Source: an uncultured Candidatus Saccharibacteria bacterium (lineage in GTDB: Bacteria; Patescibacteriota; Minisyncoccia; Phycocordibacterales; JAKFXT01). Taken from it: a stretch of 64,000 bases of DNA. The DNA lies in contig CAZIPS010000001.1 of NCBI GenBank assembly GCA_964541455.1, positions 1,709-65,708 of the forward strand, written 5' to 3'. The first letter of the stretch is position 1. The number at the start of each line of letters is the position of its first letter. The notes beneath the pieces were generated by a model, which had not been told where the DNA came from, searched no databases, and saw only the letters and a list, made by a program, of their open reading frames with translations. The position numbers and the translations under genes were made by a program. Below are positions 1 through 64,000 of this stretch, in pieces.

Positions 1-1
1 G

Positions 2-400
2 GGATTATTCGGAGGTATCTTTTTTCACTCACCTGCGCCCACTTTAAGCGAAGAGGGGAAAGCACTTTGTGCGTATATTGATAAAGAAACGGATCACAAT
101 AGCCTTTTTCTTACTGAACCATTTGTCCGCTTGGGACATGACCCTGTGCAGCTTTTTTGTAGGCGTAGTGTGTTTGTTAACCAAGTCGATGGAGATCAGG
201 CCATTCTCAATCGAGAGTATGCGTTTCTCTGGAGGGAACGTTTTGTGGGGGCAAAAGAGGCAAAAGTAGATACCACAAAGCTTCCTTTATTAGTAAAAAA
301 ATATGGTATTGACTATATTCTTTCTGATGGTCCTATTACAACCTCTTTTCCGCTTATATATCAAAATAAAGCATATTACCTCTATAAAACTGCATTTTAG
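2..400 (+). CDS. 3' end of an upstream gene (5'-truncated by the window edge); hypothetical protein
   Basis: The frame at position 2 is open from the window start to TAG at 398-400. The track ORFs 69..269 and 131..400 are internal-Met pieces or alternative frames. No recognisable motifs. Confidence 0.4.
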   Translation, partial: GLFGGIFFHSPAPTLSEEGKALCAYIDKETDHNSLFLTEPFVRLGHDPVQLFCRRSVFVNQVDGDQAILNREYAFLWRERFVGAKEAKVDTTKLPLLVKKYGIDYILSDGPITTSFPLIYQNKAYYLYKTAF

Positions 401-424
401 GCAAGTTCTCCTCATTCCCTTGCT

Positions 425-1444
425 GTGGTATACTCGCCCCACACTATTATGACTACATCACTAGGCACTGAAGGAACTACTGAACAGAGGGTGCTTTTAA
501 CAGGGGCAGGAGGGATGCTTGGCGGGGCGGTGTATAAAGCTGCGCTTAAAAAATACGGGTCTTGTCTTGCCACAGACATTGACCTTAATGAACCATGGCT
601 CTCTTTTCTTGACGTGAGAGATATCCATCAAGTGGAAAAGATTTTTGAAGAGTATAAGCCAACTATTGTTATGCATTTGGCAGCACTCACAGACCTTGAG
701 TATTGCGAACTTAATCCTGAAGAGTCTTGGAAAACAAATGCGCTTGGCACTGAAAACGTGGCGCTCATTGCGAGGAAGCATAACGCTACAATGGTCTATA
801 TTTGTACAGCAGGTATTTTTGGCGGGGAGCAGGAAGAGTTTACTGATTTTGATAAACCAAATCCATTAAGTCACTACGCTAAAAGTAAGTATCATGGTGA
901 GCGTTTTGTTGAGCAATATTTAACTAATTATTACATTTTCCGCGCTGGGTGGATGATGGGGGGAGGGCTTGTGAAAGACAAAAAGTTTATTAACAAGATT
1001 TATAAGCAATTGCGGGCGGGTAAAAAGGAACTTTTTGTGGTGGATGATAAGTTGGGAACACCAACGTATACTGTTGATTTTGCAAACTCAATTATGAAAG
1101 TCATTGATTCGGGGTACTATGGACTTTATAATCAAGTATGTGAAGGAAGTTGTAGTCGCCTTGATGTTGCTAAAGAATTCATAAAGTTACTCGGACTTGA
1201 AGATGAGGTAGTACTTACAATGGTGCCTTCAAGTTATTTTAAACAGGAGTATTTTGCCCCACGTCCATATTCCGAAAAACTTGTTAACCTCAAGTTGCGC
1301 TTGCGTCAAATCAACTATATGCGACACTGGAAGGAAGCTTTGGCTGACTATGCTAAGGAGTTTAGGGAACATTACGATACGTATCATCGTGGGGGAGTAG
1401 TGCAAGCTGAAAAAAAGCCAAAAGGATTTTTATCTAATTTATAA
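425..1444 (+). CDS. RmlD-family NAD(P)-dependent 4-keto-6-deoxy-sugar reductase (dTDP-4-dehydrorhamnose reductase-like)
   Basis: N-terminal Rossmann motif LLTGAGGMLGG. The central block MHLAALTDLEYCELNPEESWKTNALGTENVA...YICTAGIFGG...PLSHYAKSKYHGE...FRAGWMMGG matches the RmlD substrate-binding-domain family pattern (AAYTAVD...STDYVFDG...YGxSK...RTSWVYG). The true start could be the internal Met at 452. Confidence 0.65.
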   Translation: MVYSPHTIMTTSLGTEGTTEQRVLLTGAGGMLGGAVYKAALKKYGSCLATDIDLNEPWLSFLDVRDIHQVEKIFEEYKPTIVMHLAALTDLEYCELNPEESWKTNALGTENVALIARKHNATMVYICTAGIFGGEQEEFTDFDKPNPLSHYAKSKYHGERFVEQYLTNYYIFRAGWMMGGGLVKDKKFINKIYKQLRAGKKELFVVDDKLGTPTYTVDFANSIMKVIDSGYYGLYNQVCEGSCSRLDVAKEFIKLLGLEDEVVLTMVPSSYFKQEYFAPRPYSEKLVNLKLRLRQINYMRHWKEALADYAKEFREHYDTYHRGGVVQAEKKPKGFLSNL

Positions 1445-1449
1445 TTTTT

Positions 1450-2874
1450 ATGGAGCAGTATGACTATGTAGTGTTGGGGGGCGGAGTATCTGGCCTCGGG
1501 TTTGCAAAGCGCATGAGTGAGCACGGTAAAAGCGTACTCGTTCTTGAAAAAGAGGAGGTAGTAGGAGGTCTTTCTCGTTCTCTTTTATATAAAGGATTTT
1601 ATCTTGATTTTTGTGCTCACCGTTTCCATACGCACAACAAAGAAATGCTTGCTGAAATTATGGCTCTCCCTGGCCTTAAGATGGAGCGCCACATCAAAAA
1701 AAGTCGTATTTATATGTTTGGCCGTTATCTCAAGTATCCCTTTGAGATACAAAACTTACTTCGCGCTATGCCACTCCGTGACAGTGTGCTTAGTGGATTT
1801 TCTTTTCTCTATAATCAGATAGCAAAACGTTTTCGTCCTGTAGAGGGGTTACAGTCGTATAAGGATTGGTTTGTGAGGATTTACGGACAGCGGCTCTATA
1901 AGGTGATGTGTTATCCGTATGCTTCGAAAATTTGGCATATTGACCCAGGGCTCATTTCAGGTGATTGGGCGGATCAACGTTTCCAGGGAGAGAACATGAA
2001 GAAACTTCTTATGCGTGTATTTAAAAAGATCATTCGCCTTGATTTTAGTAGTTACAATCTTGAGGATGACACGCTTGCACCAGACGGCGGACCTTTCTAC
2101 TATCCACTACGCGGCATCCAAGAGCTTCCGGATGCACTTAAAAGAGCAAGTGAAAGTAAGGGGGCAGTGGTGTATACAGGAGTTGAGGTAACAGCAGTCT
2201 CTCGTGCTAAAAAGACAGTAACCTTTAGCATGGGCGGCAAGGAGACAACCGTCTCTTATAAGCAAATTATTTCAACAATTCCACTTAATACTTTCTACAC
2301 ACTTCAAGACAAGAAAGATAAAGAGGTAGAAAGGGCACTTTCTGGTATTAAGTACATGGACATCATTTTTGTGTTTGTATTTTTAAATAAACCACAGCTC
2401 TCAAATGATCACTGGCTCTATTTCCCTGATAAAGACATTATCTACAATCGCGCGGTTGAGTTTTCAAACTGGTCTCCAGTTATGTGTCCACCAGGGAAAA
2501 CATCAGTGTGTTTCGACATCACAACATTTGAGGAAAACAATGAGTGGAAAATGAGTGATAAAGAGCTTGTGGACAGGGTTATAAGTGATTCAGAACGCAT
2601 CCACTACTTTAAAAAGGAAGAAGTAATGGATACCTTGGTCACACGGGTTAAATATGCGTACCCATTCTATGATCTTAATTATAGAGAGAAACTAGATAAG
2701 GTTGTGAATTTTTTTGAAGATGGATCAACGTATCTTTTGGGGCGTACCGGAATTTTCCGTTATAACAACTCTGATAACTCAATTGAAATGGGTTTTGAGT
2801 TGGCAGAAAAACTTTTGGCCGGAGAAAAAGATGCTTCGGTGTATCAGTACAAGGTTAAAAAAGTGAGTTACTAA
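1450..2874 (+). CDS. FAD-dependent oxidoreductase, UDP-galactopyranose-mutase/amine-oxidase-like
   Basis: N-terminal dinucleotide-binding motif YDYVVLGGGVSGLGFA...VLVLEKEEVVGG. The AHRFHTHN block resembles the Glf GAHIFHT motif. It is longer (474 aa) than canonical Glf. Confidence 0.5.
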   Translation: MEQYDYVVLGGGVSGLGFAKRMSEHGKSVLVLEKEEVVGGLSRSLLYKGFYLDFCAHRFHTHNKEMLAEIMALPGLKMERHIKKSRIYMFGRYLKYPFEIQNLLRAMPLRDSVLSGFSFLYNQIAKRFRPVEGLQSYKDWFVRIYGQRLYKVMCYPYASKIWHIDPGLISGDWADQRFQGENMKKLLMRVFKKIIRLDFSSYNLEDDTLAPDGGPFYYPLRGIQELPDALKRASESKGAVVYTGVEVTAVSRAKKTVTFSMGGKETTVSYKQIISTIPLNTFYTLQDKKDKEVERALSGIKYMDIIFVFVFLNKPQLSNDHWLYFPDKDIIYNRAVEFSNWSPVMCPPGKTSVCFDITTFEENNEWKMSDKELVDRVISDSERIHYFKKEEVMDTLVTRVKYAYPFYDLNYREKLDKVVNFFEDGSTYLLGRTGIFRYNNSDNSIEMGFELAEKLLAGEKDASVYQYKVKKVSY

Positions 2875-2928
2875 GTGGTTTTTTTCGAGGTGTCTTTTTT
2901 TTGTTTTTTGCGGTTACAATAATGATAT

Positions 2929-4023
2929 ATGCGTTTATTAGTAGCCACAGGCAGTTTCGGTGGTCCGGTAACCTATAGTCGCCTCCTTGAAGGGCGGTTG
3001 CCTTCCCATGGGGTTAAGGTAGAGGTGGTTTCTTTTGGAGAAGTTCTACATTTACCCAAAATAGTGAGGCATATTGTGTACTTTTTAAAGCTCGTACGGC
3101 GCGGAGTTACTTGTCATCTTATTTACGCACAGGACCCTGTGTCTGTTGGGTTACCGGCGTATGCTGCATCACTTTTAATTAAAAAACCTTTTTATTTAAA
3201 AGTGGTGGGGGATTATGCTTGGGAGCAAGCTCAAGCTCGGTATGGAGTTACAGACAGCCTTGATGTGTTTGTTACAAAAAGCAAAACATACGCACTACGT
3301 ATAAAGGTACTTTGTTTTATTGAGCGGTTCGTGGCGCGAAATGCAAAAAAAATAATAGTGCCAAGCAGGTATCTAAAAAAAATAGTGACTTCCTGGGGAG
3401 TTACTCCTCAAAAGATTGAGGTGATTTACAATGCATATAACGAACCGACTATCGTAGAGAGTAAGGAGACACTAAGAGCAATATATGAATATACGTATCC
3501 TACTATTGTTTCAGCAGGACGTCTCGTGCCATGGAAAGAGTTTCCGACACTCATACATTCGTTTAAGGAGTTATTGAATGAATATAAAGAGGCGAAGCTC
3601 TATATTATTGATGATGGGCCAGAGCGACGTAAGTTGTTGGATCTTACAAGAGAGCTCGGTATTGAAGAGCGAGTAATTTTTACTGGTAAAATCGCGCAAA
3701 CAGAACTTCATAAGCGTATTAAGGCGGCAGATCTTTTCGTATTGGCAAGTTCATATGAAGGATTTTCACATGTATTACTTGAAGCGCTTTCGCTTGGTAC
3801 CCCAGTTATCACTTCAACTGAGGGAGGGAACCCTGAACTTGTGGAACATAGGCGAAACGGATTACTTGTTGCGTCACACAATATTTCTGAACTTACCGGA
3901 GCCCTAAAGAAGCTTTGTGGGGATACTATGCTTCAAACACAGTTTGCAACAGCCGGTAAGCGCACATTAGAGCAGTTTAGGGAAGAGGATATGCTTACAA
4001 AGTTAATTACGGTACTTTCATGA
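2929..4023 (+). CDS. GT4-family glycosyltransferase
   Basis: C-terminal GT-B/GT4 signature SYEGFSHVLLEALSLGTPVITSTEGGNPELVEHRRNGLLV (E-x7-E). N-terminal GT4-like domain. Confidence 0.8.
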   Translation: MRLLVATGSFGGPVTYSRLLEGRLPSHGVKVEVVSFGEVLHLPKIVRHIVYFLKLVRRGVTCHLIYAQDPVSVGLPAYAASLLIKKPFYLKVVGDYAWEQAQARYGVTDSLDVFVTKSKTYALRIKVLCFIERFVARNAKKIIVPSRYLKKIVTSWGVTPQKIEVIYNAYNEPTIVESKETLRAIYEYTYPTIVSAGRLVPWKEFPTLIHSFKELLNEYKEAKLYIIDDGPERRKLLDLTRELGIEERVIFTGKIAQTELHKRIKAADLFVLASSYEGFSHVLLEALSLGTPVITSTEGGNPELVEHRRNGLLVASHNISELTGALKKLCGDTMLQTQFATAGKRTLEQFREEDMLTKLITVLS

Positions 4024-5141
4024 AGGTGCTCATGCTCTCAACAGATGCGCATATAGTTGATTCGCAGAGTAAGGAGTTTAAACGTATGCAGTCATATGCC
4101 ACAGTAACCGATGAGTTACATATCATCGTATGCACTACTTCAAACATACGTACAACTGCTTTTCGTGAAGGTAATCTTTTTGTGTACCCAACAAAATCTC
4201 TTCACAAGGTATTTTATGGGGTGGGGATTTTACATACGGCTTTACGTTTGAGATCACGAGAGATTTCAATAGTGACTGCGCAGGACCCGTTTGAAACAGG
4301 GTTTATCGGAGTATGTGTTGCTTTTCTTTTAGGGATACCTCTTCAGGTGCAAATCCACACAGATTTTTTTACTGAATATTTTGCATACTCATTTAAAAAT
4401 ATCATAAGGGCATATATAGCTCGTTTTGTAATTCCTAGGGCAGACGGTGTTCGAGTTGTTTCAGAGCGTTTGAAAAAAGCGGTTATGGCGCAGTATGTGT
4501 TAAAAAGGGAGCCCACAGTACTTCCCATTTATGTTGAAGTACCACTGACCCTTTTTAGTGAGCGAGGAGATCTTCTTAAAAAGAAATACCCGCAATTCGG
4601 TACTATCCTACTTATGGTTTCGCGCCTTGAGGGAGAGAAACATATTGAAATGGCACTCACAGCATTTCGTTCGGTAGTGAATGATTTTCCTGGAATGGGG
4701 CTCGTGGTGGTAGGAGGGGGGAGTGAGGAAGTGAAACTGAAGCGTCTCATTATTGAGTTTGGGCTTGAGCAGAAAGTAATTTTTGATGGGTGGCAGCCTA
4801 ACCCGATTGATTACTTTAAGAGTGCTGATTTCTTCCTGAATACTTCTCATTATGAAGGGTATGGACGAACACTTATCGAAGCTGCATTAGCTGGGGTCCC
4901 TATTGTGACTACTGATGTTGGTATAGTAGGAGAGGTGCTTAATCAAGAAAATGCCTTCATAAGTCCTCCAAAGGATGTTATTGCATTTACGCAACAACTA
5001 CGGGAGGCACTTTTACATAAAGAGGTCACTAAAGAGAAGGCGCGATTAGCACGAGAGGCGGTAGGAGTATATCTTTCGCTTACTGAACAGGAGCGTCTTT
5101 ACATATTAAAAACTTCATGGGAGGCATGCATAAGGAAGTAA
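4020..5141 (+). CDS. GT4-family glycosyltransferase
   Basis: HYEGYGRTLIEAALAGVPIVTTDVGIVGEVL matches the GT4 E-x7-E motif. ATGA start/stop overlap with the upstream gene suggests translational coupling. Confidence 0.8.
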   Translation: MKVLMLSTDAHIVDSQSKEFKRMQSYATVTDELHIIVCTTSNIRTTAFREGNLFVYPTKSLHKVFYGVGILHTALRLRSREISIVTAQDPFETGFIGVCVAFLLGIPLQVQIHTDFFTEYFAYSFKNIIRAYIARFVIPRADGVRVVSERLKKAVMAQYVLKREPTVLPIYVEVPLTLFSERGDLLKKKYPQFGTILLMVSRLEGEKHIEMALTAFRSVVNDFPGMGLVVVGGGSEEVKLKRLIIEFGLEQKVIFDGWQPNPIDYFKSADFFLNTSHYEGYGRTLIEAALAGVPIVTTDVGIVGEVLNQENAFISPPKDVIAFTQQLREALLHKEVTKEKARLAREAVGVYLSLTEQERLYILKTSWEACIRK

Positions 5142-5142
5142 T

Positions 5143-6183
5143 ATGAACATACTTATCACCACACAAGCAGTAGATAATAAAGATGACCACTTCGTTTTTT
5201 TCCTTGATTGGATTTCTGAATTTGCGGCATCGTATAAAAAAGTGACCGTTATTGCGCTACGTACGGGAGAGTATACGCTTCCCCCTAATGTAAAAGTAGT
5301 GTCACTTGGGAAAAATGAGGGGAAGGGGAGACTTACCTATTTGTATCGTTTTTTTAAGACGATTCTTAGTGAGCGTCGGGAGTATGATGATGTATTTGTA
5401 TTTATGAATCCAGAATATGTGGTCTTGGGGGGACTTATCTGGAGATACCTAGGTAAGCGTATTGGGTTATGGTATACCCACAAACAGGTTAATTTAAAAT
5501 TGCGGGTAGCGCATTTTTTTACTCATATTGTTTTTACTGCAATAAAAGAGAGTTTCCGTATCCCTTCTACAAAAGTCTGCGTGGTAGGGCACGGTATCAA
5601 TACTGATCTTTTTTCACCCATGCCCGTGCCTCAACAGGGAATTGAAATACTTACAGTATCTCGAATTGCTCCTATTAAGCATATTGAAAATATGATTGAA
5701 GCAGTACCGTTTATAGAAAAGAAGCTTAATCAAAAAGTAACGCTTTCAATTGTGAGCGCCCTTCCATCAAAAGACGATGCGTATTATCAAAAACTTATAA
5801 CCCTTATTACTCAAAAAAAGCTAACAGAGCAGGTTCATTTTCTAGGCGCTATTCCAGGGGGTGAGCTCCCGCCTGTGTATAATCGTGCTACTATCACTTT
5901 TAACCTGACGCCAACAGGTGGGCTTGATAAGGCAGTACTTGAATCACTTTCTTGCGGCGTTCCTGTTATTGCTTCAAATCAAGGACTGCGACCGCTTTTT
6001 GGTGTCTATCAAGACAGACTTTCAGTTGCTTTGGGGGATGTGGAAGAGTTAGCAGAAAAGGCGTCTTTAGCAGTATCTTTAAAAGAGCATGAAAGCGAAG
6101 CATTGCGTGCCCTCGTTAAAGATACGTATTCTTATAAAACACTCATTAAAAAAATAATAGCTATATATGAAACAGGTCGATAA
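5143..6183 (+). CDS. GT-B glycosyltransferase (GT4-like)
   Basis: GGLDKAVLESLSCGVPVIASNQG is a C-terminal GT4-like nucleotide-sugar-binding motif. Tightly packed in the same operon. Confidence 0.6.
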   Translation: MNILITTQAVDNKDDHFVFFLDWISEFAASYKKVTVIALRTGEYTLPPNVKVVSLGKNEGKGRLTYLYRFFKTILSERREYDDVFVFMNPEYVVLGGLIWRYLGKRIGLWYTHKQVNLKLRVAHFFTHIVFTAIKESFRIPSTKVCVVGHGINTDLFSPMPVPQQGIEILTVSRIAPIKHIENMIEAVPFIEKKLNQKVTLSIVSALPSKDDAYYQKLITLITQKKLTEQVHFLGAIPGGELPPVYNRATITFNLTPTGGLDKAVLESLSCGVPVIASNQGLRPLFGVYQDRLSVALGDVEELAEKASLAVSLKEHESEALRALVKDTYSYKTLIKKIIAIYETGR

Positions 6184-6781
6184 AGCACATTATGAGTTTG
6201 GTAGGTACACTAAGATTGATCGGTGGAGTAGTTACTATTATCAAATAAAGGAAGTACTTCTGACAAAGCCTAAGGCAGTACTTGAGATTGGGGTGGGTGA
6301 AGGAGTATTACGCGATTATATAAAATCACATACTACTATTGCCTATACATCGCTTGATGTGGCAGAAGACCTTGCTCCGGACGTTGTAGGGTCGGTTCTT
6401 AAACTTCCATTCCCTGACAATACCTTCGATACGGTATGCGCGTTTGAGGTGTTAGAGCATCTTCCTTTTGCTGATTTTGAGAAAGCACTTCAAGAACTGC
6501 GTCGAGTTTCGAAACATTTTGTTATTTTAAGTTTGCCGCACTTTGGGCCGCCAGTAAAATTTTTACTTAAAATCCCATTTTTCCCACAATTACAAAAGGC
6601 TTTTAAGATTGTCTTCCCAAAAACACATCATTTTGACGGCGAGCATTATTGGGAGATAGGTAAGAGGGGGTATGGGGTAAGGTATGTGCGAAGTGTACTC
6701 AAAAAATATTTTGTGCTCACAGGAGAGTACGTACCGTTTGAAAATCAGTATCATCATTTCTATGTACTTAAAAAAATATGA
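6167..6781 (+). CDS. class I SAM-dependent methyltransferase
   Basis: Motif I VLEIGVGEGVL, then a D-rich motif and VLEHLPF...LQELRRVSKHFVILSLP, typical of Methyltransf_11/23. Overlaps the upstream gene by 17 nt. Confidence 0.65.
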   Translation: MKQVDKAHYEFGRYTKIDRWSSYYYQIKEVLLTKPKAVLEIGVGEGVLRDYIKSHTTIAYTSLDVAEDLAPDVVGSVLKLPFPDNTFDTVCAFEVLEHLPFADFEKALQELRRVSKHFVILSLPHFGPPVKFLLKIPFFPQLQKAFKIVFPKTHHFDGEHYWEIGKRGYGVRYVRSVLKKYFVLTGEYVPFENQYHHFYVLKKI

Positions 6782-7395
6782 AGACTCCCTGGGAAACTTT
6801 TTTTAGATCAGCAATAACAAAAATTTTCACCGAGAAAAAAAGTATTGTTGATATTGGTGGGGGATTGCGCATCCTTAAAGAAAAAAATAATAGATACGCA
6901 CCTAGTAATGAGTGGATTCGTGAATTTCTTCCGCAGGTTGATTATAAAGTGCTTGATCCTGTAGACACCTATCACCCTGATATTGTGGGCGATATCCACA
7001 ATCTTCCTTTTTCTGATAATTCAATTGATGCAGTGGTGTGTATTGCGGTGTTAGAGCATGTAGAGAACCCATTTAAAGCAATGAGTGAAGTGTACCGCGT
7101 ACTAAAGAAGGACGGATACTGTTTCCTCTATGTGCCGTTTCTTTATTACTATCATGCAGAGAGAGGGTATTATGGAGATTATTGGCGCTTTACTCCAGAA
7201 TCGCTTAAGCTACTTTCAAAACCCTTTTCAAGTATTGAAATAGAAAATGTTCGCGGTGCTTTTGAGACATGGGTTAAGTTAAGTCCTCTTGGAAGAAATA
7301 CTTTCCTAGTTCCTTTGTGGAGAGTGATTGATATGTGTATGGGCAAAGTACATAGTAAACAGACAAGTGGGTACTATGTATTTTTAAAAAAATAG
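6778..7395 (+). CDS. class I SAM-dependent methyltransferase (type 11)
   Basis: VDIGGG...VLEHVENPFKAMSEVYRVLKKDGYCFLYVPF. Tandem paralog of the preceding gene. Confidence 0.65.
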   Translation: MKTPWETFFRSAITKIFTEKKSIVDIGGGLRILKEKNNRYAPSNEWIREFLPQVDYKVLDPVDTYHPDIVGDIHNLPFSDNSIDAVVCIAVLEHVENPFKAMSEVYRVLKKDGYCFLYVPFLYYYHAERGYYGDYWRFTPESLKLLSKPFSSIEIENVRGAFETWVKLSPLGRNTFLVPLWRVIDMCMGKVHSKQTSGYYVFLKK

Positions 7396-7396
7396 T

Positions 7397-8506
7397 ATGA
7401 GATTACTTTATGTTGCAAATGTGCGCATGCCTACAGAAAAGGCTCACGGTATTCAGATAGCTGAAATGTGTAACGCCTTCGCTCAAACGGGGGTCCAAGT
7501 AGTACTCCTTCTTCCTAAACGTGACAATGAAATTAAAGAGGATATTTTTTCTTATTATGGGATACCACAATCGTTCGCTGTTACGTATGTACCGGTATCT
7601 GATACGGTGCGTTTCGGGTTTTTAGGATTTTTATATGAAACGTACTCATTTATTAAAGCAGTAAAAAAATATTTAAGTGAAGCGCAGCTTGATGTAGTCT
7701 ATGGGAGGGATGAGTTGGTATTGGCTGGTCTTTTAAAGCTTGGCGGGAGGTTTGTATGGGAGTCTCATACGGGGGTGTGGAATTGGGCAGTTCGAAAACT
7801 CGTTGCTCAGGAGGTGCCCATAGTAGCTATTAGTCGCGGGCTCGAGACGTTTTACAAGAAGCACGATGTTCCTTTTGATCGATTGTTTGTGGCTCATGAT
7901 GGTTTTTCAGACACGAGGACTGAAGAGTCTTATAGCAAAAAAGATCTCCGCCGCATCCTTTCGTTACCTGAAGAGGGATTTTTGACGGTATATACAGGGA
8001 AACTTGATTCGTGGAAAGGGGTAGAGACTTTTTTACGTGCTGCAACATATAGTAAGGAGGTAAGTACGTTTGTGGTAGTGGGAGGAAATGAAAAGCAAAT
8101 TGCTCCACTTAAGGCGGCACATAAGGAGGTTTATTTTATCCCCTACGTGCACCCGCAGATCGCCGAGCGCTATCAAAGGGCGGCAGATCTTTTGGTGCTT
8201 CCAAATACGGCGAAAAACATTATTTCAAAATACTACACATCACCTTTAAAACTCTTTAACTACATGGCAAGTGGGAATCCACTGTTGGTTTCAGATTTGC
8301 CTTCAGTACGAGAAATTGTAAGCGAAGAGAATGCTTACTTTTTTAAGCCAGATGATAGCGAGGATTTGGCTGAAAAAATAAGGTATATCAAGGAGCATAT
8401 GGACGAGGCGTACTTAAGGGCGGTTAAAGCAAAAGAACATGTTAGAGGCTACGCATGGCAGAGAAGGGCAGAAAAAATTATTGCTTTTGTAAAAAACTAT
8501 TTTTAG
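7397..8506 (+). CDS. GT4-family glycosyltransferase
   Basis: C-terminal GT-B fold motifs (TGKLDSWKGVETFLRA..., YTSPLKLFNYMASGNPLLVSDLPSVREIV). Confidence 0.65.
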   Translation: MRLLYVANVRMPTEKAHGIQIAEMCNAFAQTGVQVVLLLPKRDNEIKEDIFSYYGIPQSFAVTYVPVSDTVRFGFLGFLYETYSFIKAVKKYLSEAQLDVVYGRDELVLAGLLKLGGRFVWESHTGVWNWAVRKLVAQEVPIVAISRGLETFYKKHDVPFDRLFVAHDGFSDTRTEESYSKKDLRRILSLPEEGFLTVYTGKLDSWKGVETFLRAATYSKEVSTFVVVGGNEKQIAPLKAAHKEVYFIPYVHPQIAERYQRAADLLVLPNTAKNIISKYYTSPLKLFNYMASGNPLLVSDLPSVREIVSEENAYFFKPDDSEDLAEKIRYIKEHMDEAYLRAVKAKEHVRGYAWQRRAEKIIAFVKNYF

Positions 8507-8510
8507 GTAT

Positions 8511-8909
8511 ATGAGGGTTTTAAAATATATAAGTTCTGGAATTTTTGTTGCAGCCTTTCAGCTTATCGTTTTTTCTGTACTTAGTAGGTACGCTCCATAC
8601 CTATTGGCTTCTTCCTACGCTTTTGTTTTGGCGGTAATTGTTAGTTTTCTGTTGCAAAAATATTGGACGTTTCGAAATAAAAATAGACGCATGTCAGGGC
8701 AGTTCCTATTTTTTCTCTCAAATTCTTTATGGGGACTACTTTTAAACGGGGTTTTTATGTGGGTATTGGTAGAGAAACTTTTTTTCTATACGCAGATTGC
8801 ACAGGTTGTCACGATGATCTTTCTTGCTACGTATAATTACTTTATATATAAAATAATATTCAAACATAAGGCTGAGGTATTAGGGTCGGTGGACAATGTT
8901 AACCTATGA
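8511..8909 (+). CDS. GtrA-family small membrane protein (polyprenol-P-sugar translocation component)
   Basis: 132 aa with four predicted TM helices. N-terminal GIFVAAFQLIVFSVL and a central YWTFRNK motif characteristic of the GtrA family. Sits immediately upstream of a GtrB-like GT2. Confidence 0.6.
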   Translation: MRVLKYISSGIFVAAFQLIVFSVLSRYAPYLLASSYAFVLAVIVSFLLQKYWTFRNKNRRMSGQFLFFLSNSLWGLLLNGVFMWVLVEKLFFYTQIAQVVTMIFLATYNYFIYKIIFKHKAEVLGSVDNVNL

Positions 8910-8944
8910 TTGTGGGGCGACAGGCTTAATGCTAAAATCCCGCT

Positions 8945-9904
8945 ATGTCTACTAATCCAAAACTTTCAGTAGTACTTCCTATGTACAACGAGGCGGAAAG
9001 CCTACCCCACCTTTTTAAAAGGTTGCGTGAAGTGCTTATACAACACGGTCTTTCTTACGAAATTATTGCAGTAAATGATGGATCAAGGGATGCCACCAAG
9101 TCGATTCTCGAGGAGTATGCAAAAGCGCACCCAGAAATAAAAGTAATTAATTTTGGTGCAAATGCGGGCCAAACCGCAGCACTTCGTGCTGGGATTGAAC
9201 ACGCAAAAGGCGAGGTCATTGTGACTATTGATAGTGATCTTGAAAATAATCCAGAAGATATTCCAAAGCTTCTTAAAAAGATGGAGGAAGAGCAGTATGA
9301 CGTTGTTTCAGGGTGGCGTGCTGATAGATGGGCAGGTGAATACCTGATGCGTAAACTCCCTTCAATGACTGCTAATATGCTTATCTCTAAAATCACTGGT
9401 GTGCCACTGCATGATTACGGGTGTACCCTAAAGGTGTATAAACGTAGTGTTATAGCAGGGGTCCCTTTATACGGGGAGATGCACCGCTTTATTCCAGCAT
9501 ATGCTTCTTGGCGCGGTGCACGGGTTACTGAATTAAAAGTGACCCATACTCCTCGACAATTTGGAGTCAGTAAATACGGCTTTTCACGAACCTATCGTGT
9601 GCTTCTGGATCTACTCCTTTTGAAGTTTTTGCATAAATACAAAGATCGTCCAATGCATTTTTTTGGAGGGTTCGGGTTCATACTCATGTTTCTTGGACTT
9701 TTTACAGGAACACTAGCAATTGCGCTTAGGCTTACGATTGGACTACATTTGGTCCAAACACCATTACCTGTTTTAACTGCACTTTTACTAATTACAGGAC
9801 TTAACCTCGCTTTGATGGGTATTGTGGCTGAAATGCTAATGCGTACGTATTACGAAAGTAAGGGAGAAAAAACATATATTATCGGAGATACACATAATTT
9901 GTAA
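8945..9904 (+). CDS. GT2 polyprenol-phosphate glycosyltransferase (GtrB/ArnC/Dpm1-like)
   Basis: LSVVLPMYNEAESL...IIAVNDGSRDAT...TIDSDLENNP (DxD) is a GT-A catalytic domain. Two C-terminal TM helices, typical of polyprenol-P-sugar synthases. Confidence 0.8.
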   Translation: MSTNPKLSVVLPMYNEAESLPHLFKRLREVLIQHGLSYEIIAVNDGSRDATKSILEEYAKAHPEIKVINFGANAGQTAALRAGIEHAKGEVIVTIDSDLENNPEDIPKLLKKMEEEQYDVVSGWRADRWAGEYLMRKLPSMTANMLISKITGVPLHDYGCTLKVYKRSVIAGVPLYGEMHRFIPAYASWRGARVTELKVTHTPRQFGVSKYGFSRTYRVLLDLLLLKFLHKYKDRPMHFFGGFGFILMFLGLFTGTLAIALRLTIGLHLVQTPLPVLTALLLITGLNLALMGIVAEMLMRTYYESKGEKTYIIGDTHNL

Positions 9905-9908
9905 AAGT

Positions 9909-11762
9909 ATGTGTGGGATCGCAGGATTTATCGGGCGAGGGGAGGAGCGCGATCTTTTACTTATGCAAAAGAACATTTTGCATAGGGGCCCTGATCAACA
10001 AGGCATATATTTTAAGGAGGGGGTAGGTCTTGCACATACTCGTCTTGCAATAATCGATACTGACCCTCGTGGTGTGCAGCCCATGTGGAATGAAAAAAAG
10101 ACACTAGCTATTGTTTTTAATGGAGAGATATATAACTACAGGGCTCTAAGGGATGAGCTAAAGGTAAAGGGAAAGAGTTTCAATACAGAAACTGATACAG
10201 AGGTAATACTTGCACTTTTTGAAGAGATGGGCGAAGCGTGTTTTCAAAAACTTGATGGTATGTTTGCGCTTGCGCTCTATGATGCGGTAACGGGTAATGT
10301 GATACTTGCGCGTGATCGTATGGGGGAAAAACCTCTTTATTACGGACTGTTCGATCGTACGGTAATTTTTGCATCTGAATTACCAGCAGTACTTTCACAT
10401 CCTTTTGTAAAAAAAGAGCTCGATCCTGTGTCACTTGCAGCGTATATGGTACGTGAGTATGTTCCTACTCCACGAACTATGTTTAAAAATATTTATAAGG
10501 TAGAGAGCGGGCATTATATTAAGGTAGTAGGTCCACGAATAGAAAAGACTTCCTTTTGGCAACAAGAGGTTATAGAAAAAGACATTTCTTTTAAGGAAGC
10601 AGAGAAAAGACTTGATACGCTTTTAGCGAAAACAGTTGCTGATCGGATGATATCAGATGTGCCACTTGGAGTATTTTTAAGTGGGGGGATAGACAGCGCC
10701 ACTATTGCGTATTATGCGCAAAAACATTCGAAGGTCCCTATTAAAACTTTTTCGATTGGGTTTAACGAGGCTTCATTTGATGAATCAAGCTATGCTTCGC
10801 TCGTTGCAAAGGCACTTGGCACAGAGCACCACACTAAGATAGTTACTGCCAAGGACGCACTAGCACTTATTGATACGTTAGGCAGTGTGATGGGAGAGCC
10901 ACTTTCTGATCCTTCTATCATTCCAACACTTCTTTTGTCGAAGTTTGCACGCGAAAAGGTAACAGTGGCGCTTGGGGGAGATGGAGGAGATGAGTTGTTC
11001 GCAGGATATCCAACGTTTCAGGCCGATACAATCGTTTCTTTGTATAAAGCATTACCAGCACTTGTGCGGAAAAGAGTAATTGAGCCCTTAATAGAATTTC
11101 TCCCTGGGTCCGATAAAAATTTCAGTATGTCTTTTAAGCTTCAGAAATTTATTGAGGGAGTCTATGCCGCTCCTTTGGAGCGACACGGGAGGTGGCTTGG
11201 GGCCTTTAGTAGAGAAGAGTTAAAGGAGTTACTCACTCCAGAAGTATTTGAAGTGGTCAAACAAACATCTCCTTATTATGAAGAGGGTGGGGAAGTTACT
11301 TCTCCTCAAGAGATACTTAAGGCATATCAACATTCTTATCTTACTGACCAAGTACTTGTTAAAGTTGATCGCGCGAGTATGCACTATGCGCTTGAAGTAA
11401 GAGCTCCTTTTCTTGGAAAAGAAATTGTTGAGTTTGTAAGTACATTATCGTACCGGTTTAAGTTAAGGGGGCTTACCACTAAATATATTTTAAAAAAGCT
11501 CATGACTGGTAAGTTGCCGTTATCGATCGTGCGTAGGCAGAAAAAAGGGTTTGGCATACCAGTAGCTGAGTGGTTAAAGAAAGATTTGCGCCCTTTGGCG
11601 GAAACACTTTTCTCAAAAGAGGCAATACAAAAGAGTGGTGTATGTAATCATTCCTATGTGGCAACACTATTTTCTGAACACTGTGAAGGCAAGAAAAATC
11701 ATCGCAAAAAGCTCTGGACACTTTTCATTTTTCAGCTTTGGGCACGGGAATATATGAGTTAG
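9909..11762 (+). CDS. asnB: asparagine synthase (glutamine-hydrolysing) family amidotransferase
   Basis: N-terminal MCGIAGFIG (Ntn Cys2 nucleophile). PP-loop SGGIDS. 617 aa, full AsnB architecture. Confidence 0.85.
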   Translation: MCGIAGFIGRGEERDLLLMQKNILHRGPDQQGIYFKEGVGLAHTRLAIIDTDPRGVQPMWNEKKTLAIVFNGEIYNYRALRDELKVKGKSFNTETDTEVILALFEEMGEACFQKLDGMFALALYDAVTGNVILARDRMGEKPLYYGLFDRTVIFASELPAVLSHPFVKKELDPVSLAAYMVREYVPTPRTMFKNIYKVESGHYIKVVGPRIEKTSFWQQEVIEKDISFKEAEKRLDTLLAKTVADRMISDVPLGVFLSGGIDSATIAYYAQKHSKVPIKTFSIGFNEASFDESSYASLVAKALGTEHHTKIVTAKDALALIDTLGSVMGEPLSDPSIIPTLLLSKFAREKVTVALGGDGGDELFAGYPTFQADTIVSLYKALPALVRKRVIEPLIEFLPGSDKNFSMSFKLQKFIEGVYAAPLERHGRWLGAFSREELKELLTPEVFEVVKQTSPYYEEGGEVTSPQEILKAYQHSYLTDQVLVKVDRASMHYALEVRAPFLGKEIVEFVSTLSYRFKLRGLTTKYILKKLMTGKLPLSIVRRQKKGFGIPVAEWLKKDLRPLAETLFSKEAIQKSGVCNHSYVATLFSEHCEGKKNHRKKLWTLFIFQLWAREYMS

Positions 11763-11798
11763 TGTCAAAGTAGGCCTAGTTTGCTATGATGGGCTCTA

Positions 11799-12371
11799 AT
11801 GAAGGAAGTGAAGCTAAATATTGGAAGCGCAGGGCGCAAAAAAGAGGGCTATATTAACGTAGACTGGCAATCGATTGTTAAGCCCGATCTTGAGCACAAC
11901 CTCAATGTCTACCCCTATCCCTTTGCTGATAGTTCAGTTGATCTTATCGAAGCTTTTCATGTCGTTGAGCACTTAGACCGCCCTTTCGATGTGCTTAAGG
12001 AGTTTCATCGCATTTTAAAACCAGGAGGGGTGCTACATTTAAAAGTACCGCATTTTAGTCGAGCCATGACCCATCCAGAACATTTTCATGGGTTTGATAT
12101 CACACTTCCACACTATTTTGATAAAAGGTTTGTAGAAACGGGATATTTTGGCGTTGATTATGATTTGAAATACATGAAAATGCGCTGGATTGCGTTTTTT
12201 CATATTCTCGAAACGGCAGGGTATAACAAGATACTCCTCACTATCCTTAAGGGTCTCGACATGGCTATTACCACGCTTGCGAATGTAAGTCTTGCATTTT
12301 GTAGTCGCATATGGTGTTACTGGGTGGGAGGCTTTGATGAAATAGAGTTTTATTTTGTATGCAAAAAATAG
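11799..12371 (+). CDS. class I SAM-dependent methyltransferase-like protein
   Basis: NIGSAGRK..., VVEHLDRPFDVLKEFHRILKPGGVLHLKVPH matches the Methyltransf_11 post-motif II/III pattern. Confidence 0.5.
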   Translation: MKEVKLNIGSAGRKKEGYINVDWQSIVKPDLEHNLNVYPYPFADSSVDLIEAFHVVEHLDRPFDVLKEFHRILKPGGVLHLKVPHFSRAMTHPEHFHGFDITLPHYFDKRFVETGYFGVDYDLKYMKMRWIAFFHILETAGYNKILLTILKGLDMAITTLANVSLAFCSRIWCYWVGGFDEIEFYFVCKK

Positions 12372-13075
12372 AGAGACTCCTCAAAAATGAAGAAGTGGGT
12401 GGGGTCCGAGAATTCTTCAAACAATGGCCCCATTTTTACTATTTCATAGTGGCAGTATTTGGCCCCGCTTATTTTGGAGGATTAAGTCCTAGGAAGTTTA
12501 TTAAAAAATACGCACAAGAGGGAGTGCGCCTTAATATTGGTTCTGGGCCAAGGGTTGTTGATGCAACTTTTCAAAATGTAGACACAACTGCCTATGCATC
12601 AGTTACATATGTGGCTGATGCGGCCCATGTGCCTGTTAAGGACAATGCTGTTTCGATGATTATATCTGACAATGTGCTTGAGCACGTTTTTAATGTTGAG
12701 GAGGTGGTAAGGGAAATGAAAAGAATACTTAAAAGTGGGGGGGTAGCGTATGTGAGTACCCCCTTTCTTTATCCTTTCCATTCTTCACCTGATGATTTTA
12801 CTCGCTTTACGCTTACTGGGTTACAGAAACTTTTTCATGAGTTTGAAGTAGTGGAATCAGGGGTTCGTTCAGGAATTTTTTCAACAATAACAGTGGTATT
12901 GGTATACCTTTGTGCGAGCTTGTTTTCCTTCGGGAGTAAAAAAGTATATCAATTTTTACTTAATATTTTTATTTTTATTTTTTTCCCTATCAAGTATCTA
13001 GATAGTATAGGAAACCATCTCCCATTTTCAGAAGAGAGTGCCTCAGTCTTTTATATGGTAGTGCGAAAGAAATAG
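12359..13075 (+). CDS. class I SAM-dependent methyltransferase (type 11) with C-terminal membrane segment
   Basis: LNIGSGPR..., VLEHVFNVEEVVREMKRILKSGGVAYVSTPF. Hydrophobic C-terminus. Confidence 0.6.
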   Translation: MQKIERLLKNEEVGGVREFFKQWPHFYYFIVAVFGPAYFGGLSPRKFIKKYAQEGVRLNIGSGPRVVDATFQNVDTTAYASVTYVADAAHVPVKDNAVSMIISDNVLEHVFNVEEVVREMKRILKSGGVAYVSTPFLYPFHSSPDDFTRFTLTGLQKLFHEFEVVESGVRSGIFSTITVVLVYLCASLFSFGSKKVYQFLLNIFIFIFFPIKYLDSIGNHLPFSEESASVFYMVVRKK

Positions 13076-13076
13076 T

Positions 13077-14903
13077 ATGAAAGGCTTTTTAAAGAAGGGG
13101 TGGGAGGGAATAGGGAATCATCTTTTTGCAATTCTCTTTGCACTCATTGTAGGTATACTTTCTGGTCTCCCGTCTTTGCTAGCTCCTCGGGGACTTGGCA
13201 CAGAGTACCGTGGTATCCCATTCCTTTATCAAAGTGATGAAGAAATATATCTTAGTCGTATTCAGGAAGTACTCGACGGGTATCCAAGTATCGGATCTCC
13301 AGTGCTCCATGAATACAAGCAAGTAAAAACAGCGTGGTTTCCTTTTGGTGAGTATCTCTATGTACTCCCTGTACTTGTAGGCGTGCCGCTTATAAAAGTA
13401 CTTCTTTTGTCTAAGTTTGTTTTTCCTGCGCTGCTATTTTTGCTTGTTTATATGCTTACGTTATGTCTTATAAAAAGTGGTAATGAATCACGGCTAAAAG
13501 TGAGGCAGGGAATAGCTATCGCAACTGGGTTATTGGTAACGCTTGGGTATGATTTTGTGCACGTTAGTCACATCATCTCCCTTCCAAAAGATTCACACGC
13601 TTTTTACCTCTCACCATGGACTCGTTTAGTAAATCCTGTCACGGGGGGTCTCATTTTTTTTGGTGGGCTTATAGCGTTATGGAAGTATCTTGAGGCGCCC
13701 TCTCGAAAAATGTGGGGACTACTTTGTGGGTTGTTACTTCTTTCTTCAAGTTATTTTTTTAGTTTTGGGATATTTCTTACAGTACTCACGTATTGGACAG
13801 TTGTTTCATTTTTTGTAGAAAAAAAGAAAAATGAGGCGATATGGCTTTTATTACTTCTTTGTTGTGGAGGGGGTATGCTTTTGGTGCAGGCACTTATTGG
13901 GAGGGTGGGGATATCACACGAAGAAGCTGCGATAGCGCTTACTAAGAACGGACTCCTTTTTACGCACCTCCCACTTGTAAATGGAGTACTTTTAGCAACC
14001 TCAGGTATCTTTGCACTACTTACGGTGTACGGAGTTAAAAAAAGACTTTATACACTCTATCCACTTACCGCATTTAACCGCTTTTGGTGGTTTTTACTTG
14101 GGGGACTTGTCGCATCTTTTGTAGTTTTTAGTCAACAATTTTTGACTGGGAGAACAATTTGGCCGCATCATTTTGTGCAATATACTATCCCACTTTGTTA
14201 CATAGTACTTCTTACTATGTTTGCTCGATCGATAGTGAGAGTACCTACACGCTATGTTGTGGTAGTACTCCTTCCTATTGTTGTAGCAACTGTAGGTTTC
14301 GGCATGTGGGCCGCGACGACGTATAAGGCAAAAATGGAGGTATATAGAGAGGTACAGCAGTATCAACCACTTTTTACTTTCTTAAACCACACTCCTAAAG
14401 GGATGTGTACGGTATTGTCTGTTGAGGAAGATGACTATCTTTCAACTAAAATACCAGCCTTCACACACTGCGATGTGTACTATTCTATTTTTGTGTATTA
14501 TGGAGCACCTCTTTCAAGAATTGAGCATAATTATCTAACACTGCTTCGATTTCGAGGACTCACTTCCGCAACACTTCCGCAGTACTTGATTGATCATGAT
14601 GTTGAGATGCGTGTTGCTACATTTACTAATTGGCAAGAACTTTTCCGTCATGTTGAAGATCCTTGGATGAGAAAGATTACTAACAATCAAGAAGTTGATA
14701 CGTGGATAGGGAAGACACGAGTAAAGATAGAGAAAGACTATGCTCAATTTTTAAAACAAGATTTTAAAAGTGAGTTACAAAGGTACCAGATAACATACAT
14801 AGTGTGGGATAAGGTAAGGTATCCTCAGTGGAACCCTACGCAGGTTAATTTTTTAACTGAAGTGTACAGTGACAGTCGGGTTGTGGTATACCAGATAAAA
14901 TAA
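13077..14903 (+). CDS. polytopic membrane protein, putative GT-C-fold glycosyltransferase
   Basis: At least 10 predicted TM helices. Acidic DEE motif in the first extracytoplasmic loop (YQSDEEIYLSRIQE). Soluble C-terminal ~200 aa. Sits in the glycan operon next to a GT39-like gene. Confidence 0.3.
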   Translation: MKGFLKKGWEGIGNHLFAILFALIVGILSGLPSLLAPRGLGTEYRGIPFLYQSDEEIYLSRIQEVLDGYPSIGSPVLHEYKQVKTAWFPFGEYLYVLPVLVGVPLIKVLLLSKFVFPALLFLLVYMLTLCLIKSGNESRLKVRQGIAIATGLLVTLGYDFVHVSHIISLPKDSHAFYLSPWTRLVNPVTGGLIFFGGLIALWKYLEAPSRKMWGLLCGLLLLSSSYFFSFGIFLTVLTYWTVVSFFVEKKKNEAIWLLLLLCCGGGMLLVQALIGRVGISHEEAAIALTKNGLLFTHLPLVNGVLLATSGIFALLTVYGVKKRLYTLYPLTAFNRFWWFLLGGLVASFVVFSQQFLTGRTIWPHHFVQYTIPLCYIVLLTMFARSIVRVPTRYVVVVLLPIVVATVGFGMWAATTYKAKMEVYREVQQYQPLFTFLNHTPKGMCTVLSVEEDDYLSTKIPAFTHCDVYYSIFVYYGAPLSRIEHNYLTLLRFRGLTSATLPQYLIDHDVEMRVATFTNWQELFRHVEDPWMRKITNNQEVDTWIGKTRVKIEKDYAQFLKQDFKSELQRYQITYIVWDKVRYPQWNPTQVNFLTEVYSDSRVVVYQIK

Positions 14904-16318
14904 TGGAAAAGTTTTTGGCAAAAGTGGGTATCAGTAAAAAGATGGCACTAGTTGGGCTAGGTTTTTTCTTTCTTTATCTCTTTGTTGCTTATGGCTTTTT
15001 CTATGCCGATAGGCATGTTGCAGATATTGATGGAAACTTAGCCTTCCATTATCCAACGTGGGGGTACGATTCGCCTGAATACACAAAACTTGCCGATGGA
15101 CTTCTTTTGCGCCACAGTTTTAATTTTGAAAATAACACTCCTCCTGACCTGTTGCGTACTCCGGGATACCCTCTACTTCTCGCTCTCACCAAACTTGTTA
15201 CTGGGAAGTTTTGGCCAATTATTATATTTCAAATCTTCTGTGCTTTATTAGTCGCGCTACTTACTTTTAAAATGGGAGTGAGACTAAATGCTCGTAGGGT
15301 GGGTATTGGAGCGGCGCTACTTTTCCTTATCAGTCCTTCGACAATCTTTCACACGGTAGTGTTCATGAATGAGCTTACTTTCATGACTGCGTTCATACTT
15401 TCATTGTATGTATTATTTTTCCCGCCAGTGTGTTTCCAAAAAAGATGGTGGTGTGCTCCAGTTTTTTCGGGACTATTACTTGCTGTGGCAACCTATATTC
15501 GGCCGCTTACACTCTATATCCCACTTCTTTTCGTATGTTGCTACTTTTTGGTGTATATGCGGAGTGGGTGGGGCACGATAGGTAAGTCTATGACTGCATT
15601 TATGTTGGTTTTTTGGGCAGTCATTATTCCATGGATCTACCACAATGGAACTAAGAGTGGTGTATACACATTCTCTACGATAGGAACGTACAATCTTGTA
15701 TTTTTTAATGCGTCGGATTTTTTGGAAAAACATTTCGGTAATACCTCAACAGAGTTTTTAACGTATCAAAAGCAACTCGATACTATCCCAATGTATAATG
15801 CACGGCCACAAAAACCATGGAATGAGATTGTTGCACTCCCCAAACATGTGTTGGCAATGTACCCCAGAGGGTACATTGCTTATCATCTCTCCTACTTATC
15901 AGTATTTTTTATAAGTAGTGGTGCGCGCTATGACGTTCAGATGATCCATTATCCTAAAGTAAAGGCCTTTTTTGGGTTAAGTGAGGGGATACCAAGTTTG
16001 CTTTCAGAGATTAAGGCGCATCATTTTAAGGGGGCTTTTGTTACCTTATCTTCTCAAGGGGTGTTTACAGTGGAGCGCCTTCTGCTTTGTGTGCTTACAC
16101 TTGCATCTTTAATTGCGGTGTTCGCCACAAGAAGTCCTAAGGTACGTAATCTCTTATTGGTATTATTACTTATAATTTTGTATTTTGCGGTACTTACCGG
16201 TCCAGCATCCATCCCACGCTATCGGCTGCCTGTTGATCCGCTTATTTTCTTACTTGGGCTTTTTGCACTAAGTAGGTATTACGTAATGCTAAAAATGAGG
16301 AAACAAAAAGCGTTTTAA
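14903..16318 (+). CDS. GT-C membrane glycosyltransferase, family 39/83-like (ArnT/PMT-like)
   Basis: N-terminal TM helix, then a loop with DID...DSPEY acidic motifs and RTPGYPLLLALT, typical of ArnT/PMT-type GT-C enzymes. 11-13 TM helices. Confidence 0.45.
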   Translation: MEKFLAKVGISKKMALVGLGFFFLYLFVAYGFFYADRHVADIDGNLAFHYPTWGYDSPEYTKLADGLLLRHSFNFENNTPPDLLRTPGYPLLLALTKLVTGKFWPIIIFQIFCALLVALLTFKMGVRLNARRVGIGAALLFLISPSTIFHTVVFMNELTFMTAFILSLYVLFFPPVCFQKRWWCAPVFSGLLLAVATYIRPLTLYIPLLFVCCYFLVYMRSGWGTIGKSMTAFMLVFWAVIIPWIYHNGTKSGVYTFSTIGTYNLVFFNASDFLEKHFGNTSTEFLTYQKQLDTIPMYNARPQKPWNEIVALPKHVLAMYPRGYIAYHLSYLSVFFISSGARYDVQMIHYPKVKAFFGLSEGIPSLLSEIKAHHFKGAFVTLSSQGVFTVERLLLCVLTLASLIAVFATRSPKVRNLLLVLLLIILYFAVLTGPASIPRYRLPVDPLIFLLGLFALSRYYVMLKMRKQKAF

Positions 16319-16322
16319 AAGT

Positions 16323-17411
16323 ATGAAAGTGCTACTTATTACTTCAACAACTAAGCAAACTTCAGGCTGGGGAAGACTCTCATCTGACGCGCTTAGGGCC
16401 TTAAAAAAAATAGGACACGAGGTCACTGTCATTTCTGAAGATGATACTGCACAATTCCAGTTAAAAAAACGGAATGGTGTATATAGTTGGCTTTATAATA
16501 TAGCGCTTGTTTGGAGAGAAAGTAGGAAGGTAGAAGTAGTGCACGCCTTTGATGTGTGGCCGTATGGAGTCTATGCATATTTTGCTTTATTTTTTTCGCG
16601 CACACGATTAGTCATGAATGGTATCGGCACCTATAGCTTACCTCCGTTTCGTGTATCGTTTAAAAGTATTGTTATGAAACTGGCGATACGGTCTGCTCGA
16701 CATATTTACTGTATTAGTAACTATACCGAAGAAAGAATTAAAGAAAGGGTGCCAACAGCGCATACAGAAGTAGTGCTTATGGGGGCGCCACATATTCAAA
16801 AGTTAAGTAAAGAGGAGGCGGCTCACTTTGAGGAAAAGTATAAGTTAGAAGGGCATTACCCCATTGTGCTTACGGTGGGAGAAATAAAAAGTCGGAAGGG
16901 GCAACGTGATACCGCAGAAGCTGTGGCCCTTCTTAGTCACACATATCCAGATATTCTCTACTGCGTACTTGGAAGCGATAGGGACACCCCTTATGTAGAA
17001 AGTATTAAAAAAGTAGGGGAGCGTATAGGTAAGTCGCATATGATTACTATTGTTGCTGATGCTAAGGATGATAAGGCACTTTCTTATTTTTATGATAAGG
17101 CAACACTTTTTGCACTTAATTCAAACAACGAAGGAGACCATTTTGAGGGGTTTGGTCTTGTTATACTTGAGGCAAATGCTTTTGGTAAGCCTGCTATAGG
17201 AAGCACTCGTACGGGGATTGAAAGCGCTATTGTAGATGGCTACAATGGGCTCCTTACAAAACAAGCTGATCCTCAGGATATAGCTTCAAAAATGATCTTT
17301 TTATTAGAGAAAGAAAGCTATGCACTTTTTTCACAACAAGCGCTTCTTCATTACAAAAAATTTACATGGGAAAAGACTGCGGAAGGATATACAAAAGGCT
17401 ATAAAGACTAG
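16323..17411 (+). CDS. GT4-family glycosyltransferase
   Basis: NNEGDHFEGFGLVILEANAFGKPAIGSTRTGIESAIVDGYNGLL matches the GT4 E-x7-E motif. Confidence 0.8.
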   Translation: MKVLLITSTTKQTSGWGRLSSDALRALKKIGHEVTVISEDDTAQFQLKKRNGVYSWLYNIALVWRESRKVEVVHAFDVWPYGVYAYFALFFSRTRLVMNGIGTYSLPPFRVSFKSIVMKLAIRSARHIYCISNYTEERIKERVPTAHTEVVLMGAPHIQKLSKEEAAHFEEKYKLEGHYPIVLTVGEIKSRKGQRDTAEAVALLSHTYPDILYCVLGSDRDTPYVESIKKVGERIGKSHMITIVADAKDDKALSYFYDKATLFALNSNNEGDHFEGFGLVILEANAFGKPAIGSTRTGIESAIVDGYNGLLTKQADPQDIASKMIFLLEKESYALFSQQALLHYKKFTWEKTAEGYTKGYKD

Positions 17412-17414
17412 TGT

Positions 17415-18443
17415 ATGAAAAGAGCATTTATCACGGGTATTACAGGGCAAGACGGCTCTTATCTTACGGAATATCTTTTGGGAAAAGGGTATGAAGTATA
17501 TGGTCTCATGCGACGTTCAAGTGTAGAACCTGCGCTTCGTCTTGAAGGAATAAAAGGACTTGAAAAAGTTACTATGTTTTATGGAGATCTGCGTGACAGT
17601 GCCCCACTTGAGGAGGCATTAAGGAGGGCCAATCCAGGTGAGGTATATAACCTCGCGGCACAGTCTCATATAGGGGTTTCATTTAAAATTCCTCAAGAAA
17701 CATTTGAAATAAATTATGCTGGAGTAGGACGGTTAGTCGAGGCAATTAAAAAAATTAACCCAAGTATCAAACTTTATCAAGCATTATCAAGCGAGGTGTT
17801 TAGTGCAGAGCACCCTCCACATCACGAGGAAAGTATTATGGCGCCAGTAAACCCATATGCGGAAGCTAAAATTAAATCACACCTTGATTTTATTAAAGGT
17901 GCTCGTGAAAAACATAATATGTTTGCTGTTTCCGGATTTCTTTTTAATCATGAATCACCTCGTCGGGGGAAAGAGTTTGTGACGCGTAAAATTACTCTTG
18001 GGCTTTCACGTATAAAGGAGGGGTTACAAGAAGTGCTTGAGTTAGGGAACCTTAATTCAAAAAGAGATTGGGGGTTTGCGGGAGACTATGTGCGCGCCAT
18101 GCACATGATGCTTCAACAGGAGAATCCCGAAGACTATGTAATAAGTAGTGGAGAGATGCACAGTGTACGAGAGTTTGTTTTACTTGCAGCCAAAGAACTC
18201 GGTATCACTATTACTTTTAAAGGTGAGGGAGTAGATGAAGTTGGGGTAGATGAACACGGAAAGGTACTTGTTCGGGTGAATCCATCTTTTTTTCGTCCGG
18301 TTGATACACATACTCTTTTTGGCGATTCAACAAAAGCACGCACTAAGCTTGGGTGGAAACCAGAGGTTAGTTTTCCTGAATTGGTATCAATGATGGTGAA
18401 ATCTGACCATGATAAGGTAAAACGTAATGCAGTTTCGTTTTAA
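17415..18443 (+). CDS. gmd: GDP-mannose 4,6-dehydratase
   Basis: MKRAFITGITGQDGSYLTEYLL N-terminus. FLFNHESPRRGKEFVTRKIT matches the Gmd hallmark LFNHESPRRGETFVTRKIT. Active-site S..Y..AK block YAEAK. Confidence 0.85.
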   Translation: MKRAFITGITGQDGSYLTEYLLGKGYEVYGLMRRSSVEPALRLEGIKGLEKVTMFYGDLRDSAPLEEALRRANPGEVYNLAAQSHIGVSFKIPQETFEINYAGVGRLVEAIKKINPSIKLYQALSSEVFSAEHPPHHEESIMAPVNPYAEAKIKSHLDFIKGAREKHNMFAVSGFLFNHESPRRGKEFVTRKITLGLSRIKEGLQEVLELGNLNSKRDWGFAGDYVRAMHMMLQQENPEDYVISSGEMHSVREFVLLAAKELGITITFKGEGVDEVGVDEHGKVLVRVNPSFFRPVDTHTLFGDSTKARTKLGWKPEVSFPELVSMMVKSDHDKVKRNAVSF

Positions 18444-18449
18444 AAAATA

Positions 18450-18480
18450 AAAAGACCTACAAAAGTAGGTCTTTTTATTT
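18450..18480. terminator. bidirectional rho-independent terminator between convergent genes
   Basis: aaaaagacctac-aaaa-gtaggtcttttt is a perfect 9-10 bp stem, flanked by an A-run on one side and a T-run on the other. Confidence 0.75.
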
Positions 18481-18491
18481 TTTCTCTACCT

Positions 18492-19343
18492 TTAGAGAAG
18501 CGCTAATTTTTCAAACACATCAGTGCGTACATGCCCTTCTTTTACTTCATACTCAAGTTGTTCCTTGCTCACCGCTCCATCGGTCATTGAGTCTTTAAGT
18601 AACTTCAAAAACATCATTTCTATGTCTTTGTTTGGGTGTGGGAGATAGTGCGTGGGGTATTTGCCGAGTAGCTTATGAATAGGTTCACGTGGGATTAGGC
18701 CAAAGTATTTTGGCATTTTGTTGCGCGTAAAATCAATCGGAAGTCCTGCACGCCATGGTTGCGTGAGGCGGATGGTGGTATGGATCATTTTAGTGTTTTG
18801 GTCCAAGTGATCAAGATCATTCCATTCACGAGAAAGGGGCAACACCTCGGTTTCGTCCTTAATGGTCATAATACGATCGTAATCAGCCGATCCTTCCTTG
18901 AGCTGTTTTAACCATTCACCAACCTTCCAGTGTGAAAGTTTGGCGCAATCAAGTACCATAACGCTTGAATCCCAAGCGTCTTTTTTAGTGCAAGCAGCAA
19001 GGGCATTGCCGCGTAAGTCCATTTCATAAAGTGGGGAAATATCTTTGAGTGCAAAAATATCTGGGTCAATAACAACCGCACGCCCTTCGAACCCCATAAG
19101 CTCAGGGGGCATAAAACGAGTTAAGGTAAAGAACTGCAAATCTTCTTCATCAAGTACGCGTTTCTCACCTTTGCGATTAAAAGTCATCCCGGCATATGTT
19201 TTAAACATCGGTATGTCCTCGACAAGCATGATCGTGACGGGTACAAGATCTTTACCTTTATATGTTCTCTCAAAGGCGTATTTTGCAAGCAGTGCCCCTA
19301 AGTACTGCTTTTTATTGGACTGTATAAAAAACCCTTTTTTCAT
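18492..19343 (-). CDS. hypothetical protein, possible GT-A-fold (GT8-like) nucleotide-sugar transferase
   Basis: AVVIDPDIFALKDISPLYEMDLRGNALAAC resembles the GT8 DxD region (LYLDaDiivl.dl.eLf..dL.g..lAAv). Otherwise unrecognised. Confidence 0.3.
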   Translation of the reverse strand: MKKGFFIQSNKKQYLGALLAKYAFERTYKGKDLVPVTIMLVEDIPMFKTYAGMTFNRKGEKRVLDEEDLQFFTLTRFMPPELMGFEGRAVVIDPDIFALKDISPLYEMDLRGNALAACTKKDAWDSSVMVLDCAKLSHWKVGEWLKQLKEGSADYDRIMTIKDETEVLPLSREWNDLDHLDQNTKMIHTTIRLTQPWRAGLPIDFTRNKMPKYFGLIPREPIHKLLGKYPTHYLPHPNKDIEMMFLKLLKDSMTDGAVSKEQLEYEVKEGHVRTDVFEKLALL

Positions 19344-19345
19344 AA

Positions 19346-21136
19346 CTAAAGGTCGAGATTAAAATGAGTACTTAAAATTGCAAGGGAACAATAGAGATGA
19401 CTATACTTCCCAGGCCAGGTAGCACTTTTTTCAATTTCTTTTTTAATAAGCGGCCAGTCGATGAGGCCTCCCCCACGTTGCGTGTTAATAATGTCGAGGA
19501 ATAGGGATTTGAAACGTGCATCGTACCAGTATTCAATCGGTGCTCGCCAACCAGTTTTTTTCTTGCGCTCGGTAATATAGGAAGGAAGTCTGCCAGTAAA
19601 AAGTTTCCGTAGATACACTTTGTTTTCAGTATCATTTCGATACTCGTTTTCTTTAAGTACACTATCAATAAAGAGGCGGAAGGGATGATATGAAAGCGGG
19701 GAGCGCAACTCAATTGACTCGTGCATATATAGTTTATCACTTCGAATGAAGTTTTCACCAGGGAGCCAAAGGAAGCGGTCCCCGAGCATCATGTCATACA
19801 TACCGCTATCCTTCTTTTGTGCATAAAGGTTATAAAGTGGGTCAAGCGCTTTGTGGAGTGTGGGAAGTGGTGAGAGGGTGCTTTTTGTTGGAGTACGTGT
19901 AAAGCGTTTAAAAAAGGCAAAGCGATCAGCAACCTCTTTAAAATCATAGTGGGTGTTATTGCGATAATTTTTTAGTAACGAATAAAGGGGAGGGGTAAGG
20001 AGGCTCATTTGTTGTTTCATTTTTTGTGCGTCACGATAGTATGGGTACCCACAAAAAAGCTCATCTCCGCCATCTCCCGAGAGAATAACTCTTTTATGAT
20101 CTCCTCTTACGCCTTCGGTCTGGGCGGTTATTAAATAGGTAGGGAGCGAAATATTGTAATTAGGTTCCTCGATTGTTTTATAGCTTTCAACAAACGCCTT
20201 GTAGTAAGTGTCTTTGGTCACGAGTATCTCATGATGCGAGCTGTTGTAATCTTTTGCTAAACGTTTTGCGAGTTCAGCATCCTCATTAAAATTATCTTTT
20301 TCTATATCAAAGCGGGTAGTATAGGAGTGTACAGTATGCCCACGGCGTTGCATGAGGTCGAAAAGTAGTGATGAATCAAGGCCTCCTGAAAGATTAATGG
20401 CAACTTCCTGTTTACTTAAAAGATGTTCATCGAGGAGTTGCTCAAAGGCCCCCATACCTTTTTCTTGATAGTAATTTGGGGCAGTGCTTTTATAGAAATC
20501 GTATGAAGAAGTGTTATCTAGAATGTTATAGGTAAGACAACTTGAGGGTTCAAGTTTTTTTATGTACTTAAAAAGTGTAAGATCGCCAAAAAGATATCCA
20601 AAATTGAGCGCAGTAACCACCGCTTCTTCACTTCCTGAACGATCAATATGTGGGTGGGTTACAATACTTTTTATTTCTGAACTAAAAATAAAATCATTTC
20701 CTTTGAGGTAGTAGTACACACCTTTTTGTCCCGTGGGGTCGCGATAGAGTTTAATGACCCTTTCTTGTTTGTTGTAGAGCGCAATACCGAACATCCCGTG
20801 GATGTGGTAAATAAAATCCCAGCCATATTTTTCAATGGTGGCAAACAGGATAGCGGTATCAAGATCAGTATGTTCATAGGAAGCAGGAAGTTCTTTTTTA
20901 AGTTGCTCGGTATTGTAAATCTGTCCATTAAAAAGAAGTACCCATGGAGAACCCTCTTTAACAAACGGTTGTTGTGAATGGCTCGCTGCTTCACGAATGG
21001 AGAGAAGAGTGTGGCCAAGTGAAATAGTCTTGTCTATGTATGTTCCAGAAAAATCTGGTCCGCGGTGAGAAAGTGCAGCATTCATTTTTTGGAGTGCTTC
21101 TTTGTTGTTTCCTGTAAACCCGTTAATTCCACACAT
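19346..21136 (-). CDS. asparagine synthase (glutamine-hydrolysing) family amidotransferase, second copy
   Basis: N-terminal MCGINGFTG (Ntn Cys). PP-loop SGGLDSS. 596 aa. Confidence 0.8.
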   Translation of the reverse strand: MCGINGFTGNNKEALQKMNAALSHRGPDFSGTYIDKTISLGHTLLSIREAASHSQQPFVKEGSPWVLLFNGQIYNTEQLKKELPASYEHTDLDTAILFATIEKYGWDFIYHIHGMFGIALYNKQERVIKLYRDPTGQKGVYYYLKGNDFIFSSEIKSIVTHPHIDRSGSEEAVVTALNFGYLFGDLTLFKYIKKLEPSSCLTYNILDNTSSYDFYKSTAPNYYQEKGMGAFEQLLDEHLLSKQEVAINLSGGLDSSLLFDLMQRRGHTVHSYTTRFDIEKDNFNEDAELAKRLAKDYNSSHHEILVTKDTYYKAFVESYKTIEEPNYNISLPTYLITAQTEGVRGDHKRVILSGDGGDELFCGYPYYRDAQKMKQQMSLLTPPLYSLLKNYRNNTHYDFKEVADRFAFFKRFTRTPTKSTLSPLPTLHKALDPLYNLYAQKKDSGMYDMMLGDRFLWLPGENFIRSDKLYMHESIELRSPLSYHPFRLFIDSVLKENEYRNDTENKVYLRKLFTGRLPSYITERKKKTGWRAPIEYWYDARFKSLFLDIINTQRGGGLIDWPLIKKEIEKSATWPGKYSHLYCSLAILSTHFNLDL

Positions 21137-21240
21137 ATGGCATTAGCATAGCATTTTATCTATAAACCCGCGGAAGTGGGTAAAGGTGACTTTTTAGAGG
21201 CAGGAGTGTTTTATGTGCTAGCATACACACTACCTAACCA

Positions 21241-22245
21241 GTGTTTACCATGGCTACTGTATCTAAGCGAAATAACGCCAAAACCTCCAAAGAAGCTCGA
21301 ATTAAGAGGGTTTTTGGGGCAGCAACGGAAAGCCTAGAGAAGGTCTCTACGACCAGCCAAAGGGCAATTTTGAAGGCAGGGGAGCTTATAGAGGCATCTT
21401 CTGGACTCATTATTACCACAGGGGTCGGAAAGTCTGGTTTTATTGCTGGGAAATGTGCTGCAACACTTACTAGCCTTGGTAGGCGTTCCTTCACCCTAAA
21501 TCCTACTGATGCATTGCATGGAGATGTTGGGGCAGTAGGGAATAGTGATGTAATTATCGCTTTTTCTTACTCTGGAGAAACGGCGGAGTTACTTAAAACA
21601 ATTCGTCATATAAAAAAAGAAACGCGTGCGCGTATTATTGCAATCACTGGAAAAGAAGGAAGTGCGCTTGCCAAACTTGCTCATGTGGCAATTATTACCC
21701 CTATTGTCGCGGAGGGGAGTACACATGAATTGGCTCCCATGGCTTCAACAACTGCAGCGCTTGTGGTAGCCGATGCACTCGCTTCATCTTTAGTTGATCC
21801 ACATATATTTACTCACAAAGCGTTTGCCAAGCTTCACCCAGCAGGATCTCTTGGACTTCAACTTGAACGCGTTCAATCAGTGATGAAAAAAGGAAATAAT
21901 ATTCCAAAGGTGTATGAGCAGGCTTCGTGCAAAGAGGCACTTCTTGAGCTTTCAAAGAAAAAGCAAGGTATTGTTGCTATTGTTTCAAACACACATAAAC
22001 TTTTGGGGGTACTTACTGATGGAGATATACGCCGCGCGGTAATTAGGGGAGTGGATATGAACACGCAGAGTATTAAAACAATGATGACAAAAACCCCCAA
22101 GATAATTTCTAAAGAAGCAACCCTTAAGGAGGCGCTTGTAGAAATGGAACGAGATAATAAAGTAACCAGCCTTTTTGTAGTGAATGCAAAAAAAGAGATA
22201 GAGGGTATCATTCATATGCACCATATTATTGGAGTGGTGGTGTAA
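21241..22245 (+). CDS. KpsF/GutQ-family sugar-phosphate isomerase (SIS + tandem CBS domains; arabinose-5-phosphate isomerase-like)
   Basis: SIS motif ITTGVGKSGFIAGKCAATLTSLG...FSYSGET...ITGKEGSALA. C-terminal CBS pair (VSNTHKLLGVLTDGDIRRAV...VVNAKKEIEGIIHMHHII). Confidence 0.7.
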   Translation: MFTMATVSKRNNAKTSKEARIKRVFGAATESLEKVSTTSQRAILKAGELIEASSGLIITTGVGKSGFIAGKCAATLTSLGRRSFTLNPTDALHGDVGAVGNSDVIIAFSYSGETAELLKTIRHIKKETRARIIAITGKEGSALAKLAHVAIITPIVAEGSTHELAPMASTTAALVVADALASSLVDPHIFTHKAFAKLHPAGSLGLQLERVQSVMKKGNNIPKVYEQASCKEALLELSKKKQGIVAIVSNTHKLLGVLTDGDIRRAVIRGVDMNTQSIKTMMTKTPKIISKEATLKEALVEMERDNKVTSLFVVNAKKEIEGIIHMHHIIGVVV

Positions 22246-22254
22246 CCATAGACT

Positions 22255-23724
22255 ATGGCCGATCAAAATCTTACTTACGCTCGTGAATTGTTGTTACGTA
22301 TTAACAACCTCACTATTTCAGGAAAGTCGCTTGCTGATTATTTTGCGTACGATACGTATTCACTGTGGCAGTGTTATCAGGAGGCGATTTTTGCAGATCT
22401 AAAGGTATTTAGTAGTACTCGTGAAGTGCCTCAAAAAAATTCAAAGGGAGCCTCCTTGTGGCGACGGTGGGGCTCAGGATGTTTGATTTTTATGTTTTCC
22501 CTGCCGGGAATGCTTTCACTATTTTTACGAAAGCCAACAATTATGTTTTACACCATCGATAGAGCAGATGGAGCTTTTTTGGGAGATATGCGTATCGGAG
22601 AAGTATTTAGGTTTTTGTTGGAAAAGAAAATTTCCTTTAAGGAAATTATCCATAGTAGTAACGGCGCCACGCAACGTACTAATTTTTTTAAACGTGGACG
22701 AGCGCCGCTTTACTATGAGGCGCTTGATTTTATATATAAACTTTTCTCTTTAGTTGGGGCTACTAAAAAAAGTTCACTTTCTTTTTTGGAGAAGATCGAC
22801 TATACGTCATTTAAAGATGACAAGGAGCGAGCTTTTATTGCCTTTCTTCTAAAAAAGTATGCAATACTCCGCGATGTTTCAGTGTTTAAAATTACATGGA
22901 GTAGCAAGCTACTTACTTTTGTAAAACCAAAGGCCTTGTTTTTGATTGATGATGGGAGACAGTACTATTTTGAACTACTCGCTGCTGCACGTAATGCATC
23001 AGTACCAAGCTATGCATTCCAACATGGGCACATTACAAAGTATCAAGTCGGCTGGCAGAAACTTCCTCTCTGGCAAGGTCCATACCTTTACCCCGATCAC
23101 TACATGCTATGGAGTGAGTATTGGATTAATGAGCTTTTGCGTTTCAATACTTATATACCGAAAGAGCAGATGGTAATTGGCGGGAGCAAGACGGCACTTC
23201 TTCCACTTGTGCCACATACGAACAATGAGCCACTTAGCGTTGTTATTCCCTACGAAACAATTGCTCCACAAAGTGAGCTTAAACCATACCTTGCCGCGCT
23301 TTGTAATGCTCCACATATTTCAGTAACTTTTAAGCTTCGTCTAGATATGAGCAAGGAAAAGCAGTGTGGTCAGTATGGGTTAGTTGAAGTACCAGGGAAG
23401 GTTGAGGCAGTGACGACACTCCCTCTAAAGGAGCAGGAATATGATGTTGTGCTTGGTGTCTACTCGTCGTATCTTTACGATATGATCGCCTTTGGCGTTC
23501 CTGTAGGGCTACTTGCCACTTCTTTTGATTATGGGATCGGAATGGTTGATAATGGGTTGGCTGATATGGTGCGCGTGGAGCATCTCTTTGATGACATTAC
23601 TCACTTGGCAGCGCTTTCGGATACAGAAAGAGAGAGGCGGCGAACCGTATTGTTTGGAGCGATTCCAAAACAGCTCTATCAAACCCTAGAGGTATTGGGC
23701 CGGGAAAAATATTGGTATGTTTAA
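22255..23724 (+). CDS. hypothetical protein, possible TagF/capsule-synthesis (GT-B-like) family
   Basis: 489 aa with no clear motif. The QHGHITKY...IGGSKTALL segment is weakly reminiscent of CDP-glycerol glycerophosphotransferase/capsule biosynthesis proteins. Context: between kpsF-like and a methyltransferase. Confidence 0.25.
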   Translation: MADQNLTYARELLLRINNLTISGKSLADYFAYDTYSLWQCYQEAIFADLKVFSSTREVPQKNSKGASLWRRWGSGCLIFMFSLPGMLSLFLRKPTIMFYTIDRADGAFLGDMRIGEVFRFLLEKKISFKEIIHSSNGATQRTNFFKRGRAPLYYEALDFIYKLFSLVGATKKSSLSFLEKIDYTSFKDDKERAFIAFLLKKYAILRDVSVFKITWSSKLLTFVKPKALFLIDDGRQYYFELLAAARNASVPSYAFQHGHITKYQVGWQKLPLWQGPYLYPDHYMLWSEYWINELLRFNTYIPKEQMVIGGSKTALLPLVPHTNNEPLSVVIPYETIAPQSELKPYLAALCNAPHISVTFKLRLDMSKEKQCGQYGLVEVPGKVEAVTTLPLKEQEYDVVLGVYSSYLYDMIAFGVPVGLLATSFDYGIGMVDNGLADMVRVEHLFDDITHLAALSDTERERRRTVLFGAIPKQLYQTLEVLGREKYWYV

Positions 23725-24451
23725 CATAATAAAAAAAATACTTTATCCATTAACGAAAGAAATAAGGGCGGTGTTTACGTACCCGTCTAACCGCATTGAC
23801 CTTGAGCAGGATGATTATGATGCTTATTGGGAAAAGAAGCGCGGCGGGGCGCATCTTGCGACGCTTTCTTCGTGGCAGGAGGCACGGGCACGCTATATAG
23901 CAAGTGAAATAATTAAAACATCACCAGTTTCAGTAGTCGATATCGCTTGTGGGACAGGAAATATTTTGAAGTATTTAAAAGATACTATTCCCGGTATGCG
24001 CACTATTGGGGTTGACGTGTCACCGAAAGCACTTCTTGTTGCTAAAACGCTTGGTATCGAAACCAAAGAGACGAGTGATATTTTAAAAACACTCGAGTAT
24101 ATGGACCCTGTTGACTATATACTGTTTCTTGAGATTCTCGAGCATCTTCCAAACGCAGAAATGATTCTTAAGGCAGGGGTAGTAAAGGCAAAACGTGCAG
24201 TATTTTTTTCAATACCAAATACAGGATACATTACGTACCGGCTCAGGCTTCTTTTTGGAAAGGTGCCTGCACAATGGCACCGTCATCCAGGAGAGCATGT
24301 GCGTTTTTGGACTATGCAAGATGTAAAGTGGTGGCTTCGTGCACTTTCAATTGACACGTATACTATCCATACGTACAAAGGAGTGCCCCTTCTTAACAAG
24401 GTTTGGCCAGCGCTTTTTGGCGCCGCCTTTGTTGTTATGATAAGAGTGTAG
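23717..24451 (+). CDS. class I SAM-dependent methyltransferase
   Basis: Motif I VVDIACGTGNILKYL. Post-I acidic GVDVSPKAL. LEILEHLPNAEMIL. Confidence 0.65.
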   Translation: MFNIIKKILYPLTKEIRAVFTYPSNRIDLEQDDYDAYWEKKRGGAHLATLSSWQEARARYIASEIIKTSPVSVVDIACGTGNILKYLKDTIPGMRTIGVDVSPKALLVAKTLGIETKETSDILKTLEYMDPVDYILFLEILEHLPNAEMILKAGVVKAKRAVFFSIPNTGYITYRLRLLFGKVPAQWHRHPGEHVRFWTMQDVKWWLRALSIDTYTIHTYKGVPLLNKVWPALFGAAFVVMIRV

Positions 24452-24463
24452 TAGGATATTTTT

Positions 24464-25303
24464 ATGGAAACATTATTACAAAAAGCAACATTGTCTGATG
24501 TACGCACCGACCCGTATCCTTATCTTGTGCTTACTGATGCAGTGTCTCAAGAACTTTGCGATCAATTACTCACAGAGCTCCCTTCGATTGAAACGCTCAC
24601 ACATCACGAGCCGTTGGGGAACAATAAGCGTTTTGATTATACTGTTGCAGACATTGCAAAAAAAGGGGGTGTAACACCAACATGGAGGGCATTTATTGAA
24701 GCGCAATCAAGCGAGCTTTTTTGGAAGCAACTCATAGCATTGTTTAAACCATCTATACAAAAGTTGTATCCAGACCTCGAGCAAAAATTTGGACCGCTTG
24801 AAACATGGCATATTGGGCATCGTTATCTTGATAGTTTTGATGACAAAACAATTCTTCTTGATGCTCATATTTCCATTAACACTCCCGTGGTTAAAAAGCC
24901 TTCAAGTGTGCGCGAGGCTCACGTTGATGATCCTCGTAAACTTTTTGGAGCGCTCTTCTACCTACGTCTTCCGGGGGATACTACCGAGGGAGGGAATCTA
25001 CAGGTGTTCCGTTATAAGGATAAAAATAAGAAAAAGTTTTTTGGGCAGGGGATAAGTGAAAAGTACATGGAGGTGGTTGAAACAGTACCCTACAAAAAAA
25101 ATGTTTTTGTCCTCTTTATAAATCACCTTGATTCGGTACATGGAGTAACCCCACGTGAGGTCACCAACGTTCCTCGTTATTTTGTGAATCTGATTGGTGA
25201 AATGAAGGAGCCTCTCTTTGACCTTGAAAGTGTGCAGGAGAATATCTGGAAGCGCCGAGTTCGTTCATTTGTAAATACTCATTTTAAAGAACCTCATGCG
25301 TAG
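24464..25303 (+). CDS. hypothetical protein (possible Fe(II)/2OG-oxygenase-like HxD...H motif)
   Basis: AHVDDPRKLFGALFYL ... SVHGVTP spacing resembles the HxD...H facial triad. No confident family call. Confidence 0.25.
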   Translation: METLLQKATLSDVRTDPYPYLVLTDAVSQELCDQLLTELPSIETLTHHEPLGNNKRFDYTVADIAKKGGVTPTWRAFIEAQSSELFWKQLIALFKPSIQKLYPDLEQKFGPLETWHIGHRYLDSFDDKTILLDAHISINTPVVKKPSSVREAHVDDPRKLFGALFYLRLPGDTTEGGNLQVFRYKDKNKKKFFGQGISEKYMEVVETVPYKKNVFVLFINHLDSVHGVTPREVTNVPRYFVNLIGEMKEPLFDLESVQENIWKRRVRSFVNTHFKEPHA

Positions 25304-26099
25304 TTTCCTACTTGCTTCTTACGAGTTTTTGATTCGTATACCTGACATTATTACCCCTCGTTTTGTTAAGGAACGCGCTGACCCTGAACGGTTTGGCATT
25401 GATCAGTTTGTGTTCAATGATCTTGTGCCGCGACTTAAAAAAACAGATCGCTTACTTGATGCTGGTGCTGGTTCTTTCCGCTACAAGCACGCCCTCGATT
25501 TTACAAAATATGAATCAACTGATTTTGAGGATATTTTTGATGCTGACAGCAAGGGTAAACACACATTTACATGCAGTTTAGACAATATTCCACTTCCTGA
25601 TAACCAATATGACGTTATTGTTAATACGCAAGTACTAGAGCATGTTGAGTTCCCAGAAAAGGTGGTATCAGAAATGGCTCGTGTGCTAAAACCAGGTGGG
25701 ACGCTATATCTCACGACGCCTCAAATCTCTCATGTGCATGGGGCACCGTATAACTTTTTCTTCTTTACCCCGTATGGACTTCGCTCACTTTTTGAGCGTG
25801 CAGGGCTTACAGTTGAAAGTATCAGCCCACGTGGAGGGGTCTTTTGGGTACTTGGGAAAATAAGCTCACTACTTCCTTCCTATCTTTTCTACCAGCACGC
25901 CTTCACAGGATTTAAAAAGGGGATTCACTTCAAGCCAAAGTTTCGCTACACTCCGCTTTCTTTTATGCTCATCCCTTTTTATGTTGTTTTTCAACTTATT
26001 CTTGGATACTACATCCCGTTTTTGTGTTTTTATCTCGATCGTCTAGATCGTCAAAAAGATTTTAGTTTAGGGTACGCTTGTATTGCAGTTAAAAAATAG
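25296..26099 (+). CDS. class I SAM-dependent methyltransferase (type 11) with C-terminal membrane segment
   Basis: LDAGAGSF..., VLEHVEFPEKVVSEMARVLKPGGTLYLTTP. Hydrophobic C-terminal 80 aa. Confidence 0.65.
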   Translation: MRSFLLASYEFLIRIPDIITPRFVKERADPERFGIDQFVFNDLVPRLKKTDRLLDAGAGSFRYKHALDFTKYESTDFEDIFDADSKGKHTFTCSLDNIPLPDNQYDVIVNTQVLEHVEFPEKVVSEMARVLKPGGTLYLTTPQISHVHGAPYNFFFFTPYGLRSLFERAGLTVESISPRGGVFWVLGKISSLLPSYLFYQHAFTGFKKGIHFKPKFRYTPLSFMLIPFYVVFQLILGYYIPFLCFYLDRLDRQKDFSLGYACIAVKK

Positions 26100-27344
26100 T
26101 TACGCCATGCGGAGCATAAGGGTGTAAGCGGTGAGAAGCCCGATTGTTTTTGAGGCAATGCGGGCAATGATTGCGCCCCAAATACCAAAGTAATAGATAC
26201 CTACAAAAATAAGAGTGATTTTAATAGTATTTGAAATAACACTTAATGTATATTTTTCTTTTAGGGCAATTTGTGCATCAAGAAGAGAGAGGGGCATAGT
26301 GCCACTCATAAGTATGGTAATGGCAAACACTTGAGAGTAGATAATTGCGGCGTGGTATTGAGGGAAGAAATAATGAAAGAGTATGGGCGCAAAGAAGACG
26401 TAGATGAGAGTGATCGGAACAGTGAGAAGTAAGAGAGTGAAAGATTTTTGTACAATAGTTTTTTTGGCGGCAGATACTTCTTTAAGTGCTAGTTTGGGGA
26501 CGGCGAGCGTCCCGATATTTTTGATGAGGCCTAAGATGTTAGTAGGGATTAAGAGAGAAAAGTTATAAATAGCAAGTTGTATAGGGCCGAAGTAGTGGAA
26601 GAGAATAATGTTATCAACTCGGTCGGCGAGCGCAGCAAAACCGTTAATAATACTCACGTGGGCTCCTAGTCTTTTTGCGTCTGGGTCAATGCGATGGTTT
26701 GGCTTAAAACGAATGTAGGTGTAATAGAAGGCGTACCCGGTGATTAAAAAGTGTATAAGGAAATAGGTACCAACAATGAGCACGGGGTTGTGGGTAAGGA
26801 AAAGAGAAAGGATAAGTACAGAGGTAGCAATAATGCCACGGAGTGCATTTATGGTGCTGCTCACTTTAAAAAGTTTTTTCCCATTAAGGTAGGAAGTGTG
26901 AAGTTCAAAACTGTCTGTAAAGGGAGCAAATGCAGCAGCAAAAAGTAGGCTGTAGCAAAGTACCGTATTTCCATGAAGCGCGTAGTAAAGCGCAAAGAGT
27001 CCCATGCCTGTGGCGAGAAGGCCACTCCACGAAAGATTGGTAAGAAAGCTTTTAAGAAGAGTGCCTTCATTTCCACGAGCAACTGCACGAGTTACTGCAG
27101 GGGAGAGTCCGCTTAGTGAAAATGACATAAACATACCGACCACAGAAAGGATGTAGCGGTAGGTGCCATACACCTCCTGACTTACCAAATGTGCAAAAGC
27201 GATAGCTAGCAGAAAAGATGACCCCATACTAACGATCTGGCCTAAAATAAGCCAAAAACCACCGCCTGCGGCGTAGACCATATCGGTTTTGAAAATATGT
27301 TCGCTTTTGCGTAAAAGGCCTTTAATACGTTCTTTTCCGGTCAT
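26100..27344 (-). CDS. Wzx-like oligosaccharide flippase (MOP/polysaccharide biosynthesis protein family)
   Basis: 414 aa, about 12 TM helices. N-terminal cytoplasmic stretch then GQIVSMGSSFLLAIAFAHLVSQEVYGTYRYILSVVGMF, typical of Wzx/PST transporters. Confidence 0.6.
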   Translation of the reverse strand: MTGKERIKGLLRKSEHIFKTDMVYAAGGGFWLILGQIVSMGSSFLLAIAFAHLVSQEVYGTYRYILSVVGMFMSFSLSGLSPAVTRAVARGNEGTLLKSFLTNLSWSGLLATGMGLFALYYALHGNTVLCYSLLFAAAFAPFTDSFELHTSYLNGKKLFKVSSTINALRGIIATSVLILSLFLTHNPVLIVGTYFLIHFLITGYAFYYTYIRFKPNHRIDPDAKRLGAHVSIINGFAALADRVDNIILFHYFGPIQLAIYNFSLLIPTNILGLIKNIGTLAVPKLALKEVSAAKKTIVQKSFTLLLLTVPITLIYVFFAPILFHYFFPQYHAAIIYSQVFAITILMSGTMPLSLLDAQIALKEKYTLSVISNTIKITLIFVGIYYFGIWGAIIARIASKTIGLLTAYTLMLRMA

Positions 27345-27462
27345 GAAGATGTTATAGGTATGTAACTATAGTACGGCAGGGTTGGTCACTTTGCTAGGCT
27401 AAGGGGGTGGGTGGTATAGTGTGCCCTACGGACAGATGTCTTACAAGTTGTAATTATTTCAC

Positions 27463-29652
27463 ATGAACAGTACCCTCCGATCTATCATTTTTACCGGTCT
27501 TTTTATTATCTCGTTTATTCCGTTGTATGTGGCAAGCGGCCTTTTCTTCCCTTTTATCACAGGTAAGAATTTCGCCTTTCGTATCATCGTTGAGATTATT
27601 TTTTCGCTTTGGGCGATTCTTGCGTTGCGTGATAGCACTTACCGACCAAAGTATTCTAGTATTTTCGGGGCCTTTGTCGCCTTTCTTGCGGTAATGGGGA
27701 TTGCCACTATGTTTGCTGAAAACCCTTATAAAAGTTTCTGGAGTAACTATGAGCGTATGGAGGGGTACGTTACACTACTTCACCTTTTTGCATATTTTGT
27801 GGTGCTTGGTGCCATGCTTCAAACAAGAGTGTTGTGGAACCGCCTTTTTTTGACATCACTTTTCGCGAGTTTCCTCATGGTGTTTTACAGCTTCTTACAA
27901 CTTTCAGGTAAGCTCGCTATAAACCAAGGAGGAGTACGTGTCGATGGAACATTGGGGAATGCTACGTACCTAGCAATCTATCTTGTGTTTCATATTTTTA
28001 TTGCGCTCATTTTTATTACTCGAAAGGAAACAGATACCATTGCAAAGTGGCTGTATAGCATTCTTGTAGTGGGGCAAGTAGTGGTGCTTTACCACACTGC
28101 AACACGTGGTGCTATTTTGGGTCTCTTAGGAGGACTACTCGCCACAGCATTACTCGTTATGTTTTGGGGTAAGGAAACTCCAAGATTGCGTAAGTTCTCA
28201 ATAGGGATGGTAGCGGCGATCTTTTGTGTGGTTCTTGGTTTTATAGCAATTAAAAATACTGATTTTGTTCAAAAGAGCCCTGTGCTACAGCGTTTCGCCA
28301 CTATTTCTTGGAGTGAAAACCAAACCCAATCTCGTGGCTATGTTTGGCCAATGGCTATTTCTGGTTTTAAAGAGCGACCACTTTTTGGTTGGGGGCAAGA
28401 GAACTTCAATTATGTGTTCAACAAATACTATGCCCCAGAGATGTATAACAAGGAGCCATGGTTTGATCGTACGCACGATGTGTTCCTTGATTGGCTTATA
28501 GCTGGCGGGCTTTTTGGCTTCTTGTCATACCTTTCACTTTTCTGTCTTGGATTATATGCAATCTGGAAGCAGGGAGACTTTTCTTTTGTAGAGCGAGCAT
28601 TAGTGACAGGGCTCTTTTTGGCGTACCTTTTCCACAACATCTTTGTGTTCGATAACTTGGTAAGTTACATCTTCTTTATGTTGTTCCTTGCGTACCTTCA
28701 CTTCGATGTTGCAAAGCCTTTCAGTCTCAAAACACGAAATGCTTTTAGTGTGTTTTCAGCTAATCAAGCACGGGTGAACAACATTATGGCACCACTCATC
28801 ATTATCGTTGGTGTGTTTGTTATTTATGCGGTGAATGCAAAAGCTTACGCTGCAAATACTGAACTCATTACCGCACTATCACTCATTGAGCGAAACCCGG
28901 TTGACGCGCGAGCACACTTTGAAGCGGCGCTTAGCAATCACAGTTTTGGGGATCAGGAAATCCGCGAGCAATTAATGCAGGCGGTCTACAACCTTCGTTA
29001 TAAAAATGAAGTTGATATTAAGGAGAAGCAGGCTTATTTTGAGTTAGCGAAGCGCGAGTATGAAACCATGATTGCTGAAGCTCCTAACGACGCGCGCCAC
29101 CGTCTTTTCTTCGGTGCAATGCTTGAGGCGTATGGGGATGCAAATGATGCAATTACGCAATTAACTAAGGCACTCGAACTTTCTCCTTCAAAACAAACCA
29201 TTCTCTACGAAATAGCGTCTTCGTATGAAAATATCGGCAAAACAAGTGAAGCATTGCCGTACCTCAAAAAGGCTCTTGATCTAGCACCAGAAAATCCTGA
29301 CGCGCGCACAATGTATGCTATCGGACTTATTTACGCAGGAGATGCCGCTCAGGCAAAAGAAGTGCTCAAGTCTTCTCCTGATGGAGTTATCAATATCGAC
29401 GATCGTCTTATTCAGGCGTATTACCAGACCAAACATTTTGCAGAGATTGTCGATATTTGGGAGGAAAAAGTAAAGCAGAATCCAACTGATGCACGCACAA
29501 GAGCAGGACTTGGAGCAGCGTATTACCAAGCAGGGAATAGGGGTGGGGCCATCGCGTCTTTTACTGAAGCAGTAAAACTTGAAACAAATCCAGTGACGAG
29601 CGCGCAATATCAAAAGGCAGTTGATACGCTTCGATCAGGAGGAAATCTCTAA
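27463..29652 (+). CDS. O-antigen ligase/polymerase (Wzy_C)-domain membrane protein with C-terminal TPR repeat domain
   Basis: N-terminal ~430 aa polytopic. Wzy_C-like loop motif RTHDVFLDWLIAGGLFGF. C-terminal ~280 aa of TPR-like helices (AHFEAALSNH..., YEIASSYENIGKTSEALPYLKKALDLAP...). Confidence 0.65.
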   Translation: MNSTLRSIIFTGLFIISFIPLYVASGLFFPFITGKNFAFRIIVEIIFSLWAILALRDSTYRPKYSSIFGAFVAFLAVMGIATMFAENPYKSFWSNYERMEGYVTLLHLFAYFVVLGAMLQTRVLWNRLFLTSLFASFLMVFYSFLQLSGKLAINQGGVRVDGTLGNATYLAIYLVFHIFIALIFITRKETDTIAKWLYSILVVGQVVVLYHTATRGAILGLLGGLLATALLVMFWGKETPRLRKFSIGMVAAIFCVVLGFIAIKNTDFVQKSPVLQRFATISWSENQTQSRGYVWPMAISGFKERPLFGWGQENFNYVFNKYYAPEMYNKEPWFDRTHDVFLDWLIAGGLFGFLSYLSLFCLGLYAIWKQGDFSFVERALVTGLFLAYLFHNIFVFDNLVSYIFFMLFLAYLHFDVAKPFSLKTRNAFSVFSANQARVNNIMAPLIIIVGVFVIYAVNAKAYAANTELITALSLIERNPVDARAHFEAALSNHSFGDQEIREQLMQAVYNLRYKNEVDIKEKQAYFELAKREYETMIAEAPNDARHRLFFGAMLEAYGDANDAITQLTKALELSPSKQTILYEIASSYENIGKTSEALPYLKKALDLAPENPDARTMYAIGLIYAGDAAQAKEVLKSSPDGVINIDDRLIQAYYQTKHFAEIVDIWEEKVKQNPTDARTRAGLGAAYYQAGNRGGAIASFTEAVKLETNPVTSAQYQKAVDTLRSGGNL

Positions 29653-29669
29653 TGGGCGCGGTGAAGAGC

Positions 29670-29697
29670 TTGACTTTTTTCTAAAAACTGCTATACT
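29670..29697 (+). promoter_or_regulatory. near-consensus sigma70-type promoter (TTGACT-16 bp-TATACT)
   Basis: cTTGACTtttttctaaaaactgcTATACTt in the intergenic region downstream of the O-antigen-ligase gene. Confidence 0.55.
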
Positions 29698-29703
29698 TCC
29701 CAT

Positions 29704-29778
29704 TGTGAGTGCTAACAAAGTTGTTAGAACTAACGAATGTCTGCGAAAACGCTCCCTTCCGGGAGCTTTTTCGTTTTT
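29704..29778 (+). ncRNA. candidate small RNA or 5' leader: promoter-proximal hairpin plus intrinsic terminator
   Basis: The predicted transcript begins about 7 nt after the -10. Hairpin ctaacaa-ag-ttgttag (29712-29727). Terminator gctccc-ttcc-gggagc (29751-29766), followed by tttttcgttttt. Confidence 0.4.
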
Positions 29779-29805
29779 AGGTTTTTGTTATACTCTGATA
29801 TAGGT

Positions 29806-29892
29806 GGTCCTTATATATGGCTTCCGGCTGCACTCACATAAGACATTTGTTTTGGAGCTAGCACCCGGAGGCCATATATAAGTGGCACTTTT
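29806..29892 (+). promoter_or_regulatory. long imperfect hairpin in the murB 5' region
   Basis: cttatatatggcTtccgg (29810-29827) pairs with ccggaGgccatatataag (29865-29882), giving an ~18-bp stem with an ~37-nt loop. It is followed by cacttttttATG; the murB start is at 29895. Confidence 0.4.
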
Positions 29893-29894
29893 TT

Positions 29895-30926
29895 ATGATT
29901 AAGACGGCTATACCACTTTCTGCCCATAGTACTTTTAAGGTGGGGGGAAAGGCTGATTTTTTTGTTGCAGTAACTACGTTAGAGGAGCTTAAAGACGCTT
30001 TGGCGTATAGCGATGAAAAGGGTTTGCCCGTTCATATATTAGGGGGAGGATCAAATACCCTCTTTAGTGATGAGGGTTTTAGGGGATTAGTTATAAAAAT
30101 TGATATAAAGGGGTTTGTTTTTAAAGAAGAGCATGAAGCACATGTTATAGAGGTGGGGGCCGGAGAGGATTGGGACTATATAGTAAGGGAAACGGGAGCA
30201 CGAGGAATAATTGGATTTGAGAATCTTGCTTTTATACCGGGGACTGTTGGGGGAGCGGTGGTGCAAAATATTGGAGCCTATAATAGAGAGATAGGTGCTT
30301 TCGTCCACTCTGTTGAAGTGTATGATCGAGAAAAGAAAAAAGTACAAACACTCACGCACGCTGATTGCCACTTCAAGTATCGCCATAGTATTTTCAAAGA
30401 AAAGAAAGCCGCTCATCTAATTGTGACACGTGTAGTCTTTAAACTTTTAACATCAGACACACTTAAAACAACCTATCCTGAACTGCATTCATTTTTAGAG
30501 ACACAGTATAAAAAAGAAGAAATACTAAACGCTGACATGGTGAGAAGCGCAGTTACAATGCTACGAACAAAAAAACTGCCTTCGCTTTCAGACTACGGCA
30601 CGGCCGGGTCATTTTTTAAAAATCCGATTATCGAAGATGGAAAAATATCTTTACTCAAAGCCCGATTCCCAGAATTGCCAGTCTGGAATGTAGGACTTGG
30701 GAAAAGTAAGATTCCTGCAGCGTATCTCATTGATAAAATCGCTCTTCTTAAGGGAGAAATAGTAGGGGGAGCGTCATTATGGAACCTTCAAGCATTAGTA
30801 ATTGTGACTAATACTTCTGCAACTTCACGTGATGTGTATACGCTTAAAGAAAAAATAAAAAAAGTTGTGTTAGAAAAAACAGGAATTACACTTGAAGAAG
30901 AAGTATGTATAGTAGGAGAAAAATAA
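29895..30926 (+). CDS. murB: UDP-N-acetylenolpyruvoylglucosamine reductase
   Basis: FAD-binding PCMH domain motifs FKVGGKADFFVAVTTLEELKDA...ILGGGSNTLFSDEG. MurB C-terminal domain (ENLAFIPGTVGGAVVQNIGAYN). Confidence 0.8.
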   Translation: MIKTAIPLSAHSTFKVGGKADFFVAVTTLEELKDALAYSDEKGLPVHILGGGSNTLFSDEGFRGLVIKIDIKGFVFKEEHEAHVIEVGAGEDWDYIVRETGARGIIGFENLAFIPGTVGGAVVQNIGAYNREIGAFVHSVEVYDREKKKVQTLTHADCHFKYRHSIFKEKKAAHLIVTRVVFKLLTSDTLKTTYPELHSFLETQYKKEEILNADMVRSAVTMLRTKKLPSLSDYGTAGSFFKNPIIEDGKISLLKARFPELPVWNVGLGKSKIPAAYLIDKIALLKGEIVGGASLWNLQALVIVTNTSATSRDVYTLKEKIKKVVLEKTGITLEEEVCIVGEK

Positions 30927-31022
30927 TTTTTAAAAAAATAAAAGTAACATTAAAAAATTTTTACATAAAAATATTTTTTAAAAAAATAAAAGTTATCCAC
31001 ATAAAAATACAAAAAAATATTG
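30927..31022. repeat. AT-rich tandem imperfect direct repeats (~46-48 bp unit, 2 copies)
   Basis: ttttaaaaaaataaaagtaacat...acataaaaata is repeated as ttttttaaaaaaataaaagttatccacataaaaata. GC is below 20%. Confidence 0.5.
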
Positions 31023-31176
31023 TGAGAAGATTCAACACACATCATAATATGTATTAGAAGTAGCAGTGAGTTGATTCAACTCTTTAGAGAACACAAACAT
31101 TTAAATTTTAAATCATAGTGCTTTAAAGAGAGGTCGCCAACACACTGTTCATTTAATAGTTTTTGATACCATTATC

Positions 31177-31242
31177 ATGGCAGCAAAGAAAAAGAAGGCA
31201 GCTAAGAAGGCAGCCAAGAAGTCAAAGAAAAAGAAGAACTAG
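31177..31242 (+). CDS. 21-codon micro-ORF encoding the poly-Lys/Ala peptide MAAKKKKAAKKAAKKSKKKKN
   Basis: ATG at 31177, TAG at 31240-31242. Followed 25 nt later by a strong intrinsic terminator. Preceded by an AT-rich promoter-like region. Coding status unproven. Confidence 0.3.
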   Translation: MAAKKKKAAKKAAKKSKKKKN

Positions 31243-31267
31243 TCTTTAGTCTTCTCACTTCAAGTAA

Positions 31268-31298
31268 AAGACCCTCCTATCGAGGGTCTTTTACTTTT
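31268..31298 (+). terminator. rho-independent terminator after the micro-ORF
   Basis: aaaagaccctc-ctatc-gagggtctttt stem (about 11 bp) followed by acttttaa. Confidence 0.7.
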
Positions 31299-31335
31299 AA
31301 GGGAGCGTTCTCGAATGCGTATTTTGATTGTTTCA

Positions 31336-31362
31336 ACAAAAAAAGACGCGCTTTCGCGCGCC
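31336..31362 (-). terminator. rho-independent terminator of the GC-rich minus-strand gene
   Basis: On the minus strand: ggcgcgc-gaaa-gcgcgtc followed by a U7-8 run (A-run 31338-31344 on the plus strand). Confidence 0.65.
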
Positions 31363-31384
31363 TTCGATCCGAATTGGCTGGGGA

Positions 31385-31957
31385 CTATTCCGGCTCAGCC
31401 ACAAACCGATGTTTCCCGTCGTCCCCAAGGGGTTCTTTGATGATGAAGGTCTTACCGTGCCCCTTCAGGAACTTTGTCACCGTCACTTTCGGATAGAAGC
31501 AGATGACATAGGTAACCCCGTTCCCGCCGAGTTCAAACTTGAGTGGTGGGCTTGCAGGAGACCAGTCCCAGTCGTCTTGCGAGACACTGCAGTGCTTGAA
31601 GCGTGTGGTGTCCCCAAACGCCTCGCGGACAATTCTAATAGCGGTGTTCACTTGCTTAGTGAGGGGCTGGTATTTCGAAGACTCGAGGCATTTGGTAGCC
31701 AAGGTGGCTGCCTTGAGGCCGAGGCTTCGAGCTTCATCAGCAGTCACCCTGAGGAGGCTCCCATAGGGGCCTTGGGGGATAGAGGTCTTCAATTGACTCC
31801 CGTAACGGTTGTCCACCATGATGGGGAGGAAATGCCTCGGCCCATTCAGCATTTCCGCGATGCCATCTTTTCCGATGGGTACAAGTAATGCTGGCGAGGT
31901 GGGAGGAGGACTCCCGTAGGAAATCACGAGCGAAACATAGATCGCCGGGTCTGACAT
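31385..31957 (-). CDS. hypothetical protein encoded in a GC-rich (~55%) island; no recognisable family
   Basis: 190-aa ORF with a canonical SD (AAGGAG, 5-nt spacer) before ATG at 31957 and its own terminator. GC content is clearly higher than the flanking ~40% GC genome. The overlapping plus-strand ORFs are Arg-rich shadow frames. Confidence 0.55.
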   Translation of the reverse strand: MSDPAIYVSLVISYGSPPPTSPALLVPIGKDGIAEMLNGPRHFLPIMVDNRYGSQLKTSIPQGPYGSLLRVTADEARSLGLKAATLATKCLESSKYQPLTKQVNTAIRIVREAFGDTTRFKHCSVSQDDWDWSPASPPLKFELGGNGVTYVICFYPKVTVTKFLKGHGKTFIIKEPLGDDGKHRFVAEPE

Positions 31958-32102
31958 ACGCTCTCCTTAAGGGGGGGGGTGAGGGTTTGTACTACAATAG
32001 TGCTTTTCGAACCATACCTTTTTATTTTTAAAAGTCAAACGCCACTTGTTGTAGTGGTGTTAGTTTATGGAGGGCCCCCCTTCTTTGTGCTAGAATGCCT
32101 CA

Positions 32103-34628
32103 ATGTTTAAATGGCTCAAAAACATAGGAAATACGGGGGCTGAAGCGGTAAAAGCAGCTGAAGTAATCTTAAAAGAGGTTAATGCTTTTGAGTCAACTAT
32201 TTCAGCGCTCTCTGATGAGGGGCTTAAAGCGAAAACAGACGAGTTTAAAGCACGGCTTAAGGGGGGTGAAACACTTCAAGATATCCTGCCAGAAGCCTAC
32301 GCGGTGGTGAGGGAGACGGCAAAACGTGTGCGCAATGAGCGTCATTTTGATGTACAGATTATTGGTGGGGTAATTCTTAATAATAGAGGGATTGCGGAAA
32401 TGCGCACTGGTGAGGGAAAGACACTTGTTGCTACGCTTCCCGCGTATCTAAACGCGCTTTTGGAAAAGGGTGTGCATGTGGTAACCGTGAATGACTATCT
32501 TTCACGCCGCGATGCGGTATGGATGGGAGAAATATACAACTTCCTAGGACTTACGGTGGGAGTACTTAACCATGAGGCTTCATATCTTTATGATAAAACT
32601 GCTACCACAAAAGAAGAAGATGAAGAGAGAGACATTCTAGGTTCATTCAAAGTAGTGCATGATTTTTTGCGCCCTTCAACAAGAAATGAAGCGTATAGAG
32701 CAGATATTACCTATGGCACAAATAGTGAATTTGGTTTTGATTATTTGCGAGACAATCTAGAGTATGAAGTTTCTGCGCTTCGCCAGAGAGAGCCATACTT
32801 TGCAATAGTTGATGAAATAGACTCTATTCTTATAGATGAAGCACGCACACCACTCATTATTTCCGCCCCCTCATCAGATAGTGCTGATCTTTACCAAGTG
32901 TTTGCAGGAATTGCCAAGCAGTTAAAAAAGGAAGTTGATTTTACGGTGGATGAGAAGTTGAAAGCCATCACCCTTACAGATGAGGGGATTACGCATGCTG
33001 AAAAATTACTTGGCGTTGAAAATATTTACACCGAGAAGGGGGTTAAGTATGTGCATCACCTTGAAACGGCGGTACGCGCACAAGCTCTTTTTGAAAAAGA
33101 TAAAGAGTATGTAGTTAAAGATGGGGAAATTATCATTGTTGATGAGTTCACGGGACGCCTGCAACCAGGACGACGCTGGTCTGAAGGGTTACATCAGGCG
33201 ATTGAGGCAAAAGAAGGGGTAGAGGTGCAAAAAGAGTCACGCACCTTTGCATCTATCACGTATCAAAATTATTTTAGACTTTACGAAAAGCTCTCGGGTA
33301 TGACGGGAACTGCTATGACCTCGTCTGAAGAGTTCTACAAGGTATATGGACTAAACACCGTTGCTATCCCTACTAATAGAGCTATTGCACGTGTTGATCA
33401 TGATGATCTTATTTTCCAAACTGAAAAAGGGAAAATGAAAGCTTTAGCACGAAGAGTAAAGGAGCTGCATGAAAAAAAGCAGCCTGTACTTATCGGGACA
33501 GTGTCAATTGAAAAAAATGAAGTACTATCAGCCTATCTTAAAAGTGAAGGTATCCCGCATCATATATTGAATGCAAAAAATCACGAGCAAGAAGGTGAGA
33601 TTATTGCGCAAGCGGGAACACTGGGTCAGGTCACTATCGCTACTAACATGGCAGGTCGCGGAGTGGATATTAAACTTGGGGGGAACCCTGCGACAGTAGA
33701 ACAGTATGAAGGGGTTAAGGCACTCGGTGGACTTATGGTGATTGGAACCGAGCGACATGAAGCACGTCGTATCGATAACCAGCTTCGTGGTCGCTCGGGA
33801 CGACAGGGAGATCCAGGAGAAACACAATTCTTTGTTTCGCTTGAAGACCCCCTCATGCGCATTTTTGCTTCAGATACCATTAAAACAATGATGGGCCGTT
33901 TTGGTATTCCGGAAGATCAACCTATTGAAAATAGGTTGATTACGCGTTCACTTGAGTCGGCACAAACAAAAATCGAAGGGTTCCATTTTGATTCACGTAA
34001 AAATATTCTTGAGTATGATGATGTGCTAAGTCATCAGCGTACTTCTATTTATGAAAAGCGTCGTAGCGCGCTTATGGGAGATAATGAAGTCCTCGAAGGA
34101 TTGCTTAATGAAGCGATTATGGGAGACGATACGCTTCTCAAGATGGCACAGGAGAAAAAAGATCGTATGGGGGAGGAGTATTTCTACCAAAATCTTCGTC
34201 GACTTATGTTACAAATTATTGATACGTTTTGGGTCGATCATCTCGAGGCGATGGACTATTTACGTTCATCGGTTAACTTAAGAGCGTATGGGCAGCGCGA
34301 TCCCCTTGTTGAATACAAAAAAGAGGGATTACGCTTGTTTAAAGATATGGAAGAGGGGATACAGGAGGAAGTTATCCGTTTACTCCCACACATTGATGCT
34401 GGACTTTTTAAAACAGAAGAAAATAAAAATTTAGCCATGGTACATGAAAGTGCGGAGAGCATTACAGGAGGTACCTCAAGCGGAAATACTGTAGTGAGCG
34501 AGGGTGGAGTGGTTAATAGTGAAAAAATAGGACGCAATGATACATGCCCCTGTGGTTCTGGTAAAAAGTATAAAAAATGTGGAGAACTCAACACACCTGA
34601 ACATCAGCGTTTAATGAGTCAAAAGTAA
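32103..34628 (+). CDS. secA: preprotein translocase ATPase SecA
   Basis: DEAD-motor motifs (MRTGEGKTLVATLPAYLNAL, DEIDSILIDEARTPLIIS). Conserved TGTAMT. C-terminal zinc finger CPCGSGKKYKKCG. Confidence 0.95.
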   Translation: MFKWLKNIGNTGAEAVKAAEVILKEVNAFESTISALSDEGLKAKTDEFKARLKGGETLQDILPEAYAVVRETAKRVRNERHFDVQIIGGVILNNRGIAEMRTGEGKTLVATLPAYLNALLEKGVHVVTVNDYLSRRDAVWMGEIYNFLGLTVGVLNHEASYLYDKTATTKEEDEERDILGSFKVVHDFLRPSTRNEAYRADITYGTNSEFGFDYLRDNLEYEVSALRQREPYFAIVDEIDSILIDEARTPLIISAPSSDSADLYQVFAGIAKQLKKEVDFTVDEKLKAITLTDEGITHAEKLLGVENIYTEKGVKYVHHLETAVRAQALFEKDKEYVVKDGEIIIVDEFTGRLQPGRRWSEGLHQAIEAKEGVEVQKESRTFASITYQNYFRLYEKLSGMTGTAMTSSEEFYKVYGLNTVAIPTNRAIARVDHDDLIFQTEKGKMKALARRVKELHEKKQPVLIGTVSIEKNEVLSAYLKSEGIPHHILNAKNHEQEGEIIAQAGTLGQVTIATNMAGRGVDIKLGGNPATVEQYEGVKALGGLMVIGTERHEARRIDNQLRGRSGRQGDPGETQFFVSLEDPLMRIFASDTIKTMMGRFGIPEDQPIENRLITRSLESAQTKIEGFHFDSRKNILEYDDVLSHQRTSIYEKRRSALMGDNEVLEGLLNEAIMGDDTLLKMAQEKKDRMGEEYFYQNLRRLMLQIIDTFWVDHLEAMDYLRSSVNLRAYGQRDPLVEYKKEGLRLFKDMEEGIQEEVIRLLPHIDAGLFKTEENKNLAMVHESAESITGGTSSGNTVVSEGGVVNSEKIGRNDTCPCGSGKKYKKCGELNTPEHQRLMSQK

Positions 34629-34636
34629 AAAAGGGT

Positions 34637-35077
34637 ATGCAAATAAAAGAATTGGGCCATGTGGTGCTCTACGTCACACACCTTACTGTGATGGCTGATT
34701 TTTATAGAGACACACTTGGGTATCGTGAAATTGCTCGTAGTCATGGGATGGCGCTCTTTAGCAGTGGGCGAACGCATCATGAACTTTTGTTGATCGAAAT
34801 TGGTGGAGAGCGACAGCCCCTAGGAGCCCTTCGCCCAGGACTCTATCATATTGGCTTTAAGGTGGGGGATACGCATGAAGATTTAAGGAAGGTGTATAAG
34901 GAACTAACAGAGCGTGGGGTGAGGATCATAGGCATGAGTGACCATACGGTGACTGAGAGTCTCTATATAGCGGATCCAGACAATAATGAGCTTGAACTCT
35001 ATATAGATAAGGGTGAGGATTGGAAGAAGCATCCAGAGCTTATTTTAACCCCCACTAAAAGACTCTCTTTAGACTAA
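34637..35077 (+). CDS. VOC/glyoxalase-family protein
   Basis: LGHVVLYVTHLTVMADFYRDTLGY...HHELLLIE...LYHIGFKV are paired beta-alpha-beta-beta-beta modules with His/Glu metal ligands. Confidence 0.65.
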   Translation: MQIKELGHVVLYVTHLTVMADFYRDTLGYREIARSHGMALFSSGRTHHELLLIEIGGERQPLGALRPGLYHIGFKVGDTHEDLRKVYKELTERGVRIIGMSDHTVTESLYIADPDNNELELYIDKGEDWKKHPELILTPTKRLSLD

Positions 35078-35128
35078 TCTTCCCTTATTTGTTACACTAG
35101 CCCTACTAATTAGTTAACTATACTTACT

Positions 35129-35791
35129 ATGCAGAAAAGTTTTTATCTTGTGGCGATCGTTATTGCGATTTTCGTTCTATTTGTAGGAAGTGCTGCGTAT
35201 TTAAAAAACAAAAGTGCAAGTAACGAACCGCTTCCAACTGCAGAAATCACCGCCACTGATTGGAAAAAGGGGACAGAAAGTAAGGTGACCCTTTTGGAGT
35301 ATGCCGATTTTCAATGTCCTGCTTGCGGACAATACTACCCTCTTGTTGAGGAAGTGCTTAAGGATGTGGGGAGTAAGATTACTTACGTGTATCGCCACAT
35401 GCCACTTAACCAACATATAAATGCAGTACCTGCAGCGCTCGCCGCTGAAGCGGCTGGAAGGCAGGGGAAGTTTTGGGAGATGTATACACAACTTTTCACC
35501 CATCAGGCTGATTGGTCAGAATCAAAGGATCCTTTTACGATTTTTAGTGGGTACGCTAAGGCACTCGGGCTTAATATAGATCAATTCACTACTACGTACA
35601 ATGATCCGTTGGTGAAAGCAAAAATTACCGATAGCTATAAAGCAGGAATAAAACTTGGTGTAGAAGGAACCCCCACATTTTTCCTTAATGGTAAAAAGAT
35701 TGTAAACCCACGAAGTAAAGAAGAGTTCGAAAGTATTATTAATGATGCCTTAAAAACTGCAGGAGTAACGACTACAGCAACTACTCAGTAA
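35129..35791 (+). CDS. DsbA-like thiol:disulfide oxidoreductase, membrane-anchored
   Basis: N-terminal TM helix. Thioredoxin-fold active site LLEYADFQCPACGQYYP (CPAC). cis-Pro region VEGTPTFFLNGKKI. Confidence 0.7.
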   Translation: MQKSFYLVAIVIAIFVLFVGSAAYLKNKSASNEPLPTAEITATDWKKGTESKVTLLEYADFQCPACGQYYPLVEEVLKDVGSKITYVYRHMPLNQHINAVPAALAAEAAGRQGKFWEMYTQLFTHQADWSESKDPFTIFSGYAKALGLNIDQFTTTYNDPLVKAKITDSYKAGIKLGVEGTPTFFLNGKKIVNPRSKEEFESIINDALKTAGVTTTATTQ

Positions 35792-35811
35792 GTTTCTAAG
35801 GGGCTGTTTTC

Positions 35812-36474
35812 ATGTTAGTAGCCCACACCTTAAACACCATAGAAGGATTAGTACTTGCGTATGGCGCGCTTGGGATTTTTCTTGCCGCGTTTATCGAAGA
35901 AGCTTTTATCCCACTTGCCTCAACGATTGTTATGGTCATGAGTGGTTTCTTTGTTATGGGGGACGCTCCAGTTACGCACCATACGTTCGCTGTGTTTGTT
36001 ACGAACGTCGTACTCCCTGTGTCAGCTGGTTTTACTATGGGGACACTCATTGTGTTCACTCTTTTTTATAGGTATGGAGAGAAGGCGGTAAAGAGGTTCG
36101 GCCGCTTTATTCATTTGCGATGGGCAGAGGTGGAGCGGTTTGAAAGAAGGTTTACGCATAAGATATACGATGAGCTTATTGTTTTTTTCTCTCGTGCCGT
36201 TCCCCTTTTCCCAAGTGCTGTGATCAATGCTTTCTGTGGTCTTATGAAATGGAGCCCGTTGCGTTTCGTGATCATCACCTTTTGCGGCATTATGGTCCGT
36301 TCAGCGGTGTTAGGATATGCGGGGTGGCAGCTTGGGGGGTATTACCGGGCGCACCTTGATAGGGTTACTTTGGTGCAAGATAGAGTGTTTGCCTTTGGGA
36401 TATTGTTCGTTTTTGCTTTTGTTTCGTATCTTTATTTTAAGAAAAAACGCTATATTCGTAGTCCCAGGTCATGA
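35812..36474 (+). CDS. DedA/SNARE-associated family membrane protein
   Basis: LAYGALGIFLAAFIEEAFIPLAS (DedA signature). ...RFGRFIH...FFSRAVPLFPSAVINAFCGLMKW. Confidence 0.7.
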   Translation: MLVAHTLNTIEGLVLAYGALGIFLAAFIEEAFIPLASTIVMVMSGFFVMGDAPVTHHTFAVFVTNVVLPVSAGFTMGTLIVFTLFYRYGEKAVKRFGRFIHLRWAEVERFERRFTHKIYDELIVFFSRAVPLFPSAVINAFCGLMKWSPLRFVIITFCGIMVRSAVLGYAGWQLGGYYRAHLDRVTLVQDRVFAFGILFVFAFVSYLYFKKKRYIRSPRS

Positions 36475-36491
36475 TATAGTTAGATATATCT

Positions 36492-36935
36492 ATGCGACCA
36501 GTGTATAAATTTTTTGATAAGTTAGAGGATCGAGTGCGCGCCAAGCTTGCTCATTATCCAATTGCGTATTCACTTATTGCAGCAACTGCTATTGTTATTT
36601 TCTGGCGTTCTGTTTGGGGGATTGCTGACTACGGTATTTCAAATGATGGTCATGGACTTTCGTATGTGTACTCTCTGATTGTGAGTACGATTGTTCTCCT
36701 TTTGACGGGGCTTTTTACATCATTTTTTGTGGGAGATACGATTCTTATTTCTGGACTTAAAAAAGAAAAGAAGTTGATTGAAAAGACTGAAGATGAAGTT
36801 GATCGAGAGGGGAGTGTGTTGAAGCGTTTACAAAGTAATGTTTCGCGTGAAGAGAGTATTTTGCTTGAAGTCCAGAAAGAGCTCAAGGAGTTACGTGAGG
36901 CGGTATATACTCTGCAACATAAAAACCCCCAATAG
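36492..36935 (+). CDS. hypothetical membrane protein with C-terminal coiled coil
   Basis: Two TM helices then a KKEKKLIEKTEDEVDREGSVLKRLQ...LKELREAVYTLQ heptad region. Confidence 0.35.
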   Translation: MRPVYKFFDKLEDRVRAKLAHYPIAYSLIAATAIVIFWRSVWGIADYGISNDGHGLSYVYSLIVSTIVLLLTGLFTSFFVGDTILISGLKKEKKLIEKTEDEVDREGSVLKRLQSNVSREESILLEVQKELKELREAVYTLQHKNPQ

Positions 36936-36940
36936 CCCCT

Positions 36941-37399
36941 ATGTCAACAAAAGCACGAAACACACTACTCATACTTGCAGGAATCATGCTCGGTATTGGC
37001 TTTGCTGATGCATCGTTTCTTTTTTATAAGTATATTACCGCTGATCCTATTAACTGCTTTATTTTTGATGGTTGCAATACAGTAGCAAAAAGTCCTTATG
37101 CGTACGTTTTTGGTATACCACTTCCTGCCTTTGGACTTGTTTTCTATGGAGTGATGCTCGGTATTTTTGGAGCACTTGTTTTTATACGTAGGAATATTGT
37201 AAAGACACTGTTTCTCCTTGGTGGGTTAGTTGGATTTCTTTTCTCACTCTGGTTTGTGTATTTGCAAGGGTTTGTGATTGGAGCATTTTGTATCTATTGC
37301 CTTATTTCAGCTGCAGATTCAGTGGTTATTTTTTGTACCGCCATTATGCTTTTTATGGATAAGCAAGAGACGTTAGGTAAGGTAGATGGAGTATATTAA
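36941..37399 (+). CDS. vitamin K epoxide reductase (VKOR)-family protein, likely DsbB-analog
   Basis: Four TM helices. Loop cysteine pair CFIFDGC. CxxC in the last TM (CIYC). Confidence 0.6.
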   Translation: MSTKARNTLLILAGIMLGIGFADASFLFYKYITADPINCFIFDGCNTVAKSPYAYVFGIPLPAFGLVFYGVMLGIFGALVFIRRNIVKTLFLLGGLVGFLFSLWFVYLQGFVIGAFCIYCLISAADSVVIFCTAIMLFMDKQETLGKVDGVY

Positions 37400-37415
37400 C
37401 AACATATAACAACGT

Positions 37416-37772
37416 ATGGAACCAAAAAAAATCTTAATACATCTTCTAGTTACTACAGGCATTATTTATGCACTTGCAACGTATAACCTAATCCCTGGGA
37501 TTGTGATCGGTGGGTTTTATAGCGCACTTGTGGTCGCTAGTCTTATGGGGCTTTTAAGTGTAGCTGCGCGCACATTTCTCGTAACCTTTCATGTGCCAGT
37601 AATTTTGCTGACACTTTGGGTGTTTGCGCTTGTGTTAAATACAGCAGTGCTTTGGTTTATAAGTAAGTTTATGGACCCCTCACAGTTTCAAGTGGAGAGT
37701 CTACTCGCTGCTTTTTTGGCGGCACTTGTAGTTTCGCTTGCACAGTCAGTGGTCCATAAAATTACTTCTTAA
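37416..37772 (+). CDS. phage-holin-4-like (PF04020-type) small membrane protein
   Basis: 118 aa with 3-4 TM helices. Pattern GIVIGGFYSALVVASLMGLLSVAARTFLV...LWFISKFM typical of the YvlD/holin superfamily IV. Confidence 0.5.
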   Translation: MEPKKILIHLLVTTGIIYALATYNLIPGIVIGGFYSALVVASLMGLLSVAARTFLVTFHVPVILLTLWVFALVLNTAVLWFISKFMDPSQFQVESLLAAFLAALVVSLAQSVVHKITS

Positions 37773-37789
37773 AAACTAATTTTTAAACA

Positions 37790-38128
37790 ATGAAAATTAT
37801 TTTACGCCTGCTTACTATCGCATTTGCAATTTTTGTTATTGCACAGTTTCATCTTGTATCAGGGATCGCCGTTTCCGGGTTCGGTACCGCCCTCCTTGTT
37901 GCTTTTGTGCTCGGTATACTGAATCTTATTATTCGTCCAATATTGTTATTGCTCACGCTTCCGCTCACTCTCCTTACCCTCGGTCTTTTTACTTTAGTAA
38001 TTAATGCGCTTCTTTTTTGGCTTGTGGCTTTTATGGTAAAGGGGTTCACAGTTTCCGGCTTTATTCCAGCATTTATTGGAGCGTTTATAATTGCCATTGT
38101 GAGCGCTCTTGCGCATAAAATTTTCTAG
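37790..38128 (+). CDS. phage-holin-4-like small membrane protein (tandem paralog)
   Basis: 112 aa with the same topology. GIAVSGFGTALLVAFVLGILNLIIRPILLLLTLPLTLLTLGLFTLVINALLFWLVAFMVKGF. Confidence 0.5.
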   Translation: MKIILRLLTIAFAIFVIAQFHLVSGIAVSGFGTALLVAFVLGILNLIIRPILLLLTLPLTLLTLGLFTLVINALLFWLVAFMVKGFTVSGFIPAFIGAFIIAIVSALAHKIF

Positions 38129-38196
38129 AACAAAAGCACTGTTCTTGAGTTAACGTGTGTTTTAAGGTAAGGTGACAACACTTACGTTTTTATCTT

Positions 38197-39165
38197 ATGG
38201 CGTTTATTGATGAAATAAAGCTCCATCTTAAGTCCGGCCGCGGAGGCGATGGGGTAGTTCGTTGGCGCCATGAAAAGGGGATACAGCTTGGGGGGCCATC
38301 AGGAGGCAATGGAAATAAGGGAGGAGATGTCTATGCGGTTGGGGTACGCGATTTGGGACTTCTTGTTCGTTATCGTAATGTGAAAGAATTGTCCGCCAAA
38401 GACGGCGAACCAGGTTCAAAAAATAAACAACAAGGTGCACAAGGTGAAGATCTTCTTCTTGAGGTACCACTAGGTTCACTTATAAAAAACCTCGACACAC
38501 AAAGGACTGTTGAAATACTTGATGAGGGGCAAAAGGAAATACTGCTTCACGGGGGCAGGGGGGGGCTTGGGAATGATCATTTTAAAAGTTCAGTGAATCG
38601 TTCTCCTACTGAATGGACACCGGGAGAGAAAGGAGAAGAAGGTAATTTTAGTATTGAATTGCGCTTAATTGCAGATGCTGGGCTTATAGGACTGCCTAAT
38701 GCAGGGAAATCAAGTTTGCTTAACGCACTCACTAACGCTAAGGCGAAAATCGGGAGCTATCAATTTACAACACTTGAGCCAAATTTGGGGAGTCTTTATG
38801 GACTTATTCTTGCTGATATTCCAGGCCTCATTGAAGGAGCAAGTGAGGGGAAGGGACTTGGGCACAAATTCCTCCGTCATATTACACGTACACACGTCCT
38901 CCTTCATTGTATTTCGCTTGAAAATGAAGATATTAGCGGAACGTATAACACTGTAAGGGAAGAGCTGCGTAAGTATTCTCCAGAACTTATCGATAAAGAG
39001 GAGGTTATTATTCTCACCAAAACAGATATGGTGTCCCAGGCGGTTGTTAAAGAAAAAGTAAAAGAAGCCAAAACATTAGTGAAAAAAGTTTACACTGTAT
39101 CGGTGCTTGATGATGCGTCAGTTAAAGCGCTTAGCGAAGACATAACAAAGCTCCTTAAGGGGTAG
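38197..39165 (+). CDS. obg: GTPase Obg
   Basis: Obg fold N-terminus FIDEIKLHLKSGRGGDGVVRWRHEKG...GGNGNKGGDVY. G1 GLPNAGKSSLLNAL. G3 DIPGLIEGASEG. NKxD-equivalent TKTD. Confidence 0.85.
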   Translation: MAFIDEIKLHLKSGRGGDGVVRWRHEKGIQLGGPSGGNGNKGGDVYAVGVRDLGLLVRYRNVKELSAKDGEPGSKNKQQGAQGEDLLLEVPLGSLIKNLDTQRTVEILDEGQKEILLHGGRGGLGNDHFKSSVNRSPTEWTPGEKGEEGNFSIELRLIADAGLIGLPNAGKSSLLNALTNAKAKIGSYQFTTLEPNLGSLYGLILADIPGLIEGASEGKGLGHKFLRHITRTHVLLHCISLENEDISGTYNTVREELRKYSPELIDKEEVIILTKTDMVSQAVVKEKVKEAKTLVKKVYTVSVLDDASVKALSEDITKLLKG

Positions 39166-39206
39166 TCTTCAGTATTTGAACAGTTTTCTGTATAATCCTG
39201 TTACTT

Positions 39207-40613
39207 ATGAGTAAGTATATTCCGACAATTGGCCTTGAGATCCATGCGGAGCTTAAAACGCAGACTAAAATGTTCTGCAATAGCCGAAACGATCCTGATG
39301 AGAGGGAGCCTAATGTGCACATATGCCCTGTGTGTATGGCTCACCCTGGAACGCTCCCTGTTATTAATAAGGAGGCAGTGAAGCATGTGCTTAAGGTGGG
39401 AACAGCGATTAACGGAACACTTGCTGATTTTACTGAATTTGATCGTAAGAACTATTTTTATCCTGATATTCCTAAGGGGTATCAAATTAGCCAATATAAG
39501 TATCCCCTTGTTTCAGGAGGGAGCCTTGCTGATGTGTTAATAACACGGGTACATCTTGAGGAGGATACTGCTCGTTCAAGCCACGATCAGGGGGACTTTA
39601 GTCTTGTTGATTATAATCGTGCGGGCGTGCCGCTTATGGAACTGGTTACTGAACCAGTGATTCATGACGCTGAAACCGCGGTGCGTTTTGCAAAAGAGTT
39701 GCAACTACTCCTTCGTTATTTGGGTGCTGGAGAAGCTAATATGGAAAAGGGACAAATGCGCGTTGAGGTGAATATTTCAATAGCAGAAGAGGGAAAGCGT
39801 GGCACTAAGGCAGAAATAAAAAATATCAATTCGTTCCGTGCTGTGGCAGGGGCTATTGCGTACGAAATAGCCAGACAAAGTGAGCTTCTTGATAGGGGAG
39901 AAAAAGTGCTTCAAGAAACACGAGGGTGGGATGAAACGAAACAAAAAACATTTAGCCAGCGTATCAAAGAGAATTCAAATGATTATCGCTATTTCCCTGA
40001 CCCTGATTTGCCAAAGCTTTACATAAGCCAGATTCCAGAGTTTGCTCCAGAAAAACTCAGGGCTGAAATCAAAGAACTTCCATGGGAGCGTCGTCTGCGT
40101 TATCAAAAGCAGGGGCTTAAACAGGAGGACGTTGAGATGTATGTGCAAAGCGAGCGTTATGGAGCCTTTTTTGATGAAGTAGCAAAGATTGTTGATAATG
40201 ATGAAAAACTTGTATTACTTGCTTCAAACTACATAAGCTCTGATATAGCTGGGTTAACAAAAAATACCGGAAAGGATTTTGCTATGACTCCCGAGCATTT
40301 TGCTACGCTTATGCGTATGACGGCGGAAAACAAAATCTCCTCACGTGGGGCGAAAGATCTGCTCGCTCTTTTGTTTGAAGTAGATGCTGACCCAGAAAAA
40401 CTGGCCGAAGAGCGAGGGTTGTTACAAAAAAGTGATCCTGAAGCGCTAAAAAAGATTGCACAAGAAGTGATTGCAGAAAACGAAACAGCAGTTACTGAAT
40501 ATAAAAATGGAAAAGCCTCGTCCCTTCAGTTTTTGGTAGGACAAGGTATGAAAAAGAGTAAGGGAAGCGCCAATCCAGCACTTTTGCGTGAGGCGTTAGA
40601 ATCACTCATGTAA
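39207..40613 (+). CDS. gatB: Asp-tRNA(Asn)/Glu-tRNA(Gln) amidotransferase subunit B
   Basis: MSKYIPTIGLEIHAELKTQTKMFC...CPVCMAHPGTLPV. Cradle-domain motifs. C-terminal YqeY-like tail. Confidence 0.9.
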   Translation: MSKYIPTIGLEIHAELKTQTKMFCNSRNDPDEREPNVHICPVCMAHPGTLPVINKEAVKHVLKVGTAINGTLADFTEFDRKNYFYPDIPKGYQISQYKYPLVSGGSLADVLITRVHLEEDTARSSHDQGDFSLVDYNRAGVPLMELVTEPVIHDAETAVRFAKELQLLLRYLGAGEANMEKGQMRVEVNISIAEEGKRGTKAEIKNINSFRAVAGAIAYEIARQSELLDRGEKVLQETRGWDETKQKTFSQRIKENSNDYRYFPDPDLPKLYISQIPEFAPEKLRAEIKELPWERRLRYQKQGLKQEDVEMYVQSERYGAFFDEVAKIVDNDEKLVLLASNYISSDIAGLTKNTGKDFAMTPEHFATLMRMTAENKISSRGAKDLLALLFEVDADPEKLAEERGLLQKSDPEALKKIAQEVIAENETAVTEYKNGKASSLQFLVGQGMKKSKGSANPALLREALESLM

Positions 40614-40710
40614 CCTTTCCTTTTAGGTATTTGGTAAGTTTCTTTCGCTAGAAAGATGACTTTCTGCTTGCTATACTTACATGACTTACTATCAGTAATG
40701 ATTATTTTTT

Positions 40711-41742
40711 ATGGCAATCAAAGTTGCGATTAATGGATTTGGAAGAATTGGACGCGCGTTTTTCAAAATTGCAAGTACACGCTCAGAACTTGAAATTGTT
40801 GCTATCAATGATTTAGGAGATGTAGAGAACTTAGCGTACCTACTTAAATACGACACGGTGTATGGGAGAAGTGGGTTCGATATCAGTACAGAAAAAGGGG
40901 ATCAGTCTTTCTTTATTGTTAACGGAAGAAAAATTGCATTTATAAGCCAGAAGGAACCAACAATGCTTCCGTGGGGGGCAATGGGCGTTGATATTGTAGT
41001 TGAATCGACGGGTCTTTTTACGAGCTATGAAAAATCAAAAGTGCATCTTGCGGCGGGAGCCAAGCGCGTGGTTATTACCGCTCCTGTTAAAGATGATCCA
41101 ACAGCGGATGCTCCGGGTGCAACAGTGCTTATGGGGATTAATGACAGTGCCCTTACTGATGTTAAAATCAGTTCTAATGCATCCTGCACCACTAACTCTG
41201 CAAGCCCAGTGATGCAGATACTCCACGAAGCAATCGGTATCGAAAAAGCAGTACTTTCAACAGTACACGGGTATACGGCAAGTCAATCAATCGTTGATGG
41301 GCCTGCGAAGAAGGATTGGAAAGAGGGGAGGGCTGCCGCACAAAACATAGTTCCAACTTCAACAGGGGCTGCTATTGCGGTAGCTAAGGCGCTCCCTGAT
41401 CTACTTGGGAAGTTTGATGGTATTTCGATGCGTGTCCCCATCCCAGCGGGGTCTATTGCCGATATTACTTTTATTGCAAAACGCAATACGAGCGTGGAAG
41501 AAATTAACGAGCTTTTTAGAAAGGCAGCAGGGGAAGAGCGTTGGAAGAAGGTGTTTTCATACACAGATGAGCCACTCGTTTCTTCTGATATTGTAGGAAG
41601 TATCTATGCGTCAATTGCGGATTTAGGACTTACGCGGGTGATTGATGGGAACTTAGTAAAAGTATGTGCCTGGTATGATAATGAAATGGGCTATACACAT
41701 GCGCTTGTCGAACATGTCGTTGCTGCAAGTAAGTATCTATAA
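40711..41742 (+). CDS. gap: type I glyceraldehyde-3-phosphate dehydrogenase
   Basis: INGFGRIGR. Active-site ASCTTNS. WYDNE near the C-terminus. Confidence 0.9.
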   Translation: MAIKVAINGFGRIGRAFFKIASTRSELEIVAINDLGDVENLAYLLKYDTVYGRSGFDISTEKGDQSFFIVNGRKIAFISQKEPTMLPWGAMGVDIVVESTGLFTSYEKSKVHLAAGAKRVVITAPVKDDPTADAPGATVLMGINDSALTDVKISSNASCTTNSASPVMQILHEAIGIEKAVLSTVHGYTASQSIVDGPAKKDWKEGRAAAQNIVPTSTGAAIAVAKALPDLLGKFDGISMRVPIPAGSIADITFIAKRNTSVEEINELFRKAAGEERWKKVFSYTDEPLVSSDIVGSIYASIADLGLTRVIDGNLVKVCAWYDNEMGYTHALVEHVVAASKYL

Positions 41743-41759
41743 ATCTTTATTGTAAAACT

Positions 41760-42101
41760 ATGGTATTTGATCAAGCACCACATCCTGAAGGGAAGATCTT
41801 TGCGAAACTTGACTGCAGTGAGCAACTTGCAAAAGCAACAAGTCTTCAGGATATGTATGAAGTATTACGAAGTTATCAGTACGTAGTGGGGGACGGTGGG
41901 GAAGTGATTGAGGTAGCATCACTTATTGAAACACTCGAGAAGGTGGCACCAGCTATTTTGAATTTAAAAAGTAATGAGGAGTTTGTGCAAAACTATGGAA
42001 TCTATAGGCAGGCAATAACTGATAATGGGGGCATCTTTACGCACTATATTCGGTTACTAGGAGAGATGACAGGCCGAGTATTTGAAATTCCTTCAGCATA
42101 A
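41760..42101 (+). CDS. hypothetical protein
   Basis: 113-aa ORF in operon context. No motif recognised. Confidence 0.3.
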   Translation: MVFDQAPHPEGKIFAKLDCSEQLAKATSLQDMYEVLRSYQYVVGDGGEVIEVASLIETLEKVAPAILNLKSNEEFVQNYGIYRQAITDNGGIFTHYIRLLGEMTGRVFEIPSA

Positions 42102-42105
42102 AAAT

Positions 42106-42558
42106 ATGGCATTTACAGTATACGTAGCGTCAGATCATGCAGGTTTTGAATTAAAGAATCACTTAGCAGACTATGTAAAGTCACTTGGTTTTACCGTAGT
42201 TGATAAGGGGCCTTTTTCTCTTGATCCACAAGACGATTATCCTGATTATGTGCGACTTGTGGCAGAAGAAGTATTGCGTGATCCTGATGCGACGCGTGGC
42301 ATCATCCTTGGGGGATCGGGCCAGGGAGAGGCTATGGTAGTGAATCGTTATAAGGGAATACGGGCAACGGTATATTATGGAGGAACAGAAGAAATCATCC
42401 GCCTTTCTCGTGAGCACAATAATGCAAACATACTCTCGCTTGGCGCCCGCTTTTTAAATGAGCTCGAAGCAGAAAGTGCTGTCAAAATGTGGCTTGAACT
42501 CCCTTTTAGCAAAGACGAGCGTCATGTTCGAAGAATTGAAAAAATAGATGCACAATAA
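42106..42558 (+). CDS. rpiB: ribose-5-phosphate isomerase B
   Basis: MAFTVYVASDHAGFELKNHLADYVKSLGFTVVDKG. RpiB/LacAB fold. GIILGGSGQGEAMVVNR. The track ORF starts at 42082, but the ATG at 42106 gives the canonical N-terminus. Confidence 0.8.
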   Translation: MAFTVYVASDHAGFELKNHLADYVKSLGFTVVDKGPFSLDPQDDYPDYVRLVAEEVLRDPDATRGIILGGSGQGEAMVVNRYKGIRATVYYGGTEEIIRLSREHNNANILSLGARFLNELEAESAVKMWLELPFSKDERHVRRIEKIDAQ

Positions 42559-43255
42559 TTCAATCGAAATTATTCCAGCGGTCATGCCTCAAAGTTGGGC
42601 AGATATCGAAACGCACGCAGCAGATGTGTCCTCATATGTTGAGCATATACAGCTTGATATTATGGATGGAAAGTTTGTAAAAGAAAAAACATGGCCGTAT
42701 AAAAACGATGAGGGAGAACTGAATCGCGTTATTGCTGAAGAGTTCGGGCTTCCAGAATGGGAAAAGGTGAATTATGAAATAGATCTAATGGTAAGTACTC
42801 CGGATAAAGATGCGCTTACGTGGATTAAAGCTGGAGCCACACGAGTAATACTGCATATTGAAAGCAGTACGACGATTCTCGAAACAATTAAAAAAATTCG
42901 TAGTGAATACGGCACAAAGGAAACTATGGCACTCGCTCCCGAGATTGGCGTGGCAATTGATGTGGCAACACCCCTTAAGGAGCTTGATGTATACATTCCT
43001 CATGTTGATTTTGTGCAGCATATGGGTATTGCTCATATTGGATATCAAGGTGAACCTTTTGCCGAAGAAACATTGTCCCGAGTTAAAACATTGAAGGAGA
43101 AGTATCCGAACCTTATAATCAGTATTGATGGGGCTGTTAACGATGTGTCAGCTCCCAAACTTATTGCTGCTGGTGCTACAAGGTTAGTGTCAGGATCTTA
43201 CTTACTCAAGGCCCCGGACCTCAAAGAAGCAATAGAAACGCTTCAAGGTGTATAG
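42548..43255 (+). CDS. rpe: ribulose-phosphate 3-epimerase family protein (divergent)
   Basis: IIPAVMPQSW...HIQLDIMDGKFV resembles the Rpe HxDxMDGxFVPN motif. C-terminal ISIDGAVN...AAGATRLVSGSYLL resembles the Rpe DGGvn...aGA...vaGSaif. Confidence 0.6.
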   Translation: MHNNSIEIIPAVMPQSWADIETHAADVSSYVEHIQLDIMDGKFVKEKTWPYKNDEGELNRVIAEEFGLPEWEKVNYEIDLMVSTPDKDALTWIKAGATRVILHIESSTTILETIKKIRSEYGTKETMALAPEIGVAIDVATPLKELDVYIPHVDFVQHMGIAHIGYQGEPFAEETLSRVKTLKEKYPNLIISIDGAVNDVSAPKLIAAGATRLVSGSYLLKAPDLKEAIETLQGV

Positions 43256-44129
43256 GAATATGAATTATTTAGCTGATGAAAAAATAGAAGAGATAGCGCT
43301 TAAGGCGAATTCGATTCGCGAGTCGATTATTGAAATGCTTCTTGAGGCAGGTTCAGGCCATACTGCGGGGCCTTTGGGGATGGCAGATATATTCGCAACG
43401 CTCTATTTTCATATACTGCGTCATGATCCCAAAAACCCAAGTTGGGAGAAAAGAGATCGTGTTATTTTAAGTAATGGTCACATTTGTCCCGTGCTCTACG
43501 CTACTATGGCACATGCTGGGTATTTTCCAGTTTCTGAACTCAAGACGCTTCGCAAGTTTGGTTCGCGACTTCAGGGACACCCGCATAAAGAAGCGCTTCC
43601 CGGTCTTGAATCATCCTCAGGGCCACTAGGATCTGGACTTTCTCAGGCTGTTGGGATGGCACTTGCTGATCGTATAGATTTTGGAAGAGCAACAGAAAAG
43701 TTTTTCTACTGTTTTATGGGAGACGGTGAGCTTGATGAGGGGCAAAACTGGGAAGCGATTATGCTTGCCGGAAAGGAGAAACTTCATAATATTATCGCTA
43801 TTGTTGACCGCAATAATATTCAAATAGATGGTTTTACAGAGGACGTGATGCCTCTTGAGTCACTGCGAGCAAAATGGGAGTCATTTAATTGGCATGTTGA
43901 AGAAATTGACGGACACAACGTCACTGCGATTAATGAAGCAATCGGAGAAGCACAATCAGTGTTTGAGAAGCCATCAGTAATTATTGCACACACCATTCCC
44001 GGTAAAGGAGTAGCTGAGTTTGAACATCGTCCTGAGTGGCACGGTAAACCACCAAAGAAGGAAGAGGCCGAAATGGCCCTCCGGGAACTACGAACACTTG
44101 GTGGGAAAATTAAGGCAGAGCATGAGTAA
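43248..44129 (+). CDS. transketolase, N-terminal (TPP-binding) subunit
   Basis: GSGHTAGPLGMADIFATLYF...DRVILSNGHICPVLYA...GSLGQGLS-like GSGLSQAVGMA...GDGELDEGQNWEA. Confidence 0.85.
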   Translation: MYRNMNYLADEKIEEIALKANSIRESIIEMLLEAGSGHTAGPLGMADIFATLYFHILRHDPKNPSWEKRDRVILSNGHICPVLYATMAHAGYFPVSELKTLRKFGSRLQGHPHKEALPGLESSSGPLGSGLSQAVGMALADRIDFGRATEKFFYCFMGDGELDEGQNWEAIMLAGKEKLHNIIAIVDRNNIQIDGFTEDVMPLESLRAKWESFNWHVEEIDGHNVTAINEAIGEAQSVFEKPSVIIAHTIPGKGVAEFEHRPEWHGKPPKKEEAEMALRELRTLGGKIKAEHE

Positions 44130-44427
44130 TATGAAATTAAGCGAACCTATTAAACCGTTATTGTTACTGCAGGGAGTGTTGATCCTAGAACTACTCTTTG
44201 TAGGTATTCTTTATTTTAAGAAAACATCGGGAGGCAATGGAGCAGCACTTGGTATTGGTTTGTTATATTTTTCTCCGGTTTTTCTCTATACCTCATTAAG
44301 ATATCTTTTTACTTTTTATAAAACCAAACAACAGGGAGGGGTCACTTTTTTTGATAAACTGTTTCTCATACTGGCACTTGTTTTCTTGGTGATAGTTCTT
44401 GTATTACTTGGTAAACTATTTGTGTAA
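44122..44427 (+). CDS. small hydrophobic protein (~101 aa, 3 TM) between the split transketolase genes
   Basis: ATG at 44122 overlaps the tktN stop. The track ORF 44020..44427 is a frame extension into tktN. Sequence MSNMKLSEPIKPLLLLQGVLILELLFVGILYF... Confidence 0.35.
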   Translation: MSNMKLSEPIKPLLLLQGVLILELLFVGILYFKKTSGGNGAALGIGLLYFSPVFLYTSLRYLFTFYKTKQQGGVTFFDKLFLILALVFLVIVLVLLGKLFV

Positions 44428-44433
44428 AAAGTT

Positions 44434-45414
44434 ATGCTCATTTCTACGTTAAATCAAAAGGTGTTCGATAAAGATGTGGAGCAGTTGCCTATCCGCAAAG
44501 GTTTTGGAGAAGGCCTTGTTGACGCTGGGAAAAATGACGAGAGAATAGTGGGACTTTGTGCTGATCTTACAGAGTCGACGACCATGCATCTTTTTAAAAA
44601 AGAGTTTCCTAACCGTTTTGTGGAGATTGGCATTGCTGAGCAGAACTTAGCTTCAGTTGCGTCCGGTATGGCGGCAATGGGGAAAATAGCTTTTGTTTCT
44701 TCTTACGCTATGTTTAGTCCTGGGCGTAATTGGGAGCAAATCCGTACTACTGTTTGCTATAACAACAGTAATGTCAAAATTGCAGGCAGTCACGCGGGAG
44801 TGTCAGTTGGACCAGATGGGGCAACACACCAAGCGGTTGAAGATATGGCCATAACAAGGGTGCTCCCTAACATGATAGTGGTGTCACCTTGCGATATGCT
44901 CGAGGCGAAGAAGGCAACGCTTGCGCTAGCTCAATTACCAAGTCCAGCCTATCTTCGTCTTGCGCGTGAGCCAACTCCAGTCATGACTACTCCTGAAACA
45001 CCGTTTCAGATTGGGAAAGCGCAGGTTTTCTGGGATTCTGAAAATCCAAAGGCAACTATTATCGCAACGGGGGCACTTGTTCATAAGGCTCTAGTTGCTG
45101 CAAAAGAACTAGAGAAAGAGGGAACAGAAGTAGTGGTAGTGAACCTTTCAACTATAAAGCCACTTGATACCCAAACGATTCTTCGTGAGGTCCAAAGATC
45201 AGGACGAGTGGTGACTGTGGAGGAGCATCAAATTGCGGGAGGTATGGGAAGCGCAGTTGCAGAATATCTTTCGAAGGTGTATCCAGTACCGATTGAGTAT
45301 ATAGGAGTACAAGATGAATTTGGTCAGTCTGGAACCCCAGAGGAACTCATCGAACATTATGGTATGGGGGTAAGTCACATTAAGGCGGCAGTGGGGAAGG
45401 TGATAAAAAGATAG
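44434..45414 (+). CDS. transketolase, C-terminal (pyrimidine-binding) subunit
   Basis: FVEIGIAEQNLASVASGMAAMG...AGSHAGVSVGPDGATHQAVEDMA. C-terminal domain. Confidence 0.85.
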   Translation: MLISTLNQKVFDKDVEQLPIRKGFGEGLVDAGKNDERIVGLCADLTESTTMHLFKKEFPNRFVEIGIAEQNLASVASGMAAMGKIAFVSSYAMFSPGRNWEQIRTTVCYNNSNVKIAGSHAGVSVGPDGATHQAVEDMAITRVLPNMIVVSPCDMLEAKKATLALAQLPSPAYLRLAREPTPVMTTPETPFQIGKAQVFWDSENPKATIIATGALVHKALVAAKELEKEGTEVVVVNLSTIKPLDTQTILREVQRSGRVVTVEEHQIAGGMGSAVAEYLSKVYPVPIEYIGVQDEFGQSGTPEELIEHYGMGVSHIKAAVGKVIKR

Positions 45415-45440
45415 TATTTAAAATTCGATAATGATTGAAA

Positions 45441-45474
45441 ACAAAAAACTCCCTTAAGGGAGTTTTTTGTTTTC
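45441..45474. terminator. bidirectional rho-independent terminator (tkt / pfkB convergent)
   Basis: acaaaaaactccc-ttaa-gggagttttttgtttt. Confidence 0.75.
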
Positions 45475-45477
45475 TTG

Positions 45478-46473
45478 TTATTCGGTAATTTTCTGTGGCT
45501 TGTAATTTGCGGGGGCGTGTGCAAGATAGTTTTCCAAGTCACCACGCTTTAAGAGCCCTTTTTGTGCTCCTACTTCTTGTACCACGGACATAGAGTTAAT
45601 AGGTCCCCACATAAGCGCTTCGTCTAGACTTTTTCCAAGGGCAAGGGCTGAAGTAAGTGTTGACGCAAAGGCGTCTCCTGCACCTGTTCGCTCATAAGGG
45701 GGTTTTGGGTCTGGATAAGGTGGCATAAACCATGCTTCACTTCCATCATAAGCATAAGCGCCACGAGGTCCATCGGTAATGACAATTGTTTTTGGCCCCT
45801 CCTCACGCATGAGGCGAAGTAGCTTCCCAACATTTTTCTCCTCTGTGCCTAACATCCTTTGTGCCTCTTCGACATTGCAGAAGAAAATTTCAGTGTGTTG
45901 GTAGAGTTCACGTAATTTGGCAAATCCTAGTTTCATTTGAAAGGTGCCCGGTTGGAAGGCAAGTTTTGTTTCAGGGTGACTTTTTAGAAACTCGATGATT
46001 TCGTGGTGATAGGGAAGTGATTGTTCCCCAACTGAACTAAAGTAGAGCCATTTTGGGTTCCCTACATCAGGAAAAGAGTAGGGGTAGTCAAAATGCTTGA
46101 GAAGAATGGTGCGATCATCCTCAAACCACAATACGTAGTGGTAGTTACTTTTCATACCGTCATGAAGCGATACAAAAGAAGTATCTACACCATTTCCTTT
46201 AAGCGCGGCAATTGAATCGTTCGCAATATCATCATTACCAAGGTCGGTGACAAGGGCCGTCTTAAGTCCAAGCCGGGCTGCAGAAACTGCAGCATTTGGG
46301 CTATTCCCCACAGCACTTATAACTTCTACAAACTCATAAGGGATCTTGTCTCCAAAGCGCATGCACAATTCACAATTATCGTGGTCTACTTTGCAGTGGA
46401 CTTTGGCATCTTTAAGTCGAATAAAAGCGTCAGTTACTATGTCCCCAATAGCAACAAAATCGAAGTTTTGCAT
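45478..46473 (-). CDS. PfkB-family carbohydrate kinase (ribokinase-like)
   Basis: N-terminal FDFVAIGDIVTDAF. C-terminal anion-hole motif GAGDAFASTLTSALALG. Substrate not assignable. Confidence 0.75.
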   Translation of the reverse strand: MQNFDFVAIGDIVTDAFIRLKDAKVHCKVDHDNCELCMRFGDKIPYEFVEVISAVGNSPNAAVSAARLGLKTALVTDLGNDDIANDSIAALKGNGVDTSFVSLHDGMKSNYHYVLWFEDDRTILLKHFDYPYSFPDVGNPKWLYFSSVGEQSLPYHHEIIEFLKSHPETKLAFQPGTFQMKLGFAKLRELYQHTEIFFCNVEEAQRMLGTEEKNVGKLLRLMREEGPKTIVITDGPRGAYAYDGSEAWFMPPYPDPKPPYERTGAGDAFASTLTSALALGKSLDEALMWGPINSMSVVQEVGAQKGLLKRGDLENYLAHAPANYKPQKITE

Positions 46474-46532
46474 ATGCAGAAAATTATAACATGTGTCGCT
46501 TACGGACTTTTGGAATATGTTAATATGTAGCT

Positions 46533-47396
46533 ATGGTTAAAACACTTAAAGAGACTGTCTATGATGCGAAAGCGCGTAAGGTGGCAGTGGGGCATTTCAA
46601 TATTAGTAACTTAGAAGGATTGTGGGCCATATTCCGTGCAGGACAAAGTTTGGGCGTACCAGTTATTATCGGGGTTTCGGAAGGAGAGCGAGATTTTATC
46701 GGGATTCCACAGGTAGTAGCCTTGGTGCGAAGTATCCAGAAAGAGTTTGACTACCCCATATACCTTAACGCAGACCACACCTACTCTTTTGAGCGCGTAA
46801 AAGAAGTTATTGATGCAGGCTTTGATTCGGTTATCTTTGATGGGGCGAAACTTCCTTTTGAAGAAAATGCGCGCATTGCAAAGCAGTGTGTAGATTACGC
46901 ACGTGCCTCGGGGCGCGAGATTATGGTTGAGGCAGAGCTTGGCTATATCGGGACTTCTTCAAAGATACTTGATGACATTCCTGAAGGGGTGTCACTTGAG
47001 AATCTGACAACAGCAGAGGAAGCAAAGCGTTTTGTGGAGGAAACAGGGATTGATTTTTTTGCACCCTCGGTTGGTAATATTCATGGCATGCTTCGCAATG
47101 TAAAAGACCCTCGGTTGAACATTCCACGGACAAAAGAAATTAGTGAAGCGACTAATGTCCCCCTCGTGCTCCATGGAGGGTCGGGCACGGTGGACGAAGA
47201 TTTTGTAGGAGTTATTGAAAATGGGGTAGCGATTGTACATATAAACACTGAAATAAGAGTTGCATATCGAGACGCACTTAAGAAATTCTTAGCAGAAAAC
47301 CCCGATGAGGTAGCGCCTTATAAAATAATGAAGCCAGCTCTCGAAGCGATGCAGGAAACGGTAACTGCGCGCTTGAAGCTGTTTAATAAACTTTAA
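46533..47396 (+). CDS. fba: class II fructose/tagatose-bisphosphate aldolase
   Basis: AVGHFNISNLEG...PVIIGVSEGE...LNADHT...IHGM...LHGGSG are class II aldolase metal/phosphate-binding blocks. Confidence 0.8.
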   Translation: MVKTLKETVYDAKARKVAVGHFNISNLEGLWAIFRAGQSLGVPVIIGVSEGERDFIGIPQVVALVRSIQKEFDYPIYLNADHTYSFERVKEVIDAGFDSVIFDGAKLPFEENARIAKQCVDYARASGREIMVEAELGYIGTSSKILDDIPEGVSLENLTTAEEAKRFVEETGIDFFAPSVGNIHGMLRNVKDPRLNIPRTKEISEATNVPLVLHGGSGTVDEDFVGVIENGVAIVHINTEIRVAYRDALKKFLAENPDEVAPYKIMKPALEAMQETVTARLKLFNKL

Positions 47397-47401
47397 GATG
47401 T

Positions 47402-47698
47402 ATGGAAGGTGCTCCTAAAAACGAAACAGCCCCTGCTGAAATTACTTTTTGGGCAAAAATGATGGTTGCGGATTTAAAAAGCGATATTAATCACCTTTAT
47501 GAAAATGGCTCGTTTGAGTTTTTGCCAAAGGAACCATTTCTTCAAGCGACAAACCCAACTCTTTTAAAGGAGGCGCTTGAAAAAGAGCTGCATACAGCGA
47601 TACCTGAGGAGGGATTTGTGGTGACTATTCTCACTAATCCCGAAAATCCTTCGGAAAAAGCCTTTAGAATAACAAAAATCATTGATACCGTTGTTTAG
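47402..47698 (+). CDS. hypothetical protein
   Basis: 98-aa ORF. No motif. Confidence 0.3.
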   Translation: MEGAPKNETAPAEITFWAKMMVADLKSDINHLYENGSFEFLPKEPFLQATNPTLLKEALEKELHTAIPEEGFVVTILTNPENPSEKAFRITKIIDTVV

Positions 47699-47758
47699 GG
47701 GATGGGGGTGAAGAGGGTGGTTGCCAACTTCTATTTTTTCAGTATAATGGCCCCTATT

Positions 47759-48409
47759 ATGTCAGAGAACGAACTTACATTAGCTTTTACTCCTCGTGAG
47801 GTATTAGGGAAAACAAGCAAGCGCCTCCCTGCGGAGAGTATGGCGGCTGTTTTTTATGGCCATAAGGAAGCCTCAACACCTATTGTGGTAGCAAAGGCTG
47901 ATTTTAAAAAGGTATTTAAAAAAGCGGGTGAATCAACTGTAGTAACCCTTACTCACGATGGTAAAAAAATCGAGGCACTTATTCGTGAGGTAGATGTTGA
48001 CCCAATAAAGGGTGAACTCCGTCACGCTGATTTCTATGTGCTTGAAAAAGGAAAGAAGGTGCAGATTGATGTGCCACTTGAGTTTACAGGGGATGCTCCT
48101 GCAGTAAAACTTGGCGGTATTGTGGTTAAAGTACTCCATGAAATAAAGGTTGAGGCTGATCCTAAGCACTTGCCTCACGAGATTACAGTAGACATTGGAG
48201 CTCTCACCGCACTTGATAGCCATATCACCGTTAAGGAACTTAAGCTCCCTTCAGGGGTAGTTGCTATTGAAGGAGCAGATGAAATTGTTGCTTCAATTAC
48301 CGTTGCTAAGGAAGAGGTTGAAGCAGCTCCTATTGACCTCTCAGCAATTGAGGTAGAAAAGAAGGGTAAGAAGGAAGAAGCTTCTAGTGGCGAGGTAGAA
48401 GAAGCGTAG
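47759..48409 (+). CDS. rplY: 50S ribosomal protein L25 / general stress protein Ctc (long form)
   Basis: L25 beta-barrel (LAFTPREVLGK...AAVFYGH...) plus Ctc-type C-terminal domain. The track ORF begins at 47702, but a TATAAT box at 47741-47746 lies inside it, so the Met at 47747 or 47759 is more plausible. Confidence 0.75.
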   Translation: MSENELTLAFTPREVLGKTSKRLPAESMAAVFYGHKEASTPIVVAKADFKKVFKKAGESTVVTLTHDGKKIEALIREVDVDPIKGELRHADFYVLEKGKKVQIDVPLEFTGDAPAVKLGGIVVKVLHEIKVEADPKHLPHEITVDIGALTALDSHITVKELKLPSGVVAIEGADEIVASITVAKEEVEAAPIDLSAIEVEKKGKKEEASSGEVEEA

Positions 48410-48435
48410 GTCTCCATTTCTAAAAATGATACAAT

Positions 48436-48466
48436 AATACGGCAGCGATGCCGTATTTTGTTTTTG
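48436..48466 (+). terminator. rho-independent terminator after rplY
   Basis: aatacggca-gcga-tgccgtatt stem with GNRA-like loop, followed by ttgtttttg. Confidence 0.7.
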
Positions 48467-48506
48467 TACACCGCTCTCTCTAGCTGCTAATCATTTTTAG
48501 TACATA

Positions 48507-49814
48507 ATGCGCACGTTTTTCACAATAATCTTAGTTGCTCTAGGAGCATTTCTTTTGTCCCCCTTTCTGCTATCCGCGGCAACCGTACCTACTGCCCCCC
48601 TTTCGGCTGACAGGAGAGCAGAGCTTACTAAGCAGTTGGCAGACGTTGAGACGCAGATAGCACAACAACAAAAAATCCTTGAAGACAGGCAAAAGGAATC
48701 AGAGTCCTTGGCGGGGGATATTGCCATCCTTGATGCAAAAATAAGACAGGCAAAACTTTCTATAAAAGCTAGAAACCTCACCATTGAGCAGCTTACTGAC
48801 GATATTGGAGTTAAGAAAAAAACTATCGGTGTACTGTCGGACAAACTTGATAAGGAGAAGGAATCTTTGGGGCAAATTTTGCGTAAAACCCAAGAGTTAG
48901 ACGATTTTTCATTAGTGGAACTTATGTTGGTAAACAAAAGAAGTTTGGCCAACTTTTTCTCAGATGCTAACTCTTACACTGCGATCAAAGATTCGCTCCA
49001 AACATCGGTTGGGGTAGTGAGTGACACAAAAGATCAAACAGAAGAAGAAAAACAAACTTTAGAAGATAAACGTAGTGAACAAACAGAACTTCTCCATCTT
49101 CAGCAGTTGGAGCAGGCAAAAATTGTGCAACAAGAAAAGGAGAAAAGTAATATTTTAAAAGTGTCGAAAGGACTTGAGAAGCAGTATCAGTTAGTGCTTG
49201 CTCAACAGAAGCTCACCGCAGCACAAATTAAAAAAGAACTTTTCCAACTTCAGGGATCAGCAGCTATTTCTTTTGAGGTGGCGTACACCTACGCCAAAGA
49301 AGTGGGGAGTAAGGTGGGTATCAGACCAGCATTTCTCCTAGGGATTATTGCTGAAGAGTCTAACTTGGGGCAAAACGTGGGAACGGGGAATTGGAATGTT
49401 GATATGCACCCAACTAGGGACAAACCGATTTTCGAACAGATTTGTAAAGACTTGGGGCTTGATCCGGATCAAATGCCAGTTTCCAAGAAAGCTTGGTACG
49501 GTTATGGAGGAGCTATGGGGCCAGCACAGTTCATACCTTCTACGTGGGTGCTCTACGAAGATCGCATTACTGCCATTACGGGGAATAAACCGCCGAATCC
49601 TTGGGATCCTCGCGATGCGTTCTATGCATCGGCTCTTCTTCTCACGGACAATGGCGCGAAAAATGGGGTACGTTCAACTGAACGTTTGGCAGCCCTTCGG
49701 TATCTTGCGGGGTGGAAAAATGCCACCAAGTCGGCGTATGCTTTCTATGGTAATGAAGTAATGGATTTGGCAGACAAATTCCAAAGCCAAATCGATGTTT
49801 TGGAGGGGAGGTAG
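48507..49814 (+). CDS. secreted coiled-coil protein with C-terminal lytic-transglycosylase (SLT)-like domain
   Basis: Signal peptide MRTFFTIILVALGAFLLSPFLLSAA. About 250 aa of coiled coil. C-terminal IAEESNLGQ...YGGAMGPAQFIPSTW resembles the SLT E-S...GLMQ-F-P-T-W catalytic motifs. Confidence 0.5.
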   Translation: MRTFFTIILVALGAFLLSPFLLSAATVPTAPLSADRRAELTKQLADVETQIAQQQKILEDRQKESESLAGDIAILDAKIRQAKLSIKARNLTIEQLTDDIGVKKKTIGVLSDKLDKEKESLGQILRKTQELDDFSLVELMLVNKRSLANFFSDANSYTAIKDSLQTSVGVVSDTKDQTEEEKQTLEDKRSEQTELLHLQQLEQAKIVQQEKEKSNILKVSKGLEKQYQLVLAQQKLTAAQIKKELFQLQGSAAISFEVAYTYAKEVGSKVGIRPAFLLGIIAEESNLGQNVGTGNWNVDMHPTRDKPIFEQICKDLGLDPDQMPVSKKAWYGYGGAMGPAQFIPSTWVLYEDRITAITGNKPPNPWDPRDAFYASALLLTDNGAKNGVRSTERLAALRYLAGWKNATKSAYAFYGNEVMDLADKFQSQIDVLEGR

Positions 49815-49879
49815 TATAGAAAGAGGTCCCTTGCAAGAGCGGTTTTTTCTGGTATAGTACGTGTCTAAAACAACGAATT

Positions 49880-50107
49880 ATGAAAGCAGAGATACACCCA
49901 GAATTTTTTGAAAAAACGACCGCCACTTGTGCTTGTGGGGCTACTTTTACTGTGGGTTCAACGGTAAAGGATATTAAGGTTGAAATCTGCAGTTCTTGCC
50001 ATCCTTTTTACACTGGTACTGATAAGGTACTTGATACTGCCGGACGTGTAGAGCGCTTTAAGACACGCGCCGCTGCTGCAAAAAAGATCGAGAAGAAGTC
50101 AAAGTAA
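49880..50107 (+). CDS. rpmE: 50S ribosomal protein L31
   Basis: MKAEIHPEF...CACGATF...[10 protein letters not shown] is a zinc-ribbon type A L31. Confidence 0.85.
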
Positions 50108-50116
50108 GGAGCGAGG

Positions 50117-50150
50117 AAAAACCCGGTGGCTCAAGGCAACGGGTTTTTTC
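50117..50150 (+). terminator. putative intrinsic terminator after rpmE
   Basis: aaaaacccg-(14-nt loop)-cgggtttttt. Short stem, so moderate confidence. Confidence 0.45.
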
Positions 50151-50168
50151 TTTGCTACACTGATAGCT

Positions 50169-51146
50169 ATGGACCAAGAAACACTTAAAAAATTTAAAGA
50201 AAATCCTAAAACTACGTATTTGGCGGAGCACTATATGAAGCTGCTCGCTGAAGAAGAAGAGGTGAAAGGCATGGTAAGTAGTGATCCAGCTCTTGCCCTT
50301 ATGGCAGAAGACGACCTTAAGCGCCTAAAAGAAGAATTAGCGGCGATACAAACACAAATGGAGATGATTGTAAAAGAGGAAGCGGCAGAGCAAACGTTTC
50401 CAAATGAAATTATTCTTGAGGTGCGCGCGGCAGCCGGCGGAGAAGAAGCGGCACTCTTTGCGGAAGAATTAGCGCGTATGTATCAACATTATGCTGAAAT
50501 ACGCGGATGGCAGACGCGTACAATCGATGAATCAAAAAGCCCACTTGGCGGGTATAAAGAAGCGGTGTTTGAAATAACGGGGCGAGGGGTATATGAAGAT
50601 CTTCGTTTTGAAACGGGAGTACATCGGGTACAGCGTATTCCGGGTACCGAAAAAAATGGGCGTATACACACTTCTACCGCTTCAGTAGTAATCCTTCCTA
50701 TTCCTAAGAAATCACTTATTCAAATAAACCCCGCAGATATTGAAATGGAATTTTCGCGTTCAGGCGGTGCAGGGGGGCAAAATGTAAACAAAGTTGAAAC
50801 AGCCGTACGACTTATTCACACACCAACAGGGATTGATGCACGTTCGACTTCAGAGCGTAGTCAACTTAAAAACCGCGAAAAGGCTATGGCGATACTTTCA
50901 GCTAAACTTCAAATGGCAAAAGATGCGGAAGATGCCCTAGCGATTTCTGCTGATCGTAAAAGTCAGGTGGGAACAGGGGATCGTTCAGAAAAGATCCGAA
51001 CCTATAATTTCCCTCAAGACCGTATCACCGATCATCGTATTAGGGAGTCGTGGCACAATCTCCCAAAGATTATGTCGGGTGAACTGGATACTATTGTTGA
51101 GGCATTAAAAACAAAGGAGCATGGGGATTCTGATTTTGACGAATAA
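50169..51146 (+). CDS. prfA: peptide chain release factor 1
   Basis: GGQ motif [24 protein letters not shown]. Stop-recognition tripeptide PGT (RF1-type PxT, not the SPF of RF2). Confidence 0.85.
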
Positions 51147-51164
51147 AGGGCTATACTATTTGTA

Positions 51165-51896
51165 ATGCCTTTTTTAAAACAGCATCCAAAAGGATTTAAG
51201 GTGCTTCTGCTCATTGTCGCTGCACTACTATTAAGTCTCTACCTTTTTTTGCATAACGCCGGAGCCCTGTTTTCTACTGGAAATTTTTTCTTTGGGGGAC
51301 GTTTTTATGATTTAAACAAGGCAATGTTTTTCTACGATTTGGCATTGAAACAAAACCCAAGTCAGAGTGGGGTGCATTACCAAATGGGGCGTATTTACTT
51401 TTTGAATGCTGATTTTGATAGTGCGATTGAGGAAATAAATAAAGAAATTGCACTTTACCCCGATTTTAAACGTTCATATTATATTCGTGGCTTAGTGTAT
51501 GGGTATCAGAAAGATTTTAAAAAAGCTGAGGCAGACTTCCTCACGTTTTTGGCTTGGAAGCCCGACAGCTGGGCGGGGCATAACGATCTCTCGTGGGTGT
51601 ATTTTCAAGAGGGGGATTTTGTTAATGCTGCAAAATACGCCAAAGAAGGGCTGGTACAGAACCCAGATAATCCATGGCTTTTAAATTCGTTAGGCATAGC
51701 TTTGTTAAATCAAAAAAAGTATAAGGAAGCGGAAGAAGCGCTTTCTAGGGGATTGAGTATTTTTAAAACATTACCACCTGAAGTGTGGGGAAGGGCGTAT
51801 CCAGGGAATAACAGTCAAATTTATGATGAAGGGTATAATGCGACCCTAAAGGTAATTGAGAAAAATCTAGCACTGGCCAAGAAAGCTGGAAATTAA
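51165..51896 (+). CDS. membrane-anchored TPR-repeat protein
   Basis: N-terminal TM helix, then about 5 TPR-like repeats (YQMGRIYFLNADFDSAIEEINKEIALYPD..., NSLGIALLNQKKYKEAEEALSRG). Confidence 0.55.
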   Translation: MPFLKQHPKGFKVLLLIVAALLLSLYLFLHNAGALFSTGNFFFGGRFYDLNKAMFFYDLALKQNPSQSGVHYQMGRIYFLNADFDSAIEEINKEIALYPDFKRSYYIRGLVYGYQKDFKKAEADFLTFLAWKPDSWAGHNDLSWVYFQEGDFVNAAKYAKEGLVQNPDNPWLLNSLGIALLNQKKYKEAEEALSRGLSIFKTLPPEVWGRAYPGNNSQIYDEGYNATLKVIEKNLALAKKAGN

Positions 51897-51962
51897 TAGT
51901 GGATAACGGCCTAGGGCGTTTCTTTCTATGTTATTATTAACAACATAGGCTTACTATGCAGT

Positions 51963-53006
51963 ATGAATAAAAGATTTTTTTTGCTAGGCATACCACTCCT
52001 CTTCTCCTTCTTATTTATTGTTGATATGTATGTGGGGGAAACTCGCTCGCCTGGTACTTCTTCAGAGGTTGCTTTCAGCTCATTTTCTCCAGTGGGCGAG
52101 GGAGGAGGTAGTTCGCTTCCTGCATCATGTGAATCGAATTACCAGCACGACGCCTCTGATTGTACGGTTTCTGTAAGTGCAAGTCCGAATCCTATTACTA
52201 CACCTGGAGGGGACACCACAAAACTTTCATGGACGTTTAACCAATATGGACCTAGTACAGGATATATGACAAGTTATCTTGCTGGTGGGTGGTACTGGGA
52301 CCAATTTATGTCACCTTATTCTTGCACAATTACAGGCCCTGGAGGAAAAACAGTATTTATGAACGGGGCAGTTACGGGTAGTATGGATACCCCAGTTTTG
52401 ACGGATGATACTACATACCAAGTTACTTGCCGATCACTTGAGAATGCTCCACATCCTCAATACAACTATTACGATTATCCTTCTGGACCATACACTGTTC
52501 GTGTTTCTGTACCAAAGCAGTGTTCTTGTAATTCAGTACCTAATAGTTGTGGTATGACTAACCCAGGACTCATTAGGTGTGGTAGCACTGCAGCCTGTCC
52601 AGTACCTGCTCCAAATGATAATGTATGCGCGAATCCTGCCATCTCGATTGGTCTTCCAGGTGGAACCCCCGTAACGACTGGCGGCCCAACGGGAGGCACT
52701 CCTTCTGGGGGAGGTACTCCAACAACAGGAACTACTCCTACTGACCCTCCCGTATATGATCAAACAGTACCTAAAGGTGGAACGTGTACTATACAGTGGG
52801 ACGCCGCTCCAGCCACCAAATGTAGGATTACGGGCCCTGGAGTAAGTCAGAATGTAGGAGTGTCGGGGACTTTCACGACTCCAAGAATAGGGGTAGATAC
52901 TGTAGGATCGGCAATGTTTACTCTCACTTGCTACAATGGAAATACCGTTGCTTCATATGCAAACTTCGCCTGCCGCCTCCCTGCAATTATTAAGGAAACT
53001 AACTAG
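51963..53006 (+). CDS. secreted Cys/Thr/Gly/Pro-rich hypothetical protein
   Basis: Signal/anchor MNKRFFLLGIPLLFSFLFIV. At least 14 Cys. Low-complexity linker TGGPTGGTPSGGGTPTTGTTPTDPP. Two C/T-rich modules. Confidence 0.45.
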   Translation: MNKRFFLLGIPLLFSFLFIVDMYVGETRSPGTSSEVAFSSFSPVGEGGGSSLPASCESNYQHDASDCTVSVSASPNPITTPGGDTTKLSWTFNQYGPSTGYMTSYLAGGWYWDQFMSPYSCTITGPGGKTVFMNGAVTGSMDTPVLTDDTTYQVTCRSLENAPHPQYNYYDYPSGPYTVRVSVPKQCSCNSVPNSCGMTNPGLIRCGSTAACPVPAPNDNVCANPAISIGLPGGTPVTTGGPTGGTPSGGGTPTTGTTPTDPPVYDQTVPKGGTCTIQWDAAPATKCRITGPGVSQNVGVSGTFTTPRIGVDTVGSAMFTLTCYNGNTVASYANFACRLPAIIKETN

Positions 53007-53107
53007 TTTGTAGGTCTAAAGCAATCCGTTTTTAGATAAGAATGGGTTGTTTTTACCCCCTGTTGCCTTACAGGAGACTTTCTGCTAAAGTACTGGGGTT
53101 ATATCTT

Positions 53108-53821
53108 ATGGAACAAAAGACTAATTCAAATCCACTTGTCGAAGCCCTTTTTAAGGCAGGGGCTCATTTTGCCTACGGTAAAACCCGCCGTCACCCTTCA
53201 GTATCTCCTTTCATTTTTGGTGCTAAAAACAGAGTTGAAATTTTTGATCTCGAAGCAACTTCAACCGCCTTTGCTGTAGCTGCTGATGTAGTGCGCACTC
53301 TTGGTAAAGAAGGGAAAATGATTCTTTTTGTGGGTGGTAAAAGTGAGGCCCGCGAAACAGTGGCAAGTGAAGCAGGTAAGGCTTCTCAGCCATATGTAGC
53401 AGGGCGATTCATTGGGGGAACGCTTACTAATTTTCCTCAGATTCGAAAGCGTATTGAAAAACTCGAACAGCTTCTTGCTGAAAAAGAGGGCGGGGAACTT
53501 AATCGCTATACAAAAAAGGAGCGCCTACTTATCGATCGTGATATTGCTCGTCTTACTAAAGACTTTGGGGGGATTGTCTCAATGAAGCATTTACCAGCGG
53601 CAGTAGTAGTTGTTGACCCTAAACGTGAGTATAATGTGGTGCGTGAGGCAACTCAGCTTAAGATTCCAGTTATTGCACTTCTTAACTCTGACTGTAATTT
53701 AAAGGAAGTAACGTATCCTGTTCCAGGAAATGATTCCTTGAAGAGCAGTATCGCCTTTTTCCTTAAGGAGATGGCAGAAGCTTATCTTGAGGGTAAGAAA
53801 GCAGGTACTGCCGCTCTCTAA
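53108..53821 (+). CDS. rpsB: 30S ribosomal protein S2
   Basis: LFKAGAHFAYGKTRRHPSVSPFIFGAKNRVEIFDLE...ILFVGGK...VVVVDPKREYNVVREA. The track ORF starts at 53042, but the Met at 53108 gives the canonical N-terminus. Confidence 0.9.
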   Translation: MEQKTNSNPLVEALFKAGAHFAYGKTRRHPSVSPFIFGAKNRVEIFDLEATSTAFAVAADVVRTLGKEGKMILFVGGKSEARETVASEAGKASQPYVAGRFIGGTLTNFPQIRKRIEKLEQLLAEKEGGELNRYTKKERLLIDRDIARLTKDFGGIVSMKHLPAAVVVVDPKREYNVVREATQLKIPVIALLNSDCNLKEVTYPVPGNDSLKSSIAFFLKEMAEAYLEGKKAGTAAL

Positions 53822-53878
53822 TCCTTTTAGGAGAAATAGTTTTATAATTATTGGACGTTGTTTGTAATGTTTTGATAT

Positions 53879-54457
53879 ATGATCACCACAGAATTGATAA
53901 AAGAATTACGTGATAAGACCGGAGTTTCTATTATGCAGTGTAAAAAGGCACTTGAAGAAACAAATGGAGACATGGATAAGGCACTTATTGTGCTACATAA
54001 AAAAAGTGGTGAAATTGCAGCAAAGAAAGGAGATCGAGATCTAGGTTCTGGAGCAGTAGGTATGTACCTTCACGCTTCAGGCACTGTGGGGTCAATGATT
54101 TTATTACAAAGCGAAACAGATTTCGTTTCAAAAAATGAGGAGTTTCGTACCCTCGCACGTGATATTGCTATGCATGTTGCTGCAACCGCTCCTACATATC
54201 TAAAAAATGCTGATATTCCAGATGATGCTAAAGCAACAGCACGTGAGGTGTTTGCGAAGGAGGCGGAAGGAAAGCCGGCTGACATGATCGAGAAGATTAT
54301 AGAAGGAAAGATGCAAGCTTATTTTAAGGAGAAGGTGTTACTTGAGCAGTCTTTTATTAAAAACCCTGAAGTTACTATTCAAGGCTTAATCGACCAAGCG
54401 GTACAGAAATTCGGTGAGCGTGTAGAAGTTGCACAATTTGTGCGATTCTCTGCCTAA
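53879..54457 (+). CDS. tsf: elongation factor Ts (short form)
   Basis: N-terminal UBA-like ITTELIKELRDKTGVSIMQCKKALEETNGDMDKA. Dimerisation core. Confidence 0.85.
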   Translation: MITTELIKELRDKTGVSIMQCKKALEETNGDMDKALIVLHKKSGEIAAKKGDRDLGSGAVGMYLHASGTVGSMILLQSETDFVSKNEEFRTLARDIAMHVAATAPTYLKNADIPDDAKATAREVFAKEAEGKPADMIEKIIEGKMQAYFKEKVLLEQSFIKNPEVTIQGLIDQAVQKFGERVEVAQFVRFSA

Positions 54458-54463
54458 ACTGCC

Positions 54464-54892
54464 ATGGTAGTTACCTACCTTTTCTTTGTTTCGCTCCTCG
54501 GTATCATTGTACTCCTTTCACTTAAGGTGTGGGAATTGAAGCGAGGATCAAAACCTTTTTCTCTTTTTCGGTATAAACTTGACCTTGTCATGAGGCGATA
54601 TACTGATAGGCTTAAGCACTACGCTTCTTTTTTAAATACCAAAGCATTGCGCCTTGTTCTGGCCTATGTGGTAGCGCGTGTAAGTCAGGGGGTGAGTAAT
54701 ACAGTGGTTAAACTTAAGAACACCACCTTTTTTAAAAAGGTACGGGGTAAGATTATTCCAGATAGTCATAATTCTCCTGTTTCGGCATTTCTTCGTGATG
54801 TTGCAGAGTTTAAAAGCGCTGCAGCTGGAGAAAAGCCCGCCGTACTTGAGGAGGAGTTGAATAAAGTTCAAAAAGATAGTACAAATAGCTAA
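54464..54892 (+). CDS. hypothetical protein with N-terminal TM helix
   Basis: 142-aa ORF. No motif. Confidence 0.3.
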   Translation: MVVTYLFFVSLLGIIVLLSLKVWELKRGSKPFSLFRYKLDLVMRRYTDRLKHYASFLNTKALRLVLAYVVARVSQGVSNTVVKLKNTTFFKKVRGKIIPDSHNSPVSAFLRDVAEFKSAAAGEKPAVLEEELNKVQKDSTNS

Positions 54893-54894
54893 TT

Positions 54895-54967
54895 GCCACC
54901 TTAGCTCAGTTGGTAGAGCAACTCACTTGTAATGAGTAGGTCCCCAGTTCAAGCCTGGGAGGTGGCT
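54895..54967 (+). tRNA. tRNA-Thr (anticodon UGU)
   Basis: Cloverleaf: acceptor gccacct/aggtggc, D-arm gctc-agttggtag-agc, anticodon arm actca-cTTGTAa-tgagt (anticodon TGT), T-arm cccag-ttcaagc-ctggg. No encoded CCA. Confidence 0.8.
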
Positions 54968-54977
54968 CAGAAATTTA

Positions 54978-55019
54978 TATAAGTGTACCATTTGTAGGCC
55001 TGCAAATGGTACACTTATA
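54978..55019. repeat. perfect 17-bp inverted repeat (8-bp spacer) between tRNA-Thr and the HNH gene
   Basis: tataagtgtaccatttg-taggcctg-caaatggtacacttata. No adjacent U-run, so not a canonical terminator. Overlaps the first in-frame ATG (55006) of the HNH ORF. Confidence 0.7.
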
Positions 55020-55023
55020 CCAT

Positions 55024-55461
55024 ATGAATAAATGTATTTCTTGTAATAAAGAGCTTCTATTACGGCACCAACAGAAATATTGTTCAAATAAGTGTCAGAA
55101 TGATCAGCAATTTAATCAATATATAAAAGATTGGAAGCAGGGTAAAAAAGATGGGAATAGGGGAATTATTGCTAAAAACATATCCCGCCATATTAAGAGA
55201 TATCTGATCGAGAAATACGGTGAGCGTTGTTCTAAGTGTTTTTGGAATTGTAGAAATAAGAAAACTAAGATTGTTCCTCTAGAGATAGATCATATAGACG
55301 GGATAGCTGAAAATAATCAAGAATCAAATTTGAGATTATTATGCCCAAATTGCCACTCACTTACGTTTACATTTAGAAATTTAAATTTTGGTAATGGAAG
55401 GTTTTGGCGTAAAGAAAAATATATAAAAAATAATGTGAAGCAAATAAGTAGTAATCCTTGA
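55024..55461 (+). CDS. free-standing HNH endonuclease
   Basis: N-terminal Cys4 (CISC...CSNKC) and C-terminal HNH motif EIDHIDG...NLRLLCPNCHS. GC about 32%, below genome average. Start taken at 55024 (MNKCISC); the track ORF starts at 55006 inside the palindrome. Confidence 0.6.
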   Translation: MNKCISCNKELLLRHQQKYCSNKCQNDQQFNQYIKDWKQGKKDGNRGIIAKNISRHIKRYLIEKYGERCSKCFWNCRNKKTKIVPLEIDHIDGIAENNQESNLRLLCPNCHSLTFTFRNLNFGNGRFWRKEKYIKNNVKQISSNP

Positions 55462-55539
55462 TCAATCACCAAGTGGTTTTAAAAGTTTTTATTTAGGTAG
55501 AGGTTGTTGCTATACTAGAAGTACTTTTAACAAAGTTTT

Positions 55540-56841
55540 TTGTTCATGGCTCAACCTGAAGAAGCACATAACTCACCTACTATTTTCCCAAAAGGGTTTC
55601 TTTGGGGATCGGCCACCTCTTCTCATCAGGTAGAGGGGAACGTGCAAAATGACTGGATAGCTTGGGAAAAGGAACATGCTGCACGCTTAGCTAGCGAAGC
55701 AAAAAATAAATGGGCGTCATGGCAACAAAAAAAGTTTCCTGAAATGTTTAATATTGAAAACTATATTTCAGGGGAAGGTTGCGATCAATTTAATCGCTAT
55801 GAAGAGGACTTTGATTTGGCCAAAAACTTGGGACACAATGCTCATCGCTTTTCTATAGAATGGTCTCGCATTGAACCAGAAGAAGGTGAATTTAATATGG
55901 AGGCAATTGAGCACTATCGAAATGTTCTTCTTGCCTTAAAAAGTCGAGGGCTAGAACCTTTTGTAACACTTTGGCATTGGCCTAATCCTATATGGATAGG
56001 GCAAATGGGGGCGTGGGAGAATAAAAAGACAGTGACTTATTTCCTGCGCTATGCTGAACGCATGTTACGTGAGTATAAGGATCTAGTTACTTTTTGGGTA
56101 CCACTGAATGAGCCGGGGACTGAAGTGTCGCTTGGATATTTATTTGGCAATCAGCCACCCGGGCTTAAAAGTAGTGTTGCAGCAAATAAGGCGTTCAAGA
56201 ATCTGATGGAAGTTCAAAGGGGGACGTATGCGCTCGCCAAATCCATTAACGCTAATTTCAATGTGGGTTGTTCACATTTTATGTTTTATTGGCGGCCGTA
56301 CAATAAGTTACCTTGGAATATTTTAGCTTCTAAAATAATTGGCTACTTTGCCGACCGAAGGTTTTTTAAGGTATTCAACGACTATAGTGATTTTTTCGGA
56401 GTCCAATACTACCAACCCTTTTTTGTGAATTTAAAAATCGGAGGGAAATTCAAGGGTATACTTGAAAATAAACAGATAAATGAAGAGCAGAGTGATTTGG
56501 GTTGGCAGATATTTCCTGAGGGTATATATCATGTATTAAAAAAGGCTGCGAAAGGAGGGAAGCCGATTTATATAACTGAAAACGGTATTGCAGATAAAGA
56601 CGATAGTATGCGCGGTAAATTTATCAAAGAACATCTTTATTGGGTAAATCGGGCTATTAAGGACGGTGTAGATATACGCGGTTATTTCTATTGGTCGCTT
56701 ATAGATAATTTTGAGTTTGTGGAATTACGTGGTTTTTGGCCACGCTTTGGACTTATTGAAGTTGACTACAAAACCAAGAAACGCACCATTCGACCTTCAG
56801 CATACGCATATCGCGATATAATAAAACAGTCACTTATATGA
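55540..56841 (+). CDS. GH1-family beta-glucosidase
   Basis: N-terminal GH1 signature FPKGFLWGSATSSHQVEGN. Acid/base LNEP. Nucleophile ITENG. Confidence 0.85.
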   Translation: MFMAQPEEAHNSPTIFPKGFLWGSATSSHQVEGNVQNDWIAWEKEHAARLASEAKNKWASWQQKKFPEMFNIENYISGEGCDQFNRYEEDFDLAKNLGHNAHRFSIEWSRIEPEEGEFNMEAIEHYRNVLLALKSRGLEPFVTLWHWPNPIWIGQMGAWENKKTVTYFLRYAERMLREYKDLVTFWVPLNEPGTEVSLGYLFGNQPPGLKSSVAANKAFKNLMEVQRGTYALAKSINANFNVGCSHFMFYWRPYNKLPWNILASKIIGYFADRRFFKVFNDYSDFFGVQYYQPFFVNLKIGGKFKGILENKQINEEQSDLGWQIFPEGIYHVLKKAAKGGKPIYITENGIADKDDSMRGKFIKEHLYWVNRAIKDGVDIRGYFYWSLIDNFEFVELRGFWPRFGLIEVDYKTKKRTIRPSAYAYRDIIKQSLI

Positions 56842-57746
56842 TAGACGGCAGCGCTATTTTCTTTCTTTCAATACTACTCGTTTGTTTAGGGCAGCTTGGT
56901 AATGCGCTTATTGTGCTTGTTGATAAGCATATTGTCACCAATACTTCGGTGACGCGTCCTGGAGTCTATGCTTTTTTTGTAAGTATTATTTCTGGAGCGG
57001 TGGTTGTATTACTTCCTTTTGGGGTAGTGCATATGCCGAGCCCTATGACGATTTTCCTTTCTCTTGATTTGGGGTTTATTTTTATAGGTTCTATTATTCT
57101 TCTGTATCGGGCGCTTAAACACGCTAATGCAACAGATGTGATTGCATGGCTTACTGCCATTTCAACACTCTCCACTTTTATTTTTGCGGCTCTTTTTCTC
57201 GATGAGACATTACCAAAAACTTTTCCCTTAGCACTTTTTTTCATTCTTGTCGGCATGCTTCTTGTTGGGCATTTTAGATTCTATGCTCGCTCTTTTAAGC
57301 AGGTGGTTGGTTCGGGAGTACTTTTTGGACTTTCGGTAGTCATGCTCAAGTTACTTTTTTCACAAATCTCATTTGTGGATGCCTTTTTCTGGTCACGTAT
57401 GGGTAATGTGGTAGCGGCACTTTCTCTGCTACTTTTCCCTTCGATTCGCAAACATCTTTTTACTATAAGCCGCAATACTTCACACCAAACAGGGTTACTC
57501 ATTGTTGGAAACCGTATTTTGGGGGGAGTAGCATTTCTAAGTGTGCTCTATGCACTCAAGTTGGGTTCTGCTTCAATTGTGAATGCACTCTCGTCACTTC
57601 AGTTCGTGTTTATCTTTGTACTTATTTTTGTATTTAGACGTTTTGTACCAGAGCTGTATCGTCATGAGTTTCGCAAGGGGCACGTGCTTCATAAGGTGGC
57701 AGCGATGTGTTTTATTATCATGGGATTCTTTATATTATTTGCATAA
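56838..57746 (+). CDS. polytopic membrane protein, DMT/EamA-like transporter candidate
   Basis: 302 aa with about 10 TM helices in two 5-TM halves. Confidence 0.35.
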   Translation: MIDGSAIFFLSILLVCLGQLGNALIVLVDKHIVTNTSVTRPGVYAFFVSIISGAVVVLLPFGVVHMPSPMTIFLSLDLGFIFIGSIILLYRALKHANATDVIAWLTAISTLSTFIFAALFLDETLPKTFPLALFFILVGMLLVGHFRFYARSFKQVVGSGVLFGLSVVMLKLLFSQISFVDAFFWSRMGNVVAALSLLLFPSIRKHLFTISRNTSHQTGLLIVGNRILGGVAFLSVLYALKLGSASIVNALSSLQFVFIFVLIFVFRRFVPELYRHEFRKGHVLHKVAAMCFIIMGFFILFA

Positions 57747-57758
57747 TATCTTTAATCT

Positions 57759-58757
57759 ATGTTGAAGCGAAGTATTAAAATTGTCCTCTATACTTTGCTG
57801 GTGCTAATAATTGTTGGGGGAGTACTTTCTTACCGTAAAAAACCAACAACTATTACTTACGGAGTTTCTTTTAGTAAGTTTCATGCAGACGAGCTTAAGC
57901 TTCCTTGGGCGATTGTTTTTGAAGCTTTGGTCTCTGAAATGCAGGTTAAACATTGGAGACTTTCAGCGCATTGGCCAATGGTTGAATCCACCAAAGGGGT
58001 ATTTTCTTTTAATGAGTTAGATTACCAACTACGACGAGTAAAGGAAGAACATGGAGACGTGGTGCTTGCAGTTGGGCGTCGTCTTCCGGGGTGGCCAGAA
58101 TGTCATGTGCCAGAGTGGGCAAAAGGTCTCTCGTGGGAGGATCAAAAGAAGGAGATTCTCACCTATCTTACAAAGGTAGTTGAGCGCTACAAAGACCATA
58201 GTGAAGTACTTTATTGGCAAGTTGAAAATGAACCGTATCTTACAGTATTTGCCCATGATTATTGCGGTGATCTTGATAAGGATTTTCTTAAAGAAGAGGT
58301 TGCTCTAGTAAAACGTCTTGATCCATCGCGCAAAGTACTCGTTACTGATAGTGGGAACCTCGGTCTGTGGAGTGGTGCGTGGAGTACAGGGGATATATTT
58401 GGTACAAGTATGTACTTATATCTTTGGAATCCAAACTTCGGTCAAGTTAAAACTATCTACCAGCCATTTGTGTATCGTATCAAAAACAATATGATGTCGC
58501 TTTTATTTGGAAAGCGTGAAAGTCTGCTCATTGAATTATCGCTTGAGCCATGGCTTGTGCACCCAATCACTGAAACCCCTCTTTCTGTTCAGAAAGAACG
58601 CATGACCCCGACAATGTTTGATGAGGCGGTCGCCTTTGCCAAAGATACTCGTTTTGAAAAGCAGTATCTTTGGGGAGCGGAATGGTGGTTTTATATGAAG
58701 CAGCAGGGAGACGGCACGTATTGGGAAAAAGCCAAGGCAATATTTGCTCCAAAGTAA
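57759..58757 (+). CDS. membrane-anchored putative glycoside hydrolase (clan GH-A TIM-barrel-like)
   Basis: N-terminal TM anchor. YWQVENEPY is a clan GH-A acid/base NEP motif. LIELSLEPW is a possible nucleophile region. Confidence 0.35.
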   Translation: MLKRSIKIVLYTLLVLIIVGGVLSYRKKPTTITYGVSFSKFHADELKLPWAIVFEALVSEMQVKHWRLSAHWPMVESTKGVFSFNELDYQLRRVKEEHGDVVLAVGRRLPGWPECHVPEWAKGLSWEDQKKEILTYLTKVVERYKDHSEVLYWQVENEPYLTVFAHDYCGDLDKDFLKEEVALVKRLDPSRKVLVTDSGNLGLWSGAWSTGDIFGTSMYLYLWNPNFGQVKTIYQPFVYRIKNNMMSLLFGKRESLLIELSLEPWLVHPITETPLSVQKERMTPTMFDEAVAFAKDTRFEKQYLWGAEWWFYMKQQGDGTYWEKAKAIFAPK

Positions 58758-58817
58758 TACATAGATTTATGAGGGCTTTTTTGCTAAAGTGGGGCACCAA
58801 GAGGGGGAAGTGAGACT

Positions 58818-60350
58818 ATGGAATATGTAAAAACACCGTATTTTAAAGTGGGAAGGGCGAGTGAGCTTTCAGGTGCTGACTATGTCCTTTATCGTTTTTT
58901 GGAAATGTTGCCAGGGCTTCTTTCTTGGGCAACACTCCTTTTTGTGGTAGTGATGTCATTTGTGCGACCCGTGCTTGCAGCGTACTTTATTATCGCTTTC
59001 GATCTTTATTGGCTCCTTAAGACGGTGTATCTTTCAATACACTTACGTCACAACTTTAAGCGTATTACGTACAATCTTTCGGTTAATTGGAATGAGCGTT
59101 TACAGAAATTAAAATATGAGCATGTTACGCATCTTATTTTGTTACCTTTTTATAAAGAAGGCTACGAGGTGGTGAAGGTATGTCTCGAGGGGCTTAAAAC
59201 AACACATTACGATACTAAAAAGTTTTTGATCGTGCTTGGAACAGAGGAGCGTGCGGGAAGTGAGGCGCAGGAAGTAGCACGAAATATTGAAGCAGCATAT
59301 AAAGATTATTTTGGTGGCTTTCTAATTACGACGCACCCTAAAGATGTGCCGGGTGAAATGGCGGGAAAGGGTTCAAATATTGCGTACATGGCTGAAGAAG
59401 CCAGAAAGCTCCTGATTGATAAAGGAAGCATTTCTTATGAAGAAGTGATGGTGTCTGCTTTTGATATCGATACAGTAGTGTATCCTGATTACTTTGCTTG
59501 TCTTACATGGTACTTCCTCACTGTGCGTGATCCTTACAAGACGTCGTATCAACCCGTGCCTTTCTACAATAACAATATTTGGAATGCACCAATGATTTCC
59601 CGTGTTGTTGCGGGCTCTTCGACATTCTGGCAAATGATGCAGCAGGAGCGCCCTGAGAAACTTGCAACATTTTCATCTCACTCAGTACCTTTTAAAACAC
59701 TTTACGAAATTGGGTATTGGCAAAAGAATATGGTGTCTGAAGATTCACGTATCTATTGGAACTTACTTTTGGCGCATGATGGTGATTATCGTGTTACGCC
59801 ACTGTCTTATCCAGTATCAATGGATGCCAATGTTGCAGCAACCTTTTGGCAAACAGTAAAAAATGTTTATAAACAGCACCGTCGTTGGATGTATGGGGTG
59901 GAGAACCTTCCTTATATATTTTTTGGATTTATTAAAAATAAAAAGATACCTTTTTGGACGAAGCTTCGAGTAGGGGCGGTGCAGCTTGAGGGATTTTGGT
60001 CGCTTGCCACCAACCCCATTATGATATTCCTTTTGGGCTGGTTACCAGTGATGGTGGGGGGGTCTATTTTTAACAAATCACTCCTTTCATACAACCTTCC
60101 AATTTTAACTCGTAACATTATGACGATTGCTATGGCAGGACTTATTCTTTCCGCAATTATTTTCCTTTCTTTTGTGCCTAAGAAACCTGATGAAAAAGTA
60201 AGAACATCGAAGATGGGAATGGTACTACAGTGGGTATTAGTACCTTTTACTATTATCACTTTTGGTGCACTTCCTGGACTTGATTCCCAAACACGTCTTA
60301 TGCTTGGGAAGTATATGGGATTTTGGGTTACCCCAAAACGTCGCGATTAA
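58818..60350 (+). CDS. processive GT2 beta-glycosyltransferase, cellulose/chitin-synthase-like
   Basis: Two N-terminal and at least four C-terminal TM helices flank a GT-A domain with K-G-S-N (KAGNxN-like), DxD (FDIDT), SEDSR (TED-like) and the hallmark QxxRW (KQHRRWMYG). Confidence 0.65.
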   Translation: MEYVKTPYFKVGRASELSGADYVLYRFLEMLPGLLSWATLLFVVVMSFVRPVLAAYFIIAFDLYWLLKTVYLSIHLRHNFKRITYNLSVNWNERLQKLKYEHVTHLILLPFYKEGYEVVKVCLEGLKTTHYDTKKFLIVLGTEERAGSEAQEVARNIEAAYKDYFGGFLITTHPKDVPGEMAGKGSNIAYMAEEARKLLIDKGSISYEEVMVSAFDIDTVVYPDYFACLTWYFLTVRDPYKTSYQPVPFYNNNIWNAPMISRVVAGSSTFWQMMQQERPEKLATFSSHSVPFKTLYEIGYWQKNMVSEDSRIYWNLLLAHDGDYRVTPLSYPVSMDANVAATFWQTVKNVYKQHRRWMYGVENLPYIFFGFIKNKKIPFWTKLRVGAVQLEGFWSLATNPIMIFLLGWLPVMVGGSIFNKSLLSYNLPILTRNIMTIAMAGLILSAIIFLSFVPKKPDEKVRTSKMGMVLQWVLVPFTIITFGALPGLDSQTRLMLGKYMGFWVTPKRRD

Positions 60351-60353
60351 TAT

Positions 60354-61247
60354 ATGGACCCTCTTTCACGTAAAAAAAGAATAACGTATTTTATTTTCTT
60401 TAGTATCGTTTTTTTTGCGGTGGTGCCCTTATTCATTTTCTATGCTCAGGGGTATCGATTTAATTTAAAAGATGTAGTCAAAGTTTCTGAAACAGGGGGG
60501 CTTTATGTAAGTACTGATCAGTCAGGGATTGAGATTTATGTGAACAATGTACTTGAGAAAAAAACAAGTATCATTCAAAAAACAGTCTTTGTACAAGATC
60601 TTCGTCCGGGGACATATGATATACGCGTATCTAAAAATGGTCTCCAAACATGGAGCAAGCGTCTTAAGGTGTTTCCTGAGCTTGTAACCGAAGCGCGTAC
60701 ATTCCTCATTAAAGATCATCCAGAATTAGTTTCTATTCCTTTGTATCTCTCTCAAGCGACGAGTACAGGAAGTAGTGTTGCTACAACTACCAAAAAAGCA
60801 GTCAAGAATCCTGAATACATGCTTGCACTTAAGGCATTCATGACACCACTTTCAACTGCTCCTACCACCACCAAAAAAGTTGCCTCAACTACGGATGAAT
60901 TTTTGCCTGTACAAAAGTTAGTGTTTGAAAATACTCATGGAGTACTCATCGCAACATGGAAGGGTGAGCAGGATGCTATACCAAGTTATTTCTGTGAAAA
61001 CACTGTGTGCAAATCTAGTATTGAAGTTAAAGCAGGGGGTCCGGTGCTTGCGTATGATCTGTTTCCAGGACGTGATGATCTACTCATCGTGCAACTAGCC
61101 AAGGGGGTGTATGTTGTAGAAATTGATGATCGGTCTCCACAGAATAAGGAAACAATTGTTGAGGGAGAGGGTTATGAGTTTCGTATCAAAGAAAGCGGGG
61201 TACTTTACTTGAAACACGGAGTCGATATCTATAGTGTGGCGCTTTAA
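60354..61247 (+). CDS. membrane-anchored PEGA-domain protein
   Basis: N-terminal TM helix. IYVNNVLEKKTS...LRPGTYDIRVSKNGLQTWSKRLKV matches the PEGA consensus (P-x-G-x-Y-x-V-x-V-x-K-x-G-Y). Confidence 0.45.
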   Translation: MDPLSRKKRITYFIFFSIVFFAVVPLFIFYAQGYRFNLKDVVKVSETGGLYVSTDQSGIEIYVNNVLEKKTSIIQKTVFVQDLRPGTYDIRVSKNGLQTWSKRLKVFPELVTEARTFLIKDHPELVSIPLYLSQATSTGSSVATTTKKAVKNPEYMLALKAFMTPLSTAPTTTKKVASTTDEFLPVQKLVFENTHGVLIATWKGEQDAIPSYFCENTVCKSSIEVKAGGPVLAYDLFPGRDDLLIVQLAKGVYVVEIDDRSPQNKETIVEGEGYEFRIKESGVLYLKHGVDIYSVAL

Positions 61248-61264
61248 AAACAGAAAGTGGAATT

Positions 61265-62050
61265 ATGGCCTTATTCGGCTATAATACGCACATGACTGCT
61301 CAAAATACAGAAGGAACAGAGGGGAAGGGGCACCTGCACCCAATAACGCTTATGCAGCGCGACATTGCGCGTATTTTTCGTGGACTAGGATTTGCTGTTG
61401 CTGATGGGCCGGAAATAGAGACCGAGTTCTATAACTTTGATGCACTTAATATTCCTGAGTGGCACCCAGCGCGTGATATGTGGGATACCTTTTGGCTTAA
61501 ACCGCTTAATGCACGGAAATTGCTTCGTACCCACACAAGTCCTGTGCAGATCCGCTACATGCAGAGTCACAAGGACAAAATGCCAATCGCTATGGTAACT
61601 CCTGGCAAGGTGTATCGTCACGAAGCAACTGACGCTACACACGAAGCTCAGTTTTATCAGTTAGAAGGGCTTATGGTAGGAGAGGGAGTGTCACTTGCTC
61701 ACTTTAAGGGAGTGCTCGAGCATTTCTTTAAAGAATTTTTTGGGGTACCAGTAGCTATCAGACTTCGCCCTAGTTATTTCCCATTTGTGGAGCCGGGTGT
61801 TGAAGCTGATGTAACGTGTGTGAAGTGTGAAGGTCGTGGTTGCACTGTTTGTAAGAATACCGGATGGATAGAACTTATGGGGGCTGGCATGGTCCATCCT
61901 AAAACACTTGAAGCTGGTGGTATTGATCCTCGTAAGTACACAGGGTTTGCCTTTGGCATGGGATTAGACCGTTTGGGGGTTATAAAGTACGGTATCCCCG
62001 ATGTCAGGCTTCTCTACCAGGGAGATCTTCGTTTGGTTAACCAGTTTTAA
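61265..62050 (+). CDS. pheS: phenylalanine--tRNA ligase alpha subunit (short form, catalytic core only)
   Basis: Class II motifs: motif 1 region HPITLMQRDIARIF, motif 2 FYNFDALNIPEWHPARDMWDTFWL, motif 3 GMGLDRLGVIKYGIPDVRL. 261 aa, lacks the usual N-terminal coiled-coil extension. Confidence 0.85.
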   Translation: MALFGYNTHMTAQNTEGTEGKGHLHPITLMQRDIARIFRGLGFAVADGPEIETEFYNFDALNIPEWHPARDMWDTFWLKPLNARKLLRTHTSPVQIRYMQSHKDKMPIAMVTPGKVYRHEATDATHEAQFYQLEGLMVGEGVSLAHFKGVLEHFFKEFFGVPVAIRLRPSYFPFVEPGVEADVTCVKCEGRGCTVCKNTGWIELMGAGMVHPKTLEAGGIDPRKYTGFAFGMGLDRLGVIKYGIPDVRLLYQGDLRLVNQF

Positions 62051-64000
62051 TGTGTATGCTGATCTCACGAGCGTGGCTTCAAACATTTTTTGATACTGAA
62101 ATTCCTAAGGCTACAGATTTGGCTGTGGGGCTTACGAATCATGCTTTTGAAATTGAGGAAGTGAAAGCGGTGGGAGATGACACTATTTTTGATGTAAAAG
62201 TATTACCCAATCGTGCGCATGATTGTCTTTGTCACTATGGTGTAGCTAAAGAGGTTTCTGCTATTTTTAATATTCCCCTAAATCGGAAACCATTTGAGAA
62301 AAAGCTGCAGGTTTTTCCAGAATCAAATGCCTGGACAGTGGAAGTGGCAACTTCCAAAGTAAAACGTTTTCATGGAGCAGTGGTGCGTGGGGTGAAAGTA
62401 AAAGAATCTCCTAAATGGCTCCGCGAGCGGATCGAAGCTATGGGAGGAAAATCAATAAACAATGTGGTGGATATCACTAACTTTGTAATGTTTGACATAG
62501 GGCAACCAATGCATGCCTTTGATGCTAAAAAGCTGAGTGAAAAAGAGGGGGGATATAAGTTTGTTGTACGGGAAAGTATTGATGGTGAGAAAACACAAAC
62601 ATTGGACGGAGCAGAACGAGTGATTCCAAGTGGTGTGCTACTTATCACTGATGGTAATACAGATGGCAAGAATATTTTAGGGATCGGTGGCATTAAAGGA
62701 GGTATGAGTTCAAGTATCACGGAAGATACTACGGACATTATTTTGGAGGCGGCCAACTTTGATGCAGAGACTATTCGTCGCGGCAGTAAGCTGCTTGATA
62801 TTCGCACCGATGCCTCCAAGCGTTTTGAAAATGGCTTAGCTCCTGAACTTCCAAGCTATGCAGTCGCGTATGCTGTAGAGCTCTTGGAAAAAGAAGCCAA
62901 GGGTGAGAACTTTGTGGTTGAAGGCGCGGTTGATTATAAAGATTATGTTGAGTATCAATATAAACTTGGTGTTTCAACTAAAGAAGTAAACACACTTCTC
63001 GGCACAGAACTTAAAGAAGATGAGGTTGGTGTTATTTTGAAACGCCTTGGCTTTTCGCACAAAAAATTAGTGGTTGAAGAAGCACTTCGAAATGCAATTC
63101 CAACAATACTTAATGCTGCATATAAAAGAGATAGTTCTATGCGTGTTGATCCGCCAAGATTTTTCAGTTGCTCGTCCCTCGTGAGCTATCTTTACGTAGA
63201 GGCGGGGGTATATATGCCTAGTTATTCGGTTGATAAATATGTTTTTAGTGAAAAGATTGGCAGGGAGGATCTTACCTATGGAGATTTAATTTTTGCGAAT
63301 ACAGGTGAGGGCAAAATATATTATGAGTCCGTCCAGTTTTTAAAAGGAACAAAAGTTCCAGAGGGTGTTGATCATGTAGGAATGTATGTTGGGGAGGGGA
63401 AGGTGTTGCACGCAACAAAAAGTAAAAATGGAGTGGTGATTGAGGATTTAGTAACAAGTGACCAGTTCAAAAATAGTATTGGTTATGGGCGCGTGGCTGA
63501 TCAAAAGGAAACTCGTTTCCTAGTCACTAGCCCTTTTGAAAGACTTGATGTGCGTATCAAAGAGGATCTTATTGATGAAATCGGTCGTATCTATGGACTT
63601 GAACATATCCCCTCAATTCTTCCAGAGCTACATAGAGAGGTGGAGATAAACAAAGAATTTTATTATGTAAATAAAATTCGCACAGTTCTTACTGATGCAG
63701 GGTTCTCTGAAGTGCACACCTATGCTATGGGAGAAAATGGGAAGGTTGAGCTACAGAATCCTATTGCAGGGGATAAGAACTTTATGCGCGAATCTCTTTT
63801 GCCTGGATTAACTAAGAGTTTCATGTTAAATGCACATAACGTACCCTTACTAGGATTAGAGGCAGTAAAGATTTTTGAAATTGGGAAAGTTTTTAAAGAA
63901 AATGAAGAACATCTCTCTCTTGCTTTTGCTGCGGTAGTTCCTGTAGGTGGAAAGAAAAAAGGGGAGAAGGAAAAACAAATACTTGAGGAAGTCAAGAATG
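62050..64000 (+). CDS. pheT: phenylalanine--tRNA ligase beta subunit (3'-truncated by window edge) carrying an internal NlpC/P60-like domain
   Basis: Not in the ORF track because it has no stop within the window. Manual translation from ATG 62050 (overlapping the pheS TAA) is open to 64000. B1 domain, B3_4 domain (NFVMFDIGQPMHAFD), B5 domain (LGTELKEDEVGVILKRLGF ... TSPFERLDVRIKEDLIDEIGRIYGLEHIP), then B6/7. About 140 aa inserted inside B5 (63121-63510) carry the NlpC/P60 motifs SCSS, GDLIF, HVGMYVGEGKVLHA. Confidence 0.8.
   Translation, partial: MCMLISRAWLQTFFDTEIPKATDLAVGLTNHAFEIEEVKAVGDDTIFDVKVLPNRAHDCLCHYGVAKEVSAIFNIPLNRKPFEKKLQVFPESNAWTVEVATSKVKRFHGAVVRGVKVKESPKWLRERIEAMGGKSINNVVDITNFVMFDIGQPMHAFDAKKLSEKEGGYKFVVRESIDGEKTQTLDGAERVIPSGVLLITDGNTDGKNILGIGGIKGGMSSSITEDTTDIILEAANFDAETIRRGSKLLDIRTDASKRFENGLAPELPSYAVAYAVELLEKEAKGENFVVEGAVDYKDYVEYQYKLGVSTKEVNTLLGTELKEDEVGVILKRLGFSHKKLVVEEALRNAIPTILNAAYKRDSSMRVDPPRFFSCSSLVSYLYVEAGVYMPSYSVDKYVFSEKIGREDLTYGDLIFANTGEGKIYYESVQFLKGTKVPEGVDHVGMYVGEGKVLHATKSKNGVVIEDLVTSDQFKNSIGYGRVADQKETRFLVTSPFERLDVRIKEDLIDEIGRIYGLEHIPSILPELHREVEINKEFYYVNKIRTVLTDAGFSEVHTYAMGENGKVELQNPIAGDKNFMRESLLPGLTKSFMLNAHNVPLLGLEAVKIFEIGKVFKENEEHLSLAFAAVVPVGGKKKGEKEKQILEEVKN

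Follow-up and report, generated by a model that had tools for sequence, protein, structure and literature searches.

A GC-rich orphan gene between murB and secA of a Paceibacteria species, probably acquired horizontally as a self-contained islet

Introduction

How a single GC-rich gene came to lie on the minus strand between murB and secA of a streamlined CPR/Patescibacteria genome, and whether it is a gene at all, are the questions raised by this locus. A first-pass annotation of the window (the whole 64,000-nucleotide stretch of DNA analysed here) had described a 190-aa reading frame with its own expression signals, and had offered recent horizontal acquisition or an assembly chimera as explanations for its composition, together with a phase-variation switch in the form of a G9 tract. 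Comparison with related genomes and with independent assemblies of the same species suggests that the frame belongs to a 756-bp foreign insert, which is probably a horizontally acquired, self-contained ORFan gene islet. The features on which the argument draws are as follows.

31308..32063: the insert (islet), 756 bp, opposite 135 unrelated bases in the closest genome, L002 (pairwise alignment)
31385..31957, minus strand: ORF190, an ORFan of 190 aa, 20.8 kDa and pI 8.9, intact in five haplotypes
31963..31968, minus strand: Shine-Dalgarno (SD) motif AAGGAG, 5 nt upstream of the ATG at 31957, read from the sequence
31971..31979, minus strand: homopolymer tract, C9 in mRNA sense and G9 on the plus strand, in the predicted 5'UTR, 2 nt upstream of the SD
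32011..32038, minus strand: predicted sigma-70-type promoter TTGACT-16-TATGGT (consensus scan, 9/12 matches), divergent from secA
31342..31365, minus strand: intrinsic terminator of ORF190, GAAGGCGCGC-GAAA-GCGCGTCTTT and a T-run (10-bp stem, GAAA loop, U7 tail)
32042..32057: CCACTACAACAAGTGG, a short hairpin within the insert, at its end on the secA side
31328..31888, plus strand: antisense shadow ORF of 186 aa, rejected as a gene; a 159-aa version stands in the NCBI/ENA gene calls (P0005, P0006)
31178..31243, plus strand: Lys-rich mini-ORF of 21 aa (MAAKKKKAAKKAAKKSKKKKN) in the left flank, conserved in the murB–secA gap of each of the 10 syntenic relatives
31262-31296: terminator of the mini-gene, an inverted repeat forming the left edge of the insertion gap
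32088..32102, plus strand: extended -10 promoter of secA, TGCTAGAAT, with the ATG 6 nt downstream, forming the right edge of the insertion gap

Composition of the minus-strand frame

The window as a whole has 41.7% GC and a steadily positive GC skew, and its genes are almost all plus-strand genes (58 of the 63 ORFs of at least 100 aa that formed the comparison set, that is, ORF190 and 62 others). ORF190 is on the minus strand and reaches 55.0% GC, with 54.5, 45.0 and 65.4% at codon positions 1, 2 and 3, respectively. Windowed GC and codon adaptation, the two computations that had been proposed for checking its GC-richness, both set it apart from everything else in the 64 kb: the 573-bp segment of highest GC is ORF190 itself, about 5 sd above the mean of the segments of that length that do not overlap it (mean 0.416, sd 0.026, maximum 0.489). 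Compared with the 62 other ORFs, it is an extreme outlier in GC (0.550 vs 0.415±0.029) and in GC3 (0.654 vs 0.357±0.039, with a maximum elsewhere of 0.471), and its CAI-like fit to the codon usage of the window is the lowest of all 63 (0.574 vs 0.730±0.035).

The deviation is unevenly spread over the insert, whose GC is 0.524 overall, 0.550 in the coding sequence and 0.338 in the 74 bp at the promoter end. Among the singleton changes that can be polarised, four run from GC to AT and one from AT to GC, an excess that is compatible with ongoing amelioration in a count too small to weigh.

The remaining 150-bp GC peaks of the window fall within ordinary genes only; one is the Gly-rich N-terminus of Obg, where a G8 run codes for GGRGGLG, and the other lies in a secreted Gly/Pro/Thr-rich protein.

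The murB–secA gap in related genomes

The flanking genes, murB (29895..30926) and secA (32103..34628), were assigned from the Pfam annotation of identical genes on public contigs, on which the neighbouring genes carry Wzy_C/TPR, MurB, SecA and Glyoxalase annotations only. All relatives of the SecA protein belong to Patescibacteria of the Paceibacteria/Nomurabacteria type, the best being L002 with 89% amino-acid identity. The adjacency of murB and secA in related genomes, another check that the first-pass annotation had proposed, was examined in ten relatives in which murB lies directly upstream of secA, and all ten keep the order murB–mini-gene–secA without the insert, their gaps measuring 325-750 bp vs 1177 bp here. 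The gap contains a module shared by 10 of the 10 relatives, consisting of a perfect DnaA box, a promoter and a tiny Lys/Arg-rich ORF with its terminator, and a TGCTAnAAT extended -10 element stands a few bases before the ATG of secA in the window and in every one of the ten. For the leader of the Lys-rich mini-gene, whose alignment was poor, RNAalifold found no conserved structure, and the mini-gene DNA was absent from the metagenome collection scanned.

Alignment with L002 places the boundaries of the insert precisely. Homology covers the mini-gene, without a single nucleotide difference, and continues over the terminator as far as CTTTTAAGGGAGCG at 31307; it returns at TTTATGGAG, around 32064, just upstream of the secA promoter. 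At the insert site L002 carries a 135-bp filler composed of a 43-bp unit repeated 2.4 times, with a GC of 0.548, and pairwise comparison found no local similarity between this filler and the insert. Six other relatives have essentially nothing at the same position. Between L016 and L011, the flanks are 92-100% identical and about 170 bp at the insert spot are only about 46-50% identical, which implies unrelated sequence and thus a spot that tolerates turnover. Sequence thus turns over repeatedly in the stretch that separates the terminator of the mini-gene from the secA core promoter, most simply because no other DNA in this tightly packed region is free of constraint.

Such turnover, together with the high GC of the L002 filler, could also be read as the trace of an ancestral gene that was deleted repeatedly in the relatives. 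This history is very improbable: none of the ten syntenic relatives (L002 and nine other Paceibacteria) encodes a relative of ORF190, six of them with an essentially empty gap; the L002 filler does not resemble the insert; no homologue was found in 1.84 billion representative proteins; and both the GC3 and the poor codon fit are unexpected for a long-resident gene. A tblastn search of ORF190 against 74 loci gave a match in L001 only, a contig of the same species. The compositional and phyletic patterns are instead those expected of a gain, and it is from these two patterns only that horizontal transfer of ORF190 is inferred.

As for the manner of entry, no target-site duplication, flanking direct repeats or terminal inverted repeats were found at 31308/32063, no tRNA is adjacent (the sole tRNA of the window is at 54895) and there is no integrase among the annotated neighbours. 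A transposon or MITE was considered and rejected, the insert being without target-site duplication and terminal inverted repeats.

Independent assemblies and strain haplotypes

An abrupt change of composition is what a misjoin with DNA of a higher-GC organism would also produce, and the first-pass annotation had accordingly raised the possibility of a chimera. Exact-sequence look-up with the 190-aa protein, with the members of its cluster and with the antisense ORF brought up 11 more contigs, L001 and L075-L084; they represent at least 10 samples and ENA, JGI and Logan assemblies, and in each of them the insert has the context seen in the window. Samples with the locus include ERZ28655916/SAMN08389278, JGI 3300045345 and 3300045348, DRR685535 and SRR23702465. 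Different assemblers and different samples gave identical junctions; four contigs (L075, L080, L081 and L082) run from the insert into secA and/or murB, and some span both junctions. In addition, the contigs resolve into five haplotypes, 97.8-100% identical to the window, and at the haplotype level the SNPs within the insert show linkage to flanking ones. A chimera can thus be dismissed with near certainty. No mention of the sample accessions was found in the literature.

The haplotypes share SNP patterns that are mutually incompatible, grouping A and D against B and C at some sites and A and B against C and D at others, which indicates recombination among strains. Between the window and L080, synonymous divergence (pS) is 0.063 in ORF190 vs 0.048 in secA. 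As the two values are alike and all five haplotypes contain the insert, it must have been carried by the ancestor that the sampled strains share, and hence predates their divergence and postdates the split from the nearest sampled relative. The earlier proposal of a recent horizontal acquisition hence stands as far as acquisition is concerned, given the foreign composition, the SD motif, the strand and the absence from relatives, whereas the word recent needs qualification, since every haplotype has the insert.

Coding strand and selection

The GC-rich segment holds long frames on both strands, in agreement with the shadow ORFs that had been noticed earlier: the antisense frame of 186 aa and a second antisense ORF of 75 aa. 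Gene callers differ, NCBI/ENA annotating the antisense frame in its 159-aa version and JGI and Logan the 190-aa ORF. In the minus frame, the SD motif, the terminator and the order GC3>GC1>GC2 all agree. The 190-aa frame is intact in the five haplotypes, and 10 of its 20 variable sites are at codon position 3. The changes divide into 9 synonymous and 11 non-synonymous, against a neutral expectation of 24:76 (binomial p=0.029), a signal drawn from 20 variable sites only, one of them from a contig with about 3x coverage. ORF190 would therefore appear to be a genuine protein-coding gene under moderate purifying selection, at a p of about 0.03. The antisense frame was rejected as a gene: its substitutions look neutral (3 synonymous to 13 non-synonymous), and an arginine codon is changed to a stop in haplotype D (L082 and L083).

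Selection on ORF190 nevertheless appears weak, because its pairwise pN/pS (0.15-0.48) is 10-20 times that of secA (about 0.02); murB reaches about 0.2, and the Wzy-like gene about 0.03.

A different reading takes the whole segment as non-coding, either a structured RNA or inert foreign DNA in which long ORFs arose by chance. GC-rich DNA readily yields long ORFs under translation table 11, as the 186-aa antisense ORF illustrates, and neither ORF has a homologue or, in the case of ORF190, a confident AlphaFold2 fold. However, this reading does not account for an SD and an ATG at the correct spacing, a terminator directly after the stop codon, a codon-position order in the minus frame that is that of a gene, or an excess of synonymous changes confined to that frame. 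A search with Rfam covariance models at E<=10 gave noise only (best E-values 1.5-10, with scores far below the gathering thresholds), and the predicted fold was not significantly more stable than that of shuffled sequences (MFE z-score of only -1.67, 20 shuffles); on these negative results a non-coding RNA was rejected. Taken as a whole, the non-coding reading is unlikely, and a protein-coding minus strand is retained in what follows.

Protein product

The first-pass annotation had recognised no family in the 190-aa protein, and every homology search agreed with it. Pfam, PHROGs, PADLOC, NCBIfam and PDB sequences returned nothing or noise, a word index of 5.8 billion clusters contained no homologue, and an exhaustive HMMER search of 1.84 billion representatives found no true one. 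Scans of metagenome and viral contigs did not contain the protein, and phage (50,697 genomes), IMG/VR and plasmid genomes gave no match. All matches found were same-species copies, 96-100% identical. The extra HMMER hits, P0002-P0004, were judged to be summed-score artefacts, the proteins being highly repetitive with 4-39 weak stretches each.

AlphaFold2 gave no usable fold, with a pLDDT of 32 from the single sequence and 35 from the alignment of five haplotypes. Inspection by eye showed no signal peptide and no transmembrane segment, and a mixture of alpha and beta elements is predicted for the secondary structure. A low-confidence guess is that the protein is cytoplasmic and serves as a strain-level accessory factor in conflict or partner interaction (immunity, defence or anti-defence); its sole basis is that the gene is single, fast-evolving, species-restricted and devoid of an export signal. 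No donor can be named, because ORF190 had no homologue in any of the searches, which pointed to no donor lineage, high-GC or otherwise.

Expression signals

The elements of an independent transcription unit that had been attributed to ORF190 were located at the expected places. The SD motif AAGGAG (31968..31963) precedes the ATG by 5 nt, the hairpin and U7 tail of the intrinsic terminator occupy 31365..31342 and are invariant across the haplotypes (0 variable sites), and a promoter-like TTGACT-16-TATGGT is found at 32038..32011. This last element is a prediction from a 9/12 consensus match, from which transcription would start near 32004. As the 74 bp at this end of the insert resemble the host genome in their AT-richness, the promoter, instead of having been imported, may be native or a product of evolution in place.

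The SD motif has a different standing. Hardly any of the other 62 ORFs has a strict SD motif (GGAG/GAGG) upstream, and many first genes, secA included, carry a TAnAAT box 6-9 nt before the ATG. Because this box directly precedes the start codon, leaderless or short-leader initiation is suggested for many first genes of the host genome, secA being apparently leaderless. As strict SD motifs hardly occur before other ORFs, the canonical AAGGAG of ORF190 looks as if it was imported along with the gene.

The homopolymer tract

A G9 tract does lie at 31971-31979, between the predicted promoter and the SD, as first described, and had been taken for a slipped-strand phase-variation switch. If ORF190 were a phase-variable contingency gene, changes in the G9/C9 tract would switch or grade its expression within populations. 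Several observations are in line with this: a 9-nt homopolymer, above the approximate minimum of 7-8 nt for such loci, is placed immediately upstream of the SD, its length varies among haplotypes that differ by 1-3% (in mRNA sense, C9 in A, C7 in B and C6T in C and D, that is, 9, 7 and 6), and the gene behind it is a species-restricted, fast-evolving accessory gene. However, the tract lies 32-40 nt downstream of the predicted -10 and is therefore located in the predicted 5'UTR, neither in the -35/-10 spacer nor in the ORF. Haplotype A is represented by seven independent assemblies (the window, L075-L079 and L081), each with a tract of 9 nt, and one 2-nt indel plus one substitution (C7 to C6T) suffice to explain the states of all five haplotypes. 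A run of this kind is also not rare by chance, a G9 or C9 being contained in 27 of 100 dinucleotide-preserving shuffles of the window, and predicted leader folds neither changed significantly with tract length nor were more stable than those of shuffles.

Phase variation by the tract is hence unsupported, and a contingency gene is an improbable interpretation of the locus. The tract is mutable on the timescale of strain divergence, and the poly-C run is better regarded as an ordinary mutable leader homopolymer, which at most tunes translation through the sequence adjacent to the SD.

Probable origin of the islet

The reading favoured here, a horizontally acquired gene islet, can be set out as a sequence of events. 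In an ancestor of this Paceibacteria (Patescibacteria/CPR) species, 756 bp of foreign DNA would have entered the murB–(Lys-rich mini-gene)–secA region at its one dispensable gap, which is bounded by the terminator of the mini-gene on one side and the core promoter of secA on the other. The insert would form a monocistronic minus-strand unit, made up of the predicted promoter, a leader of about 47 nt bearing the poly-C run, the SD, the 190-aa ORF and the intrinsic terminator. The absence of target-site duplication, terminal repeats, tRNA and integrase suggests that it entered by illegitimate or flank-homology recombination of taken-up DNA, and not by a transposase or integrase.

A more specific and decidedly speculative scenario, which is rather unlikely to hold in full, is that the cassette was captured from the as yet unsequenced host or partner of this episymbiotic Paceibacteria, or from a virus of that partner. 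The donor would have been an SD-using organism of at least 55% GC, DNA uptake and recombination would have brought the cassette into the turnover-prone gap beside secA, and the strain-variable poly-C leader would tune the translation of a partner-interaction or defence protein of a wholly new family.

Whatever its source, the insert is a clean, well-bounded gene gain in a streamlined CPR/Patescibacteria genome, and otherwise an ordinary orphan gene. It introduces a complete, SD-led unit of foreign composition into a genome that apparently uses leaderless or non-SD initiation otherwise. If a donor were traced, for instance among co-occurring organisms, it could hint at the organism to which an uncultured episymbiont is physically tied. 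The antisense annotation in NCBI/ENA is also an example of the strand errors that GC-rich inserts provoke.

Comparison with known systems

Integron cassettes resemble the insert in being single-gene units at a recurrently variable site. The unit of ORF190 differs in having its own (predicted) promoter, in the lack of an integrase among the annotated neighbours and in the absence of a cassette array, and an inverted-repeat search downstream of the ORF190 stop found the terminator hairpin only and no attC-like imperfect inverted repeat.

Classical contingency loci, such as those of Neisseria and Haemophilus, have homopolymers in promoter spacers, and in Helicobacter pylori the leader of the tlpB mRNA contains a variable G-repeat that is the target of the sRNA RepG. 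ORF190 resembles contingency loci in being an accessory gene preceded by a homopolymer (6-9 nt) whose length varies by strain, and tlpB in having the tract in the leader rather than in a promoter spacer; however, its tract is stable in the seven haplotype A assemblies and no longer than chance allows, and no partner sRNA is in evidence.

Phage morons, described by Hendrix and colleagues, are said to be autonomous promoter–ORF–terminator units of deviant GC located between two prophage genes. The likeness is considerable, ORF190 being one ORF of deviant GC with its own (predicted) promoter and terminator, cleanly inserted between two genes, whereas its flanks are the housekeeping genes murB and secA and no match was found in PHROGs, the 50,697 phage genomes or IMG/VR. 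The islet thus fails membership as a moron, for want of a phage context, as an integron cassette and as a classical contingency locus.

The concept of ORFans and genomic islets reportedly stems from comparative genomics, for example the work of Daubin and Ochman on ORFans. ORF190 conforms to it in being single, short and species-restricted, with an atypical composition and no homologues found, and in evolving faster than its neighbours and interrupting a conserved synteny. Relative to their genome, classical ORFans of bacteria usually deviate towards AT. By comparison, ORF190 is 13 points GC-richer than its own, resides in a CPR host, carries an SD in a genome that hardly uses SD, and has no donor, phage or mobile-element context detected around it. 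What stands out in this islet is the total lack of homologues, the direction of its GC deviation, an SD in an SD-poor genome, and its position in a turnover-prone gap beside secA.

Conserved mini-gene upstream of secA

Between murB and secA lies a small Lys/Arg-rich gene, whose elements in the window and closest counterpart are as follows:
30993-31001, + strand, perfect DnaA box TTATCCACA
31020-31048, + strand, mini-gene promoter
31178-31243, + strand, mini-ORF of 21 aa, MAAKKKKAAKKAAKKSKKKKN
31262-31296, + strand, mini-gene terminator
5698-5763 of L002 (the locus of the closest relative, which lacks the GC-rich insert), mini-ORF counterpart

Besides a promoter and a terminator of its own, the mini-gene possesses a ~130-nt leader in which a GGTCG motif is conserved. 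The mini-ORF was retained in all ten syntenic Paceibacteria relatives (L002, L003-L005, L007-L009, L011, L016, and L019), with a length of 19-30 aa, except for a repeated version of ~110 aa in L007. Between the window and L002, the mini-ORF shows no nucleotide difference, despite a MurB identity of only 53% for the same pair. The DnaA box, which is the single perfect one in 64 kb, lies ~18 nt upstream of the -35 element of the mini-gene promoter, and a box of the form (G)TTATCCAC(A) was present at the same position in 10 of 10 relatives. Such conservation of both position and sequence upstream of this promoter suggests DnaA-dependent regulation or some other conserved binding site.

Turnover of the adjacent gap and annotation of the insert

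Judging from sequence comparison, turnover has been recurrent in the gap that separates the mini-gene terminator from the secA promoter. The relatives L016 (~5800-5950) and L011 (~5800-5960) are unrelated inside the gap and 92-100% identical around it, and in L002 (5827-5961) the gap is filled by a 43-bp unit repeated 2.4 times (GC 0.548). No convincing ORF was found in the fillers of these three loci.

In the window, the same gap holds the insert with the 190-aa minus-strand gene. In the public gene calls of NCBI/ENA, this gene is missing and a 159-aa version of an antisense ORF is annotated instead:
31328-31888, + strand, antisense shadow ORF (186 aa; annotated proteins P0005 and P0006)

The 190-aa ORF is the call made by JGI and Logan. 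A nonsense allele of the antisense ORF occurs in L082 and L083, two contigs of the same species carrying the insert.

G tract in Obg and translation initiation

Two further features of the window were considered:
38558-38565, + strand, G8 run inside the Obg GTPase gene (38197..39165)
32088-32105 region including the start, + strand, secA extended -10 box TGCTAGAAT, read from sequence

The G8 run, the second-longest G run of the window, partly encodes the Gly-rich GGRGGLG segment of Obg; it is presumably plain coding sequence and no switch, because slippage there would frameshift an essential gene. The secA gene looks leaderless, since its ATG lies only 6 nt past the extended -10 box and no SD is present. 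Inspection of the 25 nt upstream of the ORFs revealed no SD motif for most genes of the window, and a TAnAAT box stands immediately 5' of the start codon in many first genes, which together suggest that initiation in this genome is largely non-SD or leaderless.

Follow-up and report, generated by a model that had tools for sequence, protein, structure and literature searches.

A putative stand-alone, PilZ-less beta-glycan synthase with a PEGA-domain partner, beside a probably separable glycosidase-transporter cassette, in a Patescibacteria genome

Among membrane GT2 enzymes, the QxxRW motif is found in processive polysaccharide synthases and also occurs in GT21-type processive glycolipid synthases. 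In the beta-glucan synthases BcsA, CrdS, and BgsA, a gating-loop motif, FxVTxK, has been defined (PMC6821405; PMC10374906). A monoderm precedent for a synthase accompanied by surface proteins is the clostridial ccs cluster, which encodes a synthase, the TM-anchored GH5 hydrolase CcsZ (340 aa), and the membrane-bound extracellular protein CcsB (PMC7710045). We analyzed a 64,000-nucleotide stretch of DNA (the window) from an uncultured Candidatus Saccharibacteria bacterium and found that, in this tiny-genome member of the Patescibacteria, a cellulose-synthase-like membrane enzyme probably yields a beta-linked cell-surface polymer. The region contains the following features:

54464 to 54892, + strand: small membrane-anchored protein (ORF, 142 aa), no match in a Pfam search
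54895 to 54968, + strand: tRNA-Thr (UGU), found with ARAGORN
55006 to 55461, + strand: HNH endonuclease gene (Pfam HNH, E 2.8e-5)
55540 to 56841, + strand: GH1 beta-glycosidase (PF00232, E 1e-80), cassette gene 1
56838 to 57746, + strand: EamA/DMT-superfamily transporter (PF00892, E 4e-9), cassette gene 2
57759 to 58757, + strand: membrane-anchored clan GH-A hydrolase (Pfam, AF2, and Foldseek), cassette gene 3
58818 to 60350, + strand: membrane GT2, 510 aa (Glyco_trans_2_3, E 2e-8)
59463 to 59471, + strand: GT2 DxD motif, D216-I-D218 (family alignment)
59736 to 59744, + strand: GT2 TED-type motif, S307-E308-D309 (family alignment)
59874 to 59888, + strand: GT2 QxxRW motif, Q353-H-R-R356-W357 (family alignment)
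60321 to 60338, + strand: GT2 FxVTxK motif, F502-W-V-T-P-K507 (family alignment)
60354 to 61247, + strand: PEGA-domain protein (PF08308, 23.6 bits versus a cut-off of 20.8, E 5e-5)
61265 to 62050, + strand: pheS (ORF), the housekeeping backbone gene that bounds the locus

The five ORFs from GH1 to the PEGA gene are closely packed on one strand, with intergenic gaps of -4 to 60 bp. Genes for glycolysis and the pentose-phosphate pathway are also encoded in the window.

The GT2 protein carries DxD, SED, and QxxRW, all invariant in its homologues, so the full set of processive motifs credited to it by an earlier, sequence-only reading of the window is confirmed. The ORFs and domain calls of that reading were likewise borne out for all five genes. 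Across 54 family representatives (24-60% identity), D216 and D218 are both invariant, as are D309, Q353, R356, and K507, and W357 is conserved in at least 90%. The DxD motif aligns with DADH/DCDH of BcsA, D309 with the TED of BcsA and PgaC, and QxxRW with QRIRW of BcsA and QRLRW of PgaC. D309 is the predicted catalytic base, and QxxRW, on an interface helix, is a putative acceptor-binding motif. The predicted topology comprises two N-terminal TM helices, a GT-A domain, interface helices, and ∼4 C-terminal TM helices, which would place the GT domain on the cytoplasmic side together with the C-terminal tail. In that tail, FxVTxK ends 3 residues from the C terminus and is invariant among close homologues; the consensus in the wide family is FxVTEK, and the counterparts are FNVTAK in E. 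coli BcsA and RWVSPDR in PgaC. When the beta-glucan-synthase signature motifs were compared as a set (PMC6821405), FxVTxK was exact, and KGS for KAG and QPVPF for QxPH were approximate. The AF2 model was of moderate quality (pLDDT 74.5), and because the last 50 residues, with the proposed gating loop, scored below 50, we place this loop over the active site from motif homology alone. A PilZ domain was looked for in the GT2 and none was found, as the earlier reading had anticipated; control by c-di-GMP of the BcsA type would therefore be absent.

In hhalign comparisons, the GT2 family profile scored 97.3% against E. coli BcsA (E 2e-11), 96.4% against PgaC (E 1e-9; 340 columns that span the TM region and the C-terminal tail), and 87.4% against NodC, and far lower against OpgH (6%), ArnC (3.5%), and the window's own DPMS-like GT2 (2.1%). 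The protein thus groups with BcsA, PgaC, and NodC and not with nonprocessive GT2 enzymes. No solved structure is a sequence relative of the protein; the only solved proteins reached by the family profile were BcsA chains (E 0.01-0.05), with the archaeal mannosyltransferase PcManGT coming next (6yv7, E 0.053). Foldseek matched the model best to hyaluronan synthases and BcsA (E 1.6e-8 to 1e-6), at TM-scores versus solved synthases of only ∼0.45. The family is large, with more than 7000 clusters at 90% identity and 445 clusters at 50% identity (E <= 1e-30), and is present in 369 species-representative genomes; a literature search found no publication on it.

The motifs suggest that the product is most likely a glucan. 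Polymerization of N-acetylglucosamine, giving a PNAG-like, chitin-like, or chito-oligosaccharide product, seems unlikely to us, although several observations speak for it. The GT2 passes the cut-off of no curated family model, and its sole match among them is PgaC_IcaA (TIGR03937, E 1.7e-6); a tblastn search against plasmids yielded pgaC only, weakly (E 0.05-0.2); and 11 of the 54 members have weak matches to Chitin_synth_2. The hhalign alignment pairs TRVMLM...RWVSPDR of PgaC with TRLMLG...FWVTPKR of the GT2. MurB is encoded in the window, so peptidoglycan should be made and UDP-GlcNAc should be available. However, the TIGR03937 score is 27 versus a cut-off of 422, BcsA ranks highest in hhalign, and the exact FxVTxK, together with RWxxG after QxxRW, is as in glucan synthases. 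Moreover, no CE4 deacetylase or PgaB/IcaB-like gene lies at the locus, and the ED motif lacks the GxDR(H)L form seen in S. meliloti NodC (GEDRHL), reading SEDSR instead. That form is also found in HAS and chitin synthases.

Still less probable, in our view, is synthesis of a membrane glycolipid or lipid-linked oligosaccharide, for example, by a processive transferase of the glycosyl-diacylglycerol or ceramide type that uses lipids scavenged from a host. Occurrence of QxxRW in GT21-type enzymes is compatible with this, the extreme conservation of the GT2 would fit a role in membrane homeostasis, and two distant members adjoin a gene for a PF00953 polyprenyl-phosphate sugar-phosphate transferase. 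Yet just 2 of the 4 contexts of that subfamily have this neighbor, Glyco_transf_21 is matched by none of the 54 members, and profile similarity to polyprenyl-phosphate GT2 enzymes is lacking, as the ArnC and DPMS-like values show. The combination of six TM helices with interface helices and a gating-loop motif typifies channel-forming synthases, whereas the GT2 glycolipid enzymes of Mycoplasma have no TM domains (PMC11658790). Taken together, we consider with moderate confidence that the GT2 is a putative processive synthase-translocase for a beta-glycan that stands alone, lacks PilZ, and has a lineage-specific partner in the PEGA protein.

The extracytoplasmic PEGA protein has an N-terminal membrane anchor, a linker rich in Ser and Thr, and a conserved domain at the C terminus with C214, C219, and GxYxxEIDDRxxQN. 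Its gene starts 3 bp past the GT2 stop and lies directly downstream of the GT2, mostly within a few bp, in 63 of the 76 loci with room for a downstream PEGA gene. As it is missing from the other 13 and from distant GT2 subfamilies, it is not obligatory. It is a conserved, probably operonic neighbor of the GT2 and its putative surface partner, although adjacency is weak evidence of shared function in these genomes, where almost all genes point the same way and lie close together. The domain, the anchor, and the downstream position noted previously are confirmed; the protein is not a BcsB homologue.

We then compared the GT2 with its neighbors. All-against-all median identities in 34 genomes were 61.0% for the GT2, 58.6% for prfA, 57.1% for pheS, 56.7% for tsf, 49.8% for rpsB, and 30.4% for the fast-evolving PEGA protein; the loci were picked by GT2 similarity, a bias that the all-against-all design lessens without removing. 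The GT2 is therefore conserved on par with RF1 and EF-Ts. tRNA-Thr(UGU) was found in 43 of 44 related loci scanned, nearly always just upstream of the GT2 or of an inserted cassette; it is the ancestral direct upstream neighbor. On the other side, 60 of 80 loci have pheS after the GT2 or the PEGA gene. Between tsf and tRNA-Thr, the small protein has one hydrophobic segment (residues 1-26), and it is a conserved neighbor: in 53 of 80 loci, an iterative HMM search places a homologue before the GT2. That it might be a small partner akin to PgaD/IcaD is no more than speculation. Since the GT2 matches RF1 and EF-Ts in conservation and is fixed in a neighborhood of translation genes, its product more likely belongs to the core envelope of these Paceibacteria-type cells than to an optional biofilm matrix.

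The three genes upstream of the GT2 behave differently. The GH1 protein, previously called a beta-glucosidase, is confirmed as a GH1 beta-glycosidase by its PF00232 match and carries NEP at 190-192 (with E191) and TENG at 346-349 (with E347); its TIGR03356 score is 291.9, under the cut-off of 478.5. Translation probably begins at the ATG at 55546 and not at the TTG at 55540, and hydropathy analysis revealed no hydrophobic segment, so the enzyme is cytoplasmic. The EamA ORF, which overlaps the end of the GH1 ORF by 4 bp, encodes ∼10 hydrophobic segments, in agreement with the 10-TM transporter proposed earlier, and is a putative sugar or oligosaccharide importer. The hydrolase is anchored by a TM segment at residues 4-27 and matches clan GH-A families of Pfam weakly (GH42, 2e-8; GH10, GH2, and GH5 weaker). 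Its AF2 model is a confident (beta/alpha)8 fold (pLDDT 90) with N157-E158-P159 right behind strand 4 and E259 on strand 7, both glutamates being invariant; it is thus truly a TIM barrel of clan GH-A and has both catalytic glutamates. The best Foldseek matches (E ∼1e-10) were a GH5 exo-beta-mannosidase, PslG (second best), GH42, and GH10, and the protein fits every existing GH family poorly. Its family comprises 2830 clusters, and all taxon-named matches are Patescibacteria.

The earlier proposal joined all five genes in one exopolysaccharide system, with a polymer made by the GT2, a BcsZ/CcsZ/PslG-like hydrolase, a BcsB-like PEGA protein, and recycling by EamA and GH1. The tight, co-directional packing argues for it. 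The ccs precedent and the structural match of the hydrolase to PslG, from the Pseudomonas Psl exopolysaccharide system, also point that way, as does the presence of the cassette on the flanks of GT2-PEGA in 15 genomes, which is unlikely by chance among 700-1000 genes. However, of 80 related GT2 loci, 65 are without the cassette. In the other 15, its three genes always stay together as an intact unit, before the GT2 in 9 loci and after the PEGA gene in 6, and never split the GT2-PEGA pair. EamA sits between GH1 and GH-A in all 18 contexts seen, and intact cassettes occur in other Patescibacteria contigs (L086-L088) with no GT2 within 6 kb. GH-A clusters are at most ∼40% as many as GT2 clusters, and one ancestral insertion plus one local rearrangement in one clade can explain both arrangements.

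Mobile DNA often integrates at tRNA genes, so the position of the cassette may reflect where an insertion landed rather than function. In the window, it lies between the conserved tRNA-Thr, on its 3' side, and the GT2, beside the HNH gene; HNH homologues occupy the same position in only 3 of 80 loci (L018, L021, and L025), and the HNH gene is probably a selfish insertion at the tRNA site. We therefore regard a single five-gene system as improbable and favor two separable modules: module A (GT2 and PEGA, 58818-61247), which follows tRNA-Thr within a prfA-rpsB-tsf...pheS backbone, and module B (GH1-EamA-GH-A, 55540-58757), which would seem to be an autonomous accessory module for beta-glycoside uptake, separate from module A. 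Because the cassette is autonomous and mostly absent, a BcsZ-like or recycling role of its genes is possible but not required.

We propose the following mechanism. The cytosolic GT-A domain would bind a UDP-sugar, most likely UDP-glucose, via D216/D218 and a divalent cation, D309 would deprotonate the acceptor hydroxyl, and the terminal sugar would stack on W357 at the mouth of a channel formed by the ∼6 TM helices. With the C-terminal tail folding as a gating loop over the bound nucleotide sugar, a beta-linked homopolymer, presumably a beta-glucan, would be pushed out through the single membrane, one residue per step, and the PEGA protein, co-transcribed and membrane-anchored, would receive, bind, or organize it at the cell surface. 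In module B, the extracytoplasmic hydrolase would cut a beta-glycan, EamA would import the fragments, and GH1 would release monosaccharide into glycolysis. Having been inserted at the tRNA-Thr site, beside module A, the cassette may serve to trim or recycle the polymer made there but need not.

With BcsA, CrdS, and BgsA, the GT2 shares a GT-A core with D, DxD, ED, and QxxRW in addition to the exact FxVTxK and the approximate KAG and QxPH motifs (PMC6821405). It differs from BcsA, to which it is ∼14% identical, in matching no curated cellulose-synthase model and in having ∼6 TM helices versus 8, TM7 and TM8 being missing since the protein ends 3 residues past FxVTxK; the locus contains no BcsB, BcsC, or GH8 BcsZ genes. 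In architecture and C-terminal tail, the GT2 resembles PgaC, a GlcNAc polymer synthase of similar size (441 aa), as much as BcsA: PgaC/IcaA likewise have two N-terminal TM helices, a GT domain, C-terminal TM helices, and a short cytosolic tail (TRxML...WV[ST]PxR), but the GT2 tail is spelled like that of glucan synthases, and PgaD, PgaB, and PgaA genes are absent from the locus. The clostridial CcsA/CcsB/CcsZ system has the same monoderm layout, with a synthase, a TM-anchored GH-A hydrolase (∼330-340 aa), and an anchored extracellular beta-rich protein (PMC7710045), and CcsZ and PslG are better monoderm analogues of the hydrolase than BcsZ. In contrast to both, the hydrolase here belongs to no convincing GH family and travels in a mobile three-gene cassette, and the PEGA protein is unrelated to CcsB or BcsB. 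The best functional analogy, likened by description only, is with the stand-alone glucan synthases of Mycoplasma (GsmA type, beta-1,6-glucan), which are likewise single-protein, PilZ-less, and synthase-dependent in reduced genomes. Whereas the Mycoplasma enzymes are strain-variable capsule genes with no PEGA partner, the GT2 described here is a core, syntenic, and very conserved gene.

The sequence-only reading had described five open reading frames (ORFs) as a single beta-glycan exopolysaccharide locus. ORF calling and Pfam searches recovered all five as described:

55540-56841, + strand: GH1 glycosidase (PF00232, E 1e-80)
56838-57746, + strand: EamA/DMT transporter (E 4e-9), with ∼10 hydrophobic segments
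57759-58757, + strand: GH-A hydrolase, with weak matches to clan GH-A (GH42, 2e-8; GH10, GH2, and GH5 weaker)
58818-60350, + strand: GT2, a 510-aa membrane glycosyltransferase (Glyco_trans_2_3, PF13632, E 2e-8, 34.6 bits versus a cut-off of 27)
60354-61247, + strand: PEGA protein (PF08308, 23.6 bits versus a cut-off of 20.8, residues 48-113)

Thousands of full-length homologues rule out chance or an annotation artefact as the source of these genes. The locus is bounded by prfA, rpsB, tsf, tRNA-Thr, and pheS, in a window of ∼41% G+C where nearly all genes lie on the + strand and are tightly packed. A promoter and terminator scan returned sites no more often than in shuffled sequence, and zero between the genes. 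The nearest homologues of the locus genes all belong to metagenome bins of Patescibacteria/CPR, of the Paceibacteria (Parcubacteria) type (Lloyd-, Zambryski-, Taylor-, Kaiser-, and Nomurabacteria), and public records include a protein with 100% identity to the PEGA gene product.

We compared the neighbourhoods of 80 GT2 loci (L001 to L080) from species-representative genomes, with GT2 identities of 58 to 78%, by calling ORFs and searching them with the window proteins. The ancestral order is prfA, rpsB, tsf, a small transmembrane (TM) protein, tRNA-Thr(UGU), GT2, PEGA, and pheS. The tRNA-Thr(UGU) gene, at 54895-54968 in the window, was the upstream neighbour of GT2 in 43 of the 44 loci scanned for it. 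The PEGA gene lay immediately 3' of GT2 in 63 of the 76 loci with at least 1 kb of room, mostly after a gap of 0 to 40 bp or with a slight overlap. In three loci (L025, L035, and L046), pheS directly follows GT2, which shows that the PEGA gene may be missing. Several public records with Paceibacteria-type synteny among L001 to L080, including L004, L076, L002, and many 'Candidatus Saccharibacteria' TPA entries, are labelled Syntrophaceae, Patiriisocius, Peregrinibacteria, or Saccharibacteria, probably through mis-binned contigs or generic labels. The ORF at 51963-53006 encodes a 347-aa protein, secreted or anchored, with a high content of Cys, Thr, Gly, and Pro and no Pfam family; it was found in only 4 of the 80 related loci and is probably a lineage-specific surface protein.

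The GH1-EamA-GH-A genes were present in only 15 of the 80 GT2 loci, each time as a complete triple with unchanged gene order. The triple sat between tRNA-Thr and GT2 in 9 loci, as in the window, and between the PEGA gene and pheS in 6. Look-ups of more distant GH-A homologues also uncovered intact triples with no GT2 within 6 kb (contigs L086, L087, and L088). Since the triple occurs in a minority of loci, on either side of the GT2-PEGA pair and also far from any GT2, the region consists of two modules: the GT2-PEGA pair, which is ancestral, and a three-gene cassette, which is accessory and movable. The proposed five-gene exopolysaccharide locus was thus not upheld, but the enzyme class, the missing PilZ domain, the GH-A fold, and the PEGA partnership put forward with it were. 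The two families also differ in size, with 2830 clusters for the GH-A hydrolase versus more than 7000 for GT2. The cassette always flanks the GT2-PEGA pair and never splits it, which suggests that the pair is kept together. This constant flanking leaves some room for a functional link between cassette and pair; even with no such link, the adjacency can be accounted for by the position next to the tRNA and an origin in a single clade.

In the window, the triple lies directly behind tRNA-Thr together with an HNH endonuclease gene (55006-55461, 151 aa), which immediately follows the tRNA. HNH homologues were found at the same spot in only 3 of the 80 related loci (L018, L021, and L025), and the gene looks like a selfish or homing element. 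These arrangements suggest that the 3' side of tRNA-Thr is a recurrent insertion site for the cassette, with or without the HNH gene. On the other side of the tRNA, the ORF at 54464-54892 encodes a 142-aa protein with one N-terminal TM helix, a charged tail, and no Pfam family. An iterative HMM search placed homologues upstream, between tsf and tRNA-Thr/GT2, in 53 of the 80 loci. This protein could assist the synthase as a small membrane partner, comparable to PgaD/IcaD; a relation to PgaD was not detected, and the tRNA gene separates its ORF from GT2.

We also considered whether PEGA is a universal partner of GT2. This was rejected, as PEGA is limited to the Paceibacteria-type clade and the neighbours of the distant contexts L081, L083 to L085, L094, and L095 share zero families. 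Distant, N-terminally extended GT2s adjoin a PF00953 (MraY/WecA-type) polyprenyl-phosphate sugar-phosphate transferase gene, followed by rplU, in L083 (7773-8774) and L084 (4675-5748); L094 and L095, from the same subfamily, are without this neighbour. With a PF00953 neighbour in only two of the four contexts of the subfamily, a tie of GT2 to lipid-linked wall polymer synthesis was likewise discarded.

Conservation was measured as all-against-all median identity in 34 genomes carrying all six genes considered. GT2 reached 61.0%, compared with 58.6% for prfA, 57.1% for pheS, 56.7% for tsf, 49.8% for rpsB, and 30.4% for PEGA, the choice of loci by GT2 similarity possibly inflating the GT2 figure somewhat. 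The ranking was unchanged when identities were measured against the window, and GT2 exceeded rpsB in conservation in every genome pair and prfA in 73% of the pairs. In our judgement, it is unusual for a membrane glycosyltransferase to evolve in the manner of a release factor, and this conservation argues for a core rather than optional function of GT2. Like many exposed surface proteins, the PEGA protein evolves fast.

Homologues of GT2 form more than 7000 clusters at 90% identity, the best 120 of which are all ∼510 aa long and 62 to 98% identical. An exhaustive HMMER search of 1.84 billion representatives yielded 445 clusters (50% identity) at E <= 1e-30 and 2364 at E <= 1e-3. When one genome per species was scanned, 369 genomes were confirmed to carry relatives; this number is a lower bound because the scan relied on two exact peptide patterns. 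The motifs proposed for GT2 were all located (D216-I-D218, S307-E-D309, and Q353-H-R-R-W357). In an alignment of 54 representatives with 24 to 60% identity, D216, D218, D309, Q353, R356, and K507 were invariant and W357 was at least 90% conserved. K507 belongs to the sequence G-F-W-V-T-P-K (residues 501-507), three residues ahead of the stop codon, which contains a gating-loop-type motif, F502-W-V-T-P-K507, invariant in close homologues and matching FxVTxK (family consensus FxVTEK). FxVTxK marks the gating loop of beta-glucan synthases from bacteria and plants and is conserved, together with KAG and QxPH, across BcsA, CrdS, and BgsA (PMC6821405); it is spelled FAVTAK in Cereibacter BcsA and FNVTLK in the Romboutsia mixed-linkage glucan synthase (PMC10374906). 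GT2 has similar but inexact counterparts of the other two motifs, K184-G-S-N for KAGN and Q245-P-V-P-F for QTPHF, the latter with one residue inserted.

The predicted layout of GT2 comprises two N-terminal TM helices, a GT-A domain (∼100-340), interface helices bearing QxxRW (amphipathic helices are predicted at residues 343-373), about four more TM helices, and the FxVTxK tail. A Pfam search detected no PilZ domain, in agreement with the initial impression that it was absent, and the protein stops at residue 510, three residues past FxVTxK. The AF2 model is of moderate confidence (pLDDT 74.5, below 50 for the final 50 residues). Its top PDB matches in Foldseek were hyaluronan synthases and BcsA (E 1.6e-8 to 1e-6; TM-score ∼0.45), which outranked soluble or monotopic GT2 enzymes.

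Searching PDB sequences with the single GT2 or a profile of close homologues detected zero solved structures. A wide GT2 profile matched, weakly, only BcsA chains (E 0.01-0.05) and after them the archaeal mannosyltransferase PcManGT, with the blocks P-x-Y-x-E, K-x-G-N, D-x-D, and Q-x-x-R-W correctly lined up. With identities below 20% and few reference sequences, a formal tree with BcsA, CrdS, NodC, HasA, and chitin synthases would be unreliable; we therefore took reference GT2 sequences from annotated records and compared them profile to profile with hhalign. E. coli BcsA scored highest against the GT2 family (97.3%, E 2e-11), followed by E. coli PgaC (96.4%, E 1e-9; an alignment of 340 columns that extends through the TM region) and S. 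meliloti NodC (87.4%, E 4e-6). Scores were far lower for E. coli OpgH (6%, E 0.0062), the polyprenyl-phosphate GT2 ArnC of E. coli (3.5%, E 0.012), and the DPMS-like GT2 of the window (8945-9904; 2.1%, E 0.023). GT2 thus groups with processive synthases and not with non-processive GT2 enzymes, as had been supposed from its motifs. The PgaC/IcaA model TIGR03937 gave 27.2 bits on GT2 versus a cut-off of 422.3, the NCBIfam cellulose-synthase models gave zero matches at E <= 0.1, and tblastn of GT2 against plasmids gave marginal pgaC matches at most. GT2 falls below these curated cut-offs and belongs to neither the BcsA nor the PgaC equivalog; it represents an uncharacterised family inside the processive GT2 superfamily. 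In the literature, we found nothing that describes this family for Patescibacteria, Parcubacteria, or CPR. The family joins a PgaC/IcaA-like minimal architecture to glucan-synthase motif spelling.

The window holds a second glycan system, a Wzx/Wzy-type surface-glycan cluster (425-29652) that is unrelated to the GT2 locus and part of the same small genome. The cluster encodes an RmlD-like reductase, at least five GT4 enzymes, many SAM methyltransferases, a GtrA-like protein, a DPMS-like GT2, two asparagine-synthase-like proteins, a GDP-mannose 4,6-dehydratase, a GT8, a KpsF-like SIS/CBS isomerase, a Polysacc_synt flippase, and a 729-aa Wzy_C/O-antigen-ligase protein fused to TPR repeats. Four of its ORFs, 13077-14903 (608 aa), 14903-16318 (471 aa), 22255-23724 (489 aa), and 24464-25303 (279 aa), gave no Pfam match at E <= 1e-4 or 1e-5.

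The PEGA protein is anchored by a TM segment (residues 8-34), followed by a G-Y-R conserved in an alignment of 14 homologues, the PEGA beta-sandwich, and a variable Ser/Thr-rich linker that is 80 to 100 residues longer in distant members. Its C-terminal domain (∼190-297) matches no known family and contains invariant cysteines C214 and C219 and an invariant GxYxxEIDDRxxQN; distant homologues carry an insertion of 80 to 100 residues between the two cysteines. Nothing in the PEGA protein is related to BcsB. From its position and topology alone, we infer that it receives or organises the polymer. The GH-A hydrolase likewise has a single N-terminal hydrophobic anchor, and since basic residues precede the anchors, the bulk of both proteins should be outside the cell.

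The AF2 model of the GH-A hydrolase is confident (pLDDT 90) and forms an eight-stranded (beta/alpha)8 barrel. N157-E158-P159 follows strand 4 (150-155) and E259 (in LIELS) lies in strand 7 (254-261), which is the clan GH-A arrangement; the NEP motif with E158 and E259 are invariant in 17 homologues. Foldseek returned 909 matches at E <= 0.001, and the best 50 of these were almost all clan GH-A glycoside hydrolases. These results place the protein in clan GH-A and not among non-GH TIM barrels, in line with the earlier assignment. Hundreds of clan GH-A enzymes matched with similar E-values (∼1e-10, TM-score ∼0.5); the top matches were a GH5 exo-beta-1,4-mannosidase, PslG (the Psl exopolysaccharide hydrolase), GH42 beta-galactosidases, and GH10 xylanases, and matches were scattered over GH5, GH39-like, GH42, and GH10 at equal E-values. 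The GH42 Pfam match spans residues 130-176 only, GH10, GH2, and GH5 are under their cut-offs, and PDB sequence matches had E >= 1e-3. Since Pfam, PDB sequence, and Foldseek searches gave no convincing CAZy family, the hydrolase may represent a new family in clan GH-A. Two features are invariant among its homologues, the block P-x-W-P-E-C-H-x-P-x-W (residues 110-120) and a second cysteine, C169, with the potential for an extracellular disulfide.

The GH1 protein, probably started at the ATG at 55546, has NEP at 190, TENG at 346, and no hydrophobic segment. Its sequence places it in family GH1; because the beta-glucosidase equivalog TIGR03356 scored 291.9 versus a cut-off of 478.5, gluco-, galacto-, and manno-specificity are all in play. 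The simplest reading of the cassette is a cut-import-hydrolyse route, in which the outside-facing glycanase would cut a glycan, the DMT-type transporter would import the fragments, and the cytoplasmic GH1 would hydrolyse them to feed glycolysis. The putative substrate is a beta-linked glycan with gluco-, galacto-, or manno-configuration, which may come from the environment, from a host, or from the cell itself. Glycolysis and pentose-phosphate genes occur in the same window as the cassette. A block of central sugar metabolism (40711-47396) encodes GAPDH, RpiB, ribulose-phosphate epimerase, a PfkB-family kinase, a class II aldolase, and a transketolase split into two genes (43248-44129 and 44434-45414), and fits a fermentative cell able to use imported glucose.

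In the mechanism we propose, the UDP-sugar would dock on the cytosolic GT-A domain of GT2 via DxD and a divalent cation, D309 would act as the base, W357 would grip the acceptor end at the entrance of a putative channel, and the C-terminal FxVTxK tail would shut over the donor. Inverting transfer would create a beta-linkage and move the chain outward through the TM bundle, one sugar per step. The motif spelling favours glucose as the probable monomer, as does the precedent of the Mycoplasma beta-glucan synthases, which are stand-alone, PilZ-less, 6-TM enzymes with the same motif set as GT2 (PMC11658790). A GlcNAc polymer, to which the PgaC-like architecture of GT2 points, is a serious rival to glucose.

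The Patescibacteria (CPR) are a huge, almost wholly uncultivated radiation of tiny, often episymbiotic cells whose surface is poorly understood. The GT2 family spans at least 369 of their species-level genomes in a single conserved neighbourhood, with a conservation equal to that of RF1. Most notable to us are how extremely this minimal cellulose-synthase-like enzyme is conserved and how fixed its synteny is in so large an uncultivated radiation, along with its C-terminal gating-loop architecture and the possibly new GH-A family within a compact, mobile feeding cassette. Our most speculative proposal, which we consider rather unlikely as a whole, is that GT2 makes a core envelope beta-glycan of Paceibacteria-type Patescibacteria, a second wall or surface polymer besides peptidoglycan. 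A single minimal synthase, as slow to evolve as the translation apparatus, would produce it, the fast-evolving PEGA protein would hand it over, and the polymer might aid attachment to host cells; GT2 would then be the smallest natural cellulose-synthase-type machine, with 6 TM helices, the gating loop as its tail, and no regulatory domain. If GT2 exports a beta-glycan, these cells would have a core surface polymer to stain, digest, or target in order to study or enrich them. GT2 would also offer structural work a very compact, regulator-free model of a processive synthase-translocase, and the PEGA domain would gain a concrete functional context. The GH-A/EamA/GH1 cassette may, for its part, add a new family to clan GH-A and serve organisms of minimal metabolism as a compact module for feeding on beta-glycans.

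Among known systems, BcsA-type glucan synthases are the closest to GT2 by motifs and by highest profile score. TM7, TM8, and PilZ come after the gating loop in BcsA, whereas GT2 simply ends after FxVTxK; the BcsA system has BcsB, whereas the gene downstream of GT2 encodes a PEGA protein without a BcsB match in Pfam. The GT2 family departs from BcsA in PilZ, BcsB, TM7-8, and the curated model. By architecture, the closest system is PgaC/IcaA, since E. coli PgaC also terminates in a short tail, related to that of GT2 (the tail comparison includes QTRLMLGKYMGFWVTPKRRD). PgaC requires the small membrane protein PgaD (PMC8461298), but neither PgaD/IcaD nor the companion CE4 deacetylase (PgaB/IcaB) was found among the GT2 neighbours, and the family departs from PgaC in the curated cut-off, PgaB, and PgaD. 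The clostridial ccs cluster is the closest by layout, with a synthase, a TM-anchored GH5 (CcsZ), and an anchored extracellular protein (PMC7710045), and for lifestyle and autonomy GT2 most closely resembles the GsmA-type synthases of Mycoplasma.

Follow-up and report, generated by a model that had tools for sequence, protein, structure and literature searches.

A conserved NlpC/P60 cysteine peptidase domain inserted in the B5 domain of the phenylalanyl-tRNA synthetase beta subunit of Paceibacteria

The DNA analyzed here is a window of 64,000 nucleotides whose last genes, pheS and pheT, encode the two subunits of a phenylalanyl-tRNA synthetase (PheRS). The ATG of pheT lies at 62050, and its first nucleotide is also the last one of the pheS stop codon (TAA, 62048-62050). 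The features of the locus are as follows:

61265..62050, + strand: pheS, an open reading frame of 261 aa
62050..64000 and past the window end, + strand: pheT, codons 1-650 of 789
62362..62892, + strand: B3/4 editing domain of PheT, residues 105-281 (Pfam B3_4, E 8e-53)
62935..63072, + strand: N-terminal half of B5, residues ~296-341, ending ...GVILKRLGFSHKKLV
63073..63510, + strand: NlpC/P60 (MEROPS C40) insert in the B5 beta-hairpin, residues 342-487, ~146 aa
63169..63171, + strand: codon TGC of the predicted catalytic Cys374, in FSCSS (117/117 insert-bearing PheT)
63298..63372, + strand: family-specific extra stretch of ~25 aa, NTGEGKIYYESVQFLKGTKVPEGVD, residues 417-441, directly before the catalytic His
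63373..63375, + strand: codon CAT of the predicted catalytic His442, in DHVGMY (117/117)
63409..63411, + strand: codon CAC of His454, third residue of the predicted triad, in VLHAT (117/117 embedded)
63511..63609, + strand: C-terminal half of B5, residues 488-520, TRFLVTSPFERLDVRIKEDLIDEIGRIYGLEHI
63610..64000, + strand: start of the B6/7 catalytic-like module (Pfam tRNA_synthFbeta, 520-626); the rest and B8 lie past the window

Translation of 62050-64000 on the forward strand gives 650 residues without a stop codon or frameshift, as the initial annotation had maintained, and a full-length public version of the protein (P0044, 789 aa) is 100% identical over all 650 of them. The window's reading frame thus runs on into B6/7 and B8. 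P0044 scores 415.2 bits on TIGR00472 (pheT_bact), above the equivalog cutoff of 402.65, and the incomplete window copy scores 354.9 bits. The domain set B1, B3/4, B5, B6/7 (CLM) and B8 is complete, with B8 (FDX-ACB) found in P0044, and the gene adjoins pheS. The predicted structure of PheT also matches solved PheT chains (Foldseek, E 1e-47). B2, the tRNA_bind OB fold, was absent from the window PheT in Pfam and NCBIfam profile searches, and it is called absent because the TIGR00472 match begins at model position 157; one homologue, P0138, does have B2. The neighboring PheS consists of the class II catalytic core only (Pfam tRNA-synt_2d, E 2e-96, match from model position 12) and is without the N-terminal coiled-coil arm. 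Judged from its sequence, the window protein is a bona fide PheT and, outside the insert, an otherwise normal beta subunit.

Relatives without an insert have a B5 domain in which '...RL.FSFEE' runs straight into 'KGGEFEVTAPFERLD' with a turn of about 7-8 residues. Alignment with these relatives places about 150 residues between the same two halves in the window PheT. The N-terminal half is composed of a strand, two helices and a strand, according to that alignment and the AF2 secondary structure. The C-terminal half is the most conserved segment (mean pairwise identity 68%; B3/4 53.5%, NlpC core 52%, B6/7 36%). Pfam matches B5 in two stretches, the second of which, at 482-516, corresponds to model positions 32-66. 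NLPC_P60 (PF00877) is matched at 371-469 (E 1.3e-12, 48.1 bits; gathering score 23), and the insert searched alone reached 53.6 bits, with E values ranging from 1e-12 to 2e-14. NCBIfam matches over the insert were RipB, p60 and MepS-type, and a weak LRAT match was also among the Pfam results. AF2 predicts a non-permuted papain-like alpha+beta NlpC/P60 fold for the insert (pLDDT 93.9) and, in its model, builds the B5 fold around it at pLDDT > 90. The best Foldseek match of the insert model is 7cfl, the C. difficile autolysin Acd24020 (TMt 0.90-0.91, rmsd 1.6-1.7 A). The PDB search returned 62 matches at E <= 1e-3, and the 50 listed were all NlpC/P60-type or related cell-wall hydrolases. The closest solved structures were Acd24020, the gamma-D-Glu-L-diamino acid endopeptidases of Nostoc and Anabaena, MepS, CwlO and RipB, all of them peptidoglycan DL-endopeptidases. 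Profile scores, the TIGR00472 result and the predicted fold all bear out the initial annotation, which had read an in-frame NlpC/P60 domain within B5 at 63121-63510; these positions encode residues 358-487, the NlpC/P60 core. The NlpC/P60 domain takes the place of the turn of the B5 beta-hairpin, or 'wing'.

The Cys-His-(His/polar) triad of NlpC/P60 proteins is represented by C374, H442 and H454, the same three residues that had been named from the letters alone, and its invariance was counted over the 117 insert-bearing PheT homologues. The triad of PF00877 has been stated as CHH (PMC10318531). Among the stand-alone forms of the module described below, the Cys374 position is at least 90% conserved in a 43-row alignment, His442 is likewise invariant, and the His454 position is occupied by Gln in a few forms. 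The extra stretch of about 25 residues is highly conserved and missing in one stand-alone subclade; the Pfam NLPC_P60 match covers 99 residues for 81 model positions. In the window subtype, the canonical P60 Asp (of DCSG) and Arg (of PR) are both gone, having jointly become Ser and Ser, which could mean an altered specificity. In a comparison of the window with locus L005, the insert has a dN/dS of 0.056 and B1+B3/4 one of 0.062, and the insert is under purifying selection. The domain is complete and apparently active.

The fusion is not a one-off. The idea of a unique fusion was rejected, since the architecture is clade-wide in Paceibacteria and hundreds of database entries already hold insert-bearing proteins. 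Of the 120 best PheT matches, 117 carry the insert, and 72 of the 80 genome loci that match best belong to the insert family, which comprises about 160 clusters at 50% identity, all from Paceibacteria-type Patescibacteria. Assemblies from NCBI, JGI, ENA and Logan yield the same in-frame architecture in > 100 independent clusters. Within a large clade of Paceibacteria, which belong to the candidate phyla radiation, PheT normally carries the insert. A literature search for NlpC/P60 together with PheT, PheRS or B5 found no relevant paper, in keeping with the initial claim that no such synthetase had been described; an aminoacyl-tRNA synthetase (aaRS) with a conserved, catalytically intact-looking cysteine peptidase seems not to have been reported previously. 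The names given to insert-bearing proteins by annotation pipelines are inconsistent and include 'PheT-related protein', 'C40 family peptidase' and 'hypothetical'.

The insert is precisely missing from PheT in three close relatives whose synteny is identical. It is dispensable for PheT, since these relatives lost it precisely. In other lineages, a monomeric PheRS of mitochondrial type replaces PheS/PheT, and B5 plus NlpC/P60 is kept as a separate gene of about 190-230 aa, which occupies the pheT position and either adjoins the gene for the monomeric PheRS or shares an operon with it. The module thus occurs embedded, precisely deleted, free-standing and fused to a peptidase, and is separable from PheT. 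The neighbor-joining tree of the module is without bootstrap support, so that any count of independent reductions from PheT to module is merely suggestive.

The PheRS encoded beside the stand-alone module is about 380 aa long and has its catalytic core fused to B8, with no editing domain. Among solved structures, it matches human mitochondrial PheRS best (E 2e-56, versus 8e-37 for bacterial PheS). A 2010 review states that the heterotetramer is conserved throughout the known prokaryotes and that only mitochondria have the monomer (PMC3275996). A mitochondrial-type monomeric PheRS appears to be in use in many Paceibacteria; our literature search on monomeric PheRS in bacteria turned up nothing relevant. 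This enzyme bears on how the monomeric form of PheRS arises. We also considered the module as an obligatory partner of monomeric PheRS and rejected this, since loci L091, L092 and L093 have the PheRS with no module nearby.

A second peptidase gene recurs at these loci, in genomes outside the window. A C39_2-like gene lies downstream of pheT on the same strand in 42 of the 66 informative embedded loci, often < 20 nt away; no C39_2 gene is present within about 3 kb in the remaining 24 or in 10 of 15 stand-alone loci. It follows the stand-alone module in four loci (L001-L003 and L086) and was absent from all three insert-less loci. In L081 the C39_2-like domain is fused to the module, as it also is, judged by length, in P0169 and P0170. 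Scores on Peptidase_C39_2 (PF13529, gathering cutoff 24) were 44.7 bits for L005, 39.6 for L086, 33.6 for L001 and 43.9 for L081. The motifs PYxSQ, ACG..C, xH and D, with conserved Gln, Cys, His and Asp, were seen in all three sequences viewed. PDB sequence, PHROGs and NCBIfam searches with this partner yielded nothing useful; PF13529 appears in several papers whose titles concern phage endolysins. The L081 fusion is surrounded by genes for a DD-carboxypeptidase, a MraY-like GT4, DUF218 and an M23 peptidase, a cell-wall context seen at this single locus, and the P0169 fusion lies on a contig of only 1.9 kb that is uninformative in this respect. By eye, the module and C39_2 proteins open directly with B5 or catalytic sequence and have no obvious hydrophobic leader; stand-alone homologues begin at the B5 strand (M..W.Y.VGLS). 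Inspection by eye likewise revealed neither a signal peptide or lipobox nor the wall-binding modules of extracytoplasmic NlpC/P60 cell-wall hydrolases.

Based on these observations, we propose, tentatively and with a little less than even confidence, that the insert is an accessory hydrolase, lodged in B5 as in a socket and acting on peptidoglycan-type peptides, likely together with the C39_2-like peptidase. The insert would be an autonomous enzyme and B5 merely its structural support. Cys374 would serve as the nucleophile and His442 as the general base, and His454, the third residue, would have an orienting role. The most likely target would be an amide or isopeptide bond of the gamma-D-glutamyl-diamino-acid type, as in peptidoglycan stem peptides, within a small, soluble, cytoplasmic substrate. 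The domain would probably act in series with the co-transcribed, leaderless Peptidase_C39_2-like cysteine peptidase, and the two may serve in the salvage or turnover of cell-wall-type peptides. These organisms are generally described as having minimal biosynthetic pathways (PMC8672522). We infer that the enzyme is cytoplasmic, that it cooperates with C39_2 and that it plays no part in aminoacylation or editing; the proposed substrate class draws on homology and on a gene neighborhood that is partly consistent with it. Characterized P60-type enzymes are almost all extracytoplasmic, which counts against this proposal, since the insert must be cytoplasmic. The proposal also explains neither why PheT is the host nor why the stand-alone gene lies beside that for PheRS. 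The initial annotation had offered a coupling to cell-wall peptide metabolism as one of two functional ideas. That idea stands as the better fit of the two, because of the C39_2 operon and fusion and the L081 cell-wall cluster, and the coupling itself is one that we infer.

The other idea was that the domain serves in editing or deacylation of aminoacyl-tRNA esters. In the wider form that we considered, peptidyl-tRNA esters would be substrates as well, and the domain would be either a second editing or deacylation site or an LRAT-like acyl-transferase that receives Phe from Phe-tRNA as a thioester and hands it on to an acceptor; in lineages with monomeric PheRS, which have no B3/4, the module would then be a trans-acting factor. 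We consider this quite improbable. The insert is physically part of PheRS and conserved there, and after the loss of PheT the B5 plus NlpC/P60 gene adjoins, or is translationally coupled to, the gene for a monomeric PheRS that has no editing domain of its own. LRAT, a papain-like Cys-His enzyme of the same superfamily, handles both esters and thioesters, and B5, whose fold is of the winged-helix type, could bind nucleic acid. However, the B3/4 motifs QPxHAFD, LEAAxF and TDAS are conserved among the 117 homologues, with H155 invariant and E233, T253 and S256 nearly so; we take these residues to correspond to the E. coli editing site formed by beta-H265, E334, T354 and A356. The B3/4 editing site is apparently intact, which leaves no editing gap to fill, and a role for the insert in compensating for a degenerate site was rejected on this ground. 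The insert resembles no known editing fold: Pfam, NCBIfam and Foldseek returned only NlpC/P60-superfamily matches and no editing domain, the top ones being peptidoglycan endopeptidases. Close relatives manage with the insert precisely lost, no module lies nearby in many lineages with monomeric PheRS, and the conserved partner is a second peptidase, not a tRNA-related protein. The editing idea is unsupported. The specific version in which B5 plus NlpC/P60 is a PheRS-associated catalytic subunit, a cysteine hydrolase or transferase with a tRNAPhe aminoacyl or peptidyl ester as its substrate, or with Phe-tRNA or Phe-AMP as a donor through a thioester, is to our minds slightly more doubtful still.

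A reading that we regard as unlikely, though less so than one based on tRNA esters, is that the NlpC/P60 and C39_2-like enzymes are cytoplasmic proteases or processors of ribosomal peptides or proteins, for which PheT is a mere carrier. Leader-peptide removal of the C39 bacteriocin type, deconjugation and the processing of a specific protein are examples. C39 peptidases process double-glycine leaders within ABC transporters, and the single-domain C39_2 family is closely related to them (PMC10318531). Both partners look leaderless and keep full sets of catalytic residues, and the change from Asp/Arg to Ser/Ser in one subtype suggests a shift away from classical P60 specificity. Yet the examined loci showed no adjoining genes for precursor peptides or transporters, the neighbors of the insert in sequence and fold are all peptidoglycan peptidases, and the sole fusion with informative context sits among cell-wall genes. 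It is scarcely credible, finally, that the insert is unreal or without function, whether as a chimera created in assembly, a mobile insertion in decay, an intein-like element that is excised after translation or an inactive structural decoration. Chimeras can occur in metagenome-assembled genomes and some relatives manage without the domain, but an artefact or frameshift was rejected in view of the continuous reading frame and the recurrence of the architecture in more than 100 independent clusters and 72 of 80 best-matching loci. The invariant triad and the low dN/dS also speak against a non-functional insert, as does the confident AF2 prediction of B5 folded around it. An intein or mobile insertion was rejected because no Hint or intein family appeared in the Pfam or NCBIfam output for PheT.

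It is known that aaRSs can gain extra domains that confer editing or non-translational functions. As an accessory hydrolase, the module may expose a new cytoplasmic step in peptide or muropeptide processing in Patescibacteria, a very large group with hardly any cultured members, and its separability makes expression alone and assay feasible. A tRNAPhe-linked activity, the less probable prospect, would if true represent either new aaRS quality control or tRNA-dependent modification of peptides or the cell wall in Paceibacteria, and would be the sole remnant of PheT once the enzyme became monomeric.

Comparison with known systems places the insert closest to the NlpC/P60 DL-endopeptidases, for which we considered 7CFL, 2EVR, 2HBW, MepS/Spr (2K1G, 8XUD), CwlO and LytE of B. 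subtilis, and RipA and RipB of M. tuberculosis. The non-permuted fold and the Cys-His-His triad are shared with these enzymes, and the motifs PY..G, DCS, PR.S..Q, GDL.F, HVG.Y and HA are common to them and most members of the insert family. In contrast, the insert shows no visible signal peptide, lipobox, SH3b or LysM, lies inside an essential cytoplasmic enzyme and has about 25 extra residues before its catalytic His, and the window subtype has Ser/Ser for Asp/Arg. Glutathionylspermidine synthetase/amidase of E. coli and trypanothione synthetase-amidase, in which a papain-like amidase is joined to a ligase (PMC10318531), are precedents in which a superfamily member is cytoplasmic, is fused to an ATP-dependent ligase and has a small gamma-glutamyl-containing metabolite as substrate. 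Both activities of those enzymes share one metabolite, and their amidase, of the CHAP family, sits at a terminus, whereas the hydrolase in PheT belongs to the P60 family, is internal and has no evident substrate in common with PheRS. The editing and trans-editing modules of aaRSs (B3/4, CtdA, YbaK, AlaX and DTD) are also hydrolytic and attached to, or encoded beside, a synthetase; CtdA is a case of a PheT domain that exists in stand-alone form (PMC12268091, PMC12449066). The insert differs from them in its unrelated fold and chemistry and in the retention of the resident B3/4. With canonical PheT (T. thermophilus 1PYS/2IY5, E. coli 3PCO and S. haemolyticus 2RHQ), the window protein shares the order B1, B3/4, B5, B6/7, B8, the coupling of its gene to pheS, a TIGR00472 score above the cutoff and the editing-site motifs; it differs in that B5 is split by an enzyme domain of about 146 aa and B2 is missing, and its partner PheS is without the N-terminal coiled coil of canonical PheRS. 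Human FARS2 (3CMQ/3TUP) resembles the monomeric PheRS beside the stand-alone module in the fusion of core and B8; unlike FARS2, the enzyme of Paceibacteria is bacterial and chromosomal and is encoded in a conserved rpsB-tsf ... gyrB neighborhood.

Our analysis has shown that the window's pheT gene encodes a complete NlpC/P60 domain within the B5 domain of the phenylalanyl-tRNA synthetase beta subunit. The pheT ATG lies at 62050 and overlaps the TAA of pheS (61265-62050) by 1 base, a TAATG arrangement that implies translational coupling. Translation gave 650 codons up to the window end, with no stop and no frameshift. The domains matched in Pfam, and the three catalytic residues named in the initial annotation, are as follows.

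Residues 105-281: B3_4 (E 8e-53)
Residues 371-469: NLPC_P60 (E 1.3e-12; 48.1 bits)
Two separate stretches, the second at residues 482-516 (model positions 32-66): B5
Residues 520-626: tRNA_synthFbeta
63169-63171, TGC: Cys374
63373-63375, CAT: His442
63409-63411, CAC: His454

The initial annotation had placed an in-frame NlpC/P60 domain inside B5 at 63121-63510 (residues 358-487). This was borne out by the single continuous ORF, by the splitting of B5 in two and by an NLPC_P60 (PF00877) score above the gathering score of 23, which rose to 53.6 bits when the insert was scanned by itself. In NCBIfam, the flanks matched pheT_bact and the insert matched the RipB, p60, RipD, RipA and MepS models. 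A database protein of 789 aa, P0044, is 100% identical over the window's 650 residues, continues through B6/7 and B8, and passes the curated cutoff of TIGR00472 (bacterial PheT; 402.65 bits) at 415.2 bits. By the criteria tested, the window protein belongs to both the bacterial PheT and the NlpC/P60 family. Characterised P60 hydrolases are typically extracytoplasmic, a location that the window protein would not share. B2 (the tRNA_bind OB fold) is absent from the window PheT according to NCBIfam and the TIGR00472 alignment (pheT part, 62050-62360), and the window PheS (61265-62050) has only 261 aa and no N-terminal coiled-coil arm.

The insertion site was defined by alignment with three close insert-less PheT homologues, in which the canonical B5 reads '...RL.FSFEE-KGGEFEVTAPFERLD...'; in the window protein, about 150 residues lie between 'GFS' and 'TRFLVTSPFERLD'. 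AlphaFold2 models were obtained for the B5-plus-insert module (229 aa, 43-sequence alignment, pLDDT 93.9, pTM 0.89) and for full-length P0044 (117-sequence alignment, pLDDT 92.2, insert blocks 89-97). The predicted order is strand-helix-helix-strand (304-341), inserted domain (342-487) and strand-helix (488-515). Since the inserted domain falls between predicted B5 elements, the peptidase in these models stands in place of the B5 beta-hairpin turn. Foldseek returned 62 PDB matches to the module at E <= 1e-3, and all 50 of those listed are NlpC/P60-type or related cell-wall hydrolase chains, in agreement with the fold initially proposed. The best was the C. difficile autolysin Acd24020 (7CFL; target-normalised TM 0.90, rmsd 1.7 A); the Nostoc and Anabaena gamma-D-Glu-L-diamino-acid endopeptidases (2EVR, 2HBW), MepS/Spr, CwlO, LytE and RipB were also among the best. 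The full-length model matched bacterial PheT chains (E 1e-47) and, separately, 7CFL (TM 0.91). Relative to the Pfam model, about 25 extra conserved residues (417-441) directly precede the catalytic His.

The PheT query found PF00877 inside PheT in 117 of its 120 best matches from a 5.8-billion-protein collection, at 43-100% identity. Source names among the best matches include Yonath-, Kaiser-, Campbell- and Pacebacteria, Paceibacterota and 'Patescibacteria group', and pipeline names are inconsistent ('PheT', 'PheT-related protein', 'C40 family peptidase', 'hypothetical'). Scanning one genome for each GTDB species yielded 326 stretches encoding a relative; the best 80 are all from Patescibacteria, and in 72 of these, including the complete genome CP011215, the module is embedded in a pheS-pheT pair. 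A module profile searched against 1.84 billion cluster representatives gave 162 clusters at E <= 1e-30; the architecture was the same in nearly all of them. The embedded NlpC/P60 domain is real and common within one clade, not a singleton.

Cys374, His442 and His454 are unchanged in all 117 insert-bearing sequences, as are Tyr358, Pro390, Asp395, Asp412 and Phe415. Mean pairwise identity is 52% for the NlpC core, 53.5% for the B3/4 editing domain and 36% for B6/7. The dN/dS ratio between the window and its closest relative, locus L005 (87% identical), was 0.056 in the insert, compared with 0.062 in B1+B3/4. Two sequence subtypes were seen: a canonical 'FDCSS...PRxSxDQ' form (170 PheT-size and 12 stand-alone proteins) and 'FSCSS...PSxSxDK' or '...DQ' (the window, 36 PheT-size, 41 stand-alone and 2 fusion proteins). 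In the window (63166-63237; residues 373, 391 and 396), the canonical Asp (DCS), Arg (PR) and Gln are replaced by Ser, Ser and Lys. Asp and Arg switch jointly in nearly all sequences (182 D-R-Q versus 79 S-S-K/Q), as would be expected if a salt bridge had been swapped out.

The insert can be lost precisely. P0084, P0100 and P0135 are PheT proteins of 602-616 aa in which B5 is continuous; they show 58-63% identity over the alignable halves, and their loci share the window's gene order (EamA, GH42-like, GT2, a protein of about 290 aa, pheS, pheT, gyrB). The module also occurs alone: an insert-only query found 43 proteins (149-239 aa, with 41-60% identity to the insert), each consisting of both B5 halves with NlpC/P60 in between, and no PheT-size proteins were among the matches of this protein search. 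Contigs with stand-alone modules keep the broader neighbourhood (RF, rpsB, tsf, ..., GT2, ..., gyrB, thrS/proS, dnaE), and the module gene directly adjoins a gene for a 380-aa protein comprising the PheS catalytic core and FDX-ACB (B8). The pair is divergent and about 40 nt apart in L001-L004 and L076, and co-directional with a 4-nt overlap or gap in L085 and L086. Monomers of this type replace pheS-pheT in many Paceibacteria; four are located as follows.

L076:2809-3951, (-): monomeric PheRS
L085:4862-6004, (+): monomeric PheRS
L086:4857-5996, (+): monomeric PheRS
L001:4819-5961, (-): monomeric PheRS

The best solved match of the 380-aa protein is human mitochondrial PheRS (E 2e-56; bacterial PheS, 8e-37). 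It is both widespread and well conserved, with 71% identity or more across its best 120 clusters; most of these are unnamed or 'hypothetical', and the few with source names are Zambryski-, Nomurabacteria, Minisyncoccia or Paceibacterota. A 2010 review describes the PheRS heterotetramer as conserved in all known prokaryotes and the monomer as unique to mitochondria (PMC3275996), and our full-text literature search turned up no account of a monomeric PheRS in bacteria. Because the adjoining protein is this widespread mitochondrial-PheRS-like monomer, the stand-alone module looks like a pheT remnant left after a monomeric enzyme replaced the heterotetramer. A neighbor-joining tree puts stand-alone modules into three or more clades that branch from among embedded ones, a pattern that is suggestive only, the tree being without bootstrap.

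The window block at 50169-64000 (release factor, TPR protein, rpsB, tsf, ..., GH1, EamA transporter, GH42-like, membrane GT2, PEGA-domain protein, pheS, pheT) recurs with three PheRS architectures, followed by gyrB, in L001, L004, L085, L086, L088, L089 and L094. An obligatory partnership between module and monomeric PheRS was ruled out by three loci. None of them has the module near its monomer. In L091 and L092, a free tRNA_bind gene is followed by the monomer and then directly by gyrB; L093 shows neither of these neighbours.

L091:4610-5038, (+): free-standing tRNA_bind (B2-like OB-fold) gene
L092:4416-4847, (+): free-standing tRNA_bind (B2-like OB-fold) gene

The free tRNA_bind gene looks like a different PheT fragment retained after loss of the beta subunit. 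In P0350 (506 aa), tRNA_bind is fused to the monomeric PheRS. Away from any PheRS gene, the stand-alone module P0028 (L087:1-6669) lies on the opposite strand to, and about 3.5 kb downstream of, two genes, one for a Mur ligase and one with a faint Acetyltransf_6 match; this is another cell-wall-flavoured context, though it may be coincidence.

In many lineages, downstream of pheT on the same strand, or of the stand-alone module, lies a leaderless gene for a protein of about 175-200 aa that matches Peptidase_C39_2 (PF13529) at 34-45 bits (cutoff 24), with Gln/Cys/His/Asp conserved.

L005:5616-6140, (+): C39_2-like gene
L086:6676-7254: C39_2-like gene
L001:6608-7219: C39_2-like gene
L081:3980-5182: C39_2 fusion with the module

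This gene was found in 42 of the 66 embedded loci with enough downstream sequence, within 1.5 kb of pheT in 39 of them and often within 20 nt. In L005 it starts 131 nt past the pheT stop; the expected position falls just past the window end. Of 15 stand-alone-module loci, five have it: in L001-L003 and L086 it follows the module as its own gene, and in L081 it is fused. All three insert-less loci, which probably go back to one loss event, lack it. The L081 protein is a 400-aa B5-NlpC/P60-C39_2 fusion whose neighbours encode a Peptidase_S11 DD-carboxypeptidase, MraY-like GT4, CAP-domain protein, DUF218 and M23 peptidase; two more clusters (392 and 397 aa) with the module at the N terminus are probably the same fusion. 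Sequence and profile searches with the partner gave no useful PDB match and no PHROG or NCBIfam match. A review of papain-like enzymes presents C39_2 enzymes as single-domain relatives of leader-peptide-processing C39 peptidases (PMC10318531); several phage-endolysin papers mention PF13529 (e.g. PMC8223927, PMC12597775) or, in PMC3314691, a 'C39-like peptidase'. Taken together, these data show the module to be separable from PheT and linked in the genome to another cysteine peptidase.

We tentatively favor a cytoplasmic hydrolase of stem-peptide-type bonds, a reading that as a whole falls a little short of an even chance. The NlpC/P60 domain would act in the cytoplasm, as it belongs to PheRS and the stand-alone forms show no visible leader. 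The bond it hydrolyses would be an amide or isopeptide one of the kind found in peptidoglycan stem peptides, since all its close sequence and fold relatives act on such bonds. The C39_2 enzyme may act alongside it, perhaps to salvage or turn over cell-wall-type peptides, with PheT contributing only a B5 socket and co-expression. That the two enzymes instead form a peptide- or protein-processing protease pair is unlikely.

The initial annotation had suggested aminoacyl-tRNA editing or deacylation. Lasting linkage to PheRS genes would fit a tRNA-ester hydrolase or transferase, but the B3/4 site appears intact: the His in QPxHAFD, Glu in LEAAxF and Thr/Ala in TDAS, which we take to correspond to the E. 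coli editing residues, are conserved. The insert is also dispensable and unlike any editing fold, and the partner is a peptidase, so we consider this role improbable. The C40 domain has a complete catalytic set, is under strong purifying selection and is predicted to be folded; an artefact or inactive relic is scarcely credible. None of these readings accounts for the choice of PheT as host.

Our full-text search of 8 million papers and preprints, which left subscription journals mostly outside its coverage and so does not prove absence of description, found no link of NlpC/P60 or C40 with PheT, PheRS or B5. This is an aminoacyl-tRNA synthetase that has gained an accessory domain, one whose type had no earlier report in the literature searched. 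A PheT-embedded peptidase should surprise specialists and is experimentally tractable, and databases already contain its sequences in large numbers. The nearest conceptual precedent, from the same superfamily, is the cytoplasmic ligase-amidase fusions such as glutathionylspermidine synthetase/amidase (PMC10318531), which differ from the PheT insert in domain family, in position and in the substrate that their two activities share.
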